In this document: piece after piece, positions 1-64,000 of the stretch | Layout of the letters: every line of letters starts with the position of its first letter | Position numbering within the stretch: the stretch's first letter is position 1 | Sequence record: DRR723986_4969 | DNA length: 64,000 nucleotides | Strand: one strand, 5' to 3' | Notes under the pieces: model-generated | Databases searched by the model: none | The model's input: the letters and a program-made list of their open reading frames with translations, nothing else | Told to the model about the DNA's origin: nothing | Program-made: the position numbers and the translations under genes

Positions 1-1494
1 ATACATGTTGAACTGCATCATCGCCACGACCTTGCCGAACTCGGGCACGAAGCGGCCGAGCACGCCGGTTTCGTTCATCTTGCGCAAGGTCTTTTCCGGC
101 GCGTGCCGGGAGGTCAGGATCGACAGGAAAAGCCGGTTCGCTTCAGGGTCGGCGCGCAGGCTCCCATCGACCAGCTTCAGCGAATGCCGCATCAGGCGGG
201 TCAGCTGCGGATGCATGTTGTAGTCATGCTTGTCCGCGATCTGGAACACCCGCAGGAGGTTGGTCGGATCGGTTTCGAACACGGTGTCGGATACCGCATT
301 CAGGCGGTTGTTCTCCACCACGAAGCCGGTCGCCCCTTCAACGGGCTTGGCGGTTGCCGAAACGCGGCCTGCGCGCAGGCGGCGCATCATGCCGGTCAGG
401 CCCTTGCCGCGCGGTTCCTTGACGTGCTCTTCTTCCAGCGCGGCGCAGATGATGCGGGTCAGATCGCCGACATCCTTGGCCACCAGGAAGTAGTGCTTCA
501 TGAAACGCTCGACATCCTTCATGCCCGGGTGCTGGGTGTAGCCAAGCCGGATCGCGATCTCGCGCTGGACATCGAAGGACAGGCGCTCTTCCGGCCGTCC
601 CGTCAGGAAATGCAGATGGCAGCGGACCGCCCACAGGAAGTCGTCAGACTTCTTGAACCGCGCGTATTCCGAGCGGGTCAGAACGCCTTTCTTGACCAGT
701 TCCGACTGTCTGTTGACCCGGTAATGGTACTTGGCGATCCAGAACAGGGTATTGAGATCGCGCAGACCGCCCTTGCCTTCCTTGATGTTCGGCTCGACCA
801 GGTAGCGCGAAGCGCCCTGGCGCTTGTGGCGGTCATCGCGTTCCAGCAGCTTGGCGGCGATGAATTCCGAGCTGGTGCCTTCGACCACTTCCTTGTCGAA
901 ACGCTGGACGAGTTCCTCGAAAAGGGCCTCGTCGCCCCAGATGTAGCGGGCTTCCAGAATGGCGGTGCGGATGGTCATGTCCGCCTTGGACAAGCGGATG
1001 CATTCATCGATATTGCGGGTCGCGTGGCCTACCTTGAAGCCCAGGTCCCAGAGCATGTAGAGGATATATTCCACCACCTGCTCGCCCCAGGGGGTCTGCT
1101 TGTACGGCAGCACGAACAGAAGATCGATGTCGGACCCCGGCGCCAGTGTGCCGCGGCCGTAACCGCCAACGGCGGCAATGGCCATGCGCTCCGCGGCGGA
1201 CGGGTTCTTGATCCGGTAGACGTGGTGCAGGGCGAAATCGTAGATCACGCGGATCAGCTCGTCCTGGATATAGGACAGCCGCCCGGCGCACAGCAGCCCG
1301 CCGCCGTCCTCGTCCAGCATCGCCTGGGCCTTGCCGCGAGCGTCTTTCACCACCTGCTTCAGCATCGCAAGAACAGCCGAGCGGGTCTTCATGTCCGAAC
1401 CTTCGCCGTCATTGCCGGCGGTCAGCGCGGTCAGGCGATTTCTCAGGTCATCGGCATCGATCAGTCCGGCAAGGTCTTCCTGGGAGAGTTTCAT
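1..1494 (-). CDS. glnD: [protein-PII] uridylyltransferase GlnD (5' part; runs off window start)
   Basis: Manual minus-strand translation from ATG at 1494: MKLSQEDLAGLID...AVGGYGRGTLAPGSDIDLLF (nucleotidyltransferase motif)...EPNIKEGKGGLRDL. Absent from the ORF track because it is truncated. Confidence 0.95.
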   Translation of the reverse strand, partial: MKLSQEDLAGLIDADDLRNRLTALTAGNDGEGSDMKTRSAVLAMLKQVVKDARGKAQAMLDEDGGGLLCAGRLSYIQDELIRVIYDFALHHVYRIKNPSAAERMAIAAVGGYGRGTLAPGSDIDLLFVLPYKQTPWGEQVVEYILYMLWDLGFKVGHATRNIDECIRLSKADMTIRTAILEARYIWGDEALFEELVQRFDKEVVEGTSSEFIAAKLLERDDRHKRQGASRYLVEPNIKEGKGGLRDLNTLFWIAKYHYRVNRQSELVKKGVLTRSEYARFKKSDDFLWAVRCHLHFLTGRPEERLSFDVQREIAIRLGYTQHPGMKDVERFMKHYFLVAKDVGDLTRIICAALEEEHVKEPRGKGLTGMMRRLRAGRVSATAKPVEGATGFVVENNRLNAVSDTVFETDPTNLLRVFQIADKHDYNMHPQLTRLMRHSLKLVDGSLRADPEANRLFLSILTSRHAPEKTLRKMNETGVLGRFVPEFGKVVAMMQFNMY

Positions 1495-1665
1495 ACTGGT
1501 CCAGTGTTCCGTTCAGCAGGCGCAGGTTTGCTGGAGGTTATATAGAGGATGGGGTTGAAGGACACGTAAATCCTGAACTGACCTGAAAGAGGCTGCGTTC
1601 CAAGCGGTACAGAAACAGCAATGCACCGCCATGCCATGGTTTGAACCTGGCGAGGGCATATGTCG

Positions 1666-2037
1666 TCACACACCGTCCTTCACGGCGGCAACCCGGAGCT
1701 GGTGCAGGAGGGCTGCAAGAGACTCTTCGGACAGGCCTCCTATCTTCAGCGCAAGCTGGTTGGCAAGTTCGGTGGCCTTCGGGTCCATGCCGGCCGTGTC
1801 GATGGTGACGCGCGGATCGGACAGTTCGGCCAGGCGCTGGATTTCTTCAGCTTCATCCCAGATGACGTTGAAATAGGTGATGATTCGCTGCACCAGAAAC
1901 CAGGTTGGCTTGCCGCGCTTGCCATGTTCCAGCGCGGACAGATAGGCACTGGATACCGACAAGGCCGCTGCCATTTCCTTCAGCGACACATCCCGTTTTA
2001 TCCTGAGTTCCCGGATTTTTGCGCCAAGTGGGGTCAC
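1666..2037 (-). CDS. XRE-family HTH transcriptional regulator
   Basis: TPLGAKIRELRIKRDVSLKEMAAALSVSSAYLSALEHGKRG is an HTH_3 pattern. GTG start at 2037 lies just downstream of the smr stop. Confidence 0.88.
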   Translation of the reverse strand: MTPLGAKIRELRIKRDVSLKEMAAALSVSSAYLSALEHGKRGKPTWFLVQRIITYFNVIWDEAEEIQRLAELSDPRVTIDTAGMDPKATELANQLALKIGGLSEESLAALLHQLRVAAVKDGV

Positions 2038-2041
2038 GGCC

Positions 2042-2611
2042 CTACCTTCTTTTTCGAATGCGAACGTACAGTGCGCCGCCGCCGCCGTGGTTCGCGTGGG
2101 CTTCCTCGTAGCCAAGTACCACGGATCGCAAGTCGGGCATCGACAGCCACTGGGGCACCATTCTGCGCAAAACGCCGCGCTCGTCCATATAGGCGCGTGC
2201 GTCACCGCTGCCCTTGCCCGTGATTACCAGCACAACCTTATGACTTCTCGCCTGCGCCTGGTAGAGAAAGCCGCGCAGCCGGTCATGCGCCTGATGCTGG
2301 GTCAGGCCGTGAAGGTCTATCCGCGCATCGATGGCCTTCACGCCGCGCACCAGCTTGCGGCGGTAGCGGTGTTCCAGCTGATGCAGCGGCAGCGGTGTTG
2401 GCGGCGCCTTGGCCGCAGCGGGAGCCTGGATCGCGGTCGCGGTTTTCAGCGCCTTTGCGGGTGCCGCCGGTTCGGTTTCGGTGATTTTCTCAAGCTCGGC
2501 CTTGAGGTCCTGAGCCCTGTCCGGATGCAGCGGCGTCAGGGTTTTGGCAACCTTGCCCCACAGTTCCCTGTCTTCCGGCGACAGTGTCCCTTTTTTGCCC
2601 CGTCTTGCCAT
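2042..2611 (-). CDS. Smr/MutS2 C-terminal domain protein
   Basis: IDLHGLT...VLVITGKG...HGGGGALYV Smr motifs. Confidence 0.93.
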   Translation of the reverse strand: MARRGKKGTLSPEDRELWGKVAKTLTPLHPDRAQDLKAELEKITETEPAAPAKALKTATAIQAPAAAKAPPTPLPLHQLEHRYRRKLVRGVKAIDARIDLHGLTQHQAHDRLRGFLYQAQARSHKVVLVITGKGSGDARAYMDERGVLRRMVPQWLSMPDLRSVVLGYEEAHANHGGGGALYVRIRKRR

Positions 2612-2614
2612 CTC

Positions 2615-3841
2615 TCAGTCCGCCGCCACACCAGCGGGACCAAGACGGATGTTCGGCACCAGGATCGTGAAGTCGGCCTTGTGGCGGATTTCTCCGGCAA
2701 TAGCGCCTGCCGTCTGCCCGGATCCGACGAAGATATCGCCCCGCGCTGGGCCCTTGATTGCCGATCCGGTGTCATCGGCCACCATCAGCCGCTGGAAAAC
2801 GCCTTCGTCGCTGTCGTGATCCTTCAGCGCGGAGGCGACGAAAACCAGGGACCCATAGGGAATGAAACTCGGATCGACCGCAAGGCTGCGGCCTGCCACA
2901 AGGGGAAGGCCCGCGGCCCCGACGGGCCCGTCGTTCACGCCGATTTCGTCGACCTCCCGGAAGAAGATGAAAGACCGGTTTTGCCGGAACAGCTGATCGC
3001 GCTCTTCCGGATGCGCTTCCAACCAGGCACGAAGTCCGGCAGCCGTGAAGTCCTCCGGCGTGCCTTCTCCGCGCGTCACCAGCAACCGGGCAATGCCGGT
3101 ATAGGGGTGGCCTGTCTTGCCCGCATAACCGACCCGCATCGCGCTTCCGTCCGCAAGACGCAGCCTTGCCGAGCCCTGAACATGTACGAAATAGGCGTCG
3201 ATCGGATCGGCAAGCCAGACGAGTTCGAGATTTTCCGGATCGAGCTTGCCATCCATGATGGCGCTCCGATCCGGCATTTCGGCGAAGCGACCATCAACCC
3301 GCCGTCCATGGCTGAGCGTTTCGGGCCAATCCTGTGGCCGGTTTTCCGGCGTGATCGCCTCCAGGCCTTCCGGTTTTTTGAGCAAGGGATACCGGAATAT
3401 CTCGGTTCTGACCCGCGAGGCGGCCAGTTCCGGCTCGAAATAGCCCGTCACAAATCCGCTCTGGGCAATTCGGTGCGGCGTGAACCGGCTTTCGAAAAAG
3501 TCTCGCGGTGCTTCATCACCGGACTTTGCCGCCTTTTCGGCGTCGTTACAGAGCTTTTGCAGGTCTGCTGCGGCGATGGAGGGAAAAACGGTGTCCTGGG
3601 TCAGGATTTCCGGTTTGCGGCACAGGCGCAGAAAACTGGCAAGGGCGGCGGCATGATCGTCGTTCAGCCAGCCCGGCAGACTGGAGAAGGAGATTGCTTC
3701 GAACCGGTCCGGGATCCGTTGGCCTGGTACCATGGCTGAGGCAGCTCCTGAAAAGAAAAGCGGCGCGGCCAGAACCGCGCCCTTTAGCAGTGGGACAAGC
3801 CGGAAGCCCGGCCGGGGCCGCGTGTTCCGCTTGCCCTGCAT
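2615..3841 (-). CDS. mltA: Lytic murein transglycosylase MltA
   Basis: VTGYFEP, VHVQGSARL, DTGSAIKGPARGDIFVGSG (3D domain); conserved tim44-mltA-smr order. Confidence 0.93.
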   Translation of the reverse strand: MQGKRNTRPRPGFRLVPLLKGAVLAAPLFFSGAASAMVPGQRIPDRFEAISFSSLPGWLNDDHAAALASFLRLCRKPEILTQDTVFPSIAAADLQKLCNDAEKAAKSGDEAPRDFFESRFTPHRIAQSGFVTGYFEPELAASRVRTEIFRYPLLKKPEGLEAITPENRPQDWPETLSHGRRVDGRFAEMPDRSAIMDGKLDPENLELVWLADPIDAYFVHVQGSARLRLADGSAMRVGYAGKTGHPYTGIARLLVTRGEGTPEDFTAAGLRAWLEAHPEERDQLFRQNRSFIFFREVDEIGVNDGPVGAAGLPLVAGRSLAVDPSFIPYGSLVFVASALKDHDSDEGVFQRLMVADDTGSAIKGPARGDIFVGSGQTAGAIAGEIRHKADFTILVPNIRLGPAGVAAD

Positions 3842-3846
3842 CGTGA

Positions 3847-4575
3847 TTACTCTGCGGATTCGGTCGCGACCAGCTTCCAGTTCGGATCGCGGGATGTGGT
3901 GTCCCGGGCGAAGGTCCAGATGTCGATCACTTCGCTTACCTTGGCCGGATCGCCGTCGACCACTTCACCGGCCTTGTCGCGCGTGGCGGAAATCAGCTGG
4001 CTGTGGATCTTCACGGTTACCTGGGCGGTCGAATTCTTCAGTGCAGCTTCGACGATTTCGGCCTTGTCGATGCCGACAAAGGTCGATTCGATGGTCTCGC
4101 CACGCTTTTCGCGATCGTCGATTGCGGTGACGAAGCCTTCATAGACTTCGCGGGACAGAAGGTTCTTCAGCGCTTTCTTGTCGCCGTCCGCAAACGCCAT
4201 CACGATCATCTCGTAGGCGGCGCGTGCGCCTTCCAGGAAAGGTTCCGGCTCGAAGCTGCGGTCAACGGACAGGATTTGCTTCAGGGCGCTGTTCAATGCG
4301 GAGCCCGCCGGGGCAACCTTGTCGATCACGACGTCGCCACCACGACCGCTCTCCTCGACCGGCTCGGCCTCCAGCGTGGTCTGGTTCGGCATCGGGATGA
4401 CATTGTCCTGATCGTTGCCGTTTTTGCGTTCGCGCGGCTGATCGGGCTTGGAATAGGGGTCGAATGGCGGGCGCTCATTGCCGGTGCGTTTGCCCAGCAC
4501 CGATCGCAGTCTGAACAGAATGAAAACCGCAAGTCCCATCAGGAGGAGGTTCAACGGGTCAAAAATCTCGTTCAT
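3847..4575 (-). CDS. Tim44/TimA family protein
   Basis: N-terminal TM followed by RLRSVLGKRTG; FLEGARAAYEMIV; C-terminal DIWTFAR...PNWKL. Confidence 0.92.
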   Translation of the reverse strand: MNEIFDPLNLLLMGLAVFILFRLRSVLGKRTGNERPPFDPYSKPDQPRERKNGNDQDNVIPMPNQTTLEAEPVEESGRGGDVVIDKVAPAGSALNSALKQILSVDRSFEPEPFLEGARAAYEMIVMAFADGDKKALKNLLSREVYEGFVTAIDDREKRGETIESTFVGIDKAEIVEAALKNSTAQVTVKIHSQLISATRDKAGEVVDGDPAKVSEVIDIWTFARDTTSRDPNWKLVATESAE

Positions 4576-4813
4576 CGTAACTTCCGGTTACCCTTTTTGA
4601 GGCCCTAGAGCCGCCTGCTCCAACTGCCAGGTGAGCGCAGCCTCGTACGCAAGGCCTGTCTGCTTCCTATTTAAGGGGTCCTTGAACCAGCATCCAGACC
4701 CAAGAGCAAGACTGAATCTTTGCATTCATAGCCATTTCGTGACTGCCTGCTCGCATTTTTGCGAGTGAATGTCTACCTTAGGTCCGAATAGCTTATCAGA
4801 CGATGGAGCTCCC

Positions 4814-5326
4814 GTGGGACTTTATATCATTGCCGCAATTCTTCTTCTGCCCCTGATCGAGATTGCGATGTTCATCTGGGTGGGAGGCTTGATCGGTGTG
4901 TTCCCGACAATCCTGCTGACGGTGATCACCGCGTTGGCCGGGACAGTGATGCTGCGCCAGCAGGGCCTGTCACTGCTGATGCGCATGCAAACGGAGCTGG
5001 ATGCCGGCCGCACACCCGGAAACGAGGTGATGCAGGGTGCAATGATCGTTCTTGCCAGCATTCTGCTGCTGATCCCGGGTTTCGTCACGGATGCCATCGG
5101 CCTGCTCCTGTTCATACCGCCGGTGCGCGAAGCGCTGGCGCGGTTCATCATTGCCCGATCGAACGTCGTTATCGTCGATGGCGGCGGCGGTATGCGCCGG
5201 CCGGATGACGGCGTCGTGGATCTGGACGAAGGCGACTGGAGCGAAAAAAACAGCGGCACGGGTGGTGGCTCCGGCCAGCCGAAGCTCAGCCCCTGGCAGG
5301 ATGGCTCTGATAACGCGAAGCCCTGA
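4814..5326 (+). CDS. fxsA: FxsA family membrane protein
   Basis: PLIEIAMFIWVG...LLLIPGFVTDAIG; divergent from tim44; GTG start after GGAG. Confidence 0.9.
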   Translation: MGLYIIAAILLLPLIEIAMFIWVGGLIGVFPTILLTVITALAGTVMLRQQGLSLLMRMQTELDAGRTPGNEVMQGAMIVLASILLLIPGFVTDAIGLLLFIPPVREALARFIIARSNVVIVDGGGGMRRPDDGVVDLDEGDWSEKNSGTGGGSGQPKLSPWQDGSDNAKP

Positions 5327-5444
5327 TTTTCCAAACGCTCACTAAAACGTGACTGCTGGTGTATGCGTAAAATTTACCAGTCAAGGTTATGTATGCGCTG
5401 AATTGGACCCGAAACCGGACTGAAGCGGAGCAGGCAGCGGGAGA

Positions 5445-6476
5445 ATGAGCGCCAGGCGTGTAGATTGGGTGGATACCGCCAAGGGCATCTGCATCATCTT
5501 CGTCGTGATGATGCATTCGGTGCTCGGCGTGGAAGCCGCCGCTGGCCAGACAGGCTGGATGCATGTGGTCGTCGCCTTTGCAGCCCCCTTCCGCATGCCG
5601 GATTTTTTCCTGATCTCCGGCCTGTTCCTGTCGAACGTCATTACCCGCGACTGGAAACTCTATCTTGATCGCAAGGTCGTCCACTTTGCCTACTTTTATG
5701 TGCTGTGGATGACGATCCAGTTTTTGGTGAAAGCGCCCGTCTTCATCGAGGAGACCAGCGTTCGCGAAACGGTGGAACTTTATTTCCTGAGTTTCATCGA
5801 GCCCTTCGGTACCTTGTGGTTCATCTACATGCTGCCGGTCTTCTTCATCGTGTCGAAGGTCGCCCACGACAAGGGTGTGCCTTGGCAACTGGTTCTGGCC
5901 GTCGGCGCACTTCTGCAGATCGCGCCGATCCACACCGGCTGGCTGCTGGTCGATGAATTCGCTGCCCGTTTCGTTTTCTTCTATGCCGGCTTCGTTTTTG
6001 CTCCGCAGATCTTCGCCCTGGCCGACTGGGCGCGCGAGCGGATCGGGATCAGTCTCGCGTGTCTGCTGGTCTGGGGCCTGGTGAACGGCACGCTGGTCTA
6101 TGCCGGCTGGGCGCATCTGCCGGTCATTGCCCTTGTTCTAGGCGCGGCCGGTGCAGGTGCCATCATCCTCACGAGCGCGTTGATCGTGAAATGGGGTCGG
6201 CTCGGTTTCCTCCAGCATTTCGGCGAAAACTCGATCGTCATCTATCTCGCCTTCTTCTTCCCCATGGGCGTGACGCGGGTGATTCTGCTGAAGCTGGGCA
6301 TCCTTGATATCGGCACAACGTCGTTGATCGTGACGCTGGTTGCGTCGGTCAGTCCGATGATCCTGTTCTGGCTGATCCGCCGCACGAACATCGGCTGGTT
6401 CCTGTTCCGCAGGCCCGCCTGGGCCTATCTCAGCGGAACCTTTGGCGGGAAACGTCAGGCACAGGCAGCTGAGTGA
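5445..6476 (+). CDS. Acyltransferase-3 family membrane protein
   Basis: RVDWVDTAKGICIIFVVMMH, FRMPDFFLISG, LWFIYML; about 10 TM helices. Confidence 0.88.
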   Translation: MSARRVDWVDTAKGICIIFVVMMHSVLGVEAAAGQTGWMHVVVAFAAPFRMPDFFLISGLFLSNVITRDWKLYLDRKVVHFAYFYVLWMTIQFLVKAPVFIEETSVRETVELYFLSFIEPFGTLWFIYMLPVFFIVSKVAHDKGVPWQLVLAVGALLQIAPIHTGWLLVDEFAARFVFFYAGFVFAPQIFALADWARERIGISLACLLVWGLVNGTLVYAGWAHLPVIALVLGAAGAGAIILTSALIVKWGRLGFLQHFGENSIVIYLAFFFPMGVTRVILLKLGILDIGTTSLIVTLVASVSPMILFWLIRRTNIGWFLFRRPAWAYLSGTFGGKRQAQAAE

Positions 6477-6543
6477 TCGGCAAGCTTGGAATTTTTAACT
6501 TTAGGACTTTTCTCCAGAACAGGCTGCGGGCATGATCCGCGCC

Positions 6544-9522
6544 ATGTCGACGCAAAGCACCTCCTCCGCCCTCACCGCCGATGACCATCTCATCCTGGTC
6601 GACGGGTCCACGTTCATATTTCGCGCCTATCACGCGCTGCCGCCGCTGACGCGCAAGCCGGACGGGCTTCCTGTCGGGGCGGTTTCTGGCTTCTGCAACA
6701 TGCTGTGGAAGCTGCTGCAGGAAGGCCTGACACCGGAGGAAGGCGACGAGCCCACCCATTTCGCGGTGATCTTCGACCATTCCGCGCAGACATTCCGGAA
6801 CGAGATTTATCCGGAATACAAGGCCCACCGGCCGGACCCGCCGGAAGATCTGGTGCCGCAGTTCGGTCTTATCCGCGAAGCGACACGCGCCTTTTCGGTT
6901 CACTGCATCGAGCAGGAAGGCTTCGAGGCGGACGACCTGATCGCGACCTATGCCCGTGAGGCTGCCGAACAGGGCGCGCGCGTCACCATCGTTTCAGGCG
7001 ACAAGGACCTGATGCAGTTGATCGGCCCGAAGGTGGGCATGATCGACACCATGAAGAACAAGACCTTCGGCGAAGCCGAGGTGTTCGAGAAATTCGGCGT
7101 CGGTCCCGACAAGGTCATCGAGGTGCAATCGCTGGCGGGCGACAGCGTCGATAACGTGCCCGGCGTGCCGGGTATCGGTCTGAAGACCGCGGCCCTCTTG
7201 ATCAATGAATTCGGCGATCTGGAAACGCTGCTCGCCAAGGCCGACACGATCAAACAGAACAAGCGCCGGGAAAACCTGATCGAATTTGCCGATCAGGCGC
7301 GAATTTCCAGGCAGCTCGTGACCCTCAAGCAGGATGTGCCGGTCAAGGTGCCGGTGGGCGAATTGTCGGTTACAGATGTTGACGGACCCAAGGCGCTCGG
7401 CTTCCTGAAGGCGATGGGGTTCACCACCCTCACCCGGCGCGTTGCGGATGTGACCGGTGCCGATCTGGATACGGTCGATGCATCGGACCTCAAGGTTCCG
7501 GGATGGGATGTTCCGGACCACAAGGGCCGGATGATGGAGCGCACAGCCGGCAGTGACAGCGCGGGTTCGGAAGCTGCAAAAACCCCGGGCGACGCTGATC
7601 CGGACAACTCCGGCCTGCTGGTACCGCAGACCGTTGCCGATGCACGCGCCCAGACGATCCGGGCGATCCCGGTCGACAGCAGCGCCTATGAAACCGTCAC
7701 CAGCCTCGACCGCTTGAAGGAATGGTGCGACGCGGCCTTTGAAAAGGGCTACGTCGCCTTCGACACCGAAACGACATCGCTGGACGCCATGCAGGCAGAG
7801 CTTGTCGGTGTTTCGCTGTCCACCGAGCCCGGCAAGGCCTGTTATGTGCCGCTTGGCCACGTCGACGGCGAGGGTGATCTTCTTGGCGGTGGCGGTCTTG
7901 TCGAAGGCCAGATCCCGCTGAAAGACGCGCTGGAAGTGCTGAAGCCGATGCTGGAGGACCGTTCGGTTCTCAAGATCGCGCAGAACCTCAAGTACGACTG
8001 GCTGGTGATGACACGGTACGGTGTCGACATCACGCCGTACGACGACACGATGCTGCTGTCCTACACGGTCGATGCCGGCAAGGGCGGCAACGGCATGGAC
8101 GAACTGTCCGAGCGCTGGCTCGATCACAAGCCGATCCCGTTCAAGGAAATCTGCGGCTCCGGCAAGTCGATGATCACCTTCGACAAGGTCGCCATCGACA
8201 AGGCAACCGCCTATGCGGCGGAAGACGCCGATGTGACGCTTCGTCTCTGGCTGATCCTGAAGCCGAGGCTCGCTTCCGAACGTATGGCGACCGCCTACGA
8301 GACGCTGGAACGGCCGATGGTGCCGGTGCTTGCGCGCATGGAAAAGCGCGGCATCTCCGTCGACCGTCAGATGTTGTCGCGCCTTTCGGGTGAATTCGCG
8401 CAAGGCATGGCGGGCAAGGAAGCCGAGATTTACGAGCTTGCCGGTGAAAGCTTCAACATCGGTTCGCCCAAGCAGCTTGGTGATATCCTGTTCGGCAAGA
8501 TGGGTCTTCCCGGCGGCAAGAAGACAAAGACCGGCGCCTGGTCGACTTCGGCGCAGGTTCTGGAAGATCTGGCCGCGGAAGGGCACGAACTGCCGTCGCG
8601 GATCGTTTCCTGGCGCCAGCTTTCCAAGCTGAAATCCACCTACACCGACGCCCTGCCCGGTTACATCAATCCGGAAACGGGGCGTGTGCACACATCCTAC
8701 GCGCTGGCGGCAACCACCACCGGGCGCCTGTCCTCGTCGGAACCGAACCTGCAGAATATCCCGGTTCGGACCGAGGAAGGCCGCAAGATCCGCAAGGCCT
8801 TCATCGCCGAAAAGGGTCACAAGCTGATCTCGGCCGACTACAGCCAGATCGAGCTGCGCGTCCTGGCGCATATGGCCGATATTCCTCAGTTGAAGAAGGC
8901 GTTCGATGACGGGCTGGACATTCACGCCATGACGGCAAGCGAAATGTTCGGTACGCCGATCGAAGGCATGGACCCGATGGTCCGCCGCCGGGCGAAGGCG
9001 ATCAACTTCGGCATCATCTACGGCATTTCCGCATTCGGCCTCGCCAACCAGCTCGGCATCTCGCGCGGCGAAGCGGGCGACTATATCAAGACCTATTTCG
9101 AGCGTTTCCCGGGCATCAAGGACTACATGGAAGCGACCAAGAAGCAGGTTCATGCGAACGGCTACGTGACCACGATCTTCGGCCGCAAGGCGCATTATCC
9201 GGAAGTGAACACCAAGAACCCGAACATGCGCGCCTTCTATGAACGCGCCGCCATCAACGCCCCGATCCAGGGGTCTGCCGCGGATATCCTGCGCCGGGCG
9301 ATGGTGCGTATGGAAAACCGGCTGGAAGGCTCAAAGCTGGATGCGCAGATGCTGCTGCAGGTGCATGACGAACTGATCTTCGAAGTGCCGGACGCGCAGG
9401 TGGAATCCACCATTCCGGTGATCAGGGACGTGATGGAAAATGCCTGCGATCCGGCGCTGAAACTTTCCGTGCCGCTTCAGGTCGATGCCCGCGCCGCCGA
9501 CAATTGGGACGAAGCGCATTAG
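6544..9522 (+). CDS. polA: DNA polymerase I
   Basis: 5'-3' exonuclease (LVDGSTFIFRAYHA), 3'-5' exonuclease (FDTETT), polymerase motifs ADYSQIELR, AKAINFGIIYG, LQVHDEL. Confidence 0.99.
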   Translation: MSTQSTSSALTADDHLILVDGSTFIFRAYHALPPLTRKPDGLPVGAVSGFCNMLWKLLQEGLTPEEGDEPTHFAVIFDHSAQTFRNEIYPEYKAHRPDPPEDLVPQFGLIREATRAFSVHCIEQEGFEADDLIATYAREAAEQGARVTIVSGDKDLMQLIGPKVGMIDTMKNKTFGEAEVFEKFGVGPDKVIEVQSLAGDSVDNVPGVPGIGLKTAALLINEFGDLETLLAKADTIKQNKRRENLIEFADQARISRQLVTLKQDVPVKVPVGELSVTDVDGPKALGFLKAMGFTTLTRRVADVTGADLDTVDASDLKVPGWDVPDHKGRMMERTAGSDSAGSEAAKTPGDADPDNSGLLVPQTVADARAQTIRAIPVDSSAYETVTSLDRLKEWCDAAFEKGYVAFDTETTSLDAMQAELVGVSLSTEPGKACYVPLGHVDGEGDLLGGGGLVEGQIPLKDALEVLKPMLEDRSVLKIAQNLKYDWLVMTRYGVDITPYDDTMLLSYTVDAGKGGNGMDELSERWLDHKPIPFKEICGSGKSMITFDKVAIDKATAYAAEDADVTLRLWLILKPRLASERMATAYETLERPMVPVLARMEKRGISVDRQMLSRLSGEFAQGMAGKEAEIYELAGESFNIGSPKQLGDILFGKMGLPGGKKTKTGAWSTSAQVLEDLAAEGHELPSRIVSWRQLSKLKSTYTDALPGYINPETGRVHTSYALAATTTGRLSSSEPNLQNIPVRTEEGRKIRKAFIAEKGHKLISADYSQIELRVLAHMADIPQLKKAFDDGLDIHAMTASEMFGTPIEGMDPMVRRRAKAINFGIIYGISAFGLANQLGISRGEAGDYIKTYFERFPGIKDYMEATKKQVHANGYVTTIFGRKAHYPEVNTKNPNMRAFYERAAINAPIQGSAADILRRAMVRMENRLEGSKLDAQMLLQVHDELIFEVPDAQVESTIPVIRDVMENACDPALKLSVPLQVDARAADNWDEAH

Positions 9523-9625
9523 AGCGCATTGTGTTTAACCTGAAAAAATCCTGCATCGCTTTTTGCGTTGAAATCTCTGATTTCAGACTGCGAAAAGCGA
9601 TGCCGACAAAACGCGATTTGCTCTG
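9520..9625. repeat. ~106-bp palindromic MITE-like element (TAGAGC...GCTCTG ends)
   Basis: Starts at the polA TAG stop and ends at GCTCTG 9620-9625. Internal hairpin GCATCGCTTTT(9553-9563)/AAAAGCGATGC(9593-9603) with inner TGAAATC/GATTTCA. Confidence 0.55.
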
Positions 9626-9655
9626 GGTGCCTCAGTCCCGACAAGAGAGCAGGCC

Positions 9656-10795
9656 TCAGGCCTGCTGGGCACGGCGCCGGAACAGCGGCTGGATCAGCCG
9701 GCGATAGGCAAGCGCAAAGCCTGTGTAGAAGAGAAACACCGACGCCAGCGAGGCAAGCCCCGCGAGCGTTTGGCCCATGAAGCCATAGACCTCGCCGGTG
9801 TGCAGAAATCTCAGGAAGACCCTGGCGCGCCGGCCTGCCGGCTGGTCTTCGGCGCCGCTGAAGCCAAGCACCTCACCTGAAACCCTGGAGACCGTATAGG
9901 TCGTCTGGCGGGAAAGCTGGGTGCCGTTGCCTGTATCGACGGTCATCACCACACGTGCAGCCTGTCCGTTGGGCAATTTGACCGAAAGCGTCTGCCAGTC
10001 CGGTTCGGCTTGTTTCAGCGTGTCGGCAATGGCCTGCAGGCTGACGGCTTCGCCCTGAGCGCGGTTCTGACCCTGGCGTTCTTCACCGGCAGCCTGGCCG
10101 GTTGCTGCGGGCGAAACCGGCCCGAAGACGGCGGCCACCATGTTGCTGGCCCAGGGATAGGAAATGACGACGCCGGAGACCACCACCGCAAACAGCGGTA
10201 CGAGCGACCAGATGCCGAAGACATGGTGCCAGTTGTAGTCGCGTGCCTTCGCTGTCGGCAGGTTTCTGCGGAAGAGAAGGTTCAGCTTGACGATCCGCCA
10301 GGTCCATTTCTTCGGCCACCAGAGATAAATTCCGGACACCAGGATGAACAGGAAGCCGAGATTGGCAGCACCGGTCACGGCCCGCCCAAGGCCGCGGTTT
10401 TCACCTGTAAGGGCAAACCAGCGGTGCAGCGCGGTCACCGTGCCAAAGAAGGATCTTGTGCCCTCCGCGGCATTGTCGATCCGCCCCCCTGTATAGGGGT
10501 TGAGCAAATGGTTCTCGCGGCGGCTGACCGAAAGTGTGGCCGGGGCGCCGTCCTGCCTTGGCAGGACCAGCGAATTGCCGGGTTGGCCGCCGTTTGCCAG
10601 AACGGCAGTTGCCAGGTCGTCGACAGAGAGAAGCTGAGCATCGGCCGGTTTTTCGACCGCGCGGCTTTCCATGTAGGAGATGATCTGGCGCTCGTAGGTC
10701 AGGACCACGCCGGTGGCTGACATCAGGAGGATAACGAGACCGAAGGCGACCCCGACGACGAGATGCGCCCAGAAAACGATGCGTTTGAAAGACAT
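9656..10795 (-). CDS. PepSY-associated TM helix domain protein
   Basis: FWAHLVVG, LHRWF, SGIYLWWP, YNWHHVFG, FLHTGE conserved His-containing TM motifs. Confidence 0.9.
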   Translation of the reverse strand: MSFKRIVFWAHLVVGVAFGLVILLMSATGVVLTYERQIISYMESRAVEKPADAQLLSVDDLATAVLANGGQPGNSLVLPRQDGAPATLSVSRRENHLLNPYTGGRIDNAAEGTRSFFGTVTALHRWFALTGENRGLGRAVTGAANLGFLFILVSGIYLWWPKKWTWRIVKLNLLFRRNLPTAKARDYNWHHVFGIWSLVPLFAVVVSGVVISYPWASNMVAAVFGPVSPAATGQAAGEERQGQNRAQGEAVSLQAIADTLKQAEPDWQTLSVKLPNGQAARVVMTVDTGNGTQLSRQTTYTVSRVSGEVLGFSGAEDQPAGRRARVFLRFLHTGEVYGFMGQTLAGLASLASVFLFYTGFALAYRRLIQPLFRRRAQQA

Positions 10796-11134
10796 GGTAC
10801 TGCTGCCCGTTTCAGACCGGATTTGACGGTTGCCGGGTCCTCCTCCACCGGCTTCAACAGGCCTAAGCCGAAGATCTCGCTGCGTCAAAGGCAACAGCAG
10901 GGTGTTTGGCCGAGAATTTGTAACCAGTTGTCGCCACCGCGAAGAAACGGGCGCCAAGTGATTTCCGTCAGCGGCTCAAAAGCCCAGGGTTTCCGGGAGC
11001 TCACATGAGGTCCCGGTGCCAAAACCCTCAGAAGTGTCCCAAGCCGCATACAATTTGCCGCACCAAAGGCTGGACGGAAAAGGCGGCGATAGAGACGGGA
11101 GCGGGTGACAGGATGGTCTTGAGGAAGCGGTGCT

Positions 11135-12106
11135 TCACCCGATGACGAAATCCGGCGCGCGAGCAAGAATCGCTGCCGCCTCTCGAACAGTGTTCTCCAC
11201 GATCCTTGCTGCCGGTTGAACGGTTTTCACAAGATCGAGGGATTCTCCGGCAATCAGGGCGCGAACGGAATAGTCGTCCGGGTCGGCAGCCTCATAGGTT
11301 TTCTGGATCTTGTGAGCCGCGCCGGGCAAACCTGCAGGGTCTTCCAGCCAGGGGCGGGAAAACGCATTCTGGACAACCCGCCCTGTGAATTGCGACGGCC
11401 AGTCAAGTCCGCGCGCAACGTCGAACACACTCGACCGGGCCGTGTCGTCCCCGTGCGCCTTGGTCAGGGCAATCTTGGCCTTCTCCGATCCGTTCGCTTC
11501 GACGCTTGCCCAGAAACGGGTTCCCATCATGACACCGTCCGCGCCCAGCATGAGGGCTGCTGCCAGTCCGCGCCCGTCCGCAAGCCCGCCGGCCGCCAAC
11601 ACGATTGCCTCCTTGCCGGCGGCATCGCGAACCGCAGGAAGAAGGGCGGACAGGCCCCGGTCCATGCCGTGACCGCCGCCTTCCTGGCCTTGGGCGACGA
11701 GAACGTCCGTTCCGGCCTTCAGGGCCTGTTCGGCCTGGTCTAGTCGTTGCACCTGCCAGATGGTTGGAATTCCGCGCTCCCTGGCGGCCTTTACGATCGG
11801 TTCCGCGTCACCGAAGGAAACGAACAGGGCCGCCGGATTGCGGTCGAGGATCCGATCCACAAGGGCCGGTTTTTTCAGAAGGCTCCAGGTGATGACACCA
11901 AGACCGACCCGCTGGTCGCCGGCCGCATCGAAGGCAGCGTCGATCCAGTCCGGGTCGCCGTAACCGGCGCCGATAATACCGAAGCCACCGGCGCGGCTGA
12001 CTTCAGCGGCGAGACGTCCATCCGAAATCCTGTCCATCGGTGCCAGGACAACCGGATGGGAAACGGCAAAGCGGCGGGTAAAGGACGTGTCGAGCAGCTG
12101 TTTCAT
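11135..12106 (-). CDS. Nitronate monooxygenase family flavoprotein
   Basis: PVVLAPM, AQGQEGGGHG, AAGGLADGRG, GVMMGTRF. Confidence 0.9.
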   Translation of the reverse strand: MKQLLDTSFTRRFAVSHPVVLAPMDRISDGRLAAEVSRAGGFGIIGAGYGDPDWIDAAFDAAGDQRVGLGVITWSLLKKPALVDRILDRNPAALFVSFGDAEPIVKAARERGIPTIWQVQRLDQAEQALKAGTDVLVAQGQEGGGHGMDRGLSALLPAVRDAAGKEAIVLAAGGLADGRGLAAALMLGADGVMMGTRFWASVEANGSEKAKIALTKAHGDDTARSSVFDVARGLDWPSQFTGRVVQNAFSRPWLEDPAGLPGAAHKIQKTYEAADPDDYSVRALIAGESLDLVKTVQPAARIVENTVREAAAILARAPDFVIG

Positions 12107-12181
12107 GCAGACATGCTGCCATGAAAATCATTTCAGGAAAAATGATTGAAGAAGGAATTTGATATCTCTAATTTGGATATT

Positions 12182-13021
12182 ATGGACATCGTGCTTCTGA
12201 AAACACTGATGGCAGTCGCCGAGACAGGCTCCTTTTCTGGGGCTGCCCAGGCGCTGAATTGCGTGCAGTCGAACGTCACCTCCCGTATCCGGCGTCTTGA
12301 GGAACAATTCGGCCAGAAAGTCTTCCAGCGCAGCAAGGCCGGGGCCCGGCTAACGGAATTTGGTGAACAGGTTCATGCGCGCGCGATCGTGCTTCTGCAA
12401 CAATTTGCGGCGGCCGAGCGCGATCTTCTGGAAGCTGCCGGAGCAGGTGCGCCGCTCAGGCTAGGTTCCATGGAAACAACGGCAGCCGTTCGCTTGCCCG
12501 CTCTTCTCAAGCGTCTGAGAGACAAAAGCGCAGCACCGCTTTCCCTGACGACCGGCCCGACCGCAGACCTGCTGTCAAAGGTGTGGGATCAGAAGATCGA
12601 TGCCGCCTTTGTCGCCGGGCCTGTCGACAAGACCCGGTTTCAGGCGGTTCGTGCCTTCAGCGAAGAGCTTGTCTGCGCCAGTGGTCCGGCCACTTCGGCG
12701 CAGGGCCCCCTGTTGGCCTTTCGCCATGGCTGCAGCTACAGGGCGGCGGCGCAGGCGTGGCTCGGCAGTATCGGCCAGAGCGACAGGGAAGTAACGGAAA
12801 TGGGCACGCTGGAAGGAATTCTGGGCTGTGTGGAGGCCGGTCTCGGCTTCACGGTTGCTCCGAAAAGCGCTGTCCTGGGCTTTCGCAATGCCGACCAGTT
12901 GACGACGACCCCGCTCCCGCCGCCTTTTGGCGAAACCGTCACCTATCTTGTCTGGCGCGTCGACCGCAAACCGGTCGAGGCGCACAGGAAGCTGCTGGAA
13001 ATCCTGGCAGAACGGGCCTGA
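12182..13021 (+). CDS. LysR-family regulator (divergent from nitronate monooxygenase)
   Basis: GSFSGAAQALNCVQSNVTSRIRRLE HTH. Confidence 0.93.
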   Translation: MDIVLLKTLMAVAETGSFSGAAQALNCVQSNVTSRIRRLEEQFGQKVFQRSKAGARLTEFGEQVHARAIVLLQQFAAAERDLLEAAGAGAPLRLGSMETTAAVRLPALLKRLRDKSAAPLSLTTGPTADLLSKVWDQKIDAAFVAGPVDKTRFQAVRAFSEELVCASGPATSAQGPLLAFRHGCSYRAAAQAWLGSIGQSDREVTEMGTLEGILGCVEAGLGFTVAPKSAVLGFRNADQLTTTPLPPPFGETVTYLVWRVDRKPVEAHRKLLEILAERA

Positions 13022-13033
13022 GGCTTCAGGCCG

Positions 13034-13942
13034 TCAGACCACCCGCAAATCCGGCTGTATCTTGCCCGCCAGCGCCGAGCGCGGCGCAATGGCGTTCTGC
13101 AGGAGGTCGTTGAGATGCTCTTCCAGGTAGTCGACGATGGGCGATTGAGTTGTCGACTGGGTGTAGATCGCGAGCTGTGTTGCCGGAAGCTTCGGAAAGC
13201 CATCCTGCTCCTTCAGGATCTTGAAGCCTTCCAGAATGGCTCCCGACGGCAGGCAGCAAAGGCCTGCACCCGACAGAACGGCTACCTGGGCGGCGGCAAC
13301 GCTGGTGGTGGTGATGCGCTCGTACCACTGCCGTCCGGCGCGGGCGAGCGAACCGAAGGAGATTTCCCGGAAAGGGCAGGGTTCGGGAAACATGATCAAT
13401 GGCAGCGGATCGGTTAGCGGGCAGTTGTCGCCAACCGCCCAGTGCAGCGGCTCCTCGAAAATCTCGACCGGCATCTGCTTGGTAGACGAGACAAGGGCTA
13501 TTGCGAGGTTGATTTCGTTGTTGGACAGCATTTCGTGCAGTGTGGCGCTGTCGGCGACCGTCATCTCAAGTTTCACGTTGGGGTGAATGCGCACGAAATT
13601 GCAGAAAATCGATTGCAGCTGGCCGGTCGCATACCATTCTGGCAGGCCGACATGCACCGTGCCGGTCAGTTCCGGCGCAGACAGGCGCAACCTGGCTTCC
13701 TCGTGTGAGCGCAGGATTTCCGTGGCGTGTTGATAAAGGATACGCCCGGCGGGCGTGAGGTTCATTGTGCGCGCGCTGCGCTCGATCAGCGGTTTGCCGA
13801 CCCGTTCCTCCAGACGCCGCAGCTGAGTGCTGACGCAGGGTTGTGTGCGGTTCAACCGAGATCCCGCATGTGTGACGTTGCCTGCTTCTGCAACAGCCAC
13901 AAAGGCTTCCAGCAACTCGATATTAAAACGGCCTATGGTCAT
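13034..13942 (-). CDS. LysR-family regulator (divergent from methyltransferase-MFS)
   Basis: GNVTHAGSRLNRTQPCVSTQLRRLEE HTH. Confidence 0.93.
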   Translation of the reverse strand: MTIGRFNIELLEAFVAVAEAGNVTHAGSRLNRTQPCVSTQLRRLEERVGKPLIERSARTMNLTPAGRILYQHATEILRSHEEARLRLSAPELTGTVHVGLPEWYATGQLQSIFCNFVRIHPNVKLEMTVADSATLHEMLSNNEINLAIALVSSTKQMPVEIFEEPLHWAVGDNCPLTDPLPLIMFPEPCPFREISFGSLARAGRQWYERITTTSVAAAQVAVLSGAGLCCLPSGAILEGFKILKEQDGFPKLPATQLAIYTQSTTQSPIVDYLEEHLNDLLQNAIAPRSALAGKIQPDLRVV

Positions 13943-14007
13943 GTCCCTGCCTCCGTTTTAGCGCAAGACGACCTATGCGGTTTTCCGCCGGTCCAGCGCC
14001 ACACAAG

Positions 14008-14024
14008 CATAACGTTCCATTATG
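14008..14024. promoter_or_regulatory. Putative LysR recognition dyad (T-N11-A)
   Basis: CATAA-cgttcca-TTATG in the LysR/methyltransferase divergent spacer. Confidence 0.5.
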
Positions 14025-14104
14025 GGGCGCTTCAATTATAAATTTAAGGGTCGGTAAAAAATCCCGTAATCCGAGAGTCTCTTTTGTCAAAACAGGTATC
14101 CGCC

Positions 14105-15145
14105 ATGACTTTAGCGCTTTCCTATGGCCAGCCGGAGCATGGGCCAGATCACCAGACGACCGGCCCCCTTTCGCTGCAACAAAGAGTTCACAGGGCAATT
14201 GCCTGCCACACGGAATTCAGTCTCGATACGATCCTGACCCAGGACAACCGGGTGAAATACACAAACGAAGGCAGTTCGGAGACCGCAACCGGTCCTCTGG
14301 ACGAGGTGTTTCAGCTGATGCGCCAGCTGAACGAGACCGGCATCGCATCGGACACGCTTGGCCGAATTCATGAAGACGGCAGGTCTTTTCGGGCGGCGCT
14401 GGAAGAAAGCTGCGGGCGGATTGCAACCGAGCTTGCAGGCGAGCGGCTGGTGTATGTCGAACTGGGGCCGGAGCCGGTCAAGACCGGGTTCATTCTCAAG
14501 ACACTGCAGGGCCTGGGCGTCATCATAGATCGTTATATCGCCGTCGACATCAACCCGATGTCGGCTGCGCCGATGCGGGCAGCCCTCGCGGCGATCCTGC
14601 CGGACACTCCACTTGAGTTTGTCACCGCGCCTTTCGAGGCCTGCCGCCTGGAAGACATGATCGAAGACGGTGCGCCACCCGCCCTCGTGACAATGCTCGG
14701 TTTTCAGGAAGGCAATGACGATCCGGCAGTGGTCAACGGCTGGCTGCGGGACATTACTCGGCCAGGAGACCTGCTGCTGTCCGAAAGCCAGCTCTACACC
14801 ATCGAACAGACTGACAAGATCTCCGGTTTTTACGCCCACCCGGCCATGCAGCGGTTTTCGCGCATCGCGTTCGAACGGGCGGTGGACCGCAGTTTGCCGA
14901 CGCTGAATCGCTTCTTTTTGCTGCCTGTCGTGTTCGAGGATGGCCAGAGTGCGCAAGTGGCCATTCTGGCCGAAGAATTCGCGCATTCAATCAGCGGAAG
15001 AAACTTGCATGTTTCCAACTTCTGCCTGAAACTCACGCGCGATCAGTATCGCTCGTACCGGCAGGAGGGTGGCCATTTCGAAATATTCGGCGAGAGCTAC
15101 ACGGATGACCAGACACTTCACTTCCAGCTCTCCCGCCGGGTTTGA
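14105..15145 (+). CDS. EgtD-like (Methyltransf_33-type) SAM-dependent methyltransferase, divergent
   Basis: VKYTNEGS, YVELGPEPVKTGFIL, YIAVDIN, MLGFQEGN resemble EgtD-family motifs (LVELGSG..KT..LL, Y.P.D.S, FLGSTIGN). Confidence 0.65.
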   Translation: MTLALSYGQPEHGPDHQTTGPLSLQQRVHRAIACHTEFSLDTILTQDNRVKYTNEGSSETATGPLDEVFQLMRQLNETGIASDTLGRIHEDGRSFRAALEESCGRIATELAGERLVYVELGPEPVKTGFILKTLQGLGVIIDRYIAVDINPMSAAPMRAALAAILPDTPLEFVTAPFEACRLEDMIEDGAPPALVTMLGFQEGNDDPAVVNGWLRDITRPGDLLLSESQLYTIEQTDKISGFYAHPAMQRFSRIAFERAVDRSLPTLNRFFLLPVVFEDGQSAQVAILAEEFAHSISGRNLHVSNFCLKLTRDQYRSYRQEGGHFEIFGESYTDDQTLHFQLSRRV

Positions 15146-15146
15146 G

Positions 15147-16301
15147 ATGACCTTGGCACAGACCCGCGGTCTTACTGCCGCGGGCCTGGCCATCGTCGCT
15201 GTCACCTACGGACTGGCACGTTATTGTTTTGGCCTGTTCCTGCCGGAAATCCGTCAGGAATTCGCGCTGTCGCCGGAAACGGTCGGCCTGATCGCCGGTC
15301 TGTCCTATCTGGGCTATCTGGCGGCGACTTTCGTCGGTTCCTGGCTGTCGACGGTGTTCGAACCGCGCTTGCCGATCCTGCTCGGCGGCCTCGCCGCCAC
15401 AACAGGCATGGCCATGATCGCCCTGGCACAGACACCGTTCATACTGGCGCTTGGCGTCTTCGTTGCAGGAGCAAGCCCGGGCCTTTCCTATCCGCCCTTT
15501 TCCGATGTCATCGTGCGTCATACGGAACTCAGCCGGCAGAACAGCGTCTATGCCTGGATCAACTCCGGCACCGGTTTCGGCGTTGCCTTTGCCGGGCCGC
15601 TGGCACTCTTCGCAGGTGGTGACTGGCGGCTCGCCTGGCTGGTTTTCGCGGTAATCGCCTTCAGTGTTACGATCTGGAACGCAGCCACCTTGCCCCGGCG
15701 CAGCGTGCATCTGGAACATGCCCGTCCCAGGGTGTCCGTCTGGATCCTTATGGATCGGACAGCGCGCGGACTGTTTGTCGCGGCATTTCTTTTCGGCATC
15801 GTCACCGCCGTCTACTGGACCTATGCCGTCGAACTCCTGACCATGCTGACGGGCAATCCACGAGACGCAATCCTGTTCTGGATCGTGTTGGGCATTTCGG
15901 GCGTTACCGGCTGCTTCGCCGGTGGTCTTGTCGATCGCTGGGGTTTGCAGGCTGCCTATCGTGTCCTGGCGGTTCTGGTCGGGACCGCAATCGGCACTCT
16001 GCCGCTGCTTGTGGAAACAAGACTCGGGATCTACGTGTCAGCGGCCTGTTTCGGCGTCGGTTTCATCGTGATGACCGCCCTTTTCGGCATGTGGAGCATG
16101 AGGCTGTTCCGGCAGGCACCGTCCATCGGATTCGGCTTTACCTTCTTCCTGATTTCCCTGGGGCAGGGGGTCGGGCCCGTGCTGAGCGGCTTTCTCATTC
16201 CGGTTGTCGGCCATTCGGCGCTTTTCTTCGCAGCCGGGCTTCTGTGCTGCGGCCTGGCGGGCTTTGCGGCCGGAAGGCAGGCCGAAGGGGTCAGACCATA
16301 A
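15147..16301 (+). CDS. MFS transporter (YbfB/YjiJ-like)
   Basis: YGLARYCFGLFLP, INSGTGFG; about 12 TM; starts 1 nt after the methyltransferase stop. Confidence 0.88.
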   Translation: MTLAQTRGLTAAGLAIVAVTYGLARYCFGLFLPEIRQEFALSPETVGLIAGLSYLGYLAATFVGSWLSTVFEPRLPILLGGLAATTGMAMIALAQTPFILALGVFVAGASPGLSYPPFSDVIVRHTELSRQNSVYAWINSGTGFGVAFAGPLALFAGGDWRLAWLVFAVIAFSVTIWNAATLPRRSVHLEHARPRVSVWILMDRTARGLFVAAFLFGIVTAVYWTYAVELLTMLTGNPRDAILFWIVLGISGVTGCFAGGLVDRWGLQAAYRVLAVLVGTAIGTLPLLVETRLGIYVSAACFGVGFIVMTALFGMWSMRLFRQAPSIGFGFTFFLISLGQGVGPVLSGFLIPVVGHSALFFAAGLLCCGLAGFAAGRQAEGVRP

Positions 16302-16383
16302 CAGCGGGTTATGGTGGCCAACGCCCACATAACCGCTATGTGCTGGCCTTTCCCGGAAATTGCAAGCATGTTGGCAGCACGCT

Positions 16384-16644
16384 ATGATTGATGAACAGAA
16401 TGCGATTGGATCGATGATACTCACCGCCGCCAACACCGCCGGGGCCAAGCTCGACATGGAGCTGTGTCGGGCCCTCTATGAAAAAGACCCGGACCGGCTC
16501 CTTGAACTTGTGTCCGACTGGCTGGAAACCAACGGTTTGCAGCCGAGTGAAGACTTTAAGGTGCCCGCTTATCTCGATGCAGTTCTGACCCGTGCCAACT
16601 TCACTGTTGCCAGCGGAAGCAAGCTGCGCGTGCTGGTATCCTGA
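16384..16644 (+). CDS. Small hypothetical protein
   Basis: 86-aa ORF filling the MFS-comM gap with plausible composition; no recognised motif. Confidence 0.55.
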   Translation: MIDEQNAIGSMILTAANTAGAKLDMELCRALYEKDPDRLLELVSDWLETNGLQPSEDFKVPAYLDAVLTRANFTVASGSKLRVLVS

Positions 16645-16661
16645 CCGGACTGACTCTGTCT

Positions 16662-16676
16662 GTTCCATATTTGTTC
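16662..16676 (+). promoter_or_regulatory. LexA (SOS) box, alphaproteobacterial GTTC-N7-GTTC
   Basis: GTTC-CATATTT-GTTC about 57 bp upstream of the comM/yifB start. Confidence 0.85.
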
Positions 16677-16732
16677 TTGCGTCTTTTATCGACATATGCT
16701 TCGTTGACCTGCATCTGTAAGTAGAGGTGAAT

Positions 16733-18259
16733 ATGGTCAGCCGGATCACGACAGTCGCGTTTCGGGGCATCGAGGCAGTTCCGGTAGACGTGCAGGTACA
16801 TGTCGGGCCGGGCATGGTTGCCTTCACCATCGTCGGCCTGCCGGACAAGGCCGTTGCAGAAAGTCGGGAACGAGTTCGCGCGGCGCTTGCCGCTTCAGGC
16901 CTGGCCCTGCCGGCCAAACGCGTCACAGTCAATCTCGCCCCTGCCGACCTGCCCAAGGAAGGCTCGCATTACGATCTGCCGATCGCGCTGGGCGTTATGG
17001 CCGCCATCGGCGCCATACCGGCTGAATTTCTGGAAAGATACGTTGTTCTGGGCGAGCTTGGTCTCGACGGCACGCTTGCGCCTGTTGCTGGTGTCCTGCC
17101 GGCCGCCATGGGCGCCAACGGCATCGGCAAGGGCCTCATCTGCCCGGAAGCCAGCGGCGGCGAGGCCGCCTGGGCCGACGCAGACATGGACATTCTCGCG
17201 CCCCGCTCGCTGATCCAGCTCGCCAATCACTTCAAGGGAACACAGGTGCTCTCCCGGCCGGTGGCCCGGCTGCGCGGCAATGCCGGTGTGCTTCCGGACC
17301 TTGCGGAGGTCAAGGGACAGGAAAGCGCCAGACGGGCGCTGGAGATAGCCGCTGCCGGCGGGCACAACCTGCTGATGACCGGTCCTCCCGGCTCCGGCAA
17401 ATCCATGCTGGCGCAGCGCCTGCCGTCCATCCTGCCGGCCCTGACCCCGCGCGAGCTTCTGGAAGTGTCCATGATCGCCTCGCTCGCGGGCGAGCTGGCC
17501 GAAGGCAAATTGACCGATCGACGTCCCTTCCGCGCGCCGCATCACTCCGCCTCCATGGCCGCCCTGGTCGGTGGCGGGATGCGCGCCCGGCCCGGTGAGG
17601 TCTCGCTCGCCCATAACGGAGTGTTATTCCTCGACGAGCTTCCCGAGTTCAATCCGCAGGTTCTCGACAGTCTGCGCCAGCCGCTGGAATCGGGCGAAGC
17701 GGTGATCGCCCGCGCGAACCACCGGGTCACCTATCCGGCCCGCATCCAGCTTGTGGCGGCCATGAACCCCTGCCGCTGCGGCCATGCGGGCGAGCCGGGC
17801 CACCAGTGCCGCCGGGGCGAGCGCTGCGTCACCGACTATCAGGCCCGGGTGTCTGGACCGCTGCTTGACCGGATCGACGTCAGGATCGATGTTCCGGCCG
17901 TTACGGCGGCCGACCTGATCGGTCCTGCGGCCAGCGAACCGTCAGCCGTCGTGGCCGCTCGGGTCGCTGAAGCGCGCAGCATCCAGGCAGAACGCTTCCT
18001 GGAACTTGGCCTTGCCTGCCGCACAAATGCCCAGGCACCTGCATCGATTGTCGAAACCATGACACGGCCAGATGACAAGGGGCTCGCTTTCCTGCGCGAT
18101 GTTGCCGAGCGTCTTGCCCTGAGCGCACGCGGATATCACCGCGTCCTCAAACTCGCCCGCACGCTGGCCGATCTGGACGGTGCGGATCAGGTTGGCCGCA
18201 TTCACCTGGCGGAGGCCTTGAGTTACCGCGGCGAAGACATGTCCCGCAAGGCGGCGTGA
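16733..18259 (+). CDS. comM: ComM/YifB Mg-chelatase-like AAA+ ATPase
   Basis: IVGLPDKAVAESRERV, NLAPADLPKEGSHYDLPIA, GPPGSGKSM, HNGVLFLDELPEF, AMNPCRCG. Confidence 0.95.
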   Translation: MVSRITTVAFRGIEAVPVDVQVHVGPGMVAFTIVGLPDKAVAESRERVRAALAASGLALPAKRVTVNLAPADLPKEGSHYDLPIALGVMAAIGAIPAEFLERYVVLGELGLDGTLAPVAGVLPAAMGANGIGKGLICPEASGGEAAWADADMDILAPRSLIQLANHFKGTQVLSRPVARLRGNAGVLPDLAEVKGQESARRALEIAAAGGHNLLMTGPPGSGKSMLAQRLPSILPALTPRELLEVSMIASLAGELAEGKLTDRRPFRAPHHSASMAALVGGGMRARPGEVSLAHNGVLFLDELPEFNPQVLDSLRQPLESGEAVIARANHRVTYPARIQLVAAMNPCRCGHAGEPGHQCRRGERCVTDYQARVSGPLLDRIDVRIDVPAVTAADLIGPAASEPSAVVAARVAEARSIQAERFLELGLACRTNAQAPASIVETMTRPDDKGLAFLRDVAERLALSARGYHRVLKLARTLADLDGADQVGRIHLAEALSYRGEDMSRKAA

Positions 18260-18298
18260 CAGCGTTGACCGTGACACCGCGAGGGATTGTCTGACGCA

Positions 18299-19423
18299 AT
18301 GACAGCAGACGTCATCATCATCGGCGGCGGTGTTGCCGGGCTGAGCGCGGCCTGTTTTCTGTCCGAGTTTGCGCAAGTGACGCTTCTGGAGCGCGAGCCG
18401 GCGCTGGCAACGCAGTCTTCAGCCCGCACGGCAGGGCATTTCACGGCCGGCATTTCCGCCAACACAATGCGCGCACTGGCCGCGGCAAGCCGTGCGTTCT
18501 TTCAGGTGCCGCCGCCGGGATTTTGCGAGCAGACGCTTGTCGTGCCCCGCGGCTGCCTGACGGTTGGGCGTGAGGAGCATCGGCCTGTTCTGGAGAAGCT
18601 GATGGCAAGGCTGCAGGAGGCCGGGTCGGACTGCCGGTTTGTTGACAGACAAGAGGCTTTGGCCCTGTTTCCGGCCCTCCGGCCGGAACGGGTTCATGCG
18701 GGAGTTTTCGAAGCAGATGCGATGGATATCGATGTCGATCTGCTGCTGCAATCCTATCGCAAGGCGGCTGCTGCCAATGGCGCTCGCTTCGTCTGCAAGG
18801 CGGAAGTCACTTCCATCCGGCGGATTGCCGACACATGGCAGGTGACGGCCGGAGACCGGACGCTTTCGGCACCCGTTCTGGTCAACGCGGCCGGGGCCTG
18901 GGCGGACCGGGTTGCGGATCTTGCCGGTGTCCCGGCGCTTGGCCTCAAGGCCTTTCGCCGTTCGGCCTTCACGTTTCCGCTTCACCGTCAGGACGCCGGT
19001 GTCTGGCCACATGTTACGACGGCTGATTACACCTGGTACGTCCATCCGCAGCCGCACGGCTTCACGGCGTCACCGGCAGAGGCTGATCCAGTTTCTCCGG
19101 GAGAGGTTTATGCAGATGATCTTCGCCTTGCAGAGGCGATCCATCATATCGGCATCGACACCGAGCTGGCCGCGCCGCGTCCATCCGCAAGCTGGGCAGG
19201 ATTGCGCACGTTTGCGCCTGACCGAAACCCAGTCTGCGGCGGATTTCCCGATCATCCGGGTTATTTTGTCAGCGCAGGCCAGGGCGGATGCGGGGTTCTG
19301 ACATCCCCGGCGATGGGCAGGGCACTGGCGGCCCTCGTTGCCGGCCGGGACTTGCCGGGTGATCTGTCCGCCTGCGGTATCACACAGGACCAGCTTGCAC
19401 CCGGACGGTTCCTGCAGGCCTGA
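18299..19423 (+). CDS. FAD-dependent oxidoreductase (D-amino-acid oxidase / DauA-like family)
   Basis: IIGGGVAG, VNAAGAWAD, WAGLRTFAPDRNPVCG, GQGGCG. Confidence 0.88.
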   Translation: MTADVIIIGGGVAGLSAACFLSEFAQVTLLEREPALATQSSARTAGHFTAGISANTMRALAAASRAFFQVPPPGFCEQTLVVPRGCLTVGREEHRPVLEKLMARLQEAGSDCRFVDRQEALALFPALRPERVHAGVFEADAMDIDVDLLLQSYRKAAAANGARFVCKAEVTSIRRIADTWQVTAGDRTLSAPVLVNAAGAWADRVADLAGVPALGLKAFRRSAFTFPLHRQDAGVWPHVTTADYTWYVHPQPHGFTASPAEADPVSPGEVYADDLRLAEAIHHIGIDTELAAPRPSASWAGLRTFAPDRNPVCGGFPDHPGYFVSAGQGGCGVLTSPAMGRALAALVAGRDLPGDLSACGITQDQLAPGRFLQA

Positions 19424-19521
19424 GCTTCTTCATTTGACAAAGACGGCAATTTCCAGGAAAAAATTCCTCAAGCCAGTCGGGGTTCGGCAAGCCAGATAAC
19501 CTGTAATGCCGGAGATACCCC

Positions 19522-20445
19522 TTGCGTTTTCTATTCAGCCTTTGTTTTTGCGCAGCCCTGTTGCCAACCTTGTTGCCCGGCGCCCTGTCCGCTGCCGAGA
19601 TTACCCATGCCATGGGCACCACCGAGGTGCCGGACACTCCGCAGAAGATTGTCGTTCTCACCAACGAAGGCACCGAGGCAATGCTCATGCTGGGCAAGAC
19701 GCCTGTTGGGGCTGCGTCATCCTGGTATGGCGATCCCTGGTACCCGCATCTGGGCGACCGGATGGCCGGAGTTGAAGTTGTGGGGACGGAGCTTGCGGTC
19801 AACCTGGAACGGCTGGCCATGCTCGAGCCGGATCTGATCCTCGGCAGCAAGAAGCGGCACGAGGAAATCTATCCTCAGCTCTCCGCCATTGCGCCCACGG
19901 TGTTTGTGGTCAATGCCACGGATTTCAAGGACAACATGAAGCTCTATGCCAGCTCGGTCGGCATGGAAGCGGAAGGCGAAGCGCTCGTCAGCGCCTATGA
20001 GGCCGACGTTGCCCGGTTGCGCGCCGCCCTCGGCGAGAATGCCGGCGACACGGTTTCCGTCGTCCGTTTCGTGCCCGGCCAGCTTTACGTTTATCGCCAT
20101 GACAGTTTCTCCGGTGTTGTACTGAACGACATCGGTTTCAAGCGGCCCGAGGTACAGGCGCAGGACGGTCTGGCTCTTGCCGTCGGCAAGGAAAGCATCC
20201 CGAACATGGAAGCCGACCGGATGTTCTACCTGACATATGACACCGGCAATGGAGAGGGCACGGCCCTGGAGGGCGAGACTCTGAAAGACCCTCTCTGGGC
20301 CAATCTGGAAGTCGTCAAGGCGGGAAACGCCCACAAGGTCGATGACGGTGTCTGGGCGACGTCGCAGGGCATTCTTGCAGCCCGCGCAATGCTTCGGGAC
20401 ATCGCCCGGATCTACGGGACGGATGTCGACCTCAGTTCCAACTGA
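19522..20445 (+). CDS. Iron-siderophore ABC transporter substrate-binding protein
   Basis: Signal peptide, ITHAMGTTEVPDTPQKIVVL, NLERLAMLEPDLILG, LSAIAPTV. Confidence 0.9.
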   Translation: MRFLFSLCFCAALLPTLLPGALSAAEITHAMGTTEVPDTPQKIVVLTNEGTEAMLMLGKTPVGAASSWYGDPWYPHLGDRMAGVEVVGTELAVNLERLAMLEPDLILGSKKRHEEIYPQLSAIAPTVFVVNATDFKDNMKLYASSVGMEAEGEALVSAYEADVARLRAALGENAGDTVSVVRFVPGQLYVYRHDSFSGVVLNDIGFKRPEVQAQDGLALAVGKESIPNMEADRMFYLTYDTGNGEGTALEGETLKDPLWANLEVVKAGNAHKVDDGVWATSQGILAARAMLRDIARIYGTDVDLSSN

Positions 20446-20463
20446 ACTCCTGTGAGGCAACAG

Positions 20464-20492
20464 GGCCCGGATCAAAAGTTTTGACCCGGGCC
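20464..20492 (+). terminator. Stem-loop after siderophore-binding protein gene
   Basis: GGCCCGGATCAAAA / TTTTGACCCGGGCC inverted repeat (1 mismatch). Confidence 0.5.
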
Positions 20493-20733
20493 ACCTTGCC
20501 ATCCCGAGCGTCTGGCACGGAGCAGAAATGATTGCCGGAACGAAGAAATACAACCCGGTCACCAAATTAGGTTGTATTTCAAAAGGATGCCGTCACACCA
20601 CCGTGACGGACAACGGCCGGAAACCTTCCCTTCCCTGAAAATAAGAGCTAGCCTTACGTAAGGTAATTAAACGCATCGGCAGTTGAAGAGCCGGTCCATG
20701 CGTTTGACCCACCAACGCGAGAGGGCGGGCTGA

Positions 20734-23193
20734 ATGGCCTCGAGAGAACCGGCACGGCCGGGCATATCGGAAACCGGTGGAGACGCGGGGCTGATCGACA
20801 GCATCGCCCGTACCAATGCCGAGGCCATTTGCACGGTTCCCGGTCTGGCGCGACGCCCACAGCACCCGAAACACCACGGCTGTGTCCGCGCCCGCTTCAG
20901 TATCGGCGAAGTGCCAGAGGACTTGCGTCACGGTCTCTTCGCCTTACCGGGCACATATGACGCCCTTGTCCGGTTTTCCAACGGCCGCCAACTGGATGAC
21001 CGGAAGCGGGACGCCCACGGCATGGCCATCAAGGTGCTGGGCATCGACAGGGAGTGGCTGTCGGCTGAAAACCCGGACGGCAGGGTGCAGGACTTCATTC
21101 TCGTCGACCATGAAACCTTTTTCACCGGTGACCTCGGCGACTACGACGACATCAACACCCTGGTGCTGAAACGCGGTCTTGCCCGCCTGAAGCCCTTGTC
21201 CCGGCTTCTGTTCACCGGCTTCTATCTCTTCGGCAGGATCCGGGCCTTTGTCTCTCATCGCCCCGTGTCTCCGCTTGCAAGCCGATACTTCAGCACCACG
21301 CCTTATCGGCTTGGCGATCTTCTGGTGAAATATACCGCAACGCCAAGGCCGGTGCCGGTGGATCCGCCTGAGGTCAAATCCGGACGCGATCAATTGGCCG
21401 TCGCGCTGAGGGAAACCCTGATCCGTTGCCCGGTCACTTTTGAATTCGGCGTCGATGTTCAGATAGATCCGGCCACGCAGCCGGTTGATGATCCGTCGAT
21501 TGCCTGGTCGGCGGTGCCGGGCGCGCGTCACGAAAAGCTGGCGACGCTGGAAATCTTTCAGCAGGACGTCGATCAACACGCCCCACTGGCGGAGAACATC
21601 GCCTTTTCACCCTGGAACAGCCTGCCGGCGCACGAGCCCGTCGGCGCCATCAACCTTGTCCGGCGACAAGCCTACGAGAGTGCCGCTTGCAAGCGGCATG
21701 AAGTCAATGGCGTTGTTCCACCCGTCTTTGCCGGCATTCCGGAAAGCTACAAGATGCAACAACCATCCGTATCGCCCAGAAACGACGGCATGCCGCTTTG
21801 GTTGGCGATTGTCGCCGCGCTGCTGCTGATTGCCTGCCTGGTCCTGGAAGGCAAGCGCCTCACCATCAAGCCGGGTCCGCCACAAACCTTTGACAATCCG
21901 GTCGCCGAATTCAAATACGGTTCCATCGGCGCCGAATGGGACGGTTTCCCCTATATGGTCTGGCGCGAACTGCCGGCAATTTTCAAGGACGAGCTGCCCG
22001 AAGGCTGGCGCACATTCGGCTTCATCGAGGAACCGGGACAGGAACTTCCGATCGGCTTCAGCATCCGGCGCGTCGGTGTGCCGAGGGTCGGCTTCAATTG
22101 CGCCACCTGCCACAGCGTGGAGGTCACCGCCGGCGGCAACACCATGTTGTTGCTGGGTGCACCTGCCGAAAAGCTCGATATCCAGTCCTACATCCTGTTC
22201 CTTGGCTACGTTGCCGCAAGCGACAAGCTGACGGCGGATGCGGTGATCGAAAGCGCCGCGCAGGCCGGCAGACCTCTGGGGCCAATCGACCGTCTGCTGG
22301 TGCGCACCATTCTTGTCCCCGGCATCAAGGACCAGGCCGATGGACTGGCGACCGCTTTCAGCTGGATGAAGGTGAAACCGCAGCATGGCCCTGGGCGCAC
22401 GGACGCGGGCAACAACTGGCGCGCGCGCTGGGGCTATGGCCCGGAAAAGGACGAGGCGGTCGGAACGGTCGACTTTCCCTCGGTCTGGAACCAGGGCATC
22501 CGCGAGGGGGGCTGGTTCCACTGGGACGGCAACAACAATTCGCTGATCGAGCGCAACTATTCCGCCGCCCTTGCCGGCGGCGCCAAGGAATGGCTGCTGC
22601 AACGCGGGCTGATCGATGCCCAGGCGGAATGGCTGCGGGACCTGCCGCCGCCCGCCTACCCCTTGCCAGTCAATGCTGACATGGCAGCAGACGGCGCCGC
22701 GATATACGAAAGGGAAGGCTGCGGCACGTGTCATGACCCAGAAGGCGAGAGCTTCGGGCAGGTCACGCCGCTTTCGGACCTTCAGACAGACCCGGCACGA
22801 TCTGACCTCTTCGACGATGCCTTCGTCAGCCGCTTCGGCGATGTCGGCAAGGGGTACACCTGGCGGTTCTCGCACTACCGGGCAACGGACGGCTATGCAA
22901 ACACGCCGCTGGACGCCATCTGGGCACGCGGGCCCTATCTCCACAATGGTTCCGTGCCGACGCTTCGGGCGCTTTTGTCACCGCCGGAAGACCGTCCGGC
23001 GACCTTCTATCGCGGCTGCACGGATTTCGATCCGGTGGACGTCGGCTTTGCCTGCGAAAGTGGCTTCCTGTTCGACACGCAGCTGACCGGCAACGGCAAT
23101 GGTGGACATCTTTACGGCACCGGTCTTCCGGACGGCGAGAAATCCGCACTGATCGAATATCTCAAATCCAAGCAATATGCGGGGCGGTCATGA
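20734..23193 (+). CDS. Fusion: catalase-related haem domain + TM helix + di-haem cytochrome c (RoxA/MauG-like) domain
   Basis: N-half: RRPQHPKHHGCV, VRFSNG, GMAIKV, QDFILV, FSPWNSLPAHEPVGAINLVRRQAY. TM: PLWLAIVAALLLIACLVL. C-half: FKYGSIG, CATCH, CGTCH, PYLHNGSVPTL. Confidence 0.85.
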   Translation: MASREPARPGISETGGDAGLIDSIARTNAEAICTVPGLARRPQHPKHHGCVRARFSIGEVPEDLRHGLFALPGTYDALVRFSNGRQLDDRKRDAHGMAIKVLGIDREWLSAENPDGRVQDFILVDHETFFTGDLGDYDDINTLVLKRGLARLKPLSRLLFTGFYLFGRIRAFVSHRPVSPLASRYFSTTPYRLGDLLVKYTATPRPVPVDPPEVKSGRDQLAVALRETLIRCPVTFEFGVDVQIDPATQPVDDPSIAWSAVPGARHEKLATLEIFQQDVDQHAPLAENIAFSPWNSLPAHEPVGAINLVRRQAYESAACKRHEVNGVVPPVFAGIPESYKMQQPSVSPRNDGMPLWLAIVAALLLIACLVLEGKRLTIKPGPPQTFDNPVAEFKYGSIGAEWDGFPYMVWRELPAIFKDELPEGWRTFGFIEEPGQELPIGFSIRRVGVPRVGFNCATCHSVEVTAGGNTMLLLGAPAEKLDIQSYILFLGYVAASDKLTADAVIESAAQAGRPLGPIDRLLVRTILVPGIKDQADGLATAFSWMKVKPQHGPGRTDAGNNWRARWGYGPEKDEAVGTVDFPSVWNQGIREGGWFHWDGNNNSLIERNYSAALAGGAKEWLLQRGLIDAQAEWLRDLPPPAYPLPVNADMAADGAAIYEREGCGTCHDPEGESFGQVTPLSDLQTDPARSDLFDDAFVSRFGDVGKGYTWRFSHYRATDGYANTPLDAIWARGPYLHNGSVPTLRALLSPPEDRPATFYRGCTDFDPVDVGFACESGFLFDTQLTGNGNGGHLYGTGLPDGEKSALIEYLKSKQYAGRS

Positions 23194-25274
23194 GGCTTAG
23201 CGCATCCTTCAAGGGAACGTTTCTCGACATCATCTGCCTGCTCGTTGGGACGATCATGGCCTATCGCGGTGTCGAGGAATTCTTCCGCTACGATTTCGAT
23301 CCGATACACATGGTCCTCGGGCTGGCGCTGGGGGCCGGTGCCTATGCCAACTGGCTTATGTTCCGGCGGCTGCGCATCGGCTACTGGATCTTCATCGGCG
23401 GCAATGTGGTCGTCGCCTTTGTGTTCATATTCGTGCTGCAGGATGTCTGGCACCACCACGTCTGGCCACATATCCTCTATGCCCTGGTGTTCGTGCCGTT
23501 CCTGGATCAGCTCGGCGCCCGTTCCGAGAGGGACGTTCTGCGGGATCCGCCGGTGCACAAGCGGATCCTCGGTTTCATCGGCGGCCAGGCACTGAAACTG
23601 GCCGAGGCCTTTCCCGCCCTCGTCCGGCTGGTCAAGCGTTGCGGTCCGCTCAGCCGGGTGATCAACCGTCTTGTCATCAACGGCATCTCGAACGCGCCTC
23701 CCGGCCGTCCGCTCCCGCTCTCCCTCTGGACGCCGCATGACCCGGAAACGCATCTGGAAATGGTTGCGGGCCCAAAGGATCCGGAAAAGACCACCAGCAC
23801 CTTCGCCAGCTGGCCGGGTCTGGTTGACCGCCGCTACACCGGCCGGCACCTGCCACCCGTCGATCAGGATTTTGTCGATGCCCTGCCGGAAGTGCCGAGG
23901 GTGGCGGAACTTTACCGGCGCAAGGCGATGGTCGAGAGCGACACCAGCACGCTGTTCTGCTTCTTTGCCCAGTGGTTCACCGACAGTTTCCTGCGCACTC
24001 ATCCGCTGAACAAGCGGCTGAACACCTCGAACCACGAAATCGATCTTTGCCAGATCTATGGTCTTGGCGAGGAAACCACCTCGTTTTTACGGGAAGGCGC
24101 TTTTCTGAAGTCCCGGCAGACGCCCGTCGGCGAGCTGCCACCGCTGCTCGCGGGCCCGGATCTGGCAGTCAAAGCGGAGTTTGCCGGCATTCACTTCATG
24201 CCCATGTGGGCAACGACCTTCCTGGGGGCCGATCCGGAATGGGGCGCTGCGAAAAAACTTCGGGAACTCCTGGCTGGTATCGGGGATTGGGCCGTCACGC
24301 CGGAGCGCTGGAAATGCCACTATGCGGCCGGCCTGGAACGGGCCAATTCCACGATCCTCTACAGCGCGCTCAACACGATCTTCCTGCGCGAGCACAATCG
24401 TCTCGCGCGTGAGATCGGCAAACGGAACCCGCACTTCGGTCCGGACCGCATCTTCGAAACGGCCCGCAACATCAACATCGTCAAGCTGCTCAAGGTTATC
24501 ATCGAGGACTATATCAACCACCTTGCCAATTCGCCGTTCAAGATCTTCGTGGAGCCTGGCGATGCGGACAAGCGCCTGTGGTACCGCACCAACCGGATCT
24601 CGCTGGAATTCGACCTGCTTTACCGCTGGCATGCCATGGTTCCGGATCGGTTCCTGTTCCAGGGCGAGGTACTGGAAAACGAAAATTTTCGCTTCAACAA
24701 CACGATCATCGAAAAACACGGCGTCGAGGCGGTCATCGATGCGGCGGCGAGCCAGCGGGCAGGCAAGCTGACACTCCACAACACCCCGTTCTTCCTGCAA
24801 GGCGCGGAAGAACGCACGCTGGCATTTGCCCGCAGGTTCCGGCTCGCCCCCTTCAACGCCTACCGCGCCTCCTGGAAGCTGCGTCCGTACGACAGTTTCC
24901 TGGAACTGACCGGAGGCGACGCCGGTCTGGCGGGAGAGCTGGAAGCACTCTATCCCGACTGGAACGGCGTGCGCGGCATCGATCGGGTCGATCTTCCCAT
25001 CGGACTGCTGGCCGAAGACCAGATGCGGGCGCGCCCGCTACCGCCCCTGCTTCTGGCCATGGTCGGGTCCGACGCCTTCTCCCAGGCACTCACCAACCCG
25101 CTTCTGGCAAAGAATATCTTCGGTCCGGAGGTCTTCACCGAGTATGGCATGACGGAAATCGAGGCGACGTCCACCTTCCAGAACATTGTCGATCTCAACG
25201 TTGCCGCCAACGCCAGAAGGCCGAATGCGAATTTCACCATCAACAAGGACACGCTTCTGACCTGGCCAGGCTGA
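23190..25274 (+). CDS. Peroxidase-cyclooxygenase superfamily haem protein (PGHS/fatty-acid dioxygenase-like) with N-terminal TM segments
   Basis: FFAQWFTDSFLRT, EIDLCQIYG, FLREHNRL, KVIIEDYINHL, NRISLEFDLLYRWHAMVPD, FNAYR...PYDSFLELTG; ATGA overlap with upstream gene. Confidence 0.9.
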   Translation: MRLSASFKGTFLDIICLLVGTIMAYRGVEEFFRYDFDPIHMVLGLALGAGAYANWLMFRRLRIGYWIFIGGNVVVAFVFIFVLQDVWHHHVWPHILYALVFVPFLDQLGARSERDVLRDPPVHKRILGFIGGQALKLAEAFPALVRLVKRCGPLSRVINRLVINGISNAPPGRPLPLSLWTPHDPETHLEMVAGPKDPEKTTSTFASWPGLVDRRYTGRHLPPVDQDFVDALPEVPRVAELYRRKAMVESDTSTLFCFFAQWFTDSFLRTHPLNKRLNTSNHEIDLCQIYGLGEETTSFLREGAFLKSRQTPVGELPPLLAGPDLAVKAEFAGIHFMPMWATTFLGADPEWGAAKKLRELLAGIGDWAVTPERWKCHYAAGLERANSTILYSALNTIFLREHNRLAREIGKRNPHFGPDRIFETARNINIVKLLKVIIEDYINHLANSPFKIFVEPGDADKRLWYRTNRISLEFDLLYRWHAMVPDRFLFQGEVLENENFRFNNTIIEKHGVEAVIDAAASQRAGKLTLHNTPFFLQGAEERTLAFARRFRLAPFNAYRASWKLRPYDSFLELTGGDAGLAGELEALYPDWNGVRGIDRVDLPIGLLAEDQMRARPLPPLLLAMVGSDAFSQALTNPLLAKNIFGPEVFTEYGMTEIEATSTFQNIVDLNVAANARRPNANFTINKDTLLTWPG

Positions 25275-25390
25275 TATCCCTGGCCGGGCTTCCCCGCTGC
25301 ACAAGCTTTACGAACGCAGAATTGCGCCGGCAAAATTTGCAAAGCCTGCCCGAAAGGCTATCGTGAAGTGCTGTGTCAAGGGAGGATGAC

Positions 25391-27151
25391 ATGCGCGACC
25401 TTGAACATGTGAGTGAAATCGACCGCGTATTGAAGGGGTACGAGACCGGCAGGGATGGGCTGGTGTCGGAAAGCTGGCGGCGCTGTGTCCAGACGTACGG
25501 CATGGATCCGGCGCGTCCGGAACCGGCACATATCGTCACCGAGCAGCAACTGCGCGAACATCAGGAGCAGTCCGAGCGGTTGATCGCGACGGCTCGTTCC
25601 GGCCTGCGCACCCTGTTCAAGCAGGTGGCCGGGCACAACTACGTACTGCTGCTGGCCGATGCCAAGGGTGTGTGCGTCGACTTCTTCGGCGATCCGCGGT
25701 TCGAGGACGATCTCCGGCAGGCGGGCCTTTATCTCGGGTCCGACTGGTCTGAGGATCTTGCGGGAACCTGCGGTGTCGGCTCCTGCATCGTGACGGGGGA
25801 AGCCGTCACGATCCACCAGAGCGATCACTTCGGGCTGTCGCATACACCGCTGTCCTGTACGGCGGCCCCCATCTACGACACCTGCGGCAAGCTGGCGGCG
25901 GTTCTGGATATTTCCCTCCTGCGCTCCCCAAGCCCTAAATCGAGCCAGAACCTCGCGATGAACCTGGTGAAGGCTTCCACCCGCCGGGTCGAGATGGCCA
26001 ACCTGATGGCGACCACGCGCAAGGAATGGGTCTTGCGCTTCTCGACATCGCCGGAGTTTCTGGAAGTCGATCCGGAAGCCGCCATCGCCCTGGACGACAG
26101 CGGACGGATAACGGGAATGACGCACGGTGCGCTCGCCTGTCTGGCCCCGACCGGCTCTACAGACCTCATAGGAAGCCGGATCGACATGTACCTGGACCTG
26201 GATGTCGACGATCTGCCGTCCCTGATGCGAGGCCGCCCGGCGGAAGATCGGGTTCTGCGCCGGCGCGACGGTGGTGGGTTATACGGTCATGCCATCGCTC
26301 CGCAAGCCGCTCGCATGGCACGCAGCCCCGTTTCCGGGACCTTGCCCACGCCGCTGCGCGGCATCTGCGGGCAGGATGCGACGCTGTCGCAGGTGGTGTC
26401 GAAAGTTGCCCGGCTTGCACCAACGCAGGTTCCCATCCTGCTGTCTGGTGAAACCGGAACGGGCAAGGAATATCTGGCAAGAGCCATCCATGTTCTGGGT
26501 CCGGCCGACCGGTCGTTCCATACGCTCTGCTGTTCCGCCCTGAAACCGGAAAAGGTCGGCGCCTTGTCTGATGCTGCAGCCGGAACGCTGTTCCTGCGTG
26601 GGATCGAAGATCTTGACGTGGCGGGCCAGGCTGCCTTGCTTGCCTTGCTGGAACATCGAAGTGACCTTCGCGTGGTCGCCACCACGCGGCAGGATCCGGC
26701 AGGTTCCACAAGCATCCGCGCACTGCGGCCGGAACTTTATTTCAGGCTTGCCGGGTCTCTCATCCGGATCCCGCCGCTCCGGCATCGCCAGGATTTCGAC
26801 TGGCTGGTCGATCGCCTGTTGCGACGCTCTCCGCGGGACCTGCGCCTGTCACCTTCGGCACGCGCCGAACTCAGCGGCCGGCATTGGCCGGGCAACATCC
26901 GTGAACTCGCGACCTTGCTGGATGTCGCGACAGCGCTTGCAGAAACCGATGTGATCGACCTTACCGATCTGCCGCAGGCGTCTTTGTCCAGACGCGTCGA
27001 AACCGACCCGAAACAGGATCTGGAAGCACTTCTGGACGCCTGTGGCTGGAACATGTCCCAGGTCGCCCGAAGGCTTGGCGTCAATCGGTCGACGGTGCTC
27101 CGGCGGATGCGCTCTCTCGGCCTGGAGCCACACCCCAAGCCGCGTGCATGA
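25391..27151 (+). CDS. GAF-AAA+-Fis HTH regulator (AcoR-like), degenerate AAA+ domain
   Basis: ESWRRC, WSEDLAGTCGVG, CTAAPIYD (GAF); GETGTGKE; HWPGNIREL; WNMSQVARRLGVNRSTVLRRM; no GAFTGA. Confidence 0.9.
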   Translation: MRDLEHVSEIDRVLKGYETGRDGLVSESWRRCVQTYGMDPARPEPAHIVTEQQLREHQEQSERLIATARSGLRTLFKQVAGHNYVLLLADAKGVCVDFFGDPRFEDDLRQAGLYLGSDWSEDLAGTCGVGSCIVTGEAVTIHQSDHFGLSHTPLSCTAAPIYDTCGKLAAVLDISLLRSPSPKSSQNLAMNLVKASTRRVEMANLMATTRKEWVLRFSTSPEFLEVDPEAAIALDDSGRITGMTHGALACLAPTGSTDLIGSRIDMYLDLDVDDLPSLMRGRPAEDRVLRRRDGGGLYGHAIAPQAARMARSPVSGTLPTPLRGICGQDATLSQVVSKVARLAPTQVPILLSGETGTGKEYLARAIHVLGPADRSFHTLCCSALKPEKVGALSDAAAGTLFLRGIEDLDVAGQAALLALLEHRSDLRVVATTRQDPAGSTSIRALRPELYFRLAGSLIRIPPLRHRQDFDWLVDRLLRRSPRDLRLSPSARAELSGRHWPGNIRELATLLDVATALAETDVIDLTDLPQASLSRRVETDPKQDLEALLDACGWNMSQVARRLGVNRSTVLRRMRSLGLEPHPKPRA

Positions 27152-27155
27152 CTAT

Positions 27156-27183
27156 CTGTTGCGTCCTGTTGCGCGCGCAACAG
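27156..27183. promoter_or_regulatory. Putative operator of the AcoR-like regulator
   Basis: Perfect 18-bp palindrome CTGTTGCGCGCGCAACAG (27166-27183) preceded by a direct-repeat half-site CTGTTGCG (27156-27163). Confidence 0.55.
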
Positions 27184-27286
27184 CAAACGGAGTTTCTGCC
27201 CCTTAACGTCATCAATTGACGGGCGTTCCATGGAAAAATGCGGGGGCGCTCTGCATTGTTTCCTCCATAAACAGGGAGGAACTGGA

Positions 27287-29086
27287 ATGCTCGACAAACC
27301 ATTGATTCACGAGACCGAGACTTTTCTCAACACTTTCGGCAAGGCGCTGGAAGACGGCAAGATCGATGCTGCAACGGACATGTTCCTGGACGATTGCTAC
27401 TGGCGGGACCTGATTGCCTTTACCTGGAACATCAAGACCGTCGAGGGCAAGGATCAGGTCCGCGACATGCTGGAAAAGCAACTGGCCTCCACGGGGCCGC
27501 GCAACTGGCGCATCGCGGAAGGTGAAATACCGACGAAAGAGGGCGATGTCGTCACGGCCTGGATTCAGTTCGATACCGAACGGGCCCGCTGCTTCGGCCT
27601 GATCCGGCTGAAGGGCGGCAAGATCTGGACCCTGCTGACAACCATGGCCGAGCTGAAGGGCCATGAGGAGCCGAAGGGCTTCAACCGGCCGCTGGGGGCC
27701 AAGCACGGCGCCAGCAAGCACCGCACCAGCTGGAAGGAGGAGCGCGAGCGTGAACTGGCGGACCTCGGTTACAAGACCCAGCCCTATTGCCTGATCATCG
27801 GTGGCGGCCAGGGCGGCATCGCGCTCGGCGCGCGCCTGAGGCAGCTCGGTGTGCCCACAATCATCGTGGAAAAGAATGACCGGCCCGGCGATAGCTGGCG
27901 CAACCGCTACAAGTCCCTCTGCCTTCACGATCCCGTCTGGTACGACCACCTGCCCTACATCAAGTTTCCGGAAAACTGGCCTATCTTCAGCCCCAAGGAC
28001 AAGATTGGCGACTGGCTGGAAATGTACACTAAGGTCATGGAACTGAACTACTGGACCCGGACCGTTGCCAAATCCGCAACTTACGACGAAACAAAGAAGG
28101 AATGGACAGTCGTCGTGGATCGTGACGGCGAGGAAGTAGTTCTGAAACCGAAACAACTGGTCATGGCAACCGGCATGTCGGGCAAGGCAAACGTTCCGAA
28201 ATTCCCCGGCATGGACACCTTCAAGGGCGACCAGCATCATTCTTCCAGACATCCGGGACCGGATCAGTATCGCGGCAAGAAGGCGGTCGTGGTCGGCTCC
28301 AACAATTCGGCGCACGATATCTGCGCGGCGCTTTGGGAAAATGATGTCGATGTGACCATGGTGCAGCGGTCCTCCACCCATATCGTGCGCTCGGACACCC
28401 TGATGGATGTTGGCCTCGGCGCGCTTTACTCGGAAGAGGCGGTCCGGTCCGGCGTGACGACGGAAAAGGCGGACCTGATCTTCGCCTCACTACCCTACCG
28501 GATCCTGCACGAGTTCCAGATCCCTGCCTATGCGGAGATGAAGAAGCGGGACGCGGACTTCTACGAAGGGCTGGAGAAAGCCGGGTTCTGGCTGGATTGG
28601 GGCGACGACGAAAGCGGCCTTTTCCTGAAATACCTGCGCAGGGGCTCCGGCTACTACATTGATATCGGCGCCAGCCAGCTGATCATCGACGGCGAGATCA
28701 AGCTGAAGCGTGGCCAGGTCACCGAGATCGTGGAAGACGGTGTCATTCTGGACGATGGCACGAAGCTGGAAGCGGACGTGATCGTCTATGCCACCGGCTA
28801 CGGTTCCATGAACGGCTGGGTTGCCGACCTGATGGGCCAGGACATGGCCGACAGGGTTGGCAAGGTCTGGGGCCTTGGTTCCGACACCACCAAGGACCCG
28901 GGGCCCTGGGAAGGCGAACAGCGGAACATGTGGAAACCGACCCAGCAGGAAGCGCTCTGGTTCCACGGTGGCAACCTGCACCAGTCACGCCATTACTCCC
29001 AGTATCTGGCGCTACAGCTGAAAGCGCGGATGGAAGGCCTGCCGACCCCGGTCTACGGCCTGCAGCAGGTCCATCACCTGTCCTGA
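27287..29086 (+). CDS. Flavin-containing monooxygenase with N-terminal SnoaL-like extension (type II FMO-like)
   Basis: [12 protein letters not shown]-terminal extension; [48 protein letters not shown]. Confidence 0.9.
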
Positions 29087-29117
29087 CCGGAAACGCGGAC
29101 AGGACCTGACCAAATGG

Positions 29118-29150
29118 AAGAGCCGGGGGAAATGTCCCCCGGCTCTTTCC
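29118..29150 (+). terminator. Rho-independent terminator
   Basis: AAGAGCCGGGGGA-aatg-TCCCCCGGCTCTT followed by a pyrimidine-rich tail. Confidence 0.8.
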
Positions 29151-29348
29151 TTCTTCACGACACCTTCACCATCGTCATCCCGGTCGCACCGAAGGCGGGA
29201 AACTTTCCCGCCCCGAGACGCAGCGGTCTCTGCGCGTAGTAGAGCAACGGCAACGCCGGAAAAGAACAACGTCAAAATCACTTTTACCGCACCGGTTTGG
29301 CGCCTATTGTGCGAAAAAACCACAGTAATTTCCGTCAGGATACGGTCC

Positions 29349-30410
29349 ATGAGCAGGTTCTGGAGCCCCATAGTCAGCAAGCTGGTGCCCTATACGCCGG
29401 GTGAGCAGCCAAAGGACCGCAGCTTCATCAAGCTGAACACGAACGAGCATCCCTATGGCCCGTCGCCCATCGCGCTCGGGGCAATCCGCGCAGCTACCGA
29501 AGACAGCCTGAGGCTCTATCCCGATCCGTCAGCCGGTGCGTTGCGGGCAACGATCGGGGCAAGCTTCGGTCTGGGTGTGGATCACGTTTTTGCAGGCAAC
29601 GGCTCGGACGAAATCCTGGCCCATGCCTTTCACGGCTTTTTCAGTGGCAAGGACAAGCTGCTGTTCCCCGATATCACCTACAGCTTCTACAAGACTTATT
29701 GCGAGCTTTACGGCATTTCCCACCGTTCTGTGCCACTCGATGATGATTTCCGGATTGATCCGGCCAGCCTGGGTGGGCCGTGTGGTGGCATCGTGCTTGC
29801 CAATCCGAACGCCCCGACCGGCATTGCGCTTGATCTTGCGGCGGTGCGAAGCGTTCTTGAGCAAAACCCGGATGTGGTGGTGCTGGTTGACGAAGCCTAT
29901 GTCGATTTCGGCGCGGAGAGCGCCGCTCGTCTGGTTCCCGAGTTTGACAATCTTCTGGTGGTACAGACCTTTTCCAAGTCGCGCGGCCTGGCGGGCCTGC
30001 GTGTCGGATTTGCTCTTGGTCAGCCGCACCTGATCGAGGGACTGCAGCGGATCAAGGACAGTTTTAATTCCTACCCTCTCGACCGCCTGGCACTCGCGGG
30101 AGCAGAAGCCTCCTGGCAGGACACCGCCTGGTTCGAGGAGACCCGGCGCCTTGTGATCACGGAACGGCATCGGATGGCGGAAGGCCTGCGCTCTCTCGGG
30201 TTCAACGTGCTGCCGTCGGCAGCCAATTTCCTGTTCGTCTCGCATGAAACAAGGGCAGCACGGGATCTTCTGACAGGCCTCAGGGATGAAGGCATTCTGG
30301 TGCGCCACTTCAACAAGGATCGCATCGACAACTGGCTGCGCATTTCCATTGGAACGGAAGAGGAGGGCGAGGCCTTGCTGAAGGTGATGGCAGGACTTGT
30401 CGCCGGCTAA
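29349..30410 (+). CDS. hisC: Histidinol-phosphate aminotransferase
   Basis: [50 protein letters not shown]. Confidence 0.93.
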
Positions 30411-30491
30411 CCTCTTCCATTCTCGCCGTTTCTTGCAAAACCACGAGGACGAACCCATGTCTCGAACATCGGTTCTAAAGGGAGACAATGC

Positions 30492-30809
30492 ATGCTGGTT
30501 ACCACCACCAACACCATTCAGGGCAAGGATCTGGACTACAAGGGTCTGGTGACGGGCGAGGCGATCCTTGGCGCGAATATCTTCAAGGATTTCTTTGCCG
30601 GCATCCGTGACATTGTCGGCGGCCGCTCCGGTGCGTACGAGGAAGAGCTTGGCAAGGCGCGCAAGATCGCCATCGACGAAATGTGCCAGCAGGCCCAGGC
30701 AATGGGTGCCAATGCGGTGATCGGCGTCGACCTCGATTACGAAACCGTAGGCCAGAACGGCTCCATGCTGATGGTCAGCGCCACAGGGACCGCGGTCTTC
30801 ATCCGCTGA
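30492..30809 (+). CDS. UPF0145/YbjQ family protein
   Basis: [24 protein letters not shown]...[13 protein letters not shown]...ATGTAV. Confidence 0.93.
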
Positions 30810-30816
30810 TCCTGCC

Positions 30817-31407
30817 ATGTCATCCGACATTTTCATTTCTCCCGGCTTCCCGGAAGACCAGCGGCCGGTTGCCGCCCGCCTGTTCTGGCAAGCCTTTTCC
30901 GGCAAGCTCGGCAAGGTACTGGCCCCGGAAGAAAAAGCGCTTCGACTTGTCGAACACATCCTCAACCCGGATTTTGCCATCAGCGCTCTCGACCGGGAGG
31001 GACGGCTACTAGGCCTTGCCGGTTACAAGACCCGGGACGGGGCACTTGTCGGCGGCAGCCTCGCCGACATGACGGCGGTTTACGGCACGTTCGGCGGCCT
31101 CTGGCGCGGGCTTCTTCTGGAAGTTCTGGAACGCAGGATCGAGCCGGACTGCCTGCTGATGGACGGCATCTTTGTGGCCGAAAGCGCCCGCGGCCGCGGC
31201 ATCGGCGGCACCTTGCTGAAAGCCATTGGCGAAGAAGCACGCCAGCGCTCGCTCACCCGTGTTCGGCTGGATGTGATCGACACGAACCCAAGGGCAAAAG
31301 CTCTTTACGAGCGCTCGGGGTTCAAGGCCGTGGGGGAAGAAAAGACCGGGTTTCTCGAGCTTCTGTTCGGCTTTTCCTCCGCGACACGTATGGAAAAACA
31401 GGTTTAG
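30817..31407 (+). CDS. GNAT family N-acetyltransferase
   Basis: VAESARGRGIGGTLL, NPRAKALYERSGF. Confidence 0.88.
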   Translation: MSSDIFISPGFPEDQRPVAARLFWQAFSGKLGKVLAPEEKALRLVEHILNPDFAISALDREGRLLGLAGYKTRDGALVGGSLADMTAVYGTFGGLWRGLLLEVLERRIEPDCLLMDGIFVAESARGRGIGGTLLKAIGEEARQRSLTRVRLDVIDTNPRAKALYERSGFKAVGEEKTGFLELLFGFSSATRMEKQV

Positions 31408-31516
31408 GGAGTTCAGCCAGGTTCAGAGCCAGTAGTTTTTTGGTTGCCTCAACCCCGCCCTTTCCCCCTTTCCGCAATGATGCTCTAGTTGGCCCGTCCC
31501 CAACAGGAGCCTTTGA

Positions 31517-32476
31517 ATGTCCTCACACGGTTATGAAAGCGGGCGGTTGAACCTGCCCTTTGTCGGCATCTGCACCTTCGGCAAGTTTCCCTATCAGCCG
31601 GATTGGGACGCCATCGATGCGGATGTTGCCGTCATGGGGGCTCCGTTCGACTTCGGCACCCAGTGGCGTTCGGGGGCGCGTATGGGGCCGCGCGCGATCC
31701 GGGAGGCCTCGACGCTGTTTTCTTTCGGCCATGCGGGTGCTTATGATTTCGAGGACGACATCACCTACCTGCCGGCGGAAACGACCCGCATTGTCGATCT
31801 GGGAGATGCAGATATCGTGCACACGGACACGATTGAAAGCCACAGACGCATCGAATTCGGCGTACGCAAGATCCTTAAGGCCGGTGCCTTGCCGGTGGTG
31901 CTGGGCGGCGATCATTCGGTCAACATTCCCTGCATCAACGCCTTTGATGGCGAAGACCCGATCCACGTCGTTCAGATCGATGCGCATCTGGATTTCGTCG
32001 ACGAACGACACGGCGTGCGCTATGGCCACGGCAATCCCATGCGCCGCGCGGCGGAAAAACCCTATGTCACCGGGCTGACGCAGATCGGTATCCGCAACGT
32101 GTCCTCCACCTCGCGAGATGGCTACGAGGATGCCCGCAGGATGGGCTCCGACATCCTGTCCGTGCGTCACGCCCGCAAGCTCGGCACCGAGGCGCTTCTG
32201 GCCAGGATACCGGCCGGCAAGCGCTACTACCTGACGCTCGATATCGATGCCTTCGATCCGTCCATCGCACCGGGCACGGGCACGCCGAGCCACGGCGGAT
32301 TTCTTTATTATGAAGTGCTGGAGCTGCTCGACGGTCTGGCAAGACAGGGCGACATCGTCGGCATCGATCTGGTGGAAGTTGCGCCGGACTATGACCCGAC
32401 CGGTTCCACAAGCACCCTTGCGGCACAGGTTCTCATGAACACCATCGGCAGGGTTCTGCATCACCGCAAGACATGA
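31517..32476 (+). CDS. speB: Agmatinase / ureohydrolase family enzyme
   Basis: LGGDHS, DAHLD, HGNP, DIDAFDPSIAPGTGTP, EVAPDYD; substrate not certain. Confidence 0.8.
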   Translation: MSSHGYESGRLNLPFVGICTFGKFPYQPDWDAIDADVAVMGAPFDFGTQWRSGARMGPRAIREASTLFSFGHAGAYDFEDDITYLPAETTRIVDLGDADIVHTDTIESHRRIEFGVRKILKAGALPVVLGGDHSVNIPCINAFDGEDPIHVVQIDAHLDFVDERHGVRYGHGNPMRRAAEKPYVTGLTQIGIRNVSSTSRDGYEDARRMGSDILSVRHARKLGTEALLARIPAGKRYYLTLDIDAFDPSIAPGTGTPSHGGFLYYEVLELLDGLARQGDIVGIDLVEVAPDYDPTGSTSTLAAQVLMNTIGRVLHHRKT

Positions 32477-32520
32477 AAAACCCCGCCGGCCGGAGTGAAC
32501 CGGCCGACGGGGTGAAATTT
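32476..32520. terminator. Terminator between convergent speB and cysK
   Basis: AAAAA-CCCCGCCGGCCGG-agtgaa-CCGGCCGACGGGG; the A-run gives a U-tail on the minus strand. Confidence 0.75.
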
Positions 32521-32533
32521 CGCGATTGGGTGC

Positions 32534-33493
32534 TCAGAGGCCGTCGAACAGTGCGGTGGAAAGATACCGTTCTGCGAAGGACGGAATGATCACCACGATG
32601 TTCTTGCCTTCCATGCCTTCGCGCTGACCGACGCGGATGGCAGCGGTGAGCGCAGCGCCGGAAGAAATGCCTACCGGCAAGCCTTCGGTCTTTGCCACTT
32701 CCCGGGCCATGGCGAAGGCATCTTCGTTGGCGACGGTCTGGACTTCATCGTAGACGGAGGTGTCGAGCACGCCCGGCACGAAACCGGCACCGATGCCCTG
32801 GATCTTGTGCGGGCCGGGCTGGCCACCGGAAAGCACGGGGCTGTCGGCCGGTTCGACGGCAACGACGTGAAGGCCCGGCTTGCGTTCCTTCAGCACCTGG
32901 GAAACGCCGGTGATGGTGCCACCGGTGCCGATGCCGGAGACGAAGACGTCAACGCCGCCGTCGGTATCGTTCCAGATCTCTTCCGCGGTGGTGTTGCGGT
33001 GGATTTCAGGGTTGGCGGCGTTTTCGAACTGCTGCGGCATCACCGCGCCGTCGATTTCACTGATCAGTTCCTCGGCGCGGGCGATTGCGCCCTTCATGCC
33101 TTTTGGCCCTTCGGTCAATTCCAGCTCGGCGCCCAGGATCTTGAACATCTTGCGGCGTTCCACCGACATGGTCTCCGGCATTACCAGGATAAGCCGGTAG
33201 CCCTTGGCGGCAGCGACAAATGCCAACGCGATGCCTGTGTTGCCGGAGGTCGGCTCGACGAGTGTGGTCTTGCCCGGAACGATCTGGCCGGCCTGCTCCA
33301 TCGCCTCGATCATCGCAACGCCGATCCGGTCCTTGACGCTGGAAATCGGGTTGAAGAACTCAAGCTTCGCCAGGAGGTTGCCCTTGACACCGTGTGCCTT
33401 GGCCAGTCGGTCCAGCCGGACGATCGGTGTATCGCCGATGGTCTCGGTGATGGAGGAATAGATTTTTCCGCGACCACTGGTCTTGATCGTCAT
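32534..33493 (-). CDS. cysK: Cysteine synthase A
   Basis: [42 protein letters not shown]. Confidence 0.96.
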
Positions 33494-33637
33494 GGCAGGT
33501 CTCCCAAGTTGGCCGGATCTTCTTCCGCCGGCATCGTTCGACTATCGGAGCGATAAGATAGTACGGGTTTCGGCAAGTTATAAGGGGCCGAAAGCACCTT
33601 TGCGATCCTGCGGGTAAAACCTTTTTCCAGAAAAGCT

Positions 33638-34297
33638 TCAGGTCTTGGAAAAGAGCAGGTCCGGCAGATCCGCCATTGCCTCGAACAGGACGGCCCCGGC
33701 GCCCTGCATGGCCTCGCGGTCGCAGGCGGGATCCTCGACAAAGGCATAGACGCGCATGCCCGCTGCCCGGGCTGCCAGAACGCCGGGCAGGCTGTCCTCG
33801 ATTACCGTACAGTTTTCCGGGGCGTGGCCCATGGTACGTGCTGCCAGCAGGAAGACATCCGGCGCGGGCTTGCCGCGCTCGCAGTCCTGTGCGGAAAACA
33901 GCCGGCCTTCCAGCCGGGGCAGCAGACCGGAACTGCCGAGCGTTGTGCGCATCTTTTCATATTTGCCGGAAGACCCGACGCAATAGGCGACGTCGCGCCG
34001 GTCGAGTTCGTCCAGCACGCCGGCCACGCCTTCGATCGCCGGAACACCCGCCTTGAAGCTCTCCAGATCGCGCAGCCGCACCTGGTCCGGCCAGTCGGCA
34101 GGCAACACCTGACCTGTCAGCTCTTCGATCATGGACTGGACGTCTTCCAGTGTCCGTCCCATGAACCGGCGCTGACAATCCGGCCCGGTCATCGGAACGC
34201 CAAGCTCGCTGATGATCGCGGCCATGTTGGCGTTGGCCATGCGTTCCGTATCGACCAGAACGCCGTCGCAATCGAATATGATCAGCTCGGACATCAC
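33638..34297 (-). CDS. HAD-superfamily hydrolase (IA)
   Basis: [27 protein letters not shown]. Confidence 0.92.
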
Positions 34298-34743
34298 GCG
34301 CGGCCAGTCGAACCGAAACCGCCGGACCCGCGCTCGGTCTCCGAGAGAACCTCGACTTCGACAATGTCCGCCTGCAGAACAGGTGCAATCACCATCTGGG
34401 CGATCCGGTCTCCCCGTGAAATCTCGAAGGGGGCGTCACCGAGATTGATCAGGATCACCTTCACCTCGCCGCGGTAGTCGGCATCAATGGTGCCCGGCGT
34501 GTTCAAGACGGTGACGCCATGTTTGGCGGCAAGGCCTGACCGGGGGCGAACCTGAGCCTCGAAACCCGCGGGCAGAGCCATGGCAAGACCAGTTGGCACC
34601 AGGGCACGGGCACCAGGTGCAAGGGTTATCTTGCCGTCAACGGCTGCCAGAAGGTCAAGTCCGGCGGCCAGCACCGACTGATAGGCGGGCAGTGGCAGAT
34701 CGCGACCGTGTTCCAGTCGCTTCAGTTCCAGGGTAACAGGCAT
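34294..34743 (-). CDS. dut: dUTP diphosphatase
   Basis: [40 protein letters not shown]. Confidence 0.97.
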
Positions 34744-34918
34744 TGAAAGTGTCCGGCAGTGAGCGTTGCTGGCGAGTGACGATATTCGCCGGTCCGTGTC
34801 AAGGCTGGCGGACATTCACGAAACTTCGCATGAAAATCAGATATCTACTTGAAGTCGTAATCTTCACCTGAAACACTCTGACGCATCGTAACGTGCCAGC
34901 GATTGGGAGATTGGCAAC

Positions 34919-35338
34919 ATGAGACGATTGATTTTTGCATTTACCACCGGGTTGATGCTGGTCGCTGCACCGGCTGCCTTCGCCCAGACCGTCGGCTATG
35001 CCGACGCCATCAAGATCCTGGCCGCCAGCTGTGGCAAGGACATCGAATCCTATTGCAAGTCCGCGACACTGGCCAACAACGGCATCACTCAGTGTCTTGA
35101 ACAGAATCAGTCCAAGGTTTCGGAAAAGTGCAACGCCGACCGTCTGGTCGTGACTTCGCTCATTCAGGCACGGCTGGCGGCCCAGGCGGAAGCGCCCAAA
35201 CTGTGCCAGCGCGATGCCGCGCAATATTGCAAGGGCGTCAAGGCCGGTGCGGGCCATCTTCTGCGCTGCCTGCTGAAGGCCCAGCCTTCCGTCAGCGAAA
35301 AATGCAACACGGCCATTGACCTGGCCGGCTACCGCTAA
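34919..35338 (+). CDS. Secreted cysteine-rich repeat protein
   Basis: Signal peptide; two repeats of C..D...YC...CL......S.KC (8 Cys). Confidence 0.8.
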   Translation: MRRLIFAFTTGLMLVAAPAAFAQTVGYADAIKILAASCGKDIESYCKSATLANNGITQCLEQNQSKVSEKCNADRLVVTSLIQARLAAQAEAPKLCQRDAAQYCKGVKAGAGHLLRCLLKAQPSVSEKCNTAIDLAGYR

Positions 35339-35359
35339 CTCGGCACCGGGAGATTTTTC

Positions 35360-35941
35360 ATGAACAAGATACTTCTGGCCGGTTTGTCGGCCGCCTTTCT
35401 CGCCGTGTCCGCTTCGGGCCTTGCCGCCCAGACCAAGCTGAGCCGCAACGAGATCATCAACTCCCTGCAGGGGGCCCAGCAGAAGGTCGATCTTACGGCC
35501 GATGAACTGCAGAAAGCAGCGCTGGAAAATATCCAGAAATATCCGGGTGCAAACGCTCCCAACACCTTGCCGCTTGCCGACAAGCTGGCCTCTCTGCGCC
35601 AGTTCAACGTGGAAATCACGTTCGATTTCGACAGCGCCCGCATTCGCCCGGAATCCTATGAAACCGTTGGCCTGATCGCGGATGCCCTGCACACGCCTTA
35701 TCTGCAGGGGCAGACTTTCTTCATCGTCGGTCACACGGATGCAAAGGGTGCACGCGAATATAACCTGGAACTTTCGCTGAAACGGGCGCAGGCGGTGCGT
35801 GAAGCACTGGTGACCACATTCCGCGTACCGGGCGACTATCTGTTCGCTGTGGGCCTGGGTGAGGAACAGCTGCGCGATCCGTCCAAGCCGGATGCCGCCA
35901 TCAACCGGCGCGTTCAGCTGATCAACCTGGGTTACAGGTAA
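35360..35941 (+). CDS. OmpA-like peptidoglycan-binding domain protein
   Basis: Signal peptide; ITFDFDSA, VGHTDAKG...YNLELSLKRAQAV, NRRVQL. Confidence 0.9.
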   Translation: MNKILLAGLSAAFLAVSASGLAAQTKLSRNEIINSLQGAQQKVDLTADELQKAALENIQKYPGANAPNTLPLADKLASLRQFNVEITFDFDSARIRPESYETVGLIADALHTPYLQGQTFFIVGHTDAKGAREYNLELSLKRAQAVREALVTTFRVPGDYLFAVGLGEEQLRDPSKPDAAINRRVQLINLGYR

Positions 35942-36167
35942 GGGCCGCTCAGGCGGGTTTGGGCCAGGCGTTCTGAAGCCCGCCTGATACCGGCAAGCAA
36001 GGACACATACCGCTCCCGTAAGCGGAAGCGATATGACTGAACAGTGGAAATCGAAGGCCGGGATTGTTCACATGTGTCGAACGAGCCTTCTTCCCTTTCT
36101 GGTCTAATCCTTCCGGCCGAATAGCTTATCTTCTCGGGTAGAAACAATTCTCCCGAGGAGTGGTCCC

Positions 36168-36956
36168 ATGTCGGCTACACCAAACCGTATTTCGCCCGTC
36201 TTTTTTGCGCACGGTGCGCCAACCCTGGCACTTGAAGACACCGCTGCCAGCCGGTTCCTGAAGAGTTTTGCCGCAAGCCAGCCACGCCCCAAGGCAATCC
36301 TGATCCTGTCCGCGCATTGGGAAACAGACGGTTTGAAGCTGTCGGCGCCGGGACCGCTGCGGACCTATCATGACTTCCGCGGTTTCCCGCGCCCGCTCTA
36401 CGAGATCTCCTATCCCGCAAAGGCCGATGTGGATCACGTCGACGAAGCGGCACGCCTTTTGGAAGCTGCCGGCCACGATGTGGAACTCGACAGTCACTGG
36501 GGGCTTGATCACGGCGCCTGGGTGCCGCTGTCGCTTGCCTATCCGGATGCCGACATTCCGGTCGTGGCGATGTCTCTACCGCACGGCAGCACGCCCGCAT
36601 CCGTCTATGCCCTTGGCCAGGCGCTGGCACCGCTCAAGGACAAGGGCGTGTTGCTGGCAGGGTCCGGCAGCACCACCCACAACCTGCGTGAATTCGGGCC
36701 GCAAGGCTCGCCAACGCCTGTGTGGGCGTCTGATTTCGACCGCTGGCTGGACGATGGCCTCAAGTCCGGATCGATCGGATATTTCGACGATATCCAGAGC
36801 GCTCCGAACTTTCGCCGCAACCACCCGACGGACGAGCACCTTCTGCCGCTGTTCTTCGCCTTTGGCGCAGGCGGAACGGATGCAAAGGCCCAGCTTCTCC
36901 ATAGAAGCTACGAGTACGGCTCCATCAGCATGAGCTACTTCCGCTTCGCAGCCTGA
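36168..36956 (+). CDS. DODA-type (LigB/YgiD family) extradiol dioxygenase
   Basis: FFAHGAP, SAHW, YHDFRGFP, GLDHGAWVPL, GSGSTTHNL, HPTDEHLLPL. Confidence 0.92.
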   Translation: MSATPNRISPVFFAHGAPTLALEDTAASRFLKSFAASQPRPKAILILSAHWETDGLKLSAPGPLRTYHDFRGFPRPLYEISYPAKADVDHVDEAARLLEAAGHDVELDSHWGLDHGAWVPLSLAYPDADIPVVAMSLPHGSTPASVYALGQALAPLKDKGVLLAGSGSTTHNLREFGPQGSPTPVWASDFDRWLDDGLKSGSIGYFDDIQSAPNFRRNHPTDEHLLPLFFAFGAGGTDAKAQLLHRSYEYGSISMSYFRFAA

Positions 36957-37090
36957 CCAGCCCCATCGACCGCCCCTGCTCCGGCAGGGGCGCAGGCCTG
37001 CAGAACGGTTTCGGTGAAACAAGGCAGAAAGCTGCCGGTCAGAAGCTCGAACCCTTCATCGCGTACGTTTGTGAAACAGTTTGGCTCGGC

Positions 37091-38317
37091 TCAGTCCGAG
37101 CCGAGCGCCTCGGCTGCGCGGGCGATGATCCTGCGGGCTACCTCACCCTTGTCCATTTCCGGCCAGTCTTCGACGCCGTCACGGCTGACGACCCGAATGG
37201 TGTTGGCGTCGCCGCCCATGATGCCTGTCTGCGGACTGACGTCGTTCGCGATAATCCAGTCGGCCTTCTTGCGTTCCAGCTTGCCACGGGCATTGTCGAT
37301 CAGGTTTTGCGTCTCGGCGGCAAAGCCGATCAGCAACTTTGGCCTCAGGTCCGGATGATGACCGACAGTCGCCAGAATGTCCGGGTTTTCCGTCAGCTCC
37401 AGCGCGGGCGGTTTGCCGGTCCCATCCTTCTTGATCTTCTGGGCACCCTCGCTCGCGACACGCCAGTCGGCGACGGCGGCGGCCATGATGGCGATATCTG
37501 CCGGCAGATTGCCTTCCACCGCCTTCAACATCGCGGAAGCGGACTCCACGTGGATGACATGGATATTGGCCGGGTCCGGCAGTGTTACCGGGCCGGATAC
37601 CAGCGTTACCCGAGCGCCCGCTTCGTAGGCGGCGCGGGCCAGCGCATGGCCCTGCTTGCCGGAAGACCGGTTGGCAATGTAGCGGACGGGGTCGATCGGC
37701 TCATGGGTCGGGCCTGAGGTGATCAGAACATGTTTTCCGGCAAGCGGCAGGCTGCCGGCCCGGATCGCCTCTTCCCGCAGCAACGCCTCGGCAGCTGCCA
37801 CGATCTCCAGCGGCTCGCTCATCCGGCCGGTGCCGGCTTCGCCCCTTTCCGCCATTTCGCCGGATGCTGGGCCGCAAAAGGCAATGCCACGCGCCTTGAG
37901 TATCGTCCGGTTACGCTTGGTCGCCTCATGCTGCCACATCTTCGGGTTCATGGCAGGGGCAACCAGAACAGGCTTGTCGGTTGCCAGCAGCACCGCTGTC
38001 GCCAGATCGTCGGCAATCCCGTGGGCCATCTTGGCCATCAGATCGGCGGTGGCGGGCGCTATCAGGATCAGGTCGTGGTCGCGGGCCAGGCGGATGTGGC
38101 CGACGTCGTGCTCGGCCTGCCGGTCGAACAGGTCGGTGAAGACGGTTTCCGCGGCCAGAGCCCCGGCAGCCAGAGGCGTGATGAATTCTTGCGCGCCTTT
38201 CGTCATCACCGGGATCACCCGGGCGCCGCGTTCCTTCAGCCTGCGGATCAGGTCAAGGGACTTGTAGGCAGCGATACCGCCGCTGATGATCAGGACGATC
38301 TGTTTGCCGCTCAGCAT
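37091..38317 (-). CDS. coaBC: Phosphopantothenoylcysteine decarboxylase/ligase CoaBC
   Basis: SGGIAAYK, APAMNPKMW, GPTHEPIDPVRYIANRSSGKQG, GFAAET. Confidence 0.97.
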   Translation of the reverse strand: MLSGKQIVLIISGGIAAYKSLDLIRRLKERGARVIPVMTKGAQEFITPLAAGALAAETVFTDLFDRQAEHDVGHIRLARDHDLILIAPATADLMAKMAHGIADDLATAVLLATDKPVLVAPAMNPKMWQHEATKRNRTILKARGIAFCGPASGEMAERGEAGTGRMSEPLEIVAAAEALLREEAIRAGSLPLAGKHVLITSGPTHEPIDPVRYIANRSSGKQGHALARAAYEAGARVTLVSGPVTLPDPANIHVIHVESASAMLKAVEGNLPADIAIMAAAVADWRVASEGAQKIKKDGTGKPPALELTENPDILATVGHHPDLRPKLLIGFAAETQNLIDNARGKLERKKADWIIANDVSPQTGIMGGDANTIRVVSRDGVEDWPEMDKGEVARRIIARAAEALGSD

Positions 38318-38353
38318 CTTAACTCAGCACTCCTAGGGTGTCGGCGGATAAGA

Positions 38354-39577
38354 TCAGAATCCGGTGCGGAAATCCCGTGGTGCCGGAGAAATCACCTGTG
38401 TGCCCTGCCCGGTGATCTGATAGACGGCAAGGCCCCGCTGGTTGAGGCCATTGGATTGGAAGCGGAACAATCCGTCAATGCCGATGAAGCCATCGCGGTT
38501 GGTGATGATGTTCTGCTGGAAGCGCTGCTGTCCGGCGGAGCGGATCAAGCCTGCGGCCAGCGTGACACCGTCATAGACCAGGCTGGCATTGCGCGGCGGC
38601 GCGGAGCCATAGATGCTCTGGTAGCGTTGGGCAAAGGCCAGGAAACCCTTGTCCTCCGGCCCGGCGAACCAGGCACCGGCAAGCACCGGGTTGTTCTTGA
38701 CCTGGGGAGAGTCCCACTGTCCGGTCCCGAGCAATTTCACATTGCCCAGATTGGCGCCCTGGCTGACCAGGGTCTGCACGACTACTGCCGGCACACCGCC
38801 CCCGGCCGGTACGAACAGGGCGTCTGCATTGTTCAGAACCGATTTCAGCGCCGTGGTCTTGGCGACGAGATCGGATGTGTCCGATCCGTTCATGGAATAG
38901 CGCTGGATCGATGCGATCCTGCCTGCTCCGCGGCCGACTTCCTGGCGGAACGCCGCCTCGACGATGGCACCATAGGAGCCTTCGGGGATCAGGGCGGTAT
39001 AGGAATGTCTCTTCTGGCTGTTGGCATAGCCGACGACCCGTTTCACGTCGCTTTCCGGCAGGAAGCTGAGCAGATAGACGCCCCGGGATGCGACGGAGGT
39101 GTCGGTAGAGAAGGCAATGACCGGAACGCCGGTTGCCCGCGCAGCCTGGGCAGCGCCGGATACCGCAGGTGAGAACACCGGGCCAAGGATCAGTTCCGCG
39201 CCTTCCGAAATGGCAGCCTGCGCTGCCGCGCGTCCGCCTTCGGACGTGCCGCCGGTATCTTTCACCAGCAACTGCACATCCGCGCTAGGGAAGTTCTGCA
39301 GCGCCAGTGAGGCGGCGTTCTTGAAAACCGTACCGATGGAGGCATTGCCGTCGGAGCTTGCCAATGGCAACAGCAATCCGATGCGCACCCCGCCCGTGCC
39401 GATGATTTCACCAGTCGGTTGCGGCTGGGCACTTGGCTGGATCTGGTCACCCGGCAGAGAGCCGAGCGTGGACCCCATGCAGCCACCCAGCAACATCGTG
39501 CTGGCTCCAGCCAGCGCCGTTTTCAAGAAAACACGTCTGTGCTGTTGCACGATGTCGCCCCGTCTTGCACTTGCCAT
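38354..39577 (-). CDS. Penicillin-binding protein activator (LpoA/LppC-like) lipoprotein
   Basis: Lipobox LLGGC, IGLLLPL, ELILGP, GIDGLFRF...RGLAVY; divergent from rsmI. Confidence 0.85.
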   Translation of the reverse strand: MASARRGDIVQQHRRVFLKTALAGASTMLLGGCMGSTLGSLPGDQIQPSAQPQPTGEIIGTGGVRIGLLLPLASSDGNASIGTVFKNAASLALQNFPSADVQLLVKDTGGTSEGGRAAAQAAISEGAELILGPVFSPAVSGAAQAARATGVPVIAFSTDTSVASRGVYLLSFLPESDVKRVVGYANSQKRHSYTALIPEGSYGAIVEAAFRQEVGRGAGRIASIQRYSMNGSDTSDLVAKTTALKSVLNNADALFVPAGGGVPAVVVQTLVSQGANLGNVKLLGTGQWDSPQVKNNPVLAGAWFAGPEDKGFLAFAQRYQSIYGSAPPRNASLVYDGVTLAAGLIRSAGQQRFQQNIITNRDGFIGIDGLFRFQSNGLNQRGLAVYQITGQGTQVISPAPRDFRTGF

Positions 39578-39766
39578 ATTTGTTGGTTCACCCTTTGGGA
39601 AAGACTTACGTATTCGCTACAGGCCTGTAAAGATTTAGTGGCCTTTCAATGGCATATCGGCCCGATCAACGGTGGATTTGCCTTGCATCGGTTGTATTGA
39701 AAGGCTAGCGCAAGGGCGCAAACGGGGCCGATGCTGCAATTCGCGGCGGACAAGAGGAAAGGCGAC

Positions 39767-40681
39767 ATGGTCAAGGAAACAGCCGGGCCGGCTGCGGACA
39801 AGAACCGCTACAGCCTCTCCGAACATGTCTTCACTGCACCCAATCTGGAACCTGCGCTCTACATCGTGTCCACGCCGATCGGCAACCTCGGCGATATCAC
39901 CGTCAGGGCCCTGGAAACGCTTGCTGCAGCAAGCGTAATCGCTTGCGAGGATACGCGGGTCACGGCAACGCTCACCCAGCGGTTTTCGCTGAAGACGCCG
40001 CTTCTCCCCTATCACGAACACAATGCCGACAAGCAGCGGCCGAAGATCCTGGAAGCTCTGGCGGAAGGCCGCGCCGTGGCGCTGGTGTCCGATGCTGGCA
40101 CGCCCCTGGTCTCGGATCCGGGCTACCGGCTGGTGCGTGATGTGGTCGCAGAAGGGCATAAAGTCATCCCGATCCCCGGTGCGTCGGCCCCGCTGGCTGG
40201 CCTTGTCGCCGCGGGTCTGCCGAGCGACACGGTGCTTTTCGCCGGCTTCCTGCCCCAAAAGGGAGGCCCGAAGACCCGACGGCTAGAAGAGCTGGCCAAG
40301 GTGCCTTCGACGCTGATTTTCTTTGAATCGCCCCATCGCACCGCCGCGACCCTGGCGCTGATGGCGGAACTGCTCGGCCCCGGCCGCGAAGCCGTCGTCG
40401 CGCGCGAGCTGACCAAGCGGTTCGAAACCTTCGAGCGTGGCACTCTGGAAGACCTGAGCACCCGGTTCGAGGGCCGGCAGGTCAAGGGTGAAATCGTCAT
40501 TCTCGTCGGTCCGCCGGAAGACAAGCCGGAAGCCGAGGTGGACGATCTGGATGCCTTGCTGAGTGAGGCACTCACCGAAATGCCGGTCAGTGCCGCGGCC
40601 AAGAAAATCTCGAAAGCGACGGGGCTTGACCGCAACGAGGTCTATAAGCGCGCGCTGGAACTGAAGGCGGACGACGCCTGA
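39767..40681 (+). CDS. rsmI: 16S rRNA C1402 2'-O-methyltransferase
   Basis: LYIVSTPIGNLGDIT, CEDTR, VSDAGTPLVSDPG, ESPHR, RELTKRFE. Confidence 0.96.
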   Translation: MVKETAGPAADKNRYSLSEHVFTAPNLEPALYIVSTPIGNLGDITVRALETLAAASVIACEDTRVTATLTQRFSLKTPLLPYHEHNADKQRPKILEALAEGRAVALVSDAGTPLVSDPGYRLVRDVVAEGHKVIPIPGASAPLAGLVAAGLPSDTVLFAGFLPQKGGPKTRRLEELAKVPSTLIFFESPHRTAATLALMAELLGPGREAVVARELTKRFETFERGTLEDLSTRFEGRQVKGEIVILVGPPEDKPEAEVDDLDALLSEALTEMPVSAAAKKISKATGLDRNEVYKRALELKADDA

Positions 40682-41085
40682 TGGCACGTCGTCCCGGCGG
40701 AGCCGGAAGGCAACCGGCAGAAACCGATCGCCGCCGCCGGGCACATGCCCTGGGCCTTTCTGCCGAAACTCTTGCCGCCTGGTACCTGCGCCTCACCGGC
40801 TGGCGCATTCTCAAGCGCCGCTACAAGACAAAGGCTGGCGAGATCGATCTCATCGCCAAGCGGCGCAAGACAGTCGCCTTCATCGAGGTCAAGGCCCGCA
40901 AATCGCGGCAGGCGGCGCTGGAAGCCGTCACGCCTGCCAGCCAGAAGCGCATCTCGCGTGCCGCGAAGATCTTCGTCACGGAACACCCGAAGGCCGGGTT
41001 CTTCACCCTGCGCTTCGATATTATCGTCGTCCGGCCCCGCGCGTTGCCCGAGCGGATCATGAATGCGTTTCAGGCCTGGGAGTAG
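40681..41085 (+). CDS. yraN: YraN family protein
   Basis: GLSAETLAAWYL, GEIDLIA, FIEVKAR, RFDII. Confidence 0.93.
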   Translation: MARRPGGAGRQPAETDRRRRAHALGLSAETLAAWYLRLTGWRILKRRYKTKAGEIDLIAKRRKTVAFIEVKARKSRQAALEAVTPASQKRISRAAKIFVTEHPKAGFFTLRFDIIVVRPRALPERIMNAFQAWE

Positions 41086-41128
41086 TTCGGGGCGCAATTT
41101 TTCGGCTGCCGAGAAAATTCACCTTCGG

Positions 41129-41277
41129 CGTCACGCCGGACAAGCGCAGCGCGGATCCGGGCCTTGCTCGCTGCCCTGCTTGCTCACAGTGGTCTCAATG
41201 TCCCGGATATTTGCGTCACCTTGGGAGCGCTCTTGAAACGAGTAGGCCCCAGGCTCCCGTCGGTCGCCGGGTTGACG
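41129..41277. repeat. CGTC-type REP/RIME-like palindromic element
   Basis: CGTCACGCCGGACAAGCGCAGCGCGGATCCGG ... GTAGGCCCCAGGCTC...GCCGGGTTGACG; imperfect terminal inverted repeats. Confidence 0.5.
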
Positions 41278-41453
41278 CTGACTATGGCCGAGAGACTTCA
41301 CCTCATTTGCCGGTGCCCGGAGCCACAGGAACCGAACTCGGATCCTTCTGACCTCCCCCTCTGGACAAAGCCGACTGCGCACCGCATATCTGGACCAATC
41401 GTTCTGAAAATCCCAAAGGCGCTCAAGCGGCGCCGCCCGCCGGGAGTTGCCTC

Positions 41454-42398
41454 ATGGCTTTGAAAGTTGCGGTCCAGATGGACCATGTTTCGTCCATCAA
41501 CATTGCCGGCGACAGCGCCTTCGCAATGATGCTGGAAGCACAGTCTCGCGGACACGAACTTTATCACTACACGCCCGACCGTCTGGCGATGCGCGGTGAC
41601 GAAGTGTTCTGCGCACTGGAGCCGATCGAAGTGCGCGATGTGAAGGGTGATCACTTCACATTGGGTGAAAAGAGCCGGTTCAACATGCGCGAGATGGACG
41701 TGGTGCTGATGCGCCAGGACCCGCCGTTTGACCTCTCCTACATCGCCGCGACCCACATTCTGGAAAAGATCCATCCGGACACTCTGGTGGTCAACGATCC
41801 TGCAGCCGTTCGCAACGCGCCGGAAAAGCTGTTCGTGACCGAATTCGCCGACCTGATGCCGCCGACCCTGATCACCAAGGACAAGTCGGAAATCGATCTG
41901 TTCCGGAAGGAATACGGCGACATCGTCATGAAGCCGCTGTTCGGCCATGGTGGCGCGGCTGTCTTCCGCATCACCCAGGATGACCTCAACTACGGTTCGC
42001 TCTACGACTTCTTTGCCGCGACCTTCCGCGAGCCCTGGGTCATTCAGCAGTTCCTGCCCAATGTGAAGCACGGCGACAAGCGCATCCTGCTGGTTGATGG
42101 CCAGTTTGCCGGCGCGGTCAACCGCGTTCCGGCCGCAGGCGACCTGCGCTCCAACATGGTGCGGGGCGGTGCGCCGACCGACAGTGAGCTGACCGAGCGG
42201 GAACGCGAGATCTGCGCGCGCCTCGGGCCTTCGCTGAAGGACAAGGGCCTGATCCTGGTGGGGATCGATGTCATCGACGGCAACCTGACAGAAATCAACG
42301 TCACCGCCCCCACAGGCATCCGCGCCATCCGCAATCTCGGTGGACCGGATGTGGCTGGCATGGTCTGGGACGTGCTGGAAGCGAAGGTGAAGGGCTGA
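41454..42398 (+). CDS. gshB: Glutathione synthetase
   Basis: [42 protein letters not shown]. Confidence 0.96.
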
Positions 42399-42432
42399 GC
42401 AGCCCTTCCCGCCAGCCAGTTCGAATATCCGC

Positions 42433-42463
42433 TTGACCTCAATTTAAGTTGAGGTTGTAGAGC
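42433..42463 (+). promoter_or_regulatory. SoxR box within a 19-bp-spacer (MerR-type) promoter
   Basis: TTGACC -35; dyad ACCTCAATTTAAGTTGAGGT (42436-42455) versus SoxR consensus CCTCAAGTTAACTTGAGG; weak -10 TAGAGC at 19-bp spacing. Confidence 0.85.
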
Positions 42464-42495
42464 TTTTTCTCCTTTCAGATCCCAAGGAGAAAAGC

Positions 42496-42825
42496 ATGAA
42501 ATCGGACACGGAATCCCGGCCTATCTACCGCGTCGACCGCTTTGAAGTGCCGCTCGAGGCACGAGACGTTCTGCTAGAACGGCTCAATGTCATTCGCGGC
42601 CTGCTTCAGAACATCGAAGGGTGCCGCCAGAACCTTGTGCTTGAGCAGCCTTCCGGCGAGGGGATGGCAAAATTCGTCACCTTTGTCGAATGGCAGAACG
42701 AAGAGGTCTTTCTGGAGGCAAAAGCCCGGATTGCAGATGAATACCGCAAGGTCGCATTCGACCCGCAGGCCTTCCTGAAGCAAATCGGTGCAAAGGCGGT
42801 CATGGCGAACATGAACGCTGTCTGA
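42496..42825 (+). CDS. Antibiotic biosynthesis monooxygenase (ABM)-like small protein
   Basis: YRVDRFEVP...FVTFVEW dimeric alpha/beta-barrel pattern; RBS AAGGAG. Confidence 0.78.
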   Translation: MKSDTESRPIYRVDRFEVPLEARDVLLERLNVIRGLLQNIEGCRQNLVLEQPSGEGMAKFVTFVEWQNEEVFLEAKARIADEYRKVAFDPQAFLKQIGAKAVMANMNAV

Positions 42826-42888
42826 TGTCTGACGGTACGAACGGGAATACCCGCATGCGGAGGTCGCGCGCACAGCCCGCGCCAAGGC

Positions 42889-42918
42889 AAAAAAAACCTC
42901 CGCATGGGGGTGCGGAGG
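42889..42918 (-). terminator. Rho-independent terminator (minus strand)
   Basis: 8-bp GC stem plus 8 U. Confidence 0.8.
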
Positions 42919-43010
42919 TATAAAGAGTTTGTGCTTAGACAATGCAACAGAGGGCCTACTCGGCAGCCTCTGTATGTAAAACCCGTTCCACATGGAATCG
43001 TTCCTTGGAA
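42889..43010 (-). ncRNA. Candidate small RNA (5' end approximate)
   Basis: Minus-strand hairpin ACAGAGG/CCTCTGT (42947-42973) followed by terminator CCTCCGCA-CCCCCA-TGCGGAGG-U8; no protein gene ends nearby. Confidence 0.45.
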
Positions 43011-43366
43011 AAACGTGATTCACGTGAAATTTTTCAAGTTTCTACTTCAGGCTGTCGTTATCGTATTGAAAATACGGGATTAATCCGGCCAAGGACGCTC
43101 AAGATTTTTTTCCATTGATACCCGCTGAAACCCCGGATCGCGCTGTCAGCGAGGCGCAACACCCGGAAATGGCGTGACTTTTCGTGTTCCCCTGGGGCAT
43201 GTCGCTTGGCAGGGCGGCCACTCCCTCGGGCCGTGCAAACAAGATCAAGTCCTGAGCCGGGTCCGGGCTTTGCTGCATCGGAAAAAGAATAATCTGGCCC
43301 GCAGGGCAAAACAAAGGCCGCTTTCCCGAAGGACAGCGGCCTTTCAGAAGCAACCTGCAAGTGGGA

Positions 43367-44479
43367 TTATTCGGCTGCTTCAGTCTTGATGACGCCGCGG
43401 CGGATCTGGTCTTCCTCGATCGATTCGAACAGGGCGCGGAAATTGCCTTCGCCAAATCCTTCGTCACCCTTGCGCTGGATGAACTCAAAGAAGATCGGGC
43501 CGATCACGGTCTTGGAGAAGATCTGCAGCAGGATCTTGGTCATGCCGCCGTCGATCACACCCTCACCATCGATCAGGATGCCGTGGCGCTTCATCCGCTC
43601 GATCGGCTCGTCATGGCCGTTCACCCTGGCATGGGACATCTCGTAATAGGTTTCCGGCGGGCCGGGCATGAATTTCAGGCCGTTGTCCGCCAGAAGGTCC
43701 GTGCTCTGGTAGATGTTGTCCGTGCCGACAGCAATGTGCTGGATGCCTTCGCCGTTGTACTTCTTCAGGTATTCCTCGATCTGGCTGGTATCGTCCTTGG
43801 ATTCGTTCAGCGGAATACGGATCTTGCCGCAAGGGCTGGTGATCGCACGGCTGACGAGACCGGTGATCCGACCGTCGATGTCGAAGAAATGGATCTGTTT
43901 GAAGTTGAACAGGTCGCGATAGAAGTCCCACCACTTGTCCATGTTGCCGCGATAGACGTTGTGGGTGAGGTGATCGAGATAGTAGAAGCCGACGCCCTGC
44001 GGCTTGGGGTCGAACTCGCCCAGCCAGTTGAATTCCCTGGAATAGGCCGAGCCTTTGGCGCCGTAGGTATCCACGAAATAAAGCAGCGAGCCGCCGATGC
44101 CGACAATTGCCGGAACGTCCAGGGTCTTGTCGTCGCCTTCATATGGCGTCGCGCCTTTGGCAACTGCATGCTCGAACGCCTTTTGCGCATCGACGACGCG
44201 CCAGGCCATGGCAGGCGCGCAGGGGCCATGCGTGTCCACGAACTTCATGCCGAAGCTGCCCGGTTCGGCATTCAGCACATAGGTGACGTCACCCTGGCGA
44301 TAGAGCGTGATGTTCTTGCTCTTGTGCTTTGCAACGGGGAGGTAGCCCATCTTGCGGAACAGTTCGTCCAGCTTTTCCGGTTCCGGATGGGCGAATTCGA
44401 CAAATTCGAAGCCATCAGTCCCTGCCGGATTTTCAGACGTGATCTGTGCCGGCGGCGCGTCGTGCGGGAACGGTCCCAT
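43367..44479 (-). CDS. hppD: 4-hydroxyphenylpyruvate dioxygenase
   Basis: NPAGTDGFEFVEF, DHLTHNV, GIQHIA, FFEFIQRKGDEGFGEGNFRALFESIE. Confidence 0.97.
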   Translation of the reverse strand: MGPFPHDAPPAQITSENPAGTDGFEFVEFAHPEPEKLDELFRKMGYLPVAKHKSKNITLYRQGDVTYVLNAEPGSFGMKFVDTHGPCAPAMAWRVVDAQKAFEHAVAKGATPYEGDDKTLDVPAIVGIGGSLLYFVDTYGAKGSAYSREFNWLGEFDPKPQGVGFYYLDHLTHNVYRGNMDKWWDFYRDLFNFKQIHFFDIDGRITGLVSRAITSPCGKIRIPLNESKDDTSQIEEYLKKYNGEGIQHIAVGTDNIYQSTDLLADNGLKFMPGPPETYYEMSHARVNGHDEPIERMKRHGILIDGEGVIDGGMTKILLQIFSKTVIGPIFFEFIQRKGDEGFGEGNFRALFESIEEDQIRRGVIKTEAAE

Positions 44480-44606
44480 GAAAGTCCTCCTCGGTAAAAC
44501 GGGTCATTGCAGCCAGAATGCCGTGAAGGGCGCGCAGTGTGTGTGCAATCCACGTGTTTTCGCGTAAGATGATGCACGAAACATGCAGGATATTACGGAG
44601 TAACGC

Positions 44607-45074
44607 ATGACGATTGCGCTGGATGGCTTTGATGTGAAGCTGCTCGCCGCCTTGCAGAACAATGCCGCCCTCACCAATGCCGAACTGGGTGACGTGATTG
44701 GCCTGTCCGCAAGCCAGGTTTCCAGGCGGCGGCAGAAACTGGAAGAAGCGGGTATCATCCGCCGGTACCGGGCGGCACTGGATCCGGAAGCCCTGGGTCT
44801 GATGGTCACGGCCTATGTCGGCGTGACGCTTGGCGCGCATTCCAGGGAAAACGCCCGCAAGTTCCGCAACATGGTGACCGCCATGCCGGAAGTGCAGGAG
44901 GCCCACACGCTGACCGGCGATGTCGATTACATGCTGAAGATCGTGGTGCCGGACCTGAAGGCGCTCAGCCACATCATCAACGACGAACTACTTCCCCAGG
45001 AGGCGGTCCATCATGTGCGCTCGTCCATTGCCATGGAAACCTTGAAGGACGACAATCTGCTGCCGCTGAAATGA
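44607..45074 (+). CDS. Lrp/AsnC regulator (divergent from hppD)
   Basis: LDGFDVKLLAALQ...GLSASQVSRR, TGDVDYMLK. Confidence 0.93.
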   Translation: MTIALDGFDVKLLAALQNNAALTNAELGDVIGLSASQVSRRRQKLEEAGIIRRYRAALDPEALGLMVTAYVGVTLGAHSRENARKFRNMVTAMPEVQEAHTLTGDVDYMLKIVVPDLKALSHIINDELLPQEAVHHVRSSIAMETLKDDNLLPLK

Positions 45075-45078
45075 CCGC

Positions 45079-45651
45079 TCAAAGCCCCAGCCAGCCCATG
45101 AGATCGGTCCAGAAATCCTTGCGCAGGCCTTTGAGATCCGGTGCCGGATTGCCGTATGGGTCCGCCAGGCAGACATCTGAAAACCCGGTCTTGCCGGAGA
45201 GAAGACATCGCTCCGGTTCACAGGTGATCGTATCGGAGAGATAGATCCGTTTTCCCGCAAAGGTCTTGAATGCGAGTTCCGGTTTGTCCTGCCTTGTTCC
45301 CGAGGTGAAGACATAGGTCGGAAACTCGCTGCCGCGCGGCTGGCCGCGGTCCTGGATTGCATGGATGTACAGCAGGCTTCCGGGCGCGTCTTCACGCGAG
45401 CAGCCCTTGATGTTGAAGGCATAAAGATTGCCGGTCGTGCTTTCGCCTGCATCGGCAAGCGTGCGCGAATAGGCGCTCAGCAGATCTTCCTGCCAGATCT
45501 TGCGGTAGGTATCGGCCTCGTCGTTCAGCGACAGCGCATGCGCACTCCCGCTCCCCAAAGTCCCGGCGATGAGGCAGCATCGTAGGGAAAGACTGCGGAC
45601 TGAGGCGAGGAGGTTCAAGATTGTTCTCGTTGTTGCCTGGAAGACAAGCAT
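45079..45651 (-). CDS. Hypothetical exported protein (start uncertain)
   Basis: Signal-like segment ending SAHA; several Cys; no recognised family. Confidence 0.6.
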   Translation of the reverse strand: MLVFQATTRTILNLLASVRSLSLRCCLIAGTLGSGSAHALSLNDEADTYRKIWQEDLLSAYSRTLADAGESTTGNLYAFNIKGCSREDAPGSLLYIHAIQDRGQPRGSEFPTYVFTSGTRQDKPELAFKTFAGKRIYLSDTITCEPERCLLSGKTGFSDVCLADPYGNPAPDLKGLRKDFWTDLMGWLGL

Positions 45652-45687
45652 TGTGGATTGGAGAAGTGTGACCGAGTGTAACGCAAA

Positions 45688-45715
45688 CTTGCGTCCCTTG
45701 CAGAAAATCCCATTT
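45688..45715 (+). promoter_or_regulatory. Possible RpoH-type promoter
   Basis: CTTG-N17-CCCATTT upstream of the DUF533 gene. Confidence 0.35.
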
Positions 45716-45769
45716 GATAGTGCAACCGTGATTTAAGCCGCTTCACGCGGCAATTTTAAGGAGCCGAAT

Positions 45770-46513
45770 ATGTTCGACGCAAAATCCTTGCTGGATCAGT
45801 TTCTGGGGACCCAGGGCGGTGGTCAATCCGGCCAGCGCGGGACTGCCCGCAAGGGTGGATCCGGTGATCTCCTGTCCCAGGGCAAGGATTTTCTGTCGTC
45901 CCAGGGTGGCGGTCTGGCACTCGGCAGCCTGGCCGGTCTCATGCTTGGCAGCAAGAGCGGACGCAAGCTCGGCAAGAAGGCAGTCACCTATGGCGGCCTC
46001 GCACTGGTTGCCGGCCTTGCCTACAAGGCCTACCAGGGCCACAAGGCCAATCAGCAGAACGCACCGCGCCCACAGTATCCGGCCGATGATCCGATCCCGC
46101 TGGAAGCACCGCGCGGCACCGCCTTCGATCCGTGCGAGCATCCGGGCGGCGAACATCAGGCCGCAATCGCTTTGCTGACGGCAATGATCTCCGCCGCAAA
46201 AGCCGACGGTCATATTGATCGCGACGAACAGGACCGGATTTTCGACAAGATCGACGAGGCCGGACTGGACAGCGAGGCGAAGGCGTTCCTGATGGACGAA
46301 TTGCGCTCGCCGCTTGATCTGGACAAGGTCGTGGCCAGTGCAACCTGTGAGGAGACTGCGGCCGAAATCTACGCCGCGTCGCGTCTTGCCATCGATCCGG
46401 ATCATCCGGCGGAAAAGGCCTACCTGCAGATGCTCGCTGCCCGGCTTGGTCTGGATGACGGCCTCGTTCAGGAGATCGAATACGCCGTTCGCGAAGCGCA
46501 GATGGCGGGATGA
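45770..46513 (+). CDS. DUF533/YebE (TerB-like) protein
   Basis: GGLALVAGLAYKAYQ, AMISAAKADGHID, EIYAASRLAID. Confidence 0.9.
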   Translation: MFDAKSLLDQFLGTQGGGQSGQRGTARKGGSGDLLSQGKDFLSSQGGGLALGSLAGLMLGSKSGRKLGKKAVTYGGLALVAGLAYKAYQGHKANQQNAPRPQYPADDPIPLEAPRGTAFDPCEHPGGEHQAAIALLTAMISAAKADGHIDRDEQDRIFDKIDEAGLDSEAKAFLMDELRSPLDLDKVVASATCEETAAEIYAASRLAIDPDHPAEKAYLQMLAARLGLDDGLVQEIEYAVREAQMAG

Positions 46514-46538
46514 CCGGCAAAACGGCGTGAAGAAAATC

Positions 46539-46571
46539 GGGCGTCCCGTGACCACAGATCACGGGACGCCC
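46539..46571 (-). terminator. Terminator hairpin between convergent genes
   Basis: GGGCGTCCCGTGA-ccacaga-TCACGGGACGCCC perfect 13-bp stem; UUUUCUU tail on the minus strand. Confidence 0.75.
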
Positions 46572-46673
46572 TGAATAACCGGCACATGCCGCGCGGCCGT
46601 CGAAAAGGCAAGCCGCGAAGCGAGCCTAAAGGCACGCAGCCCTGTGGGGGAGCCGCACACCACCCCTGGCCGG

Positions 46674-47741
46674 CTATTTCCCTGTGTTTTCCTCGATCAG
46701 CTCGATGGCGCGGTTGTAAAGCCCTGTGCCGTCCATGCCTTTTTCGTCCATTTCGGCCACCCATTTTTCAATCGTTGGTGCCGAGGCTTCCTTCCAGCGG
46801 GCAACTTCTTCCGGTGGAAGGACAATCATCGTCGCCCCCTTCTCGATCGCTTCGTCGCGAGGCTTGGCATCGTCCCGCTGCATCTGACCACCTGCGAATC
46901 CGGACAGTTCAAGACCGGAATTCTTGTCGATGATCGCCTTCAGGTCGTCGGGCAGTCCGTCATAGGCTGCCCGGTTCATGCCCAGCACGAAGGTTGCCGT
47001 GTAAAGAGCATCGTCACCGAAATCCGTGTGGTTGCTGACGAGTTCGTTGATCTTGAGTGCGCCGGTCACCTCCCACGGCACCACGGTGGCATCGATAACG
47101 CCCTTGGACAGGGCTTCCGGAACCGCCGGCACAGGCATGCCGACAGGTGTTGCCCCGAGTGAACTGAACATGTCGTTGGTCACCCGCGTCGGGGCCCGCA
47201 GCTTCACGCCGTTCAGGTCGTCGAGCGAGTCGATCGGGTCCTTGGAGTGGATCAGCCCGGGTCCATGCACCCAGAGCCCCAGAACCTTCATGTCCTTGAA
47301 GTCCTGGTCCAGCATGGTTTCTTCCGCCAATTGCCAGAAGGCACGCGACACGGCCTCGGCATTGGTCATGACGAAGGGCAGTTCGAAGACTTCCGTCCTT
47401 GGAAAGCGGCCGGGCGTATAGCCAGGCAAGGTCCAGACGATGTCGGCGATGCCGTCGATGGCCTGGTCGACCAGTTCCGGCGGCTTACCGCCAAGCTGCA
47501 TGGCCGGGAAATGCTGGAACTCGATCCGCCCGCCCGATTCTTCCTCGATCCTGGCCATCCACGGTTCAAGGATGTTCTTCGGCACACTGGCTTGCGCCGG
47601 CAGCATCTGGTGCAGCCGCAGCGTGACCTCCGCTGCCACGGCCTGGCCCGCCGTAAGGCTCAGTGAAAGCGCGGCCATGGCAACCGCTCCCACGGTGAGC
47701 GCACCTGCGGCCACCGATCTCATCATCCGGTACTTCGACAT
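46674..47741 (-). CDS. TRAP transporter substrate-binding protein (DctP family)
   Basis: Signal peptide, MQLGGKPPEL, YTPGRFPRTEVFELPF, GVKLRAP, ALSKGVIDA. Confidence 0.92.
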   Translation of the reverse strand: MSKYRMMRSVAAGALTVGAVAMAALSLSLTAGQAVAAEVTLRLHQMLPAQASVPKNILEPWMARIEEESGGRIEFQHFPAMQLGGKPPELVDQAIDGIADIVWTLPGYTPGRFPRTEVFELPFVMTNAEAVSRAFWQLAEETMLDQDFKDMKVLGLWVHGPGLIHSKDPIDSLDDLNGVKLRAPTRVTNDMFSSLGATPVGMPVPAVPEALSKGVIDATVVPWEVTGALKINELVSNHTDFGDDALYTATFVLGMNRAAYDGLPDDLKAIIDKNSGLELSGFAGGQMQRDDAKPRDEAIEKGATMIVLPPEEVARWKEASAPTIEKWVAEMDEKGMDGTGLYNRAIELIEENTGK

Positions 47742-47770
47742 GGTTTCCTCCCTTGTTCGAAATCGTTTCC

Positions 47771-48094
47771 TCACGCCTGCTCGTCCGGCAGATGCACCAC
47801 CAGTCCGTCGAGCGCACCGGTCAGCCTGATCTGGCAGGACAGGCGGGATGTTTCGCGCAAGTCGGCGGCCGCGCATTCCAGCATGATTTCCTCGCCGTCC
47901 GTGCGCGCGCCGGTCTTGTTGCTCCACGCCTCGTCCACGTAGCAATGGCAGGTGGCGCACATCATGGCGCCGCCGCATTCGGCAAAGATGCCATCGACCC
48001 CGTGGCTGACAGCCGTTTCCATGACGCTCGCCCCTTCGCTCGCTTCTATGGTCTTCCGGCTGCCGTTCGGCTGGACGAAGGTGATCTGCACCAT
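47771..48094 (-). CDS. 2Fe-2S ferredoxin (putidaredoxin-type)
   Basis: CGGAMMCATCH...SRLSCQ. Confidence 0.95.
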   Translation of the reverse strand: MVQITFVQPNGSRKTIEASEGASVMETAVSHGVDGIFAECGGAMMCATCHCYVDEAWSNKTGARTDGEEIMLECAAADLRETSRLSCQIRLTGALDGLVVHLPDEQA

Positions 48095-48144
48095 GCGGTT
48101 TTCCTTTCAGCCGGCTCTAACCCGGCCAGGTTGGTTTCTTTTTG

Positions 48145-49320
48145 TCAGCTCAGTTTGACGGGCAGGTTCAGGGGGCCACGGAAACCGAAACCGCTCCAGA
48201 CAACGTCTTCGGGCTTGTCCAGCGTCATGCCGGGGAACCGTTCGAACAGCATCGGCAGCATGATTTCCCCGACAGTCCGCCGCGAGATATGGGCGCCGGC
48301 ACAATGGTGCGGGCCGCTGCCGAAGGCCTGATGCGGCGCTTTCTTTCGAAAGACGTTGAAGGATTCGCCGTCTTCGTAGAGATCCTCGTCGCGATTGGCC
48401 GAGGCCTGGATGGTCATCAGCGTCACGCCTTCGGGAATGTCGATGCCGTCGATTTCCAGATCCCGCGTCGCCCGGCGAGACGACGCCTGGATCGGCGCGA
48501 CCCAGCGGACACCTTCCTCGAATGCATCCGCCCAGGCGTCCTGCCGCTTAACTTCCTCAAGCTGGTCCGGATTGGTCAGCAGGCCATAGATGATGGTTGC
48601 CAGCGCATCGCGCGGCTCGTTGATGCCGCCACCGATGGCAATCTTGATGTTGGCGTAGATCTGGCTTCTGGGGATCGGGTCGCGTGCATTCAGCATGACG
48701 GAGAACGCGGAGTTGTTGGGCTCTGCCAGATGCCGGGCAATCAGGCTGTCGAACACGGCATCCATTTCGGCATTGGCCGCGTCGGACCGGGCAAACGGTT
48801 CATCCGCGAAGCCGAAATTGCCGGCGCCGTCGATCAGCACCTGCGACCAGCGCTGCATGTCGGCGTCGCCGACTTCGTCGAGACCCAGGATGTGCGCGAG
48901 GATCCGTGCTGCCACCGGTCCGCACAGGTCGGTGAAAAGGTCGACCGTTTCGCCTCGTGGCAGCCGGTCGAGATACTCCGCGGCAATCTTGCGGTAGAGA
49001 TCGGCCCAGTCTGTCTTGATGACCTTGGGCGAGAAAGCCGGCTGCATGGCCATGCGCTCGCGCCGGTGTTCCTCTCCGTCCTTGCGCATCAGCGTGTGGG
49101 CCAGAAAGGCGCGCCGCATCGGTGTGACAGGATCGTCCGAACTGTAAAGCTCGGGATCGTCCTTCACCATCTTGGTGTGTTTCGCCTTGGTCAGAAAGAT
49201 ACGGTTTGCCGCCGGAACCTGAACGATCGGCGTTTCGGCCCGCATCCGCTTGTAGATCGGATAGGGGTCGCGCGTCAGGTCCGCAAGCGTCAGCGTTTCG
49301 TCGACAGGTGCGACCGCCAT
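48145..49320 (-). CDS. Cytochrome P450
   Basis: DPYPIYKRMR, EEGVR (ExxR), SANRDE, FGSGPHHCAG haem-Cys; I-helix GGGINEP. Confidence 0.95.
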   Translation of the reverse strand: MAVAPVDETLTLADLTRDPYPIYKRMRAETPIVQVPAANRIFLTKAKHTKMVKDDPELYSSDDPVTPMRRAFLAHTLMRKDGEEHRRERMAMQPAFSPKVIKTDWADLYRKIAAEYLDRLPRGETVDLFTDLCGPVAARILAHILGLDEVGDADMQRWSQVLIDGAGNFGFADEPFARSDAANAEMDAVFDSLIARHLAEPNNSAFSVMLNARDPIPRSQIYANIKIAIGGGINEPRDALATIIYGLLTNPDQLEEVKRQDAWADAFEEGVRWVAPIQASSRRATRDLEIDGIDIPEGVTLMTIQASANRDEDLYEDGESFNVFRKKAPHQAFGSGPHHCAGAHISRRTVGEIMLPMLFERFPGMTLDKPEDVVWSGFGFRGPLNLPVKLS

Positions 49321-49374
49321 CTGCCTTCTCCTCCCAAATCCGGCACTGACGGCAGGTTAAGCGGGCGGAATAAA

Positions 49375-49420
49375 ATCAGGCAATACGATTGACTTTATAG
49401 TTGTCATCGAATTTTTTGAT
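49375..49420. promoter_or_regulatory. Two LysR-type ATC-N9-GAT dyads
   Basis: ATC-AGGCAATAC-GAT (49375-49389) and ATC-GAATTTTTT-GAT (49406-49420) in the P450/LysR spacer. Confidence 0.5.
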
Positions 49421-49469
49421 TTTACAAATCGTGGCGAGTGTTCTTGCCGGATCCGGGAGGAAATTGCCG

Positions 49470-50408
49470 ATGCCGGGCGATCCGTTGGAAGTCGATTTTC
49501 GGGCGCTGCAGGTTCTGGTCTGGGTGCACCAGCTCCGTTCGTTCACGCGTGCGGCGGAAGAACTCGGCGTCAATCAGTCAGCGGTCAGCTACACGATCAA
49601 CAAGCTGCGGGACGTGTTTCAGGATCCGCTGTTCGTCCGCCAGGCCCGTCGGCTCCACCCGACAAAACGCTGCGAAGATATCGTCCATCAGGCCAAACGG
49701 TTGACGGCCGAGTTCCGGCAACTGGTCGCTCCGCCGGATTTCGATCCGAAGACGGCGGCGCAGACCTTCACCATTGCCTGCAACTTCTATGAACGCGTCC
49801 TGATCATTCCGGAAATCGTTCATTTTCTGAAGCGCGAAGCGCCCAACCTGGACCTGGAGATCATCGATGCGTCGGGGATCGGTCACGAGCGGTTGCTGCG
49901 CAATGAGGCGGATCTCCTGCTTGGTCCGTTCGAACGGTCGGACCCGCATTTCTACAGGCGCGACCTCTATCAGGATCGCTACGTCTGCCTGCTCGATCCG
50001 GAGCATCCGAAAGCCGGAGCGGCACTGAGCCTGGACGATTATCTGGACCTCGACCACGTGCTCGTCACCTACGGCGGTCAATGGCGGTCGCGCTATATCA
50101 TCGAGCTTGAGCGCATGAACAAGGACTTGAAAGTCGCCCTGCGCGTGCCGAGCCCGGCCGGGCTGGAGCGTCTGGTCGCGGGATCGAACCTCGTCGCCAC
50201 GGTGCCGGAACGGCTGTCCAGATCAGTTGCGGATGGACTTCATGTGGTTCCCTGCCCGGTGGAAACGTCGGTCACGATCAGCCTCGTGTGGACCACGCTC
50301 AACCACCGCGCACCGCTGCACATGTGGGTGCGCGACATGGTCTACCGGCTGAACACACGAACCCGGAAGGCGGATGATCCGTCTTCCGGGCTGGGTATCT
50401 CGCGGTAA
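49470..50408 (+). CDS. LysR-family regulator (NahR/NodD-like) divergent from P450 operon
   Basis: SFTRAAEELGVNQSAVSYTINKLRDVFQDPLFVR. Confidence 0.93.
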   Translation: MPGDPLEVDFRALQVLVWVHQLRSFTRAAEELGVNQSAVSYTINKLRDVFQDPLFVRQARRLHPTKRCEDIVHQAKRLTAEFRQLVAPPDFDPKTAAQTFTIACNFYERVLIIPEIVHFLKREAPNLDLEIIDASGIGHERLLRNEADLLLGPFERSDPHFYRRDLYQDRYVCLLDPEHPKAGAALSLDDYLDLDHVLVTYGGQWRSRYIIELERMNKDLKVALRVPSPAGLERLVAGSNLVATVPERLSRSVADGLHVVPCPVETSVTISLVWTTLNHRAPLHMWVRDMVYRLNTRTRKADDPSSGLGISR

Positions 50409-50429
50409 CAGGCTTTCAGCCAGTTTCCG

Positions 50430-51533
50430 TCATGCGGGGTTCGGCCCGACGTAATGCGACGATGGCCGGATCAACTTTCCGGTTTCCTGCTGTTCCAGAA
50501 CATGGGCGCACCAGCCCGGTGTCCGGCCGACGGCAAACAGCGGCGTGAACAGGGTCCGGTCGATGCCGATCGCGTCCAGCAGGACAGCGGTATAGAACTC
50601 CACGTTGGTTTCCAGCGGGCGGTCGGGCTTGGCGGTTTTCAGTGCCGCAAGCGCTGCCTGTTCGATCTCCTCCGCCAGACGCACTTTCGGGTTCTCAGGC
50701 CCAAGCAGGCGCAGCCCTGCCTTCAGGACGTCCGCGCGCGGATCCCTTGTCCTGTAGATCCGGTGACCGAAACCCATCAGCCGCTCCTTGCGTGCCAAGG
50801 CTTCGCCAATCCAGGCAGCTGCGTTTTCCGGACTGCCGATAGCATCGATCATGTCCAGCACAGGGCCTGGCGCGCCGCCATGCAGCGGTCCGCTGAGGGC
50901 GCCCATCGCACCAAGAACGGCCTGTTTCAGGTTCGCCTGGGTCGAGCCGATCACGCGCGCCGTGAAGGTGGAAGCATTCAGCCCGTGATCCAGGATTGTC
51001 ACCAGATAGCGGTTGAGCGCGGCGGCATGGTCGGCAGGTGGCAGCTCGCCCGTCAGCATGCGCAGAAGATCGGTTGCGGTTTCCAGGGTGCTGTCCGGTG
51101 CGATCGGCGTCTGTCCCCTGGCAATCCGGTGAGAGGCGGCCAGAAAGACGGGCAATGCGCCGCTGATCGCAATCGCGTCGGGCAGGTCGGTGGACATCGG
51201 CAAGGCAGCCAGGCCCAGCTGCATGCGTTCATAAACGCCGAGGCTGGAAGGGGCAGCTTCAAGAACCGGCATGACGGCAAAGGCGACCCGCCGGGCTTCA
51301 CCGAAAGCCTCACGCAGGGACGAGGCCTCAGGCATCTGGAAATCCTGCCACAGATGCCGGACGGCCTCCTCGAAGCTCAGCTTGCCGGCCAGATCTTCGA
51401 TATGGCGGCCATAGAGGATGAGGACACCCTTTTGGCCGTCGACATGGCTGAGCATGGTGGTGGCGGCAACAACGCCCTCCAAACCGGCAATCGGGTCCGG
51501 CGTCATCCGGGCGGGGTTCGGCGCTTCGGTCAT
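50430..51533 (-). CDS. Citrate synthase-family protein (short type)
   Basis: GLEGVVAA, DHGLNASTF, GPLHGGAP, GFGHRIYRTRDPR, NVEFY. Confidence 0.9.
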   Translation of the reverse strand: MTEAPNPARMTPDPIAGLEGVVAATTMLSHVDGQKGVLILYGRHIEDLAGKLSFEEAVRHLWQDFQMPEASSLREAFGEARRVAFAVMPVLEAAPSSLGVYERMQLGLAALPMSTDLPDAIAISGALPVFLAASHRIARGQTPIAPDSTLETATDLLRMLTGELPPADHAAALNRYLVTILDHGLNASTFTARVIGSTQANLKQAVLGAMGALSGPLHGGAPGPVLDMIDAIGSPENAAAWIGEALARKERLMGFGHRIYRTRDPRADVLKAGLRLLGPENPKVRLAEEIEQAALAALKTAKPDRPLETNVEFYTAVLLDAIGIDRTLFTPLFAVGRTPGWCAHVLEQQETGKLIRPSSHYVGPNPA

Positions 51534-51574
51534 GGCTATCTCCTTTTCTTTCCCGGTCAGATAGAAAGAGAAGA

Positions 51575-51610
51575 TTGCATTGATCAATGTTGATAATTAA
51601 AATCAATGTA
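51575..51610 (+). promoter_or_regulatory. Sigma70-type promoter for a probably leaderless HTH-citrate-synthase mRNA, overlapped by dyads
   Basis: TTGCAT(51575)-N17-TAAAAT(51598-51603) with ATG at 51610; palindrome CATTGATCAATG (51578-51589) and TTGAT-N7-ATCAA (51590-51606). Confidence 0.65.
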
Positions 51611-52779
51611 TGAGCAAGCCGATCTACCTGTCCGCCCGTGAAGCCGCTGCCGAACTTGGTGTTCAGCCCGCGACTCTCTACGCCTACGTCAGCCGGGGGC
51701 TGATCAATTCCGTTGCCGGTCCGGGCAAGCAGCGCCGCTACGACGCGGTGGATGTGCGCCGCATGAAAGGCCGCAAGGCTGCCGACGACTACTCCGGTGC
51801 TCGACCCTTGACCGGCGACCCGGTGCTGGAAACCGAACTGACGCTGATTTCGGAAGCCGGTCCGGTCTATCGTGGCCGACCGGCGGTCGATCTGGCGCAA
51901 ACCTCCACGCTTGAAACCGTGGCCACCCTGCTCTGGGCGTCGCAGGAAGACCCGTTTGCCGAAAGCGCTCCATTGCCCCCGCCCGACCTGCCGGAGGGAC
52001 TTGCGCCTCTGGACCGGCTGATGGTCGCGCTTGCCGCCTGGCCGCTGCAGGACAAGGCGGCCTACACCCAGGCACCCAAGCTTCTGCAAGTGAAAGGCGC
52101 TGCCCTGCTGCGCTACGCGGTTGCAGCTCTCCTTAACGCAGATCCGGTCGACGTGCCGATCCACACGCAGATTGCCAATGCTTTCGGCGTGTCGTCTTCG
52201 GCGAAGAACGTGATCCGGGCGGCGCTGATCCTGTGTGCCGACCACGAGCTCAACACCAGTGCCTTCGCGACGCGCTGTGCTGCCTCCACCCGGGCACCCC
52301 TCCACGCAGCCCTTCTTTCCGGTCTGGGAGCCTTTGCCGGTCCGCGCCACGGTGCTGCATCCGACAGGACAACGGCATGGCTGTCCGGTGTCGGGCCGGA
52401 CACCGATATAGAGACCCTGCTTTCGGACCGGTTGAGCCGGGGCGAGCCCCTGCCCGGCTTCGGTCACACGATCTACCGCGGGCCGGATCCGCGCGCCGCT
52501 TGCCTGCTCGACGTGCTTTACCGCAGCGAGCCCGCGCACCCCTTCGTCCAGCGCCTGCCGGGTTTGATTACGGTTGCGCGTGACCTGTTCGGCGAAGCGC
52601 CGAACATCGATCTTGCCCTTGCAGCCACACAAAAGACCTATGACCTGCCGAAGGACGCCGGCAAGATCATCTTCTGCGCTGCCCGCATGACCGGATGGAT
52701 CGCTCATGCGCTGGAGCAATACGCGGCACCGGAACAGATCCGCCCGCGGGCCGCCTATGTTGGCGAGCGTCCGGAATAA
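51610..52779 (+). CDS. HTH (MerR/excisionase-like)-citrate synthase domain fusion, probable regulator
   Basis: YLSAREAAAELGVQPATLYAYVSRG HTH; ADHELNTSAF, RHGAA, PGFGH, NIDLA. Confidence 0.88.
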   Translation: MSKPIYLSAREAAAELGVQPATLYAYVSRGLINSVAGPGKQRRYDAVDVRRMKGRKAADDYSGARPLTGDPVLETELTLISEAGPVYRGRPAVDLAQTSTLETVATLLWASQEDPFAESAPLPPPDLPEGLAPLDRLMVALAAWPLQDKAAYTQAPKLLQVKGAALLRYAVAALLNADPVDVPIHTQIANAFGVSSSAKNVIRAALILCADHELNTSAFATRCAASTRAPLHAALLSGLGAFAGPRHGAASDRTTAWLSGVGPDTDIETLLSDRLSRGEPLPGFGHTIYRGPDPRAACLLDVLYRSEPAHPFVQRLPGLITVARDLFGEAPNIDLALAATQKTYDLPKDAGKIIFCAARMTGWIAHALEQYAAPEQIRPRAAYVGERPE

Positions 52780-52857
52780 GCCTGGTCACTTTTGCGGGAT
52801 GCTTGTATCGGGGCGTCTTTGCGACTACTTAAAACGGGCACCTTCGAGGTGCGTCCC

Positions 52858-52899
52858 ATGGAGATTGGATGTCAGAGATTGCGTGAGCAGGCTCTCTGA
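52858..52899 (+). CDS. Putative leader peptide MEIGCQRLREQAL
   Basis: GAGG RBS upstream; overlaps a segment complementary to the rsgA initiation region. Confidence 0.4.
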   Translation: MEIGCQRLREQAL

Positions 52900-52978
52900 A
52901 GATCAGAGAGCCTTGAATACATGAACCGGTGCCTTGGCGGGCGCCCGATGACGTGTGTTTAATTCACGAGACAATCCA

Positions 52979-54073
52979 ATGGTACGGAACTATTCCGACT
53001 TCTTTCCCGCACGCCCCGGAAACGATGGGCCGGACAAAAACACTTCACGGCTTCTTTCACTTGGCTGGCGGCCCTATTTTGCACAACAGATCAGCTCCGA
53101 CGAGCTGACGGCAACACCGCCCGTCCGTGTTGTCGAGGTCCATCGAAACGCGCTTCACGTGGTCGGCGAAGGGCTGGACGAAGCGATCCTGCCTGTCAGG
53201 AACGCCACGGTAGGCGACTGGTTGCTGCTGGACCGCGCTCATCCGCCATCAAGCCGGGTGCTGGAGCGACAGAGCCTGCTCAAGCGTCGTGCACCTGGAA
53301 CCGATCGACAGATCCAGCTGATCGCAGCCAACATCGACACGGTGTTCGTGGTGTCTTCCTGCAATCAGGACTTCAATATTGCCCGGCTGGAGCGGTACAT
53401 CGCGCTTGCGTTTGAGGCCGGTATAGATCCGGTGATCGTCCTGACCAAGTCGGATCTGGCGAGCGATCCGGAAAACTATGTCGATCAGGCTCGGACGATT
53501 TCGAACTCGGTTCCGGTCGTGACGCTGGACGCGCGCGGCGATGAGCCGGGTTTGAAACTCGCGGCCTGGTGCAAGCCGGGCAAAACAGTTGCCTTCCTTG
53601 GCTCTTCGGGCGTCGGCAAGTCGACGCTAACCAACGCGCTTTCCGGCACCGAGGACATAGCCACGCAGGCTATTCGCGAAGACGACGCCAAGGGCCGTCA
53701 CACGACGACCCACCGGCAACTTCACGTGGTTCCAGGCGGTTGTCTGGTGCTGGATACACCGGGCATGCGGGAACTGCAGCTGACGGATGTGGCAGCCGGG
53801 ATCGATGATCTGTTCTCGGATCTGAACGAGCTGGCATCCCGTTGCCGCTTCACTGACTGCCGGCACGAAACGGAGCCCGGTTGCGCCGTTCAGGCCGCGC
53901 TGGCGGACGGCACCCTGGAACCTGGCCGGCTGAACAGGTGGCGAAAGCTGAAGGCGGAAGAAGCCTTCAACTCTGCAAGTCTGGCGGAGCGCAGGTCCAA
54001 GGACCGGGCATTCGGCAAGATGGTCCGAAGCGTCATGAAGCAGAAGAAGCAGAAAACCTGGGGCCTGGAGTAG
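52979..54073 (+). CDS. rsgA: RsgA-family ribosome small subunit-dependent GTPase
   Basis: TVGDW, IAANID, LTKSD, GSSGVGKSTL, GRHTTT, DTPGMRE, CRFTDCRHETEPGC. Confidence 0.93.
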   Translation: MVRNYSDFFPARPGNDGPDKNTSRLLSLGWRPYFAQQISSDELTATPPVRVVEVHRNALHVVGEGLDEAILPVRNATVGDWLLLDRAHPPSSRVLERQSLLKRRAPGTDRQIQLIAANIDTVFVVSSCNQDFNIARLERYIALAFEAGIDPVIVLTKSDLASDPENYVDQARTISNSVPVVTLDARGDEPGLKLAAWCKPGKTVAFLGSSGVGKSTLTNALSGTEDIATQAIREDDAKGRHTTTHRQLHVVPGGCLVLDTPGMRELQLTDVAAGIDDLFSDLNELASRCRFTDCRHETEPGCAVQAALADGTLEPGRLNRWRKLKAEEAFNSASLAERRSKDRAFGKMVRSVMKQKKQKTWGLE

Positions 54074-54109
54074 CGGGTCTGGAAGGCCAAGGCTTACGTA
54101 GCTGCTGAC

Positions 54110-54140
54110 ATCCGGGGCCGGGCTCTGCCCGGCCCCGGAT
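54110..54140. terminator. Perfect 14-bp inverted repeat between convergent genes
   Basis: ATCCGGGGCCGGGC-tct-GCCCGGCCCCGGAT; no U-tail. Confidence 0.55.
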
Positions 54141-54180
54141 CAATGCTTTCCAGCGCACCCGGAGTTGGCAAGCAGCTTGG

Positions 54181-54645
54181 TCACAGTGTCAGCCGCATGT
54201 GGACGATCCGCTTGTCGCCGCGCTGTTCCTGATGGGTTTCCGCGAAACCCGCACGCTGGTACCAGGCCCGGTTTTCGGTCATGAGTACGTTAGTATAGAG
54301 CCGGATTTCGCTCAGCCCGAAGTCCGCTGCGCGCCGCCGCGCCCAGTCGAGCAGCTGCCTGCCACGGCCCTTGCCCTGCTCTTCCGGATCAACGGCAATG
54401 CTTTCGATCAGGAGATGGTCCGGATGCCGGATCAGAACAAGGCTGGCGGCAAGAGAGGTGCCGGAGCGGAGCACCCAGACGTCGTCCCGCCGGATATGCG
54501 CGGCATAATCGGCGGTCATTGGCACGGGGACGGCGTTGATGACCGGGATATAATGCGCATAGGCCCGCCGGGCGAGTTCGGTCATTGCGACTGCATCACC
54601 CGGGTTTGCCTGGTCAAGGCCTCCGGAAACCTGTGGGGTGTCCAT
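54181..54645 (-). CDS. GNAT family acetyltransferase
   Basis: IAVDPEEQGKGRGRQLL, LYTNVLMTENRAWYQRAGF. Confidence 0.9.
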   Translation of the reverse strand: MDTPQVSGGLDQANPGDAVAMTELARRAYAHYIPVINAVPVPMTADYAAHIRRDDVWVLRSGTSLAASLVLIRHPDHLLIESIAVDPEEQGKGRGRQLLDWARRRAADFGLSEIRLYTNVLMTENRAWYQRAGFAETHQEQRGDKRIVHMRLTL

Positions 54646-54651
54646 TAGGGA

Positions 54652-55497
54652 TCAAAGCCTTGTTTTCATGAAGGATTCGAAATCGGGGATTCCTTCCGGC
54701 ATGGTTTCGGTCCTGTCGAAACAACCGAAGGTGCCGCCGTCTTTCATGTCTTCGGCAGCGGCAATGAAGGCGCGGTAGGCAAGTCGTGCCAGACCTGCCC
54801 CGATGGAGACGCGCGTAACGCCCATGTCGCCCAGTTCCTTGCGGGTCAGGTGGAAGTTCTTGCGCCCGGCCAGGACGTTCATCGGTGCTTTCACGGCGGC
54901 CAGAACAGCGGCAATCTGTTCCTTGTCCTTCAGCTCAGGTGCATAGACGCAATCGGCACCTGCCTCTGCAAAAGCGTTCAGCCGCTTGATCGTTTCGTCA
55001 AGTTCATGCTGCGTCTGGACGGGTCCTTCACTGCGGGCAGTCAGAACGAAATCCGGCGCCAGCCGGTTCTTGGCATCCACCGCCGCCTTGATCCGCTCCA
55101 CCGCCAGCTCCAGATCGTAGTAGGGATGTTTCGGATCGGTTGTGTAATCCTCGATGGAGCAGCCGGCGAGGCCAACCTCGATCGCCCCCTTGACCGTTGC
55201 CGCCACATCGTCCGGGCTGTCGCCGAACCCGTTCTCCAGGTCACCGTTCACCGGCACGCTGGTCGCGGCAATGATGTCGGCGGCATGTCCGAGCGCATCG
55301 TCGCGCGTGATCAGCCCTTCGGCATCCTTCACGCCTTGCGTCCAGGCATATCCGGCGCTGGACGTGGCCATCGCGTCAAACCGCAACCCGTCCAGAATGC
55401 GGGCTGTGCCGATATCGAAGGGATTCGGCATCAGGAAAGCACGCCCTTTTTCGTGAAGAGCTTTGAAGGCGGCACGGCGTTTGGCTGCGGTCGGCAT
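54652..55497 (-). CDS. Isocitrate lyase/PEP mutase family protein
   Basis: MPNPFDIGTA, ATSSAG, GDLENGFG, CSIED, LTARSE, AGADCVYAP. Confidence 0.9.
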   Translation of the reverse strand: MPTAAKRRAAFKALHEKGRAFLMPNPFDIGTARILDGLRFDAMATSSAGYAWTQGVKDAEGLITRDDALGHAADIIAATSVPVNGDLENGFGDSPDDVAATVKGAIEVGLAGCSIEDYTTDPKHPYYDLELAVERIKAAVDAKNRLAPDFVLTARSEGPVQTQHELDETIKRLNAFAEAGADCVYAPELKDKEQIAAVLAAVKAPMNVLAGRKNFHLTRKELGDMGVTRVSIGAGLARLAYRAFIAAAEDMKDGGTFGCFDRTETMPEGIPDFESFMKTRL

Positions 55498-55722
55498 GGC
55501 CGGATCTCCCTTGAGGTGTATTTCGCAAAGATTACCGTTAAAGTTTAAATCGGCAATGCGATCCCTTTATGATGGGTGCGATGTTGCTCAGGTAAGATCC
55601 AGTTTAGCCAGAATCGGGGCGCCAGTTTGGAAAAACCGTGATTCCAGCGAAACGCCTTGTCTTTGCGTTCGCAGCGCCGTTTGATGGTGAAAGCGCCAGC
55701 AGGCAGATCCAGGGAGGTTGCC

Positions 55723-56370
55723 ATGCCGGAAGATCCCACGACACTATCAGATTTCAACGACCCGATAACAACGGTTGACCAGCTCGAAGCCCATGCCGGA
55801 ACCGCGCCCGAAAAGGTGAGGGTGAAGGAGATCAAGGCACTGGACGACCTGTGCAGGCAGTTCATTGCACGGTCCCCCTTTTGCCTGATCGCGACGGTTG
55901 ATCCGGAGGGTGTGATCGATGTGAGCCCCAAGGGGGACCCGGCCGGTTTCGTCACCGTCTTGAGCGACACAGTGCTGGCGATCCCCGACCGCCCCGGAAA
56001 CCGCCGCCTCGACAGCTACCACAACCTGCTGAAGGACCCGCGCGTCGGACTTATTTTCCTGATCCCGGGCAAGGGCGAGACCTTGAGGGTGTCGGGCAGA
56101 GCCCGCATCGTCCGGGATGCCTGGTTGCTGGAGCGGATGCAGGTGGAGGGCAAACAGCCGGCGATGGCGCTGGCAGTGGAGATCACCCGGGCATTCATGC
56201 ATTGCCCGAAGGCCATGGTCCGCTCGAAGATCTGGCAACCGGAAAGCTGGCGCAATGCTGATGACCTGGGCGACATCGGCGATGCGATGATCCGGCATGG
56301 CAAACTGAAACAGACCCCGGAGGCGCTTCTGGAAGAAGCCACCTCCGAAGGCTTGCTCAGGCTTTATTGA
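55723..56370 (+). CDS. Pyridoxamine 5'-phosphate oxidase-like FMN-binding protein
   Basis: DVSPKGDPAGFV, PDRPGNRRLDS, ETLRVSG, HCPKAMVRS. Confidence 0.88.
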   Translation: MPEDPTTLSDFNDPITTVDQLEAHAGTAPEKVRVKEIKALDDLCRQFIARSPFCLIATVDPEGVIDVSPKGDPAGFVTVLSDTVLAIPDRPGNRRLDSYHNLLKDPRVGLIFLIPGKGETLRVSGRARIVRDAWLLERMQVEGKQPAMALAVEITRAFMHCPKAMVRSKIWQPESWRNADDLGDIGDAMIRHGKLKQTPEALLEEATSEGLLRLY

Positions 56371-56838
56371 TCAGGTCCATGCGGTGCGTGAGACCCTTGC
56401 CGCGTAGCAGCCGCGGCGAGCAAAATGCAGGTGAATGTAGTCGACTTGCGGATTGTCGAAGAACGTCCGGATGACACCTTCCAGCTCGCGGCCTTCAACG
56501 ACTTCCGCGTCGATCATCTCGTGGGCCCGGTTGAAGGCTCGTGCCGACAGCAGGCGCTTCGCCACGACTTCCGGGATCGTGTCCGGGGCCGGATGGTTTT
56601 CCTGCGCGCCATCGGCGACAAAGATCGCATGCCGGGAGCGGTAGGGCGTTTCGCCAGGTTGATGTTCGAAATTGAGCAGGTAAACCCGGGTACCCGGGGC
56701 TGCACCGGCAAGTGACACACGGCAGGGAAACGCTCCGTCCGAAATGTGCACCTGAATGCCCTTCCGCGCGAGTTCCGTGTCACTCAGGCTGCTCAAATGT
56801 GCAAACTCGGTGGCGGGAAGAGGCTCGATCTGAAACAT
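56371..56838 (-). CDS. DUF1203 domain protein
   Basis: FPCRVSL, PYRSRHAIFV, YIHLHFARRGCYAA. Confidence 0.85.
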   Translation of the reverse strand: MFQIEPLPATEFAHLSSLSDTELARKGIQVHISDGAFPCRVSLAGAAPGTRVYLLNFEHQPGETPYRSRHAIFVADGAQENHPAPDTIPEVVAKRLLSARAFNRAHEMIDAEVVEGRELEGVIRTFFDNPQVDYIHLHFARRGCYAARVSRTAWT

Positions 56839-56938
56839 GGTGTTGTCTCCTCAATGGTTGTGAGAAGACCCTAGGCGGCTGAAAACGCCCAAACGACCCG
56901 ATTTGCGAGCGGGAATATATTTTCCCGCTGCCGGTCTG

Positions 56939-57361
56939 TCAGGCCGGGTTTTTGACACCCGCCCGGCGTGCCATACCCAGGGAAACCGGTGCGGTTTCTT
57001 CAAAACCGAATTGGGCATAAAGCGCATTGGCCGGAACATCGGCGATCAGGCTGACATAGGTCGAGGGCGGGAATGCGCTTTCGATATGGGCAGTCAGGGC
57101 TGCCATGATGCGCTTGCCAAGGCCCTGCCCCTGGTAGGCGGGCAAAACCGCGATATCCGTCACCTGGACAAAACAGCCGCCGTCACCAATGAGACGCCCC
57201 ATACCGATCGCTTCATCGCCGTCATAAAGCATCACGCAAAACAGGCTGTTCTTCAGCCCGATTTCCGCCGCGTCCCTGCCGTAGCCGCTCAGCCCGGAAT
57301 CGACCCGCAGGCGCAAATAGGTATCGACGTCGGGGACCTGGGTCTTCAGCGAGATTGTCAT
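56939..57361 (-). CDS. GNAT family acetyltransferase
   Basis: IGMGRLIGDGG, DIAVLPAYQGQGLG, LYAQFGF. Confidence 0.9.
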   Translation of the reverse strand: MTISLKTQVPDVDTYLRLRVDSGLSGYGRDAAEIGLKNSLFCVMLYDGDEAIGMGRLIGDGGCFVQVTDIAVLPAYQGQGLGKRIMAALTAHIESAFPPSTYVSLIADVPANALYAQFGFEETAPVSLGMARRAGVKNPA

Positions 57362-57598
57362 GCAGTGTCCTGGAATCGGCTGCAACAAGGAGGGAACGCG
57401 ACCCTAGCCGATCGCACCGGCGCTGGCCATCGGAATAGACATGCTCAAGCCGGACAAGGGGCTGTTGACCCCAGGCACGCTGCTTTGCATTGAAGGCTCA
57501 AGACAAACGACATCTTGCGTTCCTGCGGTGTTCTAACCGATAACGGCAGGTGGCTGAGAAAATTCGGCCGCGTACCGGAACGAGAAGACTGAGCAGAC

Positions 57599-58306
57599 GT
57601 GGATTTTTTCAATCTCCAGCCCGGGGAATGGCAGGCCCTTCTCTTGACCCTCAAGGTCGCTTCTGCCGCCCTCGCTGTCGCGCTGCCGCTTGCCGTTCTG
57701 ATGGCCTTCGTACTTGCCCGCTACCGGTTCACCGGCCATGGCGCCGTCAATGCTCTCGTGCATCTGCCACTCGTCTTGCCACCGGTGGTCACGGGCTACG
57801 TGCTGCTGCTGACCTTTGGCCGCAAGGGTCCGGTCGGATCGTTTTTGGATAGTGTCTTCGGTGTCACCTTCGCCTTCAATTGGACCGGTGCCGCGCTCGC
57901 TGCCGGTGTGATGGCTTTTCCGTTGATGGTCAGGCCGATCCGTATTTCCTTCGAAGCCGTGGACCCGAAACTGGAAGAAGCGGCCAAGTCGCTCGGTGCC
58001 CATCGCCTGACCGCCTTTCTGACGGTCACCCTGCCTCTTGCCCTGCCGGGAATTCTCGGTGGCGCGATCCTGGGCTTTGCAAAGGCCATGGGCGAATTCG
58101 GTGCGACCATAACCTTCGTCTCCAACATTCCGGGGGAGACAAGAACCCTGTCTCTGGCGCTCTATACCGCCACCCAGACCCCGGGTGGAGAACTGGCTGC
58201 CTTCCGCCTGACGCTGATTGCGGCCTTTGTCGCCTTCGCGGCGCTGATCGCCTCGGAAGCACTGGCGCGCCGATTGCGCGCGCGCATGGGGGGCGGTCAT
58301 GCTTGA
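57599..58306 (+). CDS. modB: Molybdate ABC transporter permease
   Basis: HLPLVLPPVVTGY, LEEAAKSLGA, GEFGATITFVSNIPGETRT. Confidence 0.95.
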   Translation: MDFFNLQPGEWQALLLTLKVASAALAVALPLAVLMAFVLARYRFTGHGAVNALVHLPLVLPPVVTGYVLLLTFGRKGPVGSFLDSVFGVTFAFNWTGAALAAGVMAFPLMVRPIRISFEAVDPKLEEAAKSLGAHRLTAFLTVTLPLALPGILGGAILGFAKAMGEFGATITFVSNIPGETRTLSLALYTATQTPGGELAAFRLTLIAAFVAFAALIASEALARRLRARMGGGHA

Positions 58307-59420
58307 TGTCGACATCACCGGCCGTGTCGGAAAGCTCGATCTTGAAGCCCGGTTCAACAGCCGTGGCGGGGTGACATCGCTTTTCGGCCAGTCGGGGGCC
58401 GGCAAGACAACGCTGACCAACATGATCGCCGGGCTGATCAAGCCGCTCAGCGGACATATCACCGTCAACGGCACGACCCTTTTCGACGCGAACAAGAATA
58501 TCAACCTCTCGGTGCAGGCACGCAGGATCGGTCACGTCTTTCAGGATGCCCGGCTGTTTCCGCATCTCAGCGTTGCCTCGAACCTCACCTATGCGCGCTG
58601 GGCGGGTCGCAGGCCTGGGACCCGGGACATGGCCGAAGTGGTCGATCTGTTGGGGTTGGGCGGGCTCCTGGAGCGAAAGCCCGGAACTCTTTCCGGCGGC
58701 GAGAGGCAACGAGTGGCCATCGGGCGGGCGCTTCTGTCGGACCCGCGGCTCCTGATCATGGACGAGCCGCTGGCCAATCTCGATCAGGCGCGGCGAAACG
58801 ACATTCTTCCGTATCTGGACCGTCTGTGCGTGGAAGCGGGAATTCCGATCCTCTATGTCAGCCATTCCATCGAGGAAGTGGCGCGCCTGTCCAACACGCT
58901 CGTGATCCTGTCGGATGGACGCACACCCGCCTTCGGACCGGTGGCCGACATGCTCGCCCGGACCGATCTGGGCCGGGCAACCGGCCGTCACGAGGCCAGT
59001 GCGCTGCTGGAAGGCACCGTCACCAGATGTGACCCGGACTGGGGCCTGACCGATGTCGATATCGGCGGAGCCACACTGCAGATACCGGATATGGCAGCCG
59101 TGCCGGGCGATGCGGTGCGCCTGCGCATCCGGGCCAGGGATGTTGCCCTGGCAGTCAAACCGCCGGAAGGCCTGTCCATCCGCAATGCCTTCGCGGCGAC
59201 AATCCGCAGTATTTCGAGTGAAAGCGGTCCCTATGCGGAAATCCTTTGCTCCGTCAGCGGACAGGTGCTGCGTGCCCGCATCACCCGCGCGTCCGTTGCC
59301 GACCTCGATCTCCACACAGGCAAGGACGTCACGGTTCTGATCAAGAGCGTTGCCATTGACCGGCGCCAGCGTGCACCGGCCCTGTCGGACACGGCTACCG
59401 GGGAGGATTTCGCTGGATAA
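58299..59420 (+). CDS. modC: Molybdate ABC transporter ATP-binding protein
   Basis: GQSGAGKT, FQDARLFPH, LSGGERQR, DEPLA, C-terminal TOBE SIRN. Confidence 0.95.
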   Translation: MLDVDITGRVGKLDLEARFNSRGGVTSLFGQSGAGKTTLTNMIAGLIKPLSGHITVNGTTLFDANKNINLSVQARRIGHVFQDARLFPHLSVASNLTYARWAGRRPGTRDMAEVVDLLGLGGLLERKPGTLSGGERQRVAIGRALLSDPRLLIMDEPLANLDQARRNDILPYLDRLCVEAGIPILYVSHSIEEVARLSNTLVILSDGRTPAFGPVADMLARTDLGRATGRHEASALLEGTVTRCDPDWGLTDVDIGGATLQIPDMAAVPGDAVRLRIRARDVALAVKPPEGLSIRNAFAATIRSISSESGPYAEILCSVSGQVLRARITRASVADLDLHTGKDVTVLIKSVAIDRRQRAPALSDTATGEDFAG

Positions 59421-59463
59421 GGCTCCCGCTTCACGCGGCGCGCGGCTTGTTTATACTGACGCG

Positions 59464-61260
59464 ATGTTGCGCAAGACCAAGCGCCGGACCTGGCGCAGGC
59501 TGAAGATCGGTATCGGAGCGGCGGCGATCCTGTCGACGGTCGCACTGATGTGGCTGACCGGGCTTGCCAGCTTGCGGATCACGCTTGCGGAGGTGGAAAC
59601 CGGTGCGCGGGCCAATCTTGCGGTTCAGACAGCCGTTCTCGAAAGACTTCTCGACAAGTTCCGCCTGCTGTCGCCGCTGTTGGCACGCGGTCCGGATATC
59701 GGCCAGTTGCTGATGAGCACGGGCAGGTCTGGAGACCCTGGCATTGCCGCGATCGCTGCCGGCATGTCGGGCGCGGAAGAGATATGGCTGATGGACAGGC
59801 AAGGCAATGTCGTGGTCTCCAGCCAGGATGGTGTGCCGACGGGCTCCTTCGGCGGGGCGGAACGCATCGGACATGCCTTCGAACAGGCCCTTCAGGGCCA
59901 GCTCGGCCGGCAGCTCATCCCCGGTACGCCAGAGGCCGCATCGAATTATGTTTTCGCCTCGCCGTTGCGCCGGGGCAGCTCCATCGTTGGCGTGATTGCC
60001 GTCCGGGTCAGTCTGGAAGACGTCGAGCAAGCCTGGGCACTCAGCAAGGAACCGCTGGTCGCGCTGGATGGCAGCGGCCGGATTGTGGTCACCAACGTTC
60101 CCGCATGGCGCGGCAAGCGGATGGACGAGCTTTCTGTCGGCCGGGATATCGCCGACATGTCGGTGGCTGAGCGCATCGAGGTCCTGCTGCCGGCAACGCC
60201 GTCTCCCTATTATTACCTGCAATTGACGGAGAACTTGGCCGTTCTCGGCTGGCAGGTCAGAACGCTTGTGACGATCGAGGATGCCCGCCAGCGTTCCGGC
60301 TGGGCCATGCTGGTCGCGCTTCTGGTCTGTGTGATCGCCGCCGGAGGTATCGCCATCCTGATCGTCAGGCGGGAAGAATTCGTGCGCCAGGAACGACGCA
60401 ACCGGGCGAGCGCGCTGCGCCTGGAGCGCCGTGTGCAATCACGGACTGCGGATCTTCGCCGCACCAACGTCCTTCTGGAACAGGAAGTGCGCGAGCGCGA
60501 ACAGGCTGAAGCCGATTTGCGTCTGGCCCAGGCCGAACTCGTGCAGGCAGCCAAGCTGGCAACGCTCGGCAGGATGTCTGCAGCTCTCAGTCACGAGTAC
60601 AACCAGCCACTGGCAGCTATCCGTTCCGATGCCGAAGTGGCAGGCATGCTTATCGAGCGGGGGCGTGCGGACGAGGCCCTCGGCAATCTCTCGCGGATCG
60701 AAGGCATGGTCAGCCGCATGGCCGAAATCGCCAAGACGCTGAAAGGCTTCACGCGCAAGTCGGGCACCGACATCAAGCCGGTGTCCCTGCGCCAGGTGAT
60801 CGACGAGGCAACGTTGCTGCTGCAGCCACATATCAAGCAGAGCAAGGTGCGTCTCGATCTGGCGCTGCCGACAGAGGATATCATCGTCAAGGGCGGGCGC
60901 ATCCGCCTGGAGCAGGTGGTCATCAATCTCCTGTCCAACGCACTGGATGCTGTCAGCGGCAACGCCGCATTGCTTGCCATGCCCGAAGTGCGCCTGGAAC
61001 TGAGGCAGGAAGGCAGCGAAGCGGTTCTGACCGTCAGTGACAATGGCACAGGCATCGATGCCGATGTGCTGCCACAGATCTTCGACCCGTTTTTCACGAC
61101 CAAGGATGTCGGCGCCGGGCTCGGGCTGGGCTTGTCGATTGCCTACAAGATCGTTCATGACTTTTCCGGATCGCTGAAAGCGGCGAATCGCGACGGTGGC
61201 GGTGCGGTGTTCACCATGCGCCTGCCGGTGGCCGATGAGCATGTCCTTGCAGCGGAATGA
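59464..61260 (+). CDS. dctB: DctB-like sensor histidine kinase
   Basis: Two TM segments; KLATLGRMSAALSHEYNQPL; RLEQVVINLLSNALDA; DNGTG; FFTTK; GLGLGLSI. Confidence 0.85.
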   Translation: MLRKTKRRTWRRLKIGIGAAAILSTVALMWLTGLASLRITLAEVETGARANLAVQTAVLERLLDKFRLLSPLLARGPDIGQLLMSTGRSGDPGIAAIAAGMSGAEEIWLMDRQGNVVVSSQDGVPTGSFGGAERIGHAFEQALQGQLGRQLIPGTPEAASNYVFASPLRRGSSIVGVIAVRVSLEDVEQAWALSKEPLVALDGSGRIVVTNVPAWRGKRMDELSVGRDIADMSVAERIEVLLPATPSPYYYLQLTENLAVLGWQVRTLVTIEDARQRSGWAMLVALLVCVIAAGGIAILIVRREEFVRQERRNRASALRLERRVQSRTADLRRTNVLLEQEVREREQAEADLRLAQAELVQAAKLATLGRMSAALSHEYNQPLAAIRSDAEVAGMLIERGRADEALGNLSRIEGMVSRMAEIAKTLKGFTRKSGTDIKPVSLRQVIDEATLLLQPHIKQSKVRLDLALPTEDIIVKGGRIRLEQVVINLLSNALDAVSGNAALLAMPEVRLELRQEGSEAVLTVSDNGTGIDADVLPQIFDPFFTTKDVGAGLGLGLSIAYKIVHDFSGSLKAANRDGGGAVFTMRLPVADEHVLAAE

Positions 61261-61276
61261 AATGAGATAGGCGTTA

Positions 61277-62611
61277 ATGGATCAGGCGACCGTCCTACTG
61301 ATAGACGATGAAGCGGACCTGCGCGGCTCCTTGAGCCAGGGGCTGGAGTTGTCCGGCCAGGCGGTGTTTGCAACCGGTGAACCGGAAGAAGCCCTGGAAC
61401 GGGTCAACCGCGGGTTCTACGGCGTGCTTGTTACAGATATTCGCATGCCCGGAACGGACGGGTTCCAGGTCATGAAGCGGGCCTTCGAGATCGATCCCGC
61501 CCTGCCCGTGGTGCTGATCACCGGCCATGGCGATGTGCCACTGGCGGTCGAGGCCATGCGCGCCGGTGCCTATGATTTCATGGAAAAGCCCTTTTCCGTT
61601 TCGCGCCTTGCCTCCGTGGTGGAACGCGCGCTCGACAAGCGCCGGCTGGTGCTGGAAAACCGCAAGCTGCGCGAGGAGCTGGCAGACCGAACGGGCCTGG
61701 AAAGCCGTCTCGTGGGGCGCACCGCCGCCATGGAACTGCTTCGCCGCAATGTCACGGCCCTGGCGGCAACCGATGCCGATGTGCTGATCCTGGGGGAGAC
61801 CGGCTCCGGCAAGGAGGTGGTCGCCCGGGCACTGCATGACGAAGGACCCCGCAAGGAAAAGCCTTTCGTCGCCCTCAATTGCGGGGCGCTTCCCGCCGAA
61901 ATCATCGAATCTGAACTCTTCGGCCACGAGAAGGGCGCCTTTACCGGTGCCAGCGGACAGCGCATCGGCAAGCTGGAACATGCCCATGGGGGCACCGTGT
62001 TTTTGGACGAAATCGAATCCATGCCGCTGGAACTGCAGGTCAAGCTGCTGCGCGTGATCGAGACCCGGACAATCGAACGGCTCGGCTCCAACAAGGCGAT
62101 CGAACTGGATGTGCGCTTCATTGCGGCCACCAAGGAAGACCTTGAGGCTGCCGGCAAGGAAGGCCGGTTCCGGCTGGACCTGTTCTACCGGCTCAATGTC
62201 GTCAACGTTGCCATTCCACCGTTGCGCGACCGGCTGGAAGATATCCCTCTCTTGTTCCGGCATCTGGCGGTGGAAGCCCGGGCACGCTACCGGCGCGAGA
62301 TCCCGGACATCAACGAGGAATATCTCGCCGAGCTGATGGCGCGGGACTGGCCGGGCAACGTCCGCGAGTTGCGCAATGTCGCCGACCGTTTCGTGCTCGG
62401 TGTCGAGCTGGTCAACGCGCCCAGCAGCGGGGCCGGATCCACCTTGTTCGAACAGGTCGCGACATATGAACGGGCGTTGATCGTCGCCGAACTCAAGCGC
62501 AACGACGGTGCCATCAAGCCCACTTACGAGAACCTTGGGCTCTCGCGAAAGGCGCTCTACGAGAAGATGCGCAAATACGGTCTCGGCAAGGACGAAGCGC
62601 TTTCCGTCTGA
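61277..62611 (+). CDS. dctD: DctD-like sigma54-dependent response regulator
   Basis: Receiver DIRMPG; GETGSGKE; ESELFGHEKGAFTGA; FLDEIESM; WPGNVREL. Confidence 0.87.
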   Translation: MDQATVLLIDDEADLRGSLSQGLELSGQAVFATGEPEEALERVNRGFYGVLVTDIRMPGTDGFQVMKRAFEIDPALPVVLITGHGDVPLAVEAMRAGAYDFMEKPFSVSRLASVVERALDKRRLVLENRKLREELADRTGLESRLVGRTAAMELLRRNVTALAATDADVLILGETGSGKEVVARALHDEGPRKEKPFVALNCGALPAEIIESELFGHEKGAFTGASGQRIGKLEHAHGGTVFLDEIESMPLELQVKLLRVIETRTIERLGSNKAIELDVRFIAATKEDLEAAGKEGRFRLDLFYRLNVVNVAIPPLRDRLEDIPLLFRHLAVEARARYRREIPDINEEYLAELMARDWPGNVRELRNVADRFVLGVELVNAPSSGAGSTLFEQVATYERALIVAELKRNDGAIKPTYENLGLSRKALYEKMRKYGLGKDEALSV

Positions 62612-62688
62612 CAATGACCTGACTTCCTTGCCATCCCGGGTCGCTGGGCGGGTTGGCAAAACGAATGGCCGAAAAAAGTTCGGGCCGG

Positions 62689-62715
62689 TGTCACAAATCG
62701 CTGCACCCGGTCGTC
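62689..62715 (+). promoter_or_regulatory. ECF41 (SigJ-type) promoter TGTCACA-N16-CGTC
   Basis: TGTCACA(62689-62695)-aatcgctgcacccggt-CGTC(62712-62715), an exact consensus match upstream of the CMD gene. Confidence 0.85.
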
Positions 62716-62757
62716 AACCCTGTGTCACACCCTGAAACCTGAATGGAAGACACGCCA

Positions 62758-63189
62758 ATGACGACCTCTAATGCCATCAATCACTACGAAAATGTCCCCG
62801 ATATCGTGAAGCGTTTCGTCGCTGCCAGCGGTGAGATCGGCAAGGCAGGGCTGGAGCCGAAACTGCGGCATCTCATCGATCTGCGTGCATCGCAGATCAA
62901 CCAGTGTGCCTATTGCGTGAAGATGCACACCCAGGAAGCACTCGACGCGGGCGAGACCCAGGAGCGTTTGCAGCGCCTGACGGTCTGGCGGCACGTTGAT
63001 GACTACACGCCGGCGGAGAAGGCGGCCTTTGCCTGGACGGAAGCCTTGACCAGTCTTCAGGTCGATACGAACTATGAGGCGTTGCGCGGTGAATTGCGCC
63101 GCCACTTCGATGACGCCGAGATCAGTGCGATCACCGCCGCGGTCGCGATGATCAATCTGTGGAACCGGGTACAGGTATCGAACCACTGA
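62758..63189 (+). CDS. Carboxymuconolactone decarboxylase/AhpD family protein
   Basis: LRASQINQCAYCVKMH, INLWNR. Confidence 0.92.
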   Translation: MTTSNAINHYENVPDIVKRFVAASGEIGKAGLEPKLRHLIDLRASQINQCAYCVKMHTQEALDAGETQERLQRLTVWRHVDDYTPAEKAAFAWTEALTSLQVDTNYEALRGELRRHFDDAEISAITAAVAMINLWNRVQVSNH

Positions 63190-63190
63190 C

Positions 63191-64000
63191 ATGAGTGACG
63201 CTCCAGGCATCGATGTTTTCGAGACGGTACGCCCGAAGCTGATGGGGCTGGCCTATCGCATGCTCAGCTCCATGGCAGATGCCGAGGATGCGGTGCAGGA
63301 CACATACCTGAAGTGGCAATCCACGGACCGTGCCGGCATCCTGAATCCGGAAGCATTCCTCACCACGGTCTGCACCAATTGCTGCCTGGACACTCTCAAG
63401 GCCGCTCACAGGAAACGGGTCGACTATGTCGGCCCGTGGATCCCCGAACCGCTTCAGTTCGAAAGTGGCTCGGACCCGGAGACCGACCTGGACAGGGCAC
63501 AATCCCTGACGACGGCGTTCCTCCTGCTGCTGGAGCGCCTCAGCCCGAAGGAGCGCGCCGCCTACCTGCTGCGCGAGATCTTCGCAAAGCCGTATGACGA
63601 AGTTGCCGAAACTCTGGGGGTTACCGAACAGACCTGCCGCCAGTTGGTGTCCCGGGCAAGCAGACATGTGCAGGGTCCGACCTCCCGTTTTGTTCCTCCG
63701 GCCGATCATCAGGACCGGATCCTGTCTGCCTTTCTCACCGCTATTGAAACAGGGTCCACGGACCACCTGACGGGCCTTCTCGCCGAAACCGTACAACTCC
63801 AGTCCGATGGTGGCGGCAAGGCAACGGCCATGAGCCGGATCCTGGAAGGCGCGGACGAGGTCGCTCGCTACGCGGTTCTTATTCTTGGCCGCCTCTGGGA
63901 GCCCTGCCAGATCAAGATACTGGATCTGAACGGCACACGTGGCCTCGTCATGTTCTACGGCGATGAGATCGTGACAGCCGTGATGTTCGCCTATGACGCC
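63191..64000 (+). CDS. ECF41-group (SigJ-like) sigma factor, runs off window end
   Basis: Manual translation: RPKLMGLAYRMLSSMADAEDAVQD...YVGPWIPEP...LERLSPKERAAYLLREIF...CRQLVSRA...SDGGGK. Confidence 0.92.
   Translation, partial: MSDAPGIDVFETVRPKLMGLAYRMLSSMADAEDAVQDTYLKWQSTDRAGILNPEAFLTTVCTNCCLDTLKAAHRKRVDYVGPWIPEPLQFESGSDPETDLDRAQSLTTAFLLLLERLSPKERAAYLLREIFAKPYDEVAETLGVTEQTCRQLVSRASRHVQGPTSRFVPPADHQDRILSAFLTAIETGSTDHLTGLLAETVQLQSDGGGKATAMSRILEGADEVARYAVLILGRLWEPCQIKILDLNGTRGLVMFYGDEIVTAVMFAYDA

What the first reader, a model, noticed from the sequence alone, without database searches (positions are those of the whole stretch)
20734..25274. Candidate membrane-bound oxylipin system: COX-like dioxygenase coupled to a catalase-like/di-haem cytochrome c fusion
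Seen: two genes overlap by ATGA (23190-23193). Gene 2 aligns by eye with prostaglandin H synthase motifs (LREHNR, IEDY, and EFDLLYRWH carrying the catalytic Tyr and proximal His at 24621-24632). Gene 1 begins with a catalase-fold haem domain. Known: COX-like fatty-acid dioxygenases paired with catalase-related hydroperoxide-metabolising enzymes make oxylipins in cyanobacteria (Nostoc 10S-dioxygenase plus catalase-related lyase), and coral allene oxide synthase is also catalase-related. Inference: this is a three-domain, two-protein pathway that oxygenates an unsaturated fatty acid and converts the hydroperoxide. Both proteins appear membrane-anchored, and there is an extra di-haem domain. I do not know this arrangement as characterised. 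Products could be signals or defence molecules toward eukaryotic partners.
Basis: partly seen in the sequence, partly recalled or inferred. Interest (0 to 1): 0.9.

Follow-up and report, generated by a model that had tools for sequence, protein, structure and literature searches.

The report
Membrane-spanning three-haem-enzyme oxylipin operon
A marine Roseibium bacterium carries a rare two-gene cassette that tethers a cyclooxygenase-like fatty-acid dioxygenase and a mini-catalase to the inner face of the cell membrane and a rubber-oxygenase-like two-haem enzyme to its outer face, most likely to make or process oxidised fatty acids; the parts are known, but this fused membrane-bound layout is not described.

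Summary
Two ORFs (20734-23193, 23190-25274, + strand) overlap by ATGA. Gene 2 is a cyclooxygenase relative (best solved match COX-2, E 3.5e-45). It keeps the catalytic Tyr478 and proximal His481, and has Asp265 where COX has its distal His, as the characterised Nostoc linoleate 10S-dioxygenase does. Gene 1 reads: catalase-related domain (a profile hits MAP-2744c, catalases and coral allene oxide synthase), one transmembrane helix, then a RoxA-like di-haem cytochrome c.

New here:
- Gene 2 begins with a four-helix membrane module found almost nowhere else (6 hits among 1.84 billion cluster representatives).
- c-type haem attachment places the di-haem domain in the periplasm, so the catalase-like and COX-like domains are cytoplasmic.
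- The four modules recur together (5 of 5 loci carrying this COX type) and occur as natural fusions in five other combinations.
- RoxA-type di-haem enzymes include the known Pseudomonas aeruginosa oleate 10S-dioxygenase and diol synthase.
- The operon lies in a 7.1-kb insert present in 3 of 61 genus genomes.

The likely function is fatty-acid oxygenation plus hydroperoxide conversion by a membrane-spanning assembly. The chemistry, the substrate and the role of the di-haem domain are inferred, not shown. I rate it a new variant of a known kind.

The parts
20734..23193 (+). Gene 1 (819 aa): catalase-related domain, one TM helix, RoxA-like di-haem cytochrome c
   Evidence: ORF and translation. 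Full-length homologues number 4 of 69 hits, the window's own protein included.
20734..21768 (+). Catalase-related haem domain (residues 1-345), no signal peptide. Distal R41/H44 (20854-20865); proximal R310/Y314 (21661-21675).
   Evidence: Profile A4 hits 3e4w at E 7.8e-18, catalase 6pt7 at 1.2e-10 and cAOS 1u5u at 6e-10. R41 and R310 are invariant; H44 is invariant in A2 and Y314 nearly invariant in both. Relatives carry PF00199. There is no direct Pfam hit.
21781..21867 (+). Single transmembrane helix (residues 350-378) between the two haem domains
   Evidence: Kyte-Doolittle peak of 2.8-3.1. It aligns with the N-terminal signal-anchor of the stand-alone 460-aa cytochromes.
21868..23190 (+). 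RoxA/FadCcp-like di-haem cytochrome c domain (residues 379-819). CATCH 456-460 (22099-22113), CGTCH 663-667 (22720-22734), PYLHNGSVP 734-742 (22933-22959), H792 (23107-23109).
   Evidence: Pfam PF21419 E 8.4e-15 and NF040606 184 bits. RoxA 4b2n E 2.4e-10, with H792 aligned to the His of RoxA GGHDF. The model of a 56%-identical relative matches only RoxA significantly (E 3.9e-10).
23190..25274 (+). Gene 2 (694 aa): four-helix membrane module plus COX-like fatty-acid dioxygenase
   Evidence: ORF and translation. Start overlaps the stop of gene 1 (ATGA).
23190..23510 (+). System-specific four-helix membrane module (residues 1-107). W87 and H89 (23454-23456) are invariant.
   Evidence: Alignments A1 and A7. 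AlphaFold helices 5-33, 38-58, 62-82, 87-100. Only 6 hits among 1.84e9 cluster representatives. The module also occurs stand-alone (L044) and fused to the cytochrome (P0031).
23511..23699 (+). Linker with predicted helices (residues 108-170), possibly the counterpart of the COX membrane-binding helices
   Evidence: Helices 122-140, 142-150 and 152-168 at low to moderate confidence. The role is inferred by analogy with Nostoc 10S-DOX helices B-D (PMC13049297 passages).
23700..25274 (+). Peroxidase-cyclooxygenase catalytic domain (residues 171-694). Q261/D265 (23970-23984), Y441, Y478 (24621-24623), H481 (24630-24632), VGSDAFSQA 625-633.
   Evidence: COX-2 5kir E 3.5e-45. An_peroxidase E 3.2e-28. 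WFTDSF in 95 of 128 relatives and LYRWH in 126 of 128. The motifs match those printed for Nostoc 10S-DOX.
18263..25357 (.). 7.1-kb accessory insert that carries the operon plus two upstream genes: a DAO-family FAD oxidoreductase (18287-19423) and an iron-siderophore/haem-type periplasmic binding protein (19522-20445)
   Evidence: Present in 3 of 61 genus genomes. In G478 the flanking YifB-like gene and the sigma-54 activator gene lie 17 bp apart. Any link between the two upstream genes and the operon is unproven.

Best explanation
The two genes encode an inner-membrane assembly of three haem enzymes (four haems) that oxygenates a fatty acid and then converts the hydroperoxide. Gene 2 is a Tyr-radical dioxygenase of the Nostoc 10S-DOX type. 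A four-helix anchor holds it at the cytoplasmic face, where it takes an unsaturated fatty acid from the membrane and releases a hydroperoxide; it lacks the distal His needed for efficient peroxidase turnover. The cytoplasmic catalase-related domain of gene 1, tethered beside it by one helix, rearranges or cleaves that hydroperoxide, acting as a lyase, an allene oxide synthase or an epoxy-alcohol synthase. The periplasmic RoxA/FadCcp-like di-haem domain of gene 1 acts on the same lipid pool from the other side of the membrane. It could be a second oxygenase, an isomerase (diol-synthase-like), or a peroxidase that removes hydroperoxide reaching the outer leaflet. Shown here: domain identities, catalytic motifs, membrane segments, co-occurrence, fusions. 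Inferred: substrate, products, physical complex, sidedness (from the rule that c-type haem is attached in the periplasm), and the role of the di-haem domain.
For: Gene 2:
- Best solved match is COX-2, E 3.5e-45.
- Y478 and H481 are invariant in 13 of 13 aligned clade members.
- WFTDSF (262-267), F474xxxY478, Y441 and VGSDAFSQA match the motifs printed for the characterised Nostoc 10S-DOX: F143tdsF, FxxxY342, IMxxY305, I483GxDA487FxQ490A. That enzyme makes 10S-hydroperoxides of oleate and linoleate and works with a catalase-related lyase (PMC13049297 passages).

Catalase-like domain:
- Profile hits to 3e4w, catalases and coral allene oxide synthase.
- Conserved distal His and proximal Arg/Tyr.

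Di-haem domain:
- RoxA family by sequence and by fold for a 56%-identical relative.
- It shares PY-x-HNGSVP and the C-terminal axial His with P. aeruginosa PA2077 and PA2078, periplasmic RoxA-related enzymes that dioxygenate oleate and isomerise the hydroperoxide (PMC4496055 sections 15, 17, 21).

Coupling:
- 5 of 5 genome loci with the membrane-anchored COX carry all four modules in the same order, against 0 of 26 loci with soluble COX.
- In a tree of 127 COX domains, the anchored forms (19), the soluble catalase-COX fusions (8) and 3 short fragments form one clade with support 1.0.
- Natural fusions: catalase::COX (8 proteins); 4TM::TM::cytochrome (P0031, cluster of 18 members; E 3e-22 to gene 2 residues 3-164); COX::TM::cytochrome (P0194/L116); cytochrome::catalase (P0046).
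- A divergent soluble triad occurs in another Roseibium genome (L125) and on a Paracoccus yeei plasmid (L132).

Sidedness:
- There is no signal peptide before the catalase domain.
- The positive-inside pattern of the 4TM module fits N-in/C-in.
- P0031 and L116 place the cytochrome's TM helix directly after the 4TM module or the COX domain.

Expression:
- Contigs from 4 of 4 RNA libraries laid (4 studies) cover the operon, and two of them bridge the gene junction.
- In X1, depth is 783 on the upstream contig and 16-52 on the operon. This is suggestive only.
Against: - There is no biochemical data for any member of this clade.
- The cassette has no lipase, acyl-activating or transport gene. The co-inserted DAO-type oxidoreductase and binding protein are not conserved with the module in other genera.
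- Two of the haem domains and the third sit on opposite sides of the membrane, so direct channelling or electron transfer between them is hard to picture.
- In P0046 the catalase-like domain follows the cytochrome with no TM helix between them. Sidedness therefore differs between lineages.
- The COX::cytochrome fusion is a single database entry.
- The catalase-like domain gives no direct Pfam hit. Gln43 precedes its distal His and Asp125/His126 stand where catalase has its distal Asn (my reading), so its reaction type cannot be predicted.
- Most distant RoxA-like cytochromes are unlinked to COX or catalase: 8 of 80 metagenome loci have a strong partner and 33 of 80 have a tandem second cytochrome.
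- The AlphaFold model of gene 2 is poor (mean pLDDT 52.5), and no complex prediction could be run.
- From memory, not from a call: membrane fatty acids in this group are mostly monoenoic (cis-vaccenate), which leaves the native substrate open.
Confidence: 0.58

Rival explanations
1. The di-haem domain is a cytochrome c peroxidase-type electron entry point rather than a lipid oxygenase. It takes electrons from periplasmic cytochrome c and reduces fatty-acid hydroperoxides to hydroxides. That would supply the peroxidase half-reaction which the COX-like enzyme (distal His replaced by Asp) has lost, and protect the outer leaflet.
For: The domain belongs to the CCP/MauG/RoxA superfamily. NF040606 is named 'di-heme cytochrome C peroxidase' and scores 184 bits against a cut-off of 150. 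Weak fold matches to CCPs and MauG follow RoxA in the fold search. The hydroperoxide product of PA2077 is toxic and needs a partner enzyme (PMC4496055 section 21). Asp265 replaces the distal His.
Against: There is no Pfam CCP_MauG hit. The only significant solved relative is the dioxygenase RoxA. The NF040606 name is an annotation label, not a tested function. The hydroperoxide would be made on the cytoplasmic side, where the catalase-related domain already sits.
Confidence: 0.17
2. The cassette is a defence or detoxification system against exogenous polyunsaturated fatty acids and lipid hydroperoxides, for example those released by algae. It does not synthesise signals: it oxygenates and then destroys toxic lipids that enter the envelope.
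For: It is an accessory insert present in 3 of 61 genus genomes and 0 of 400 other sampled genomes of the class, as expected for a niche trait. Two of the three enzymes belong to hydroperoxide-handling families. Enzymes sit on both faces of the membrane. There is no dedicated regulator or exporter in the insert.
Against: A dioxygenase that creates hydroperoxides is an odd first step for detoxification. The closest characterised systems (Nostoc 10S-DOX with its lyase; the P. aeruginosa oleate-diol synthase) make defined oxylipins. There is no evidence on inducing conditions.
Confidence: 0.15
3. The enzymes act on a non-fatty-acid substrate, such as an isoprenoid, carotenoid, quinone side chain or secondary metabolite. 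The resemblance to oxylipin enzymes then reflects only shared haem chemistry.
For: RoxA itself cleaves polyisoprene, not fatty acids (abstracts listed). Peroxidase-cyclooxygenase superfamily members are chemically diverse. A DAO-type FAD oxidoreductase is co-inserted.
Against: The substrate-site motifs (FTDSF, central Tyr, GxDAFxQA) match those of a fatty-acid dioxygenase. Relatives of the catalase-like domain are fused to patatin-like phospholipase and to lipoxygenase. An SGNH-like gene (my reading of a GDSW motif; no Pfam hit) precedes the L125 triad.
Confidence: 0.07

Closest known systems
Nostoc punctiforme linoleate/oleate 10S-dioxygenase with its neighbouring catalase-related 10S-hydroperoxide lyase (Brash et al. 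2014; seen only as cited and described in PMC13049297)
   Same: A COX-like haem dioxygenase encoded next to a catalase-related haem protein. It has the same FTDSF distal helix (Asp instead of the COX distal His), catalytic Tyr, proximal His, central Tyr and GxDAFxQA terminal motif.
   Different: The Nostoc enzymes are two soluble proteins (the 10S-DOX has 542 aa). Here the dioxygenase carries a four-helix membrane module, the catalase-related domain is fused through a TM helix to a periplasmic di-haem cytochrome c, and the host is an alphaproteobacterium. I could not obtain the Nostoc sequences for a direct alignment, and the 2014 paper is not held.
Pseudomonas aeruginosa oleate-diol synthase PA2077 (10S-DOX) and PA2078 (7,10-diol synthase), the 'FadCcp' subfamily (PMC4496055)
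   Same: Periplasmic RoxA-related di-haem c-type cytochromes that oxygenate a monoenoic fatty acid and isomerise its hydroperoxide. They share two CXXCH motifs, the PY-x-HNGSVP motif and a C-terminal axial His.
   Different: Those are about 630-aa soluble or secreted proteins that work as a tandem pair without COX-like or catalase-like partners. Here the domain is about 440 aa, membrane-anchored, and fused to a catalase-related domain.
Rubber oxygenase RoxA (PDB 4b2n)
   Same: It is the only significant solved relative of the di-haem domain, by sequence (E 2.4e-10) and by fold for a 56%-identical relative (E 3.9e-10, TM 0.46).
   Different: The NCBIfam RoxA, RoxB and RoxC equivalog models score 57-64 bits against cut-offs of 900-1000, so this is not a rubber oxygenase orthologue. 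It is shorter, membrane-anchored and in a different gene context.
Coral allene oxide synthase-lipoxygenase fusion (PDB 1u5u, 3dy5) and the mycobacterial catalase-related protein MAP-2744c (3e4w)
   Same: Small catalase-fold haem domains that partner with a fatty-acid dioxygenase. The profile hits are E 6e-10 and 7.8e-18. The logic is the same: the hydroperoxide maker and the hydroperoxide converter are kept together.
   Different: The partner dioxygenase here is COX-like, not a lipoxygenase. The residue before the distal His is Gln, where I recall Thr66 in the coral enzyme (one search shows T before H in 1u5u). There is an additional TM helix and a di-haem domain.
Fungal and bacterial DOX-P450 fusions (linoleate diol synthases / Ppo; bacterial ~970-aa forms)
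   Same: A COX-like dioxygenase coupled to a second haem enzyme that converts the hydroperoxide. At least 22 of the 127 related COX domains examined lie in proteins of P450-fusion length, and many of these carry PF00067. A split P450+COX pair lies on a Sinorhizobium plasmid.
   Different: The partner is a P450, not a catalase-related or di-haem protein. Those COX domains fall outside the clade of the window's enzyme.

Membership tests
Peroxidase-cyclooxygenase superfamily (Pfam An_peroxidase PF03098) | Profile match above the curated cut-off | tested here: met
   99 bits against a cut-off of 25, E 3.2e-28. COX-2 5kir E 3.5e-45.
Cyclooxygenase / fatty-acid haem dioxygenase branch | Catalytic Tyr and proximal His in the LY-x-WH motif, plus the central Tyr (COX Tyr385, His388, Tyr348) | tested here: met
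   Y478, H481 and Y441 align with the COX-2 motifs. They are invariant in 13 of 13 sequences. LYRWH occurs in 126 of 128 relatives.
Prostaglandin H synthase (true COX) | Distal His207 for the peroxidase reaction (F205-T-H-Q-F) | tested here: not met
   The motif here is F263-T-D265-S-F, and Asp is invariant in 13 of 13. Do not file this as a PGH synthase.
Nostoc-type 10S-dioxygenase | FTDSF distal helix and I/V-G-x-D-A-F-x-Q-A terminal substrate motif | tested here: met
   WFTDSF 262-267 and VGSDAFSQA 625-633 against the motifs printed in PMC13049297.
Nostoc-type 10S-dioxygenase | Direct sequence or phylogenetic grouping with UniProt B2J5P4, and 10S regio- and stereospecificity | not testable with these tools
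Specificity needs an enzyme assay.
Catalase-related haemoproteins (mini-catalase / AOS / HPL) | Catalase core fold recognisable by profile | tested here: met
   Profile A4: 3e4w E 7.8e-18, 6pt7 1.2e-10, 1u5u 6e-10. Relatives hit PF00199 (L125 protein, 42 bits against a cut-off of 25).
Catalase-related haemoproteins (mini-catalase / AOS / HPL) | Direct Pfam Catalase (PF00199) match of the window's own protein | tested here: not met
   No hit at E<=0.1. Membership rests on the profile and on transitive evidence.
Catalase-related haemoproteins (mini-catalase / AOS / HPL) | Distal His and proximal Tyr with its Arg partner | tested here: met
   R41-x-x-H44 aligns with the catalase R-x-x-H. R310 is invariant; H44 is invariant in A2 and Y314 nearly invariant. 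The distal Asn position reads D125/H126 by my reading.
RoxA-like / FadCcp di-haem cytochrome c | Two CXXCH motifs, the RoxA-like_Cyt-c module (PY-x-HNGSVP) and a C-terminal axial His | tested here: met
   CATCH 456 and CGTCH 663. PF21419 E 8.4e-15. NF040606 184 bits against a cut-off of 150. H792 aligns with the RoxA GGH and is invariant in 19 of 19.
Rubber oxygenase RoxA/RoxB/RoxC (NCBIfam equivalogs) | Score above the equivalog cut-off | tested here: not met
   57-64 bits against cut-offs of 900-1000.
Classical bacterial cytochrome c peroxidase / MauG (Pfam CCP_MauG) | Pfam family match | tested here: not met
   Not among the hits at E<=0.1. Only weak fold matches, E 0.02-2.
FadCcp (PA2077/PA2078) | Direct homology to PA2077/PA2078 closer than to RoxA | not tested
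NF040606 matched none of the 14 control genomes, and no P. aeruginosa name appears among the 120 best long relatives.

The most novel reading that the evidence does not exclude
A previously unrecognised membrane-spanning 'oxylipin metabolon'. A new four-helix module, found only in this system, docks a cytoplasmic COX-like dioxygenase and a mini-catalase to a periplasmic FadCcp/RoxA-like di-haem enzyme. A membrane fatty acid is then oxygenated on the inside, handed across the bilayer, and finished and released on the outside. That would be vectorial synthesis of a secreted lipid signal or allelochemical in a marine bacterium of a genus I recall as often alga-associated; no call tested that habitat.
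Probability: 0.3. Interest if true: 0.8.

Novelty: new variant of a known kind. Interest (0 to 1): 0.62.

Why it matters
Only a few bacterial oxylipin pathways are characterised, among them the Nostoc 10S-DOX with its lyase and the P. aeruginosa oleate-diol synthase, whose products I recall being reported as cell-to-cell signals. This cassette joins the enzyme types of both systems in one operon and fixes them to the two faces of the inner membrane.

If it works as proposed, it would show how bacteria contain a toxic hydroperoxide intermediate by tethering its maker and its converters together. It would assign a function to a large, unnamed family of RoxA-like 'c-type cytochromes'. It would also give a defined candidate for lipid signalling by marine alphaproteobacteria. 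The fusions provide ready-made constructs for biochemistry and for structure determination.

Tried and rejected
Physical binding is therefore untested.
- The AlphaFold model of gene 2 from 13 sequences was too poor to use beyond the N-terminal helices (mean pLDDT 52.5). I ran no fold search on it.
- In the model of the natural fusion P0031, TM4 and the linker have low confidence (pLDDT 37-49 for residues 81-150), so it says nothing reliable about how the helices pack.
- Alignment A6 scattered the short sequences and was discarded in favour of A5.
- Brash et al. 2014 is not held. Its content is taken from PMC13049297.
- The promoter scan found 0 sigma-70-like sites and no convincing terminator after gene 2. 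By eye, TGGCAC at about 20520 lacks the spacing of a sigma-54 promoter.
- I first suspected that the downstream sigma-54 activator and the SnoaL/flavin monooxygenase gene belonged to the system. I rejected this: the pair is conserved in at least 11 genus genomes that lack the operon.
- Neighbours of the module in Cognatishimia and Allosphingosinicella share nothing with those in the window.
- The survey anchored on the cytochrome showed that the wider RoxA-like family is mostly unlinked to COX or catalase: 8 of 80 loci have a strong partner and 5 of 80 have weak COX-profile hits. Four of those five were not followed up; the fifth, L115, is a different An_peroxidase protein.
- RNA-library contigs cannot prove transcription or a single transcript.
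- I considered a multi-His metal or haem site in the 4TM module and dropped it: only H89 is invariant once the Cognatishimia sequence is included.
- Two look-ups of earlier scan notes, by place and by sequence, found nothing.


Full report
**Observation**

The window has two + strand ORFs, 20734-23193 (819 aa, P0001) and 23190-25274 (694 aa, P0002). They overlap by ATGA at 23190-23193. TAC-CGC-TGG-CAT at 24621-24632 encodes Y478-R-W-H481.

**Gene 2**

Pfam gives An_peroxidase (E 3.2e-28). The best solved relatives are COX-2 and COX-1 (E 3.5e-45 to about 1e-36). Lactoperoxidase and myeloperoxidase follow far behind (about 1e-10 and weaker).

The alignment to COX-2 pairs EFDLLYRWH with EFNTLYHWH (catalytic Tyr, proximal His) and IIEDYINHL with IEDYVNHL (central Tyr). 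It also pairs FFAQWFTDSF with FFAQHFTHQF, so the COX distal His is Asp265 here. These residues are invariant in 13 of 13 clade members. Among 128 related proteins, WFTDSF occurs in 95 and LYRWH in 126.

A 2026 review (PMC13049297; I read passages only) prints the corresponding motifs of the one characterised bacterial enzyme, Nostoc punctiforme 10S-DOX:
- F143tdsF against COX F205thqF.
- FxxxY342.
- IMxxY305.
- The terminal motif I483GxDA487FxQ490A.

Gene 2 has WFTDSF, F474xxxY478, IIEDY441 and V625GSDAFSQA. The same passages state that the Nostoc enzyme converts oleate and linoleate to 10S-hydroperoxides, and that a catalase-related lyase encoded by a separate gene cleaves the product. Gene 2 is therefore a haem dioxygenase of the 10S-DOX type, not a prostaglandin H synthase. 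I could not obtain the Nostoc sequence for a direct alignment, and the primary paper is not held.

**Gene 1, N-terminal domain**

Pfam finds no catalase domain in P0001, and the single sequence does not hit catalases in the PDB. Relatives of residues 17-345 include proteins carrying PF00199.

A profile of the domain (A4, 16 sequences) hits the catalase-related protein 3e4w (E 7.8e-18), catalase 6pt7 (1.2e-10), coral allene oxide synthase 1u5u (6e-10) and about 55 further catalase entries. R41-x-x-H44 aligns with the catalase R-x-x-H distal motif. R310 is invariant and Y314 nearly invariant, and together they are spaced like the catalase proximal Arg/Tyr pair.

The residue before the distal His is Gln. 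By my reading, the distal Asn position reads Asp125/His126. The reaction type therefore cannot be read from the sequence.

**Gene 1, C-terminal domain**

- There are two CXXCH motifs, at 456 and 663.
- Pfam gives RoxA-like_Cyt-c (E 8.4e-15) and NCBIfam NF040606 scores 184 bits against a cut-off of 150. The RoxA, RoxB and RoxC equivalog models score only 57-64 bits against cut-offs of 900-1000.
- The only informative solved relative is RoxA 4b2n (E 2.4e-10). The alignment covers PYLHNGSVP and the C-terminal GNGNGGH. H792 pairs with the His at chain position 641 of RoxA by my count. I recall that His as the second axial ligand of the C-terminal haem.
- H792 is invariant in 19 of 19 aligned relatives.
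- An AlphaFold model of a 56%-identical natural relative (P0031, mean pLDDT 77.5) matches only RoxA significantly in the PDB (E 3.9e-10, TM 0.46). CCPs and MauG follow at E 0.02-2.

P. aeruginosa PA2077 (oleate 10S-dioxygenase) and PA2078 (7,10-diol synthase) are periplasmic RoxA-related di-haem proteins. They have the same PYFHNGSVP motif and the same axial-His pattern, and the hydroperoxide made by PA2077 is toxic unless PA2078 is present (PMC4496055; abstract and sections 15, 17 and 21 read). A fatty-acid role for a RoxA-like domain therefore has direct precedent. Direct homology to those two proteins was not tested.

**Membrane parts and sidedness**

P0001 has one strongly hydrophobic segment (350-378) and no N-terminal signal peptide. 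That segment aligns with the N-terminal signal-anchor of the stand-alone 460-aa cytochromes (MKK-hydrophobic-LEYKRLTIKPWP).

c-type haem is attached on the periplasmic side (established knowledge of the Ccm system). The di-haem domain must therefore be periplasmic, and the 345-residue catalase-like domain cytoplasmic.

P0002 starts with four helices: 5-33, 38-58, 62-82 and 87-100, at pLDDT 63-84 in an otherwise poor model. The charge pattern is +2 at the N-terminus, -3 in loop 1, +3 in loop 2 (RRLR) and -1 in loop 3. This fits N-in/C-in and puts the COX domain in the cytoplasm.

Two natural fusions agree with this topology:
- P0031 (610 aa, cluster of 18 members) is the four-helix module plus linker, followed by the cytochrome's TM helix and the di-haem domain. 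It is 36% identical to P0002 residues 3-164, E 3e-22.
- L116/P0194 is a COX domain, then a TM helix, then the di-haem domain. It is a single database entry.

One fusion disagrees. P0046 has a signal sequence, the di-haem domain and then the catalase-like domain with no helix between them. Sidedness therefore varies between lineages.

**The four-helix module**

A profile of the module finds only 6 proteins among 1.84 billion cluster representatives. One is a COX fusion (689 aa), one a 125-aa stand-alone form, and the others are 65, 106, 175 and 219 aa long. In metagenome locus L044 it is a separate 125-aa gene directly upstream of the cytochrome gene. Only W87 and H89 of the WHHH patch are invariant across genera.

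**Co-occurrence**

Of the 31 genome loci found with the gene-2 alignment, 5 cover the N-terminal module: Roseibium aggregatum, Roseibium sp., Stappia sp., Cognatishimia sp. and Allosphingosinicella sp. All 5 carry catalase-like, TM-cytochrome, 4TM and COX modules in that order. In Allosphingosinicella the catalase-like part is a separate gene. None of the other 26 loci (soluble COX forms) has any of the three partners within the flanks held.

Several pairs of hits to gene 1 and gene 2 also list the same longest-contig length, for example Mesorhizobium 143167 and Jannaschia 12494.

In a tree of 127 COX domains, the anchored forms (19), the soluble catalase::COX fusions (8) and 3 short fragments form one clade with support 1.0. 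The P450-fusion forms lie elsewhere.

A second, divergent triad exists in another Roseibium genome (L125) and on a Paracoccus yeei plasmid (L132). It consists of a signal-peptide RoxA-like cytochrome of about 620 aa, a catalase-related protein and a soluble COX-like protein. On the plasmid, PGAP names the last two 'catalase family protein' and 'peroxidase family protein'. Earlier scan notes had flagged that plasmid operon, and I confirmed its gene content here.

Anchoring the survey on the cytochrome gives the opposite view. Of the 80 best metagenome loci, 8 have a strong COX, catalase or 4TM partner, 5 have weak COX-profile hits, and 33 carry a tandem second cytochrome instead. Many of these contigs are short. 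The link is thus specific to subclades of a much larger family, which databases name only 'c-type cytochrome'.

**Genomic setting**

The closest named relatives are Roseibium aggregatum-group genomes (91% protein identity, about 87% DNA identity, syntenic over at least 15 kb). The window's own assembly is not held.

- A close orthologue (91-100% identical over the full length) was found in 2 of 61 genomes of the first sample (61 = 37 of the genus plus 24 of other families; 12 of the 61 had some match at E<=0.001).
- The whole region is in 3 of 61 genomes of an even draw of the genus.
- One of 400 other genomes drawn evenly from the class has any COX-like match at E<=1e-20, and that one is a soluble form.

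In genomes without the operon, homology stops at the end of the YifB-like gene (window about 18263) and resumes at about 25357, just before the sigma-54 activator gene. In G478 the two flanks lie 17 bp apart. The operon therefore lies in a 7.1-kb accessory insert, together with a DAO-family FAD oxidoreductase and an iron-siderophore/haem-type binding protein. The downstream sigma-54 activator and the SnoaL/flavin monooxygenase gene are conserved without the operon and are not part of it. GC content is unremarkable.

**Expression**

Contigs from 4 of 4 RNA libraries laid (four studies) cover the operon at 95-99% identity. Two contigs bridge position 23190. In run X1, depth is 783 on the contig of the upstream gene and 16-52 on the operon contigs. 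This fits transcription, but contigs cannot prove it.

**Interpretation**

The best-supported reading is a membrane-bound fatty-acid oxygenation system with three parts:
- A 10S-DOX-type dioxygenase.
- A catalase-related hydroperoxide converter on the same (cytoplasmic) face.
- A periplasmic RoxA/FadCcp-like di-haem enzyme acting on the same lipid pool.

The recurrent fusions argue that the four modules work as one unit. The substrate, the products, physical contact and the role of the di-haem domain are inferred. Rival readings are a CCP-like reductive role for the di-haem domain, detoxification of exogenous lipids, and a non-fatty-acid substrate.

Full-text searches for this combination of enzymes found no description of it. 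Searches returned 0 papers, one search returned three papers (none on this combination), and searches listed nothing relevant. The searched library lacks most subscription journals.

Noticed in passing
window 18263-25357: The operon sits in a 7.1-kb insert between a YifB-like gene and a sigma-54 activator gene. Other genus genomes have 17 bp to about 4.8 kb at this spot, so it looks like a variable insertion site. I saw no integrase or repeats, but I did not search for them.
   Followed up: partly
window 25373-29086: A sigma-54-dependent activator (592 aa) followed by a SnoaL-domain/flavin monooxygenase fusion (618 aa). The pair is conserved at 72-77% DNA identity in many genus genomes, independently of the haem operon. 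It is probably a regulator-target pair of its own.
   Followed up: partly
L125 (G031:C1:3598000-3611000) 2355-9244: Another Roseibium genome has a divergent soluble triad: a signal-peptide RoxA-like cytochrome (624 aa), a protein with two catalase-like domains (692 aa) and a COX-like protein. A 347-aa ORF with a GDSW motif precedes it (SGNH-lipase-like by eye; no Pfam hit).
   Followed up: partly
L044 7403-8332; L091 4081-4980: In two metagenome loci, an unknown ORF of 299-309 aa lies between the cytochrome gene and a COX-like gene, where a catalase-like gene would be expected. It has no Pfam hit and no similarity to the catalase-like profile. It may be an alternative hydroperoxide-handling partner.
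   Followed up: partly
metagenome loci L047-L119 (33 of 80): RoxA-like di-haem cytochrome genes often come as tandem paralogue pairs, the layout of the P. aeruginosa PA2078-PA2077 oleate-diol synthase operon. Oxylipin-type di-haem pairs may be widespread in soil bacteria.
   Followed up: no
P0060, P0061, P0064, P0070, P0071, P0259, P0288: The catalase-related domain is also fused to SnoaL-like, patatin-like phospholipase, EfeB-named, GMC-oxidoreductase and (in a eukaryote) lipoxygenase domains. The RoxA-like domain is fused to GMC oxidoreductase and to Old Yellow Enzyme domains. This is a broad combinatorial set of lipid-oxidation modules.
   Followed up: no
window 19522-20445: The co-inserted periplasmic binding protein (Peripla_BP_2, Fe-dicitrate/haem-type) has no adjacent permease or ATPase genes. 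In RNA run X1 its contig has about 48 times the depth of the first operon contig (783 against 16). An iron ABC transporter also lies next to the catalase+COX pair on the Ruegeria conchae plasmid (L133).
   Followed up: no
L112 (metagenome contig, 96% identical to the window): This contig carries the same operon, but each module is split over several reading frames. That suggests sequencing or assembly frameshifts, or a decaying copy.
   Followed up: no
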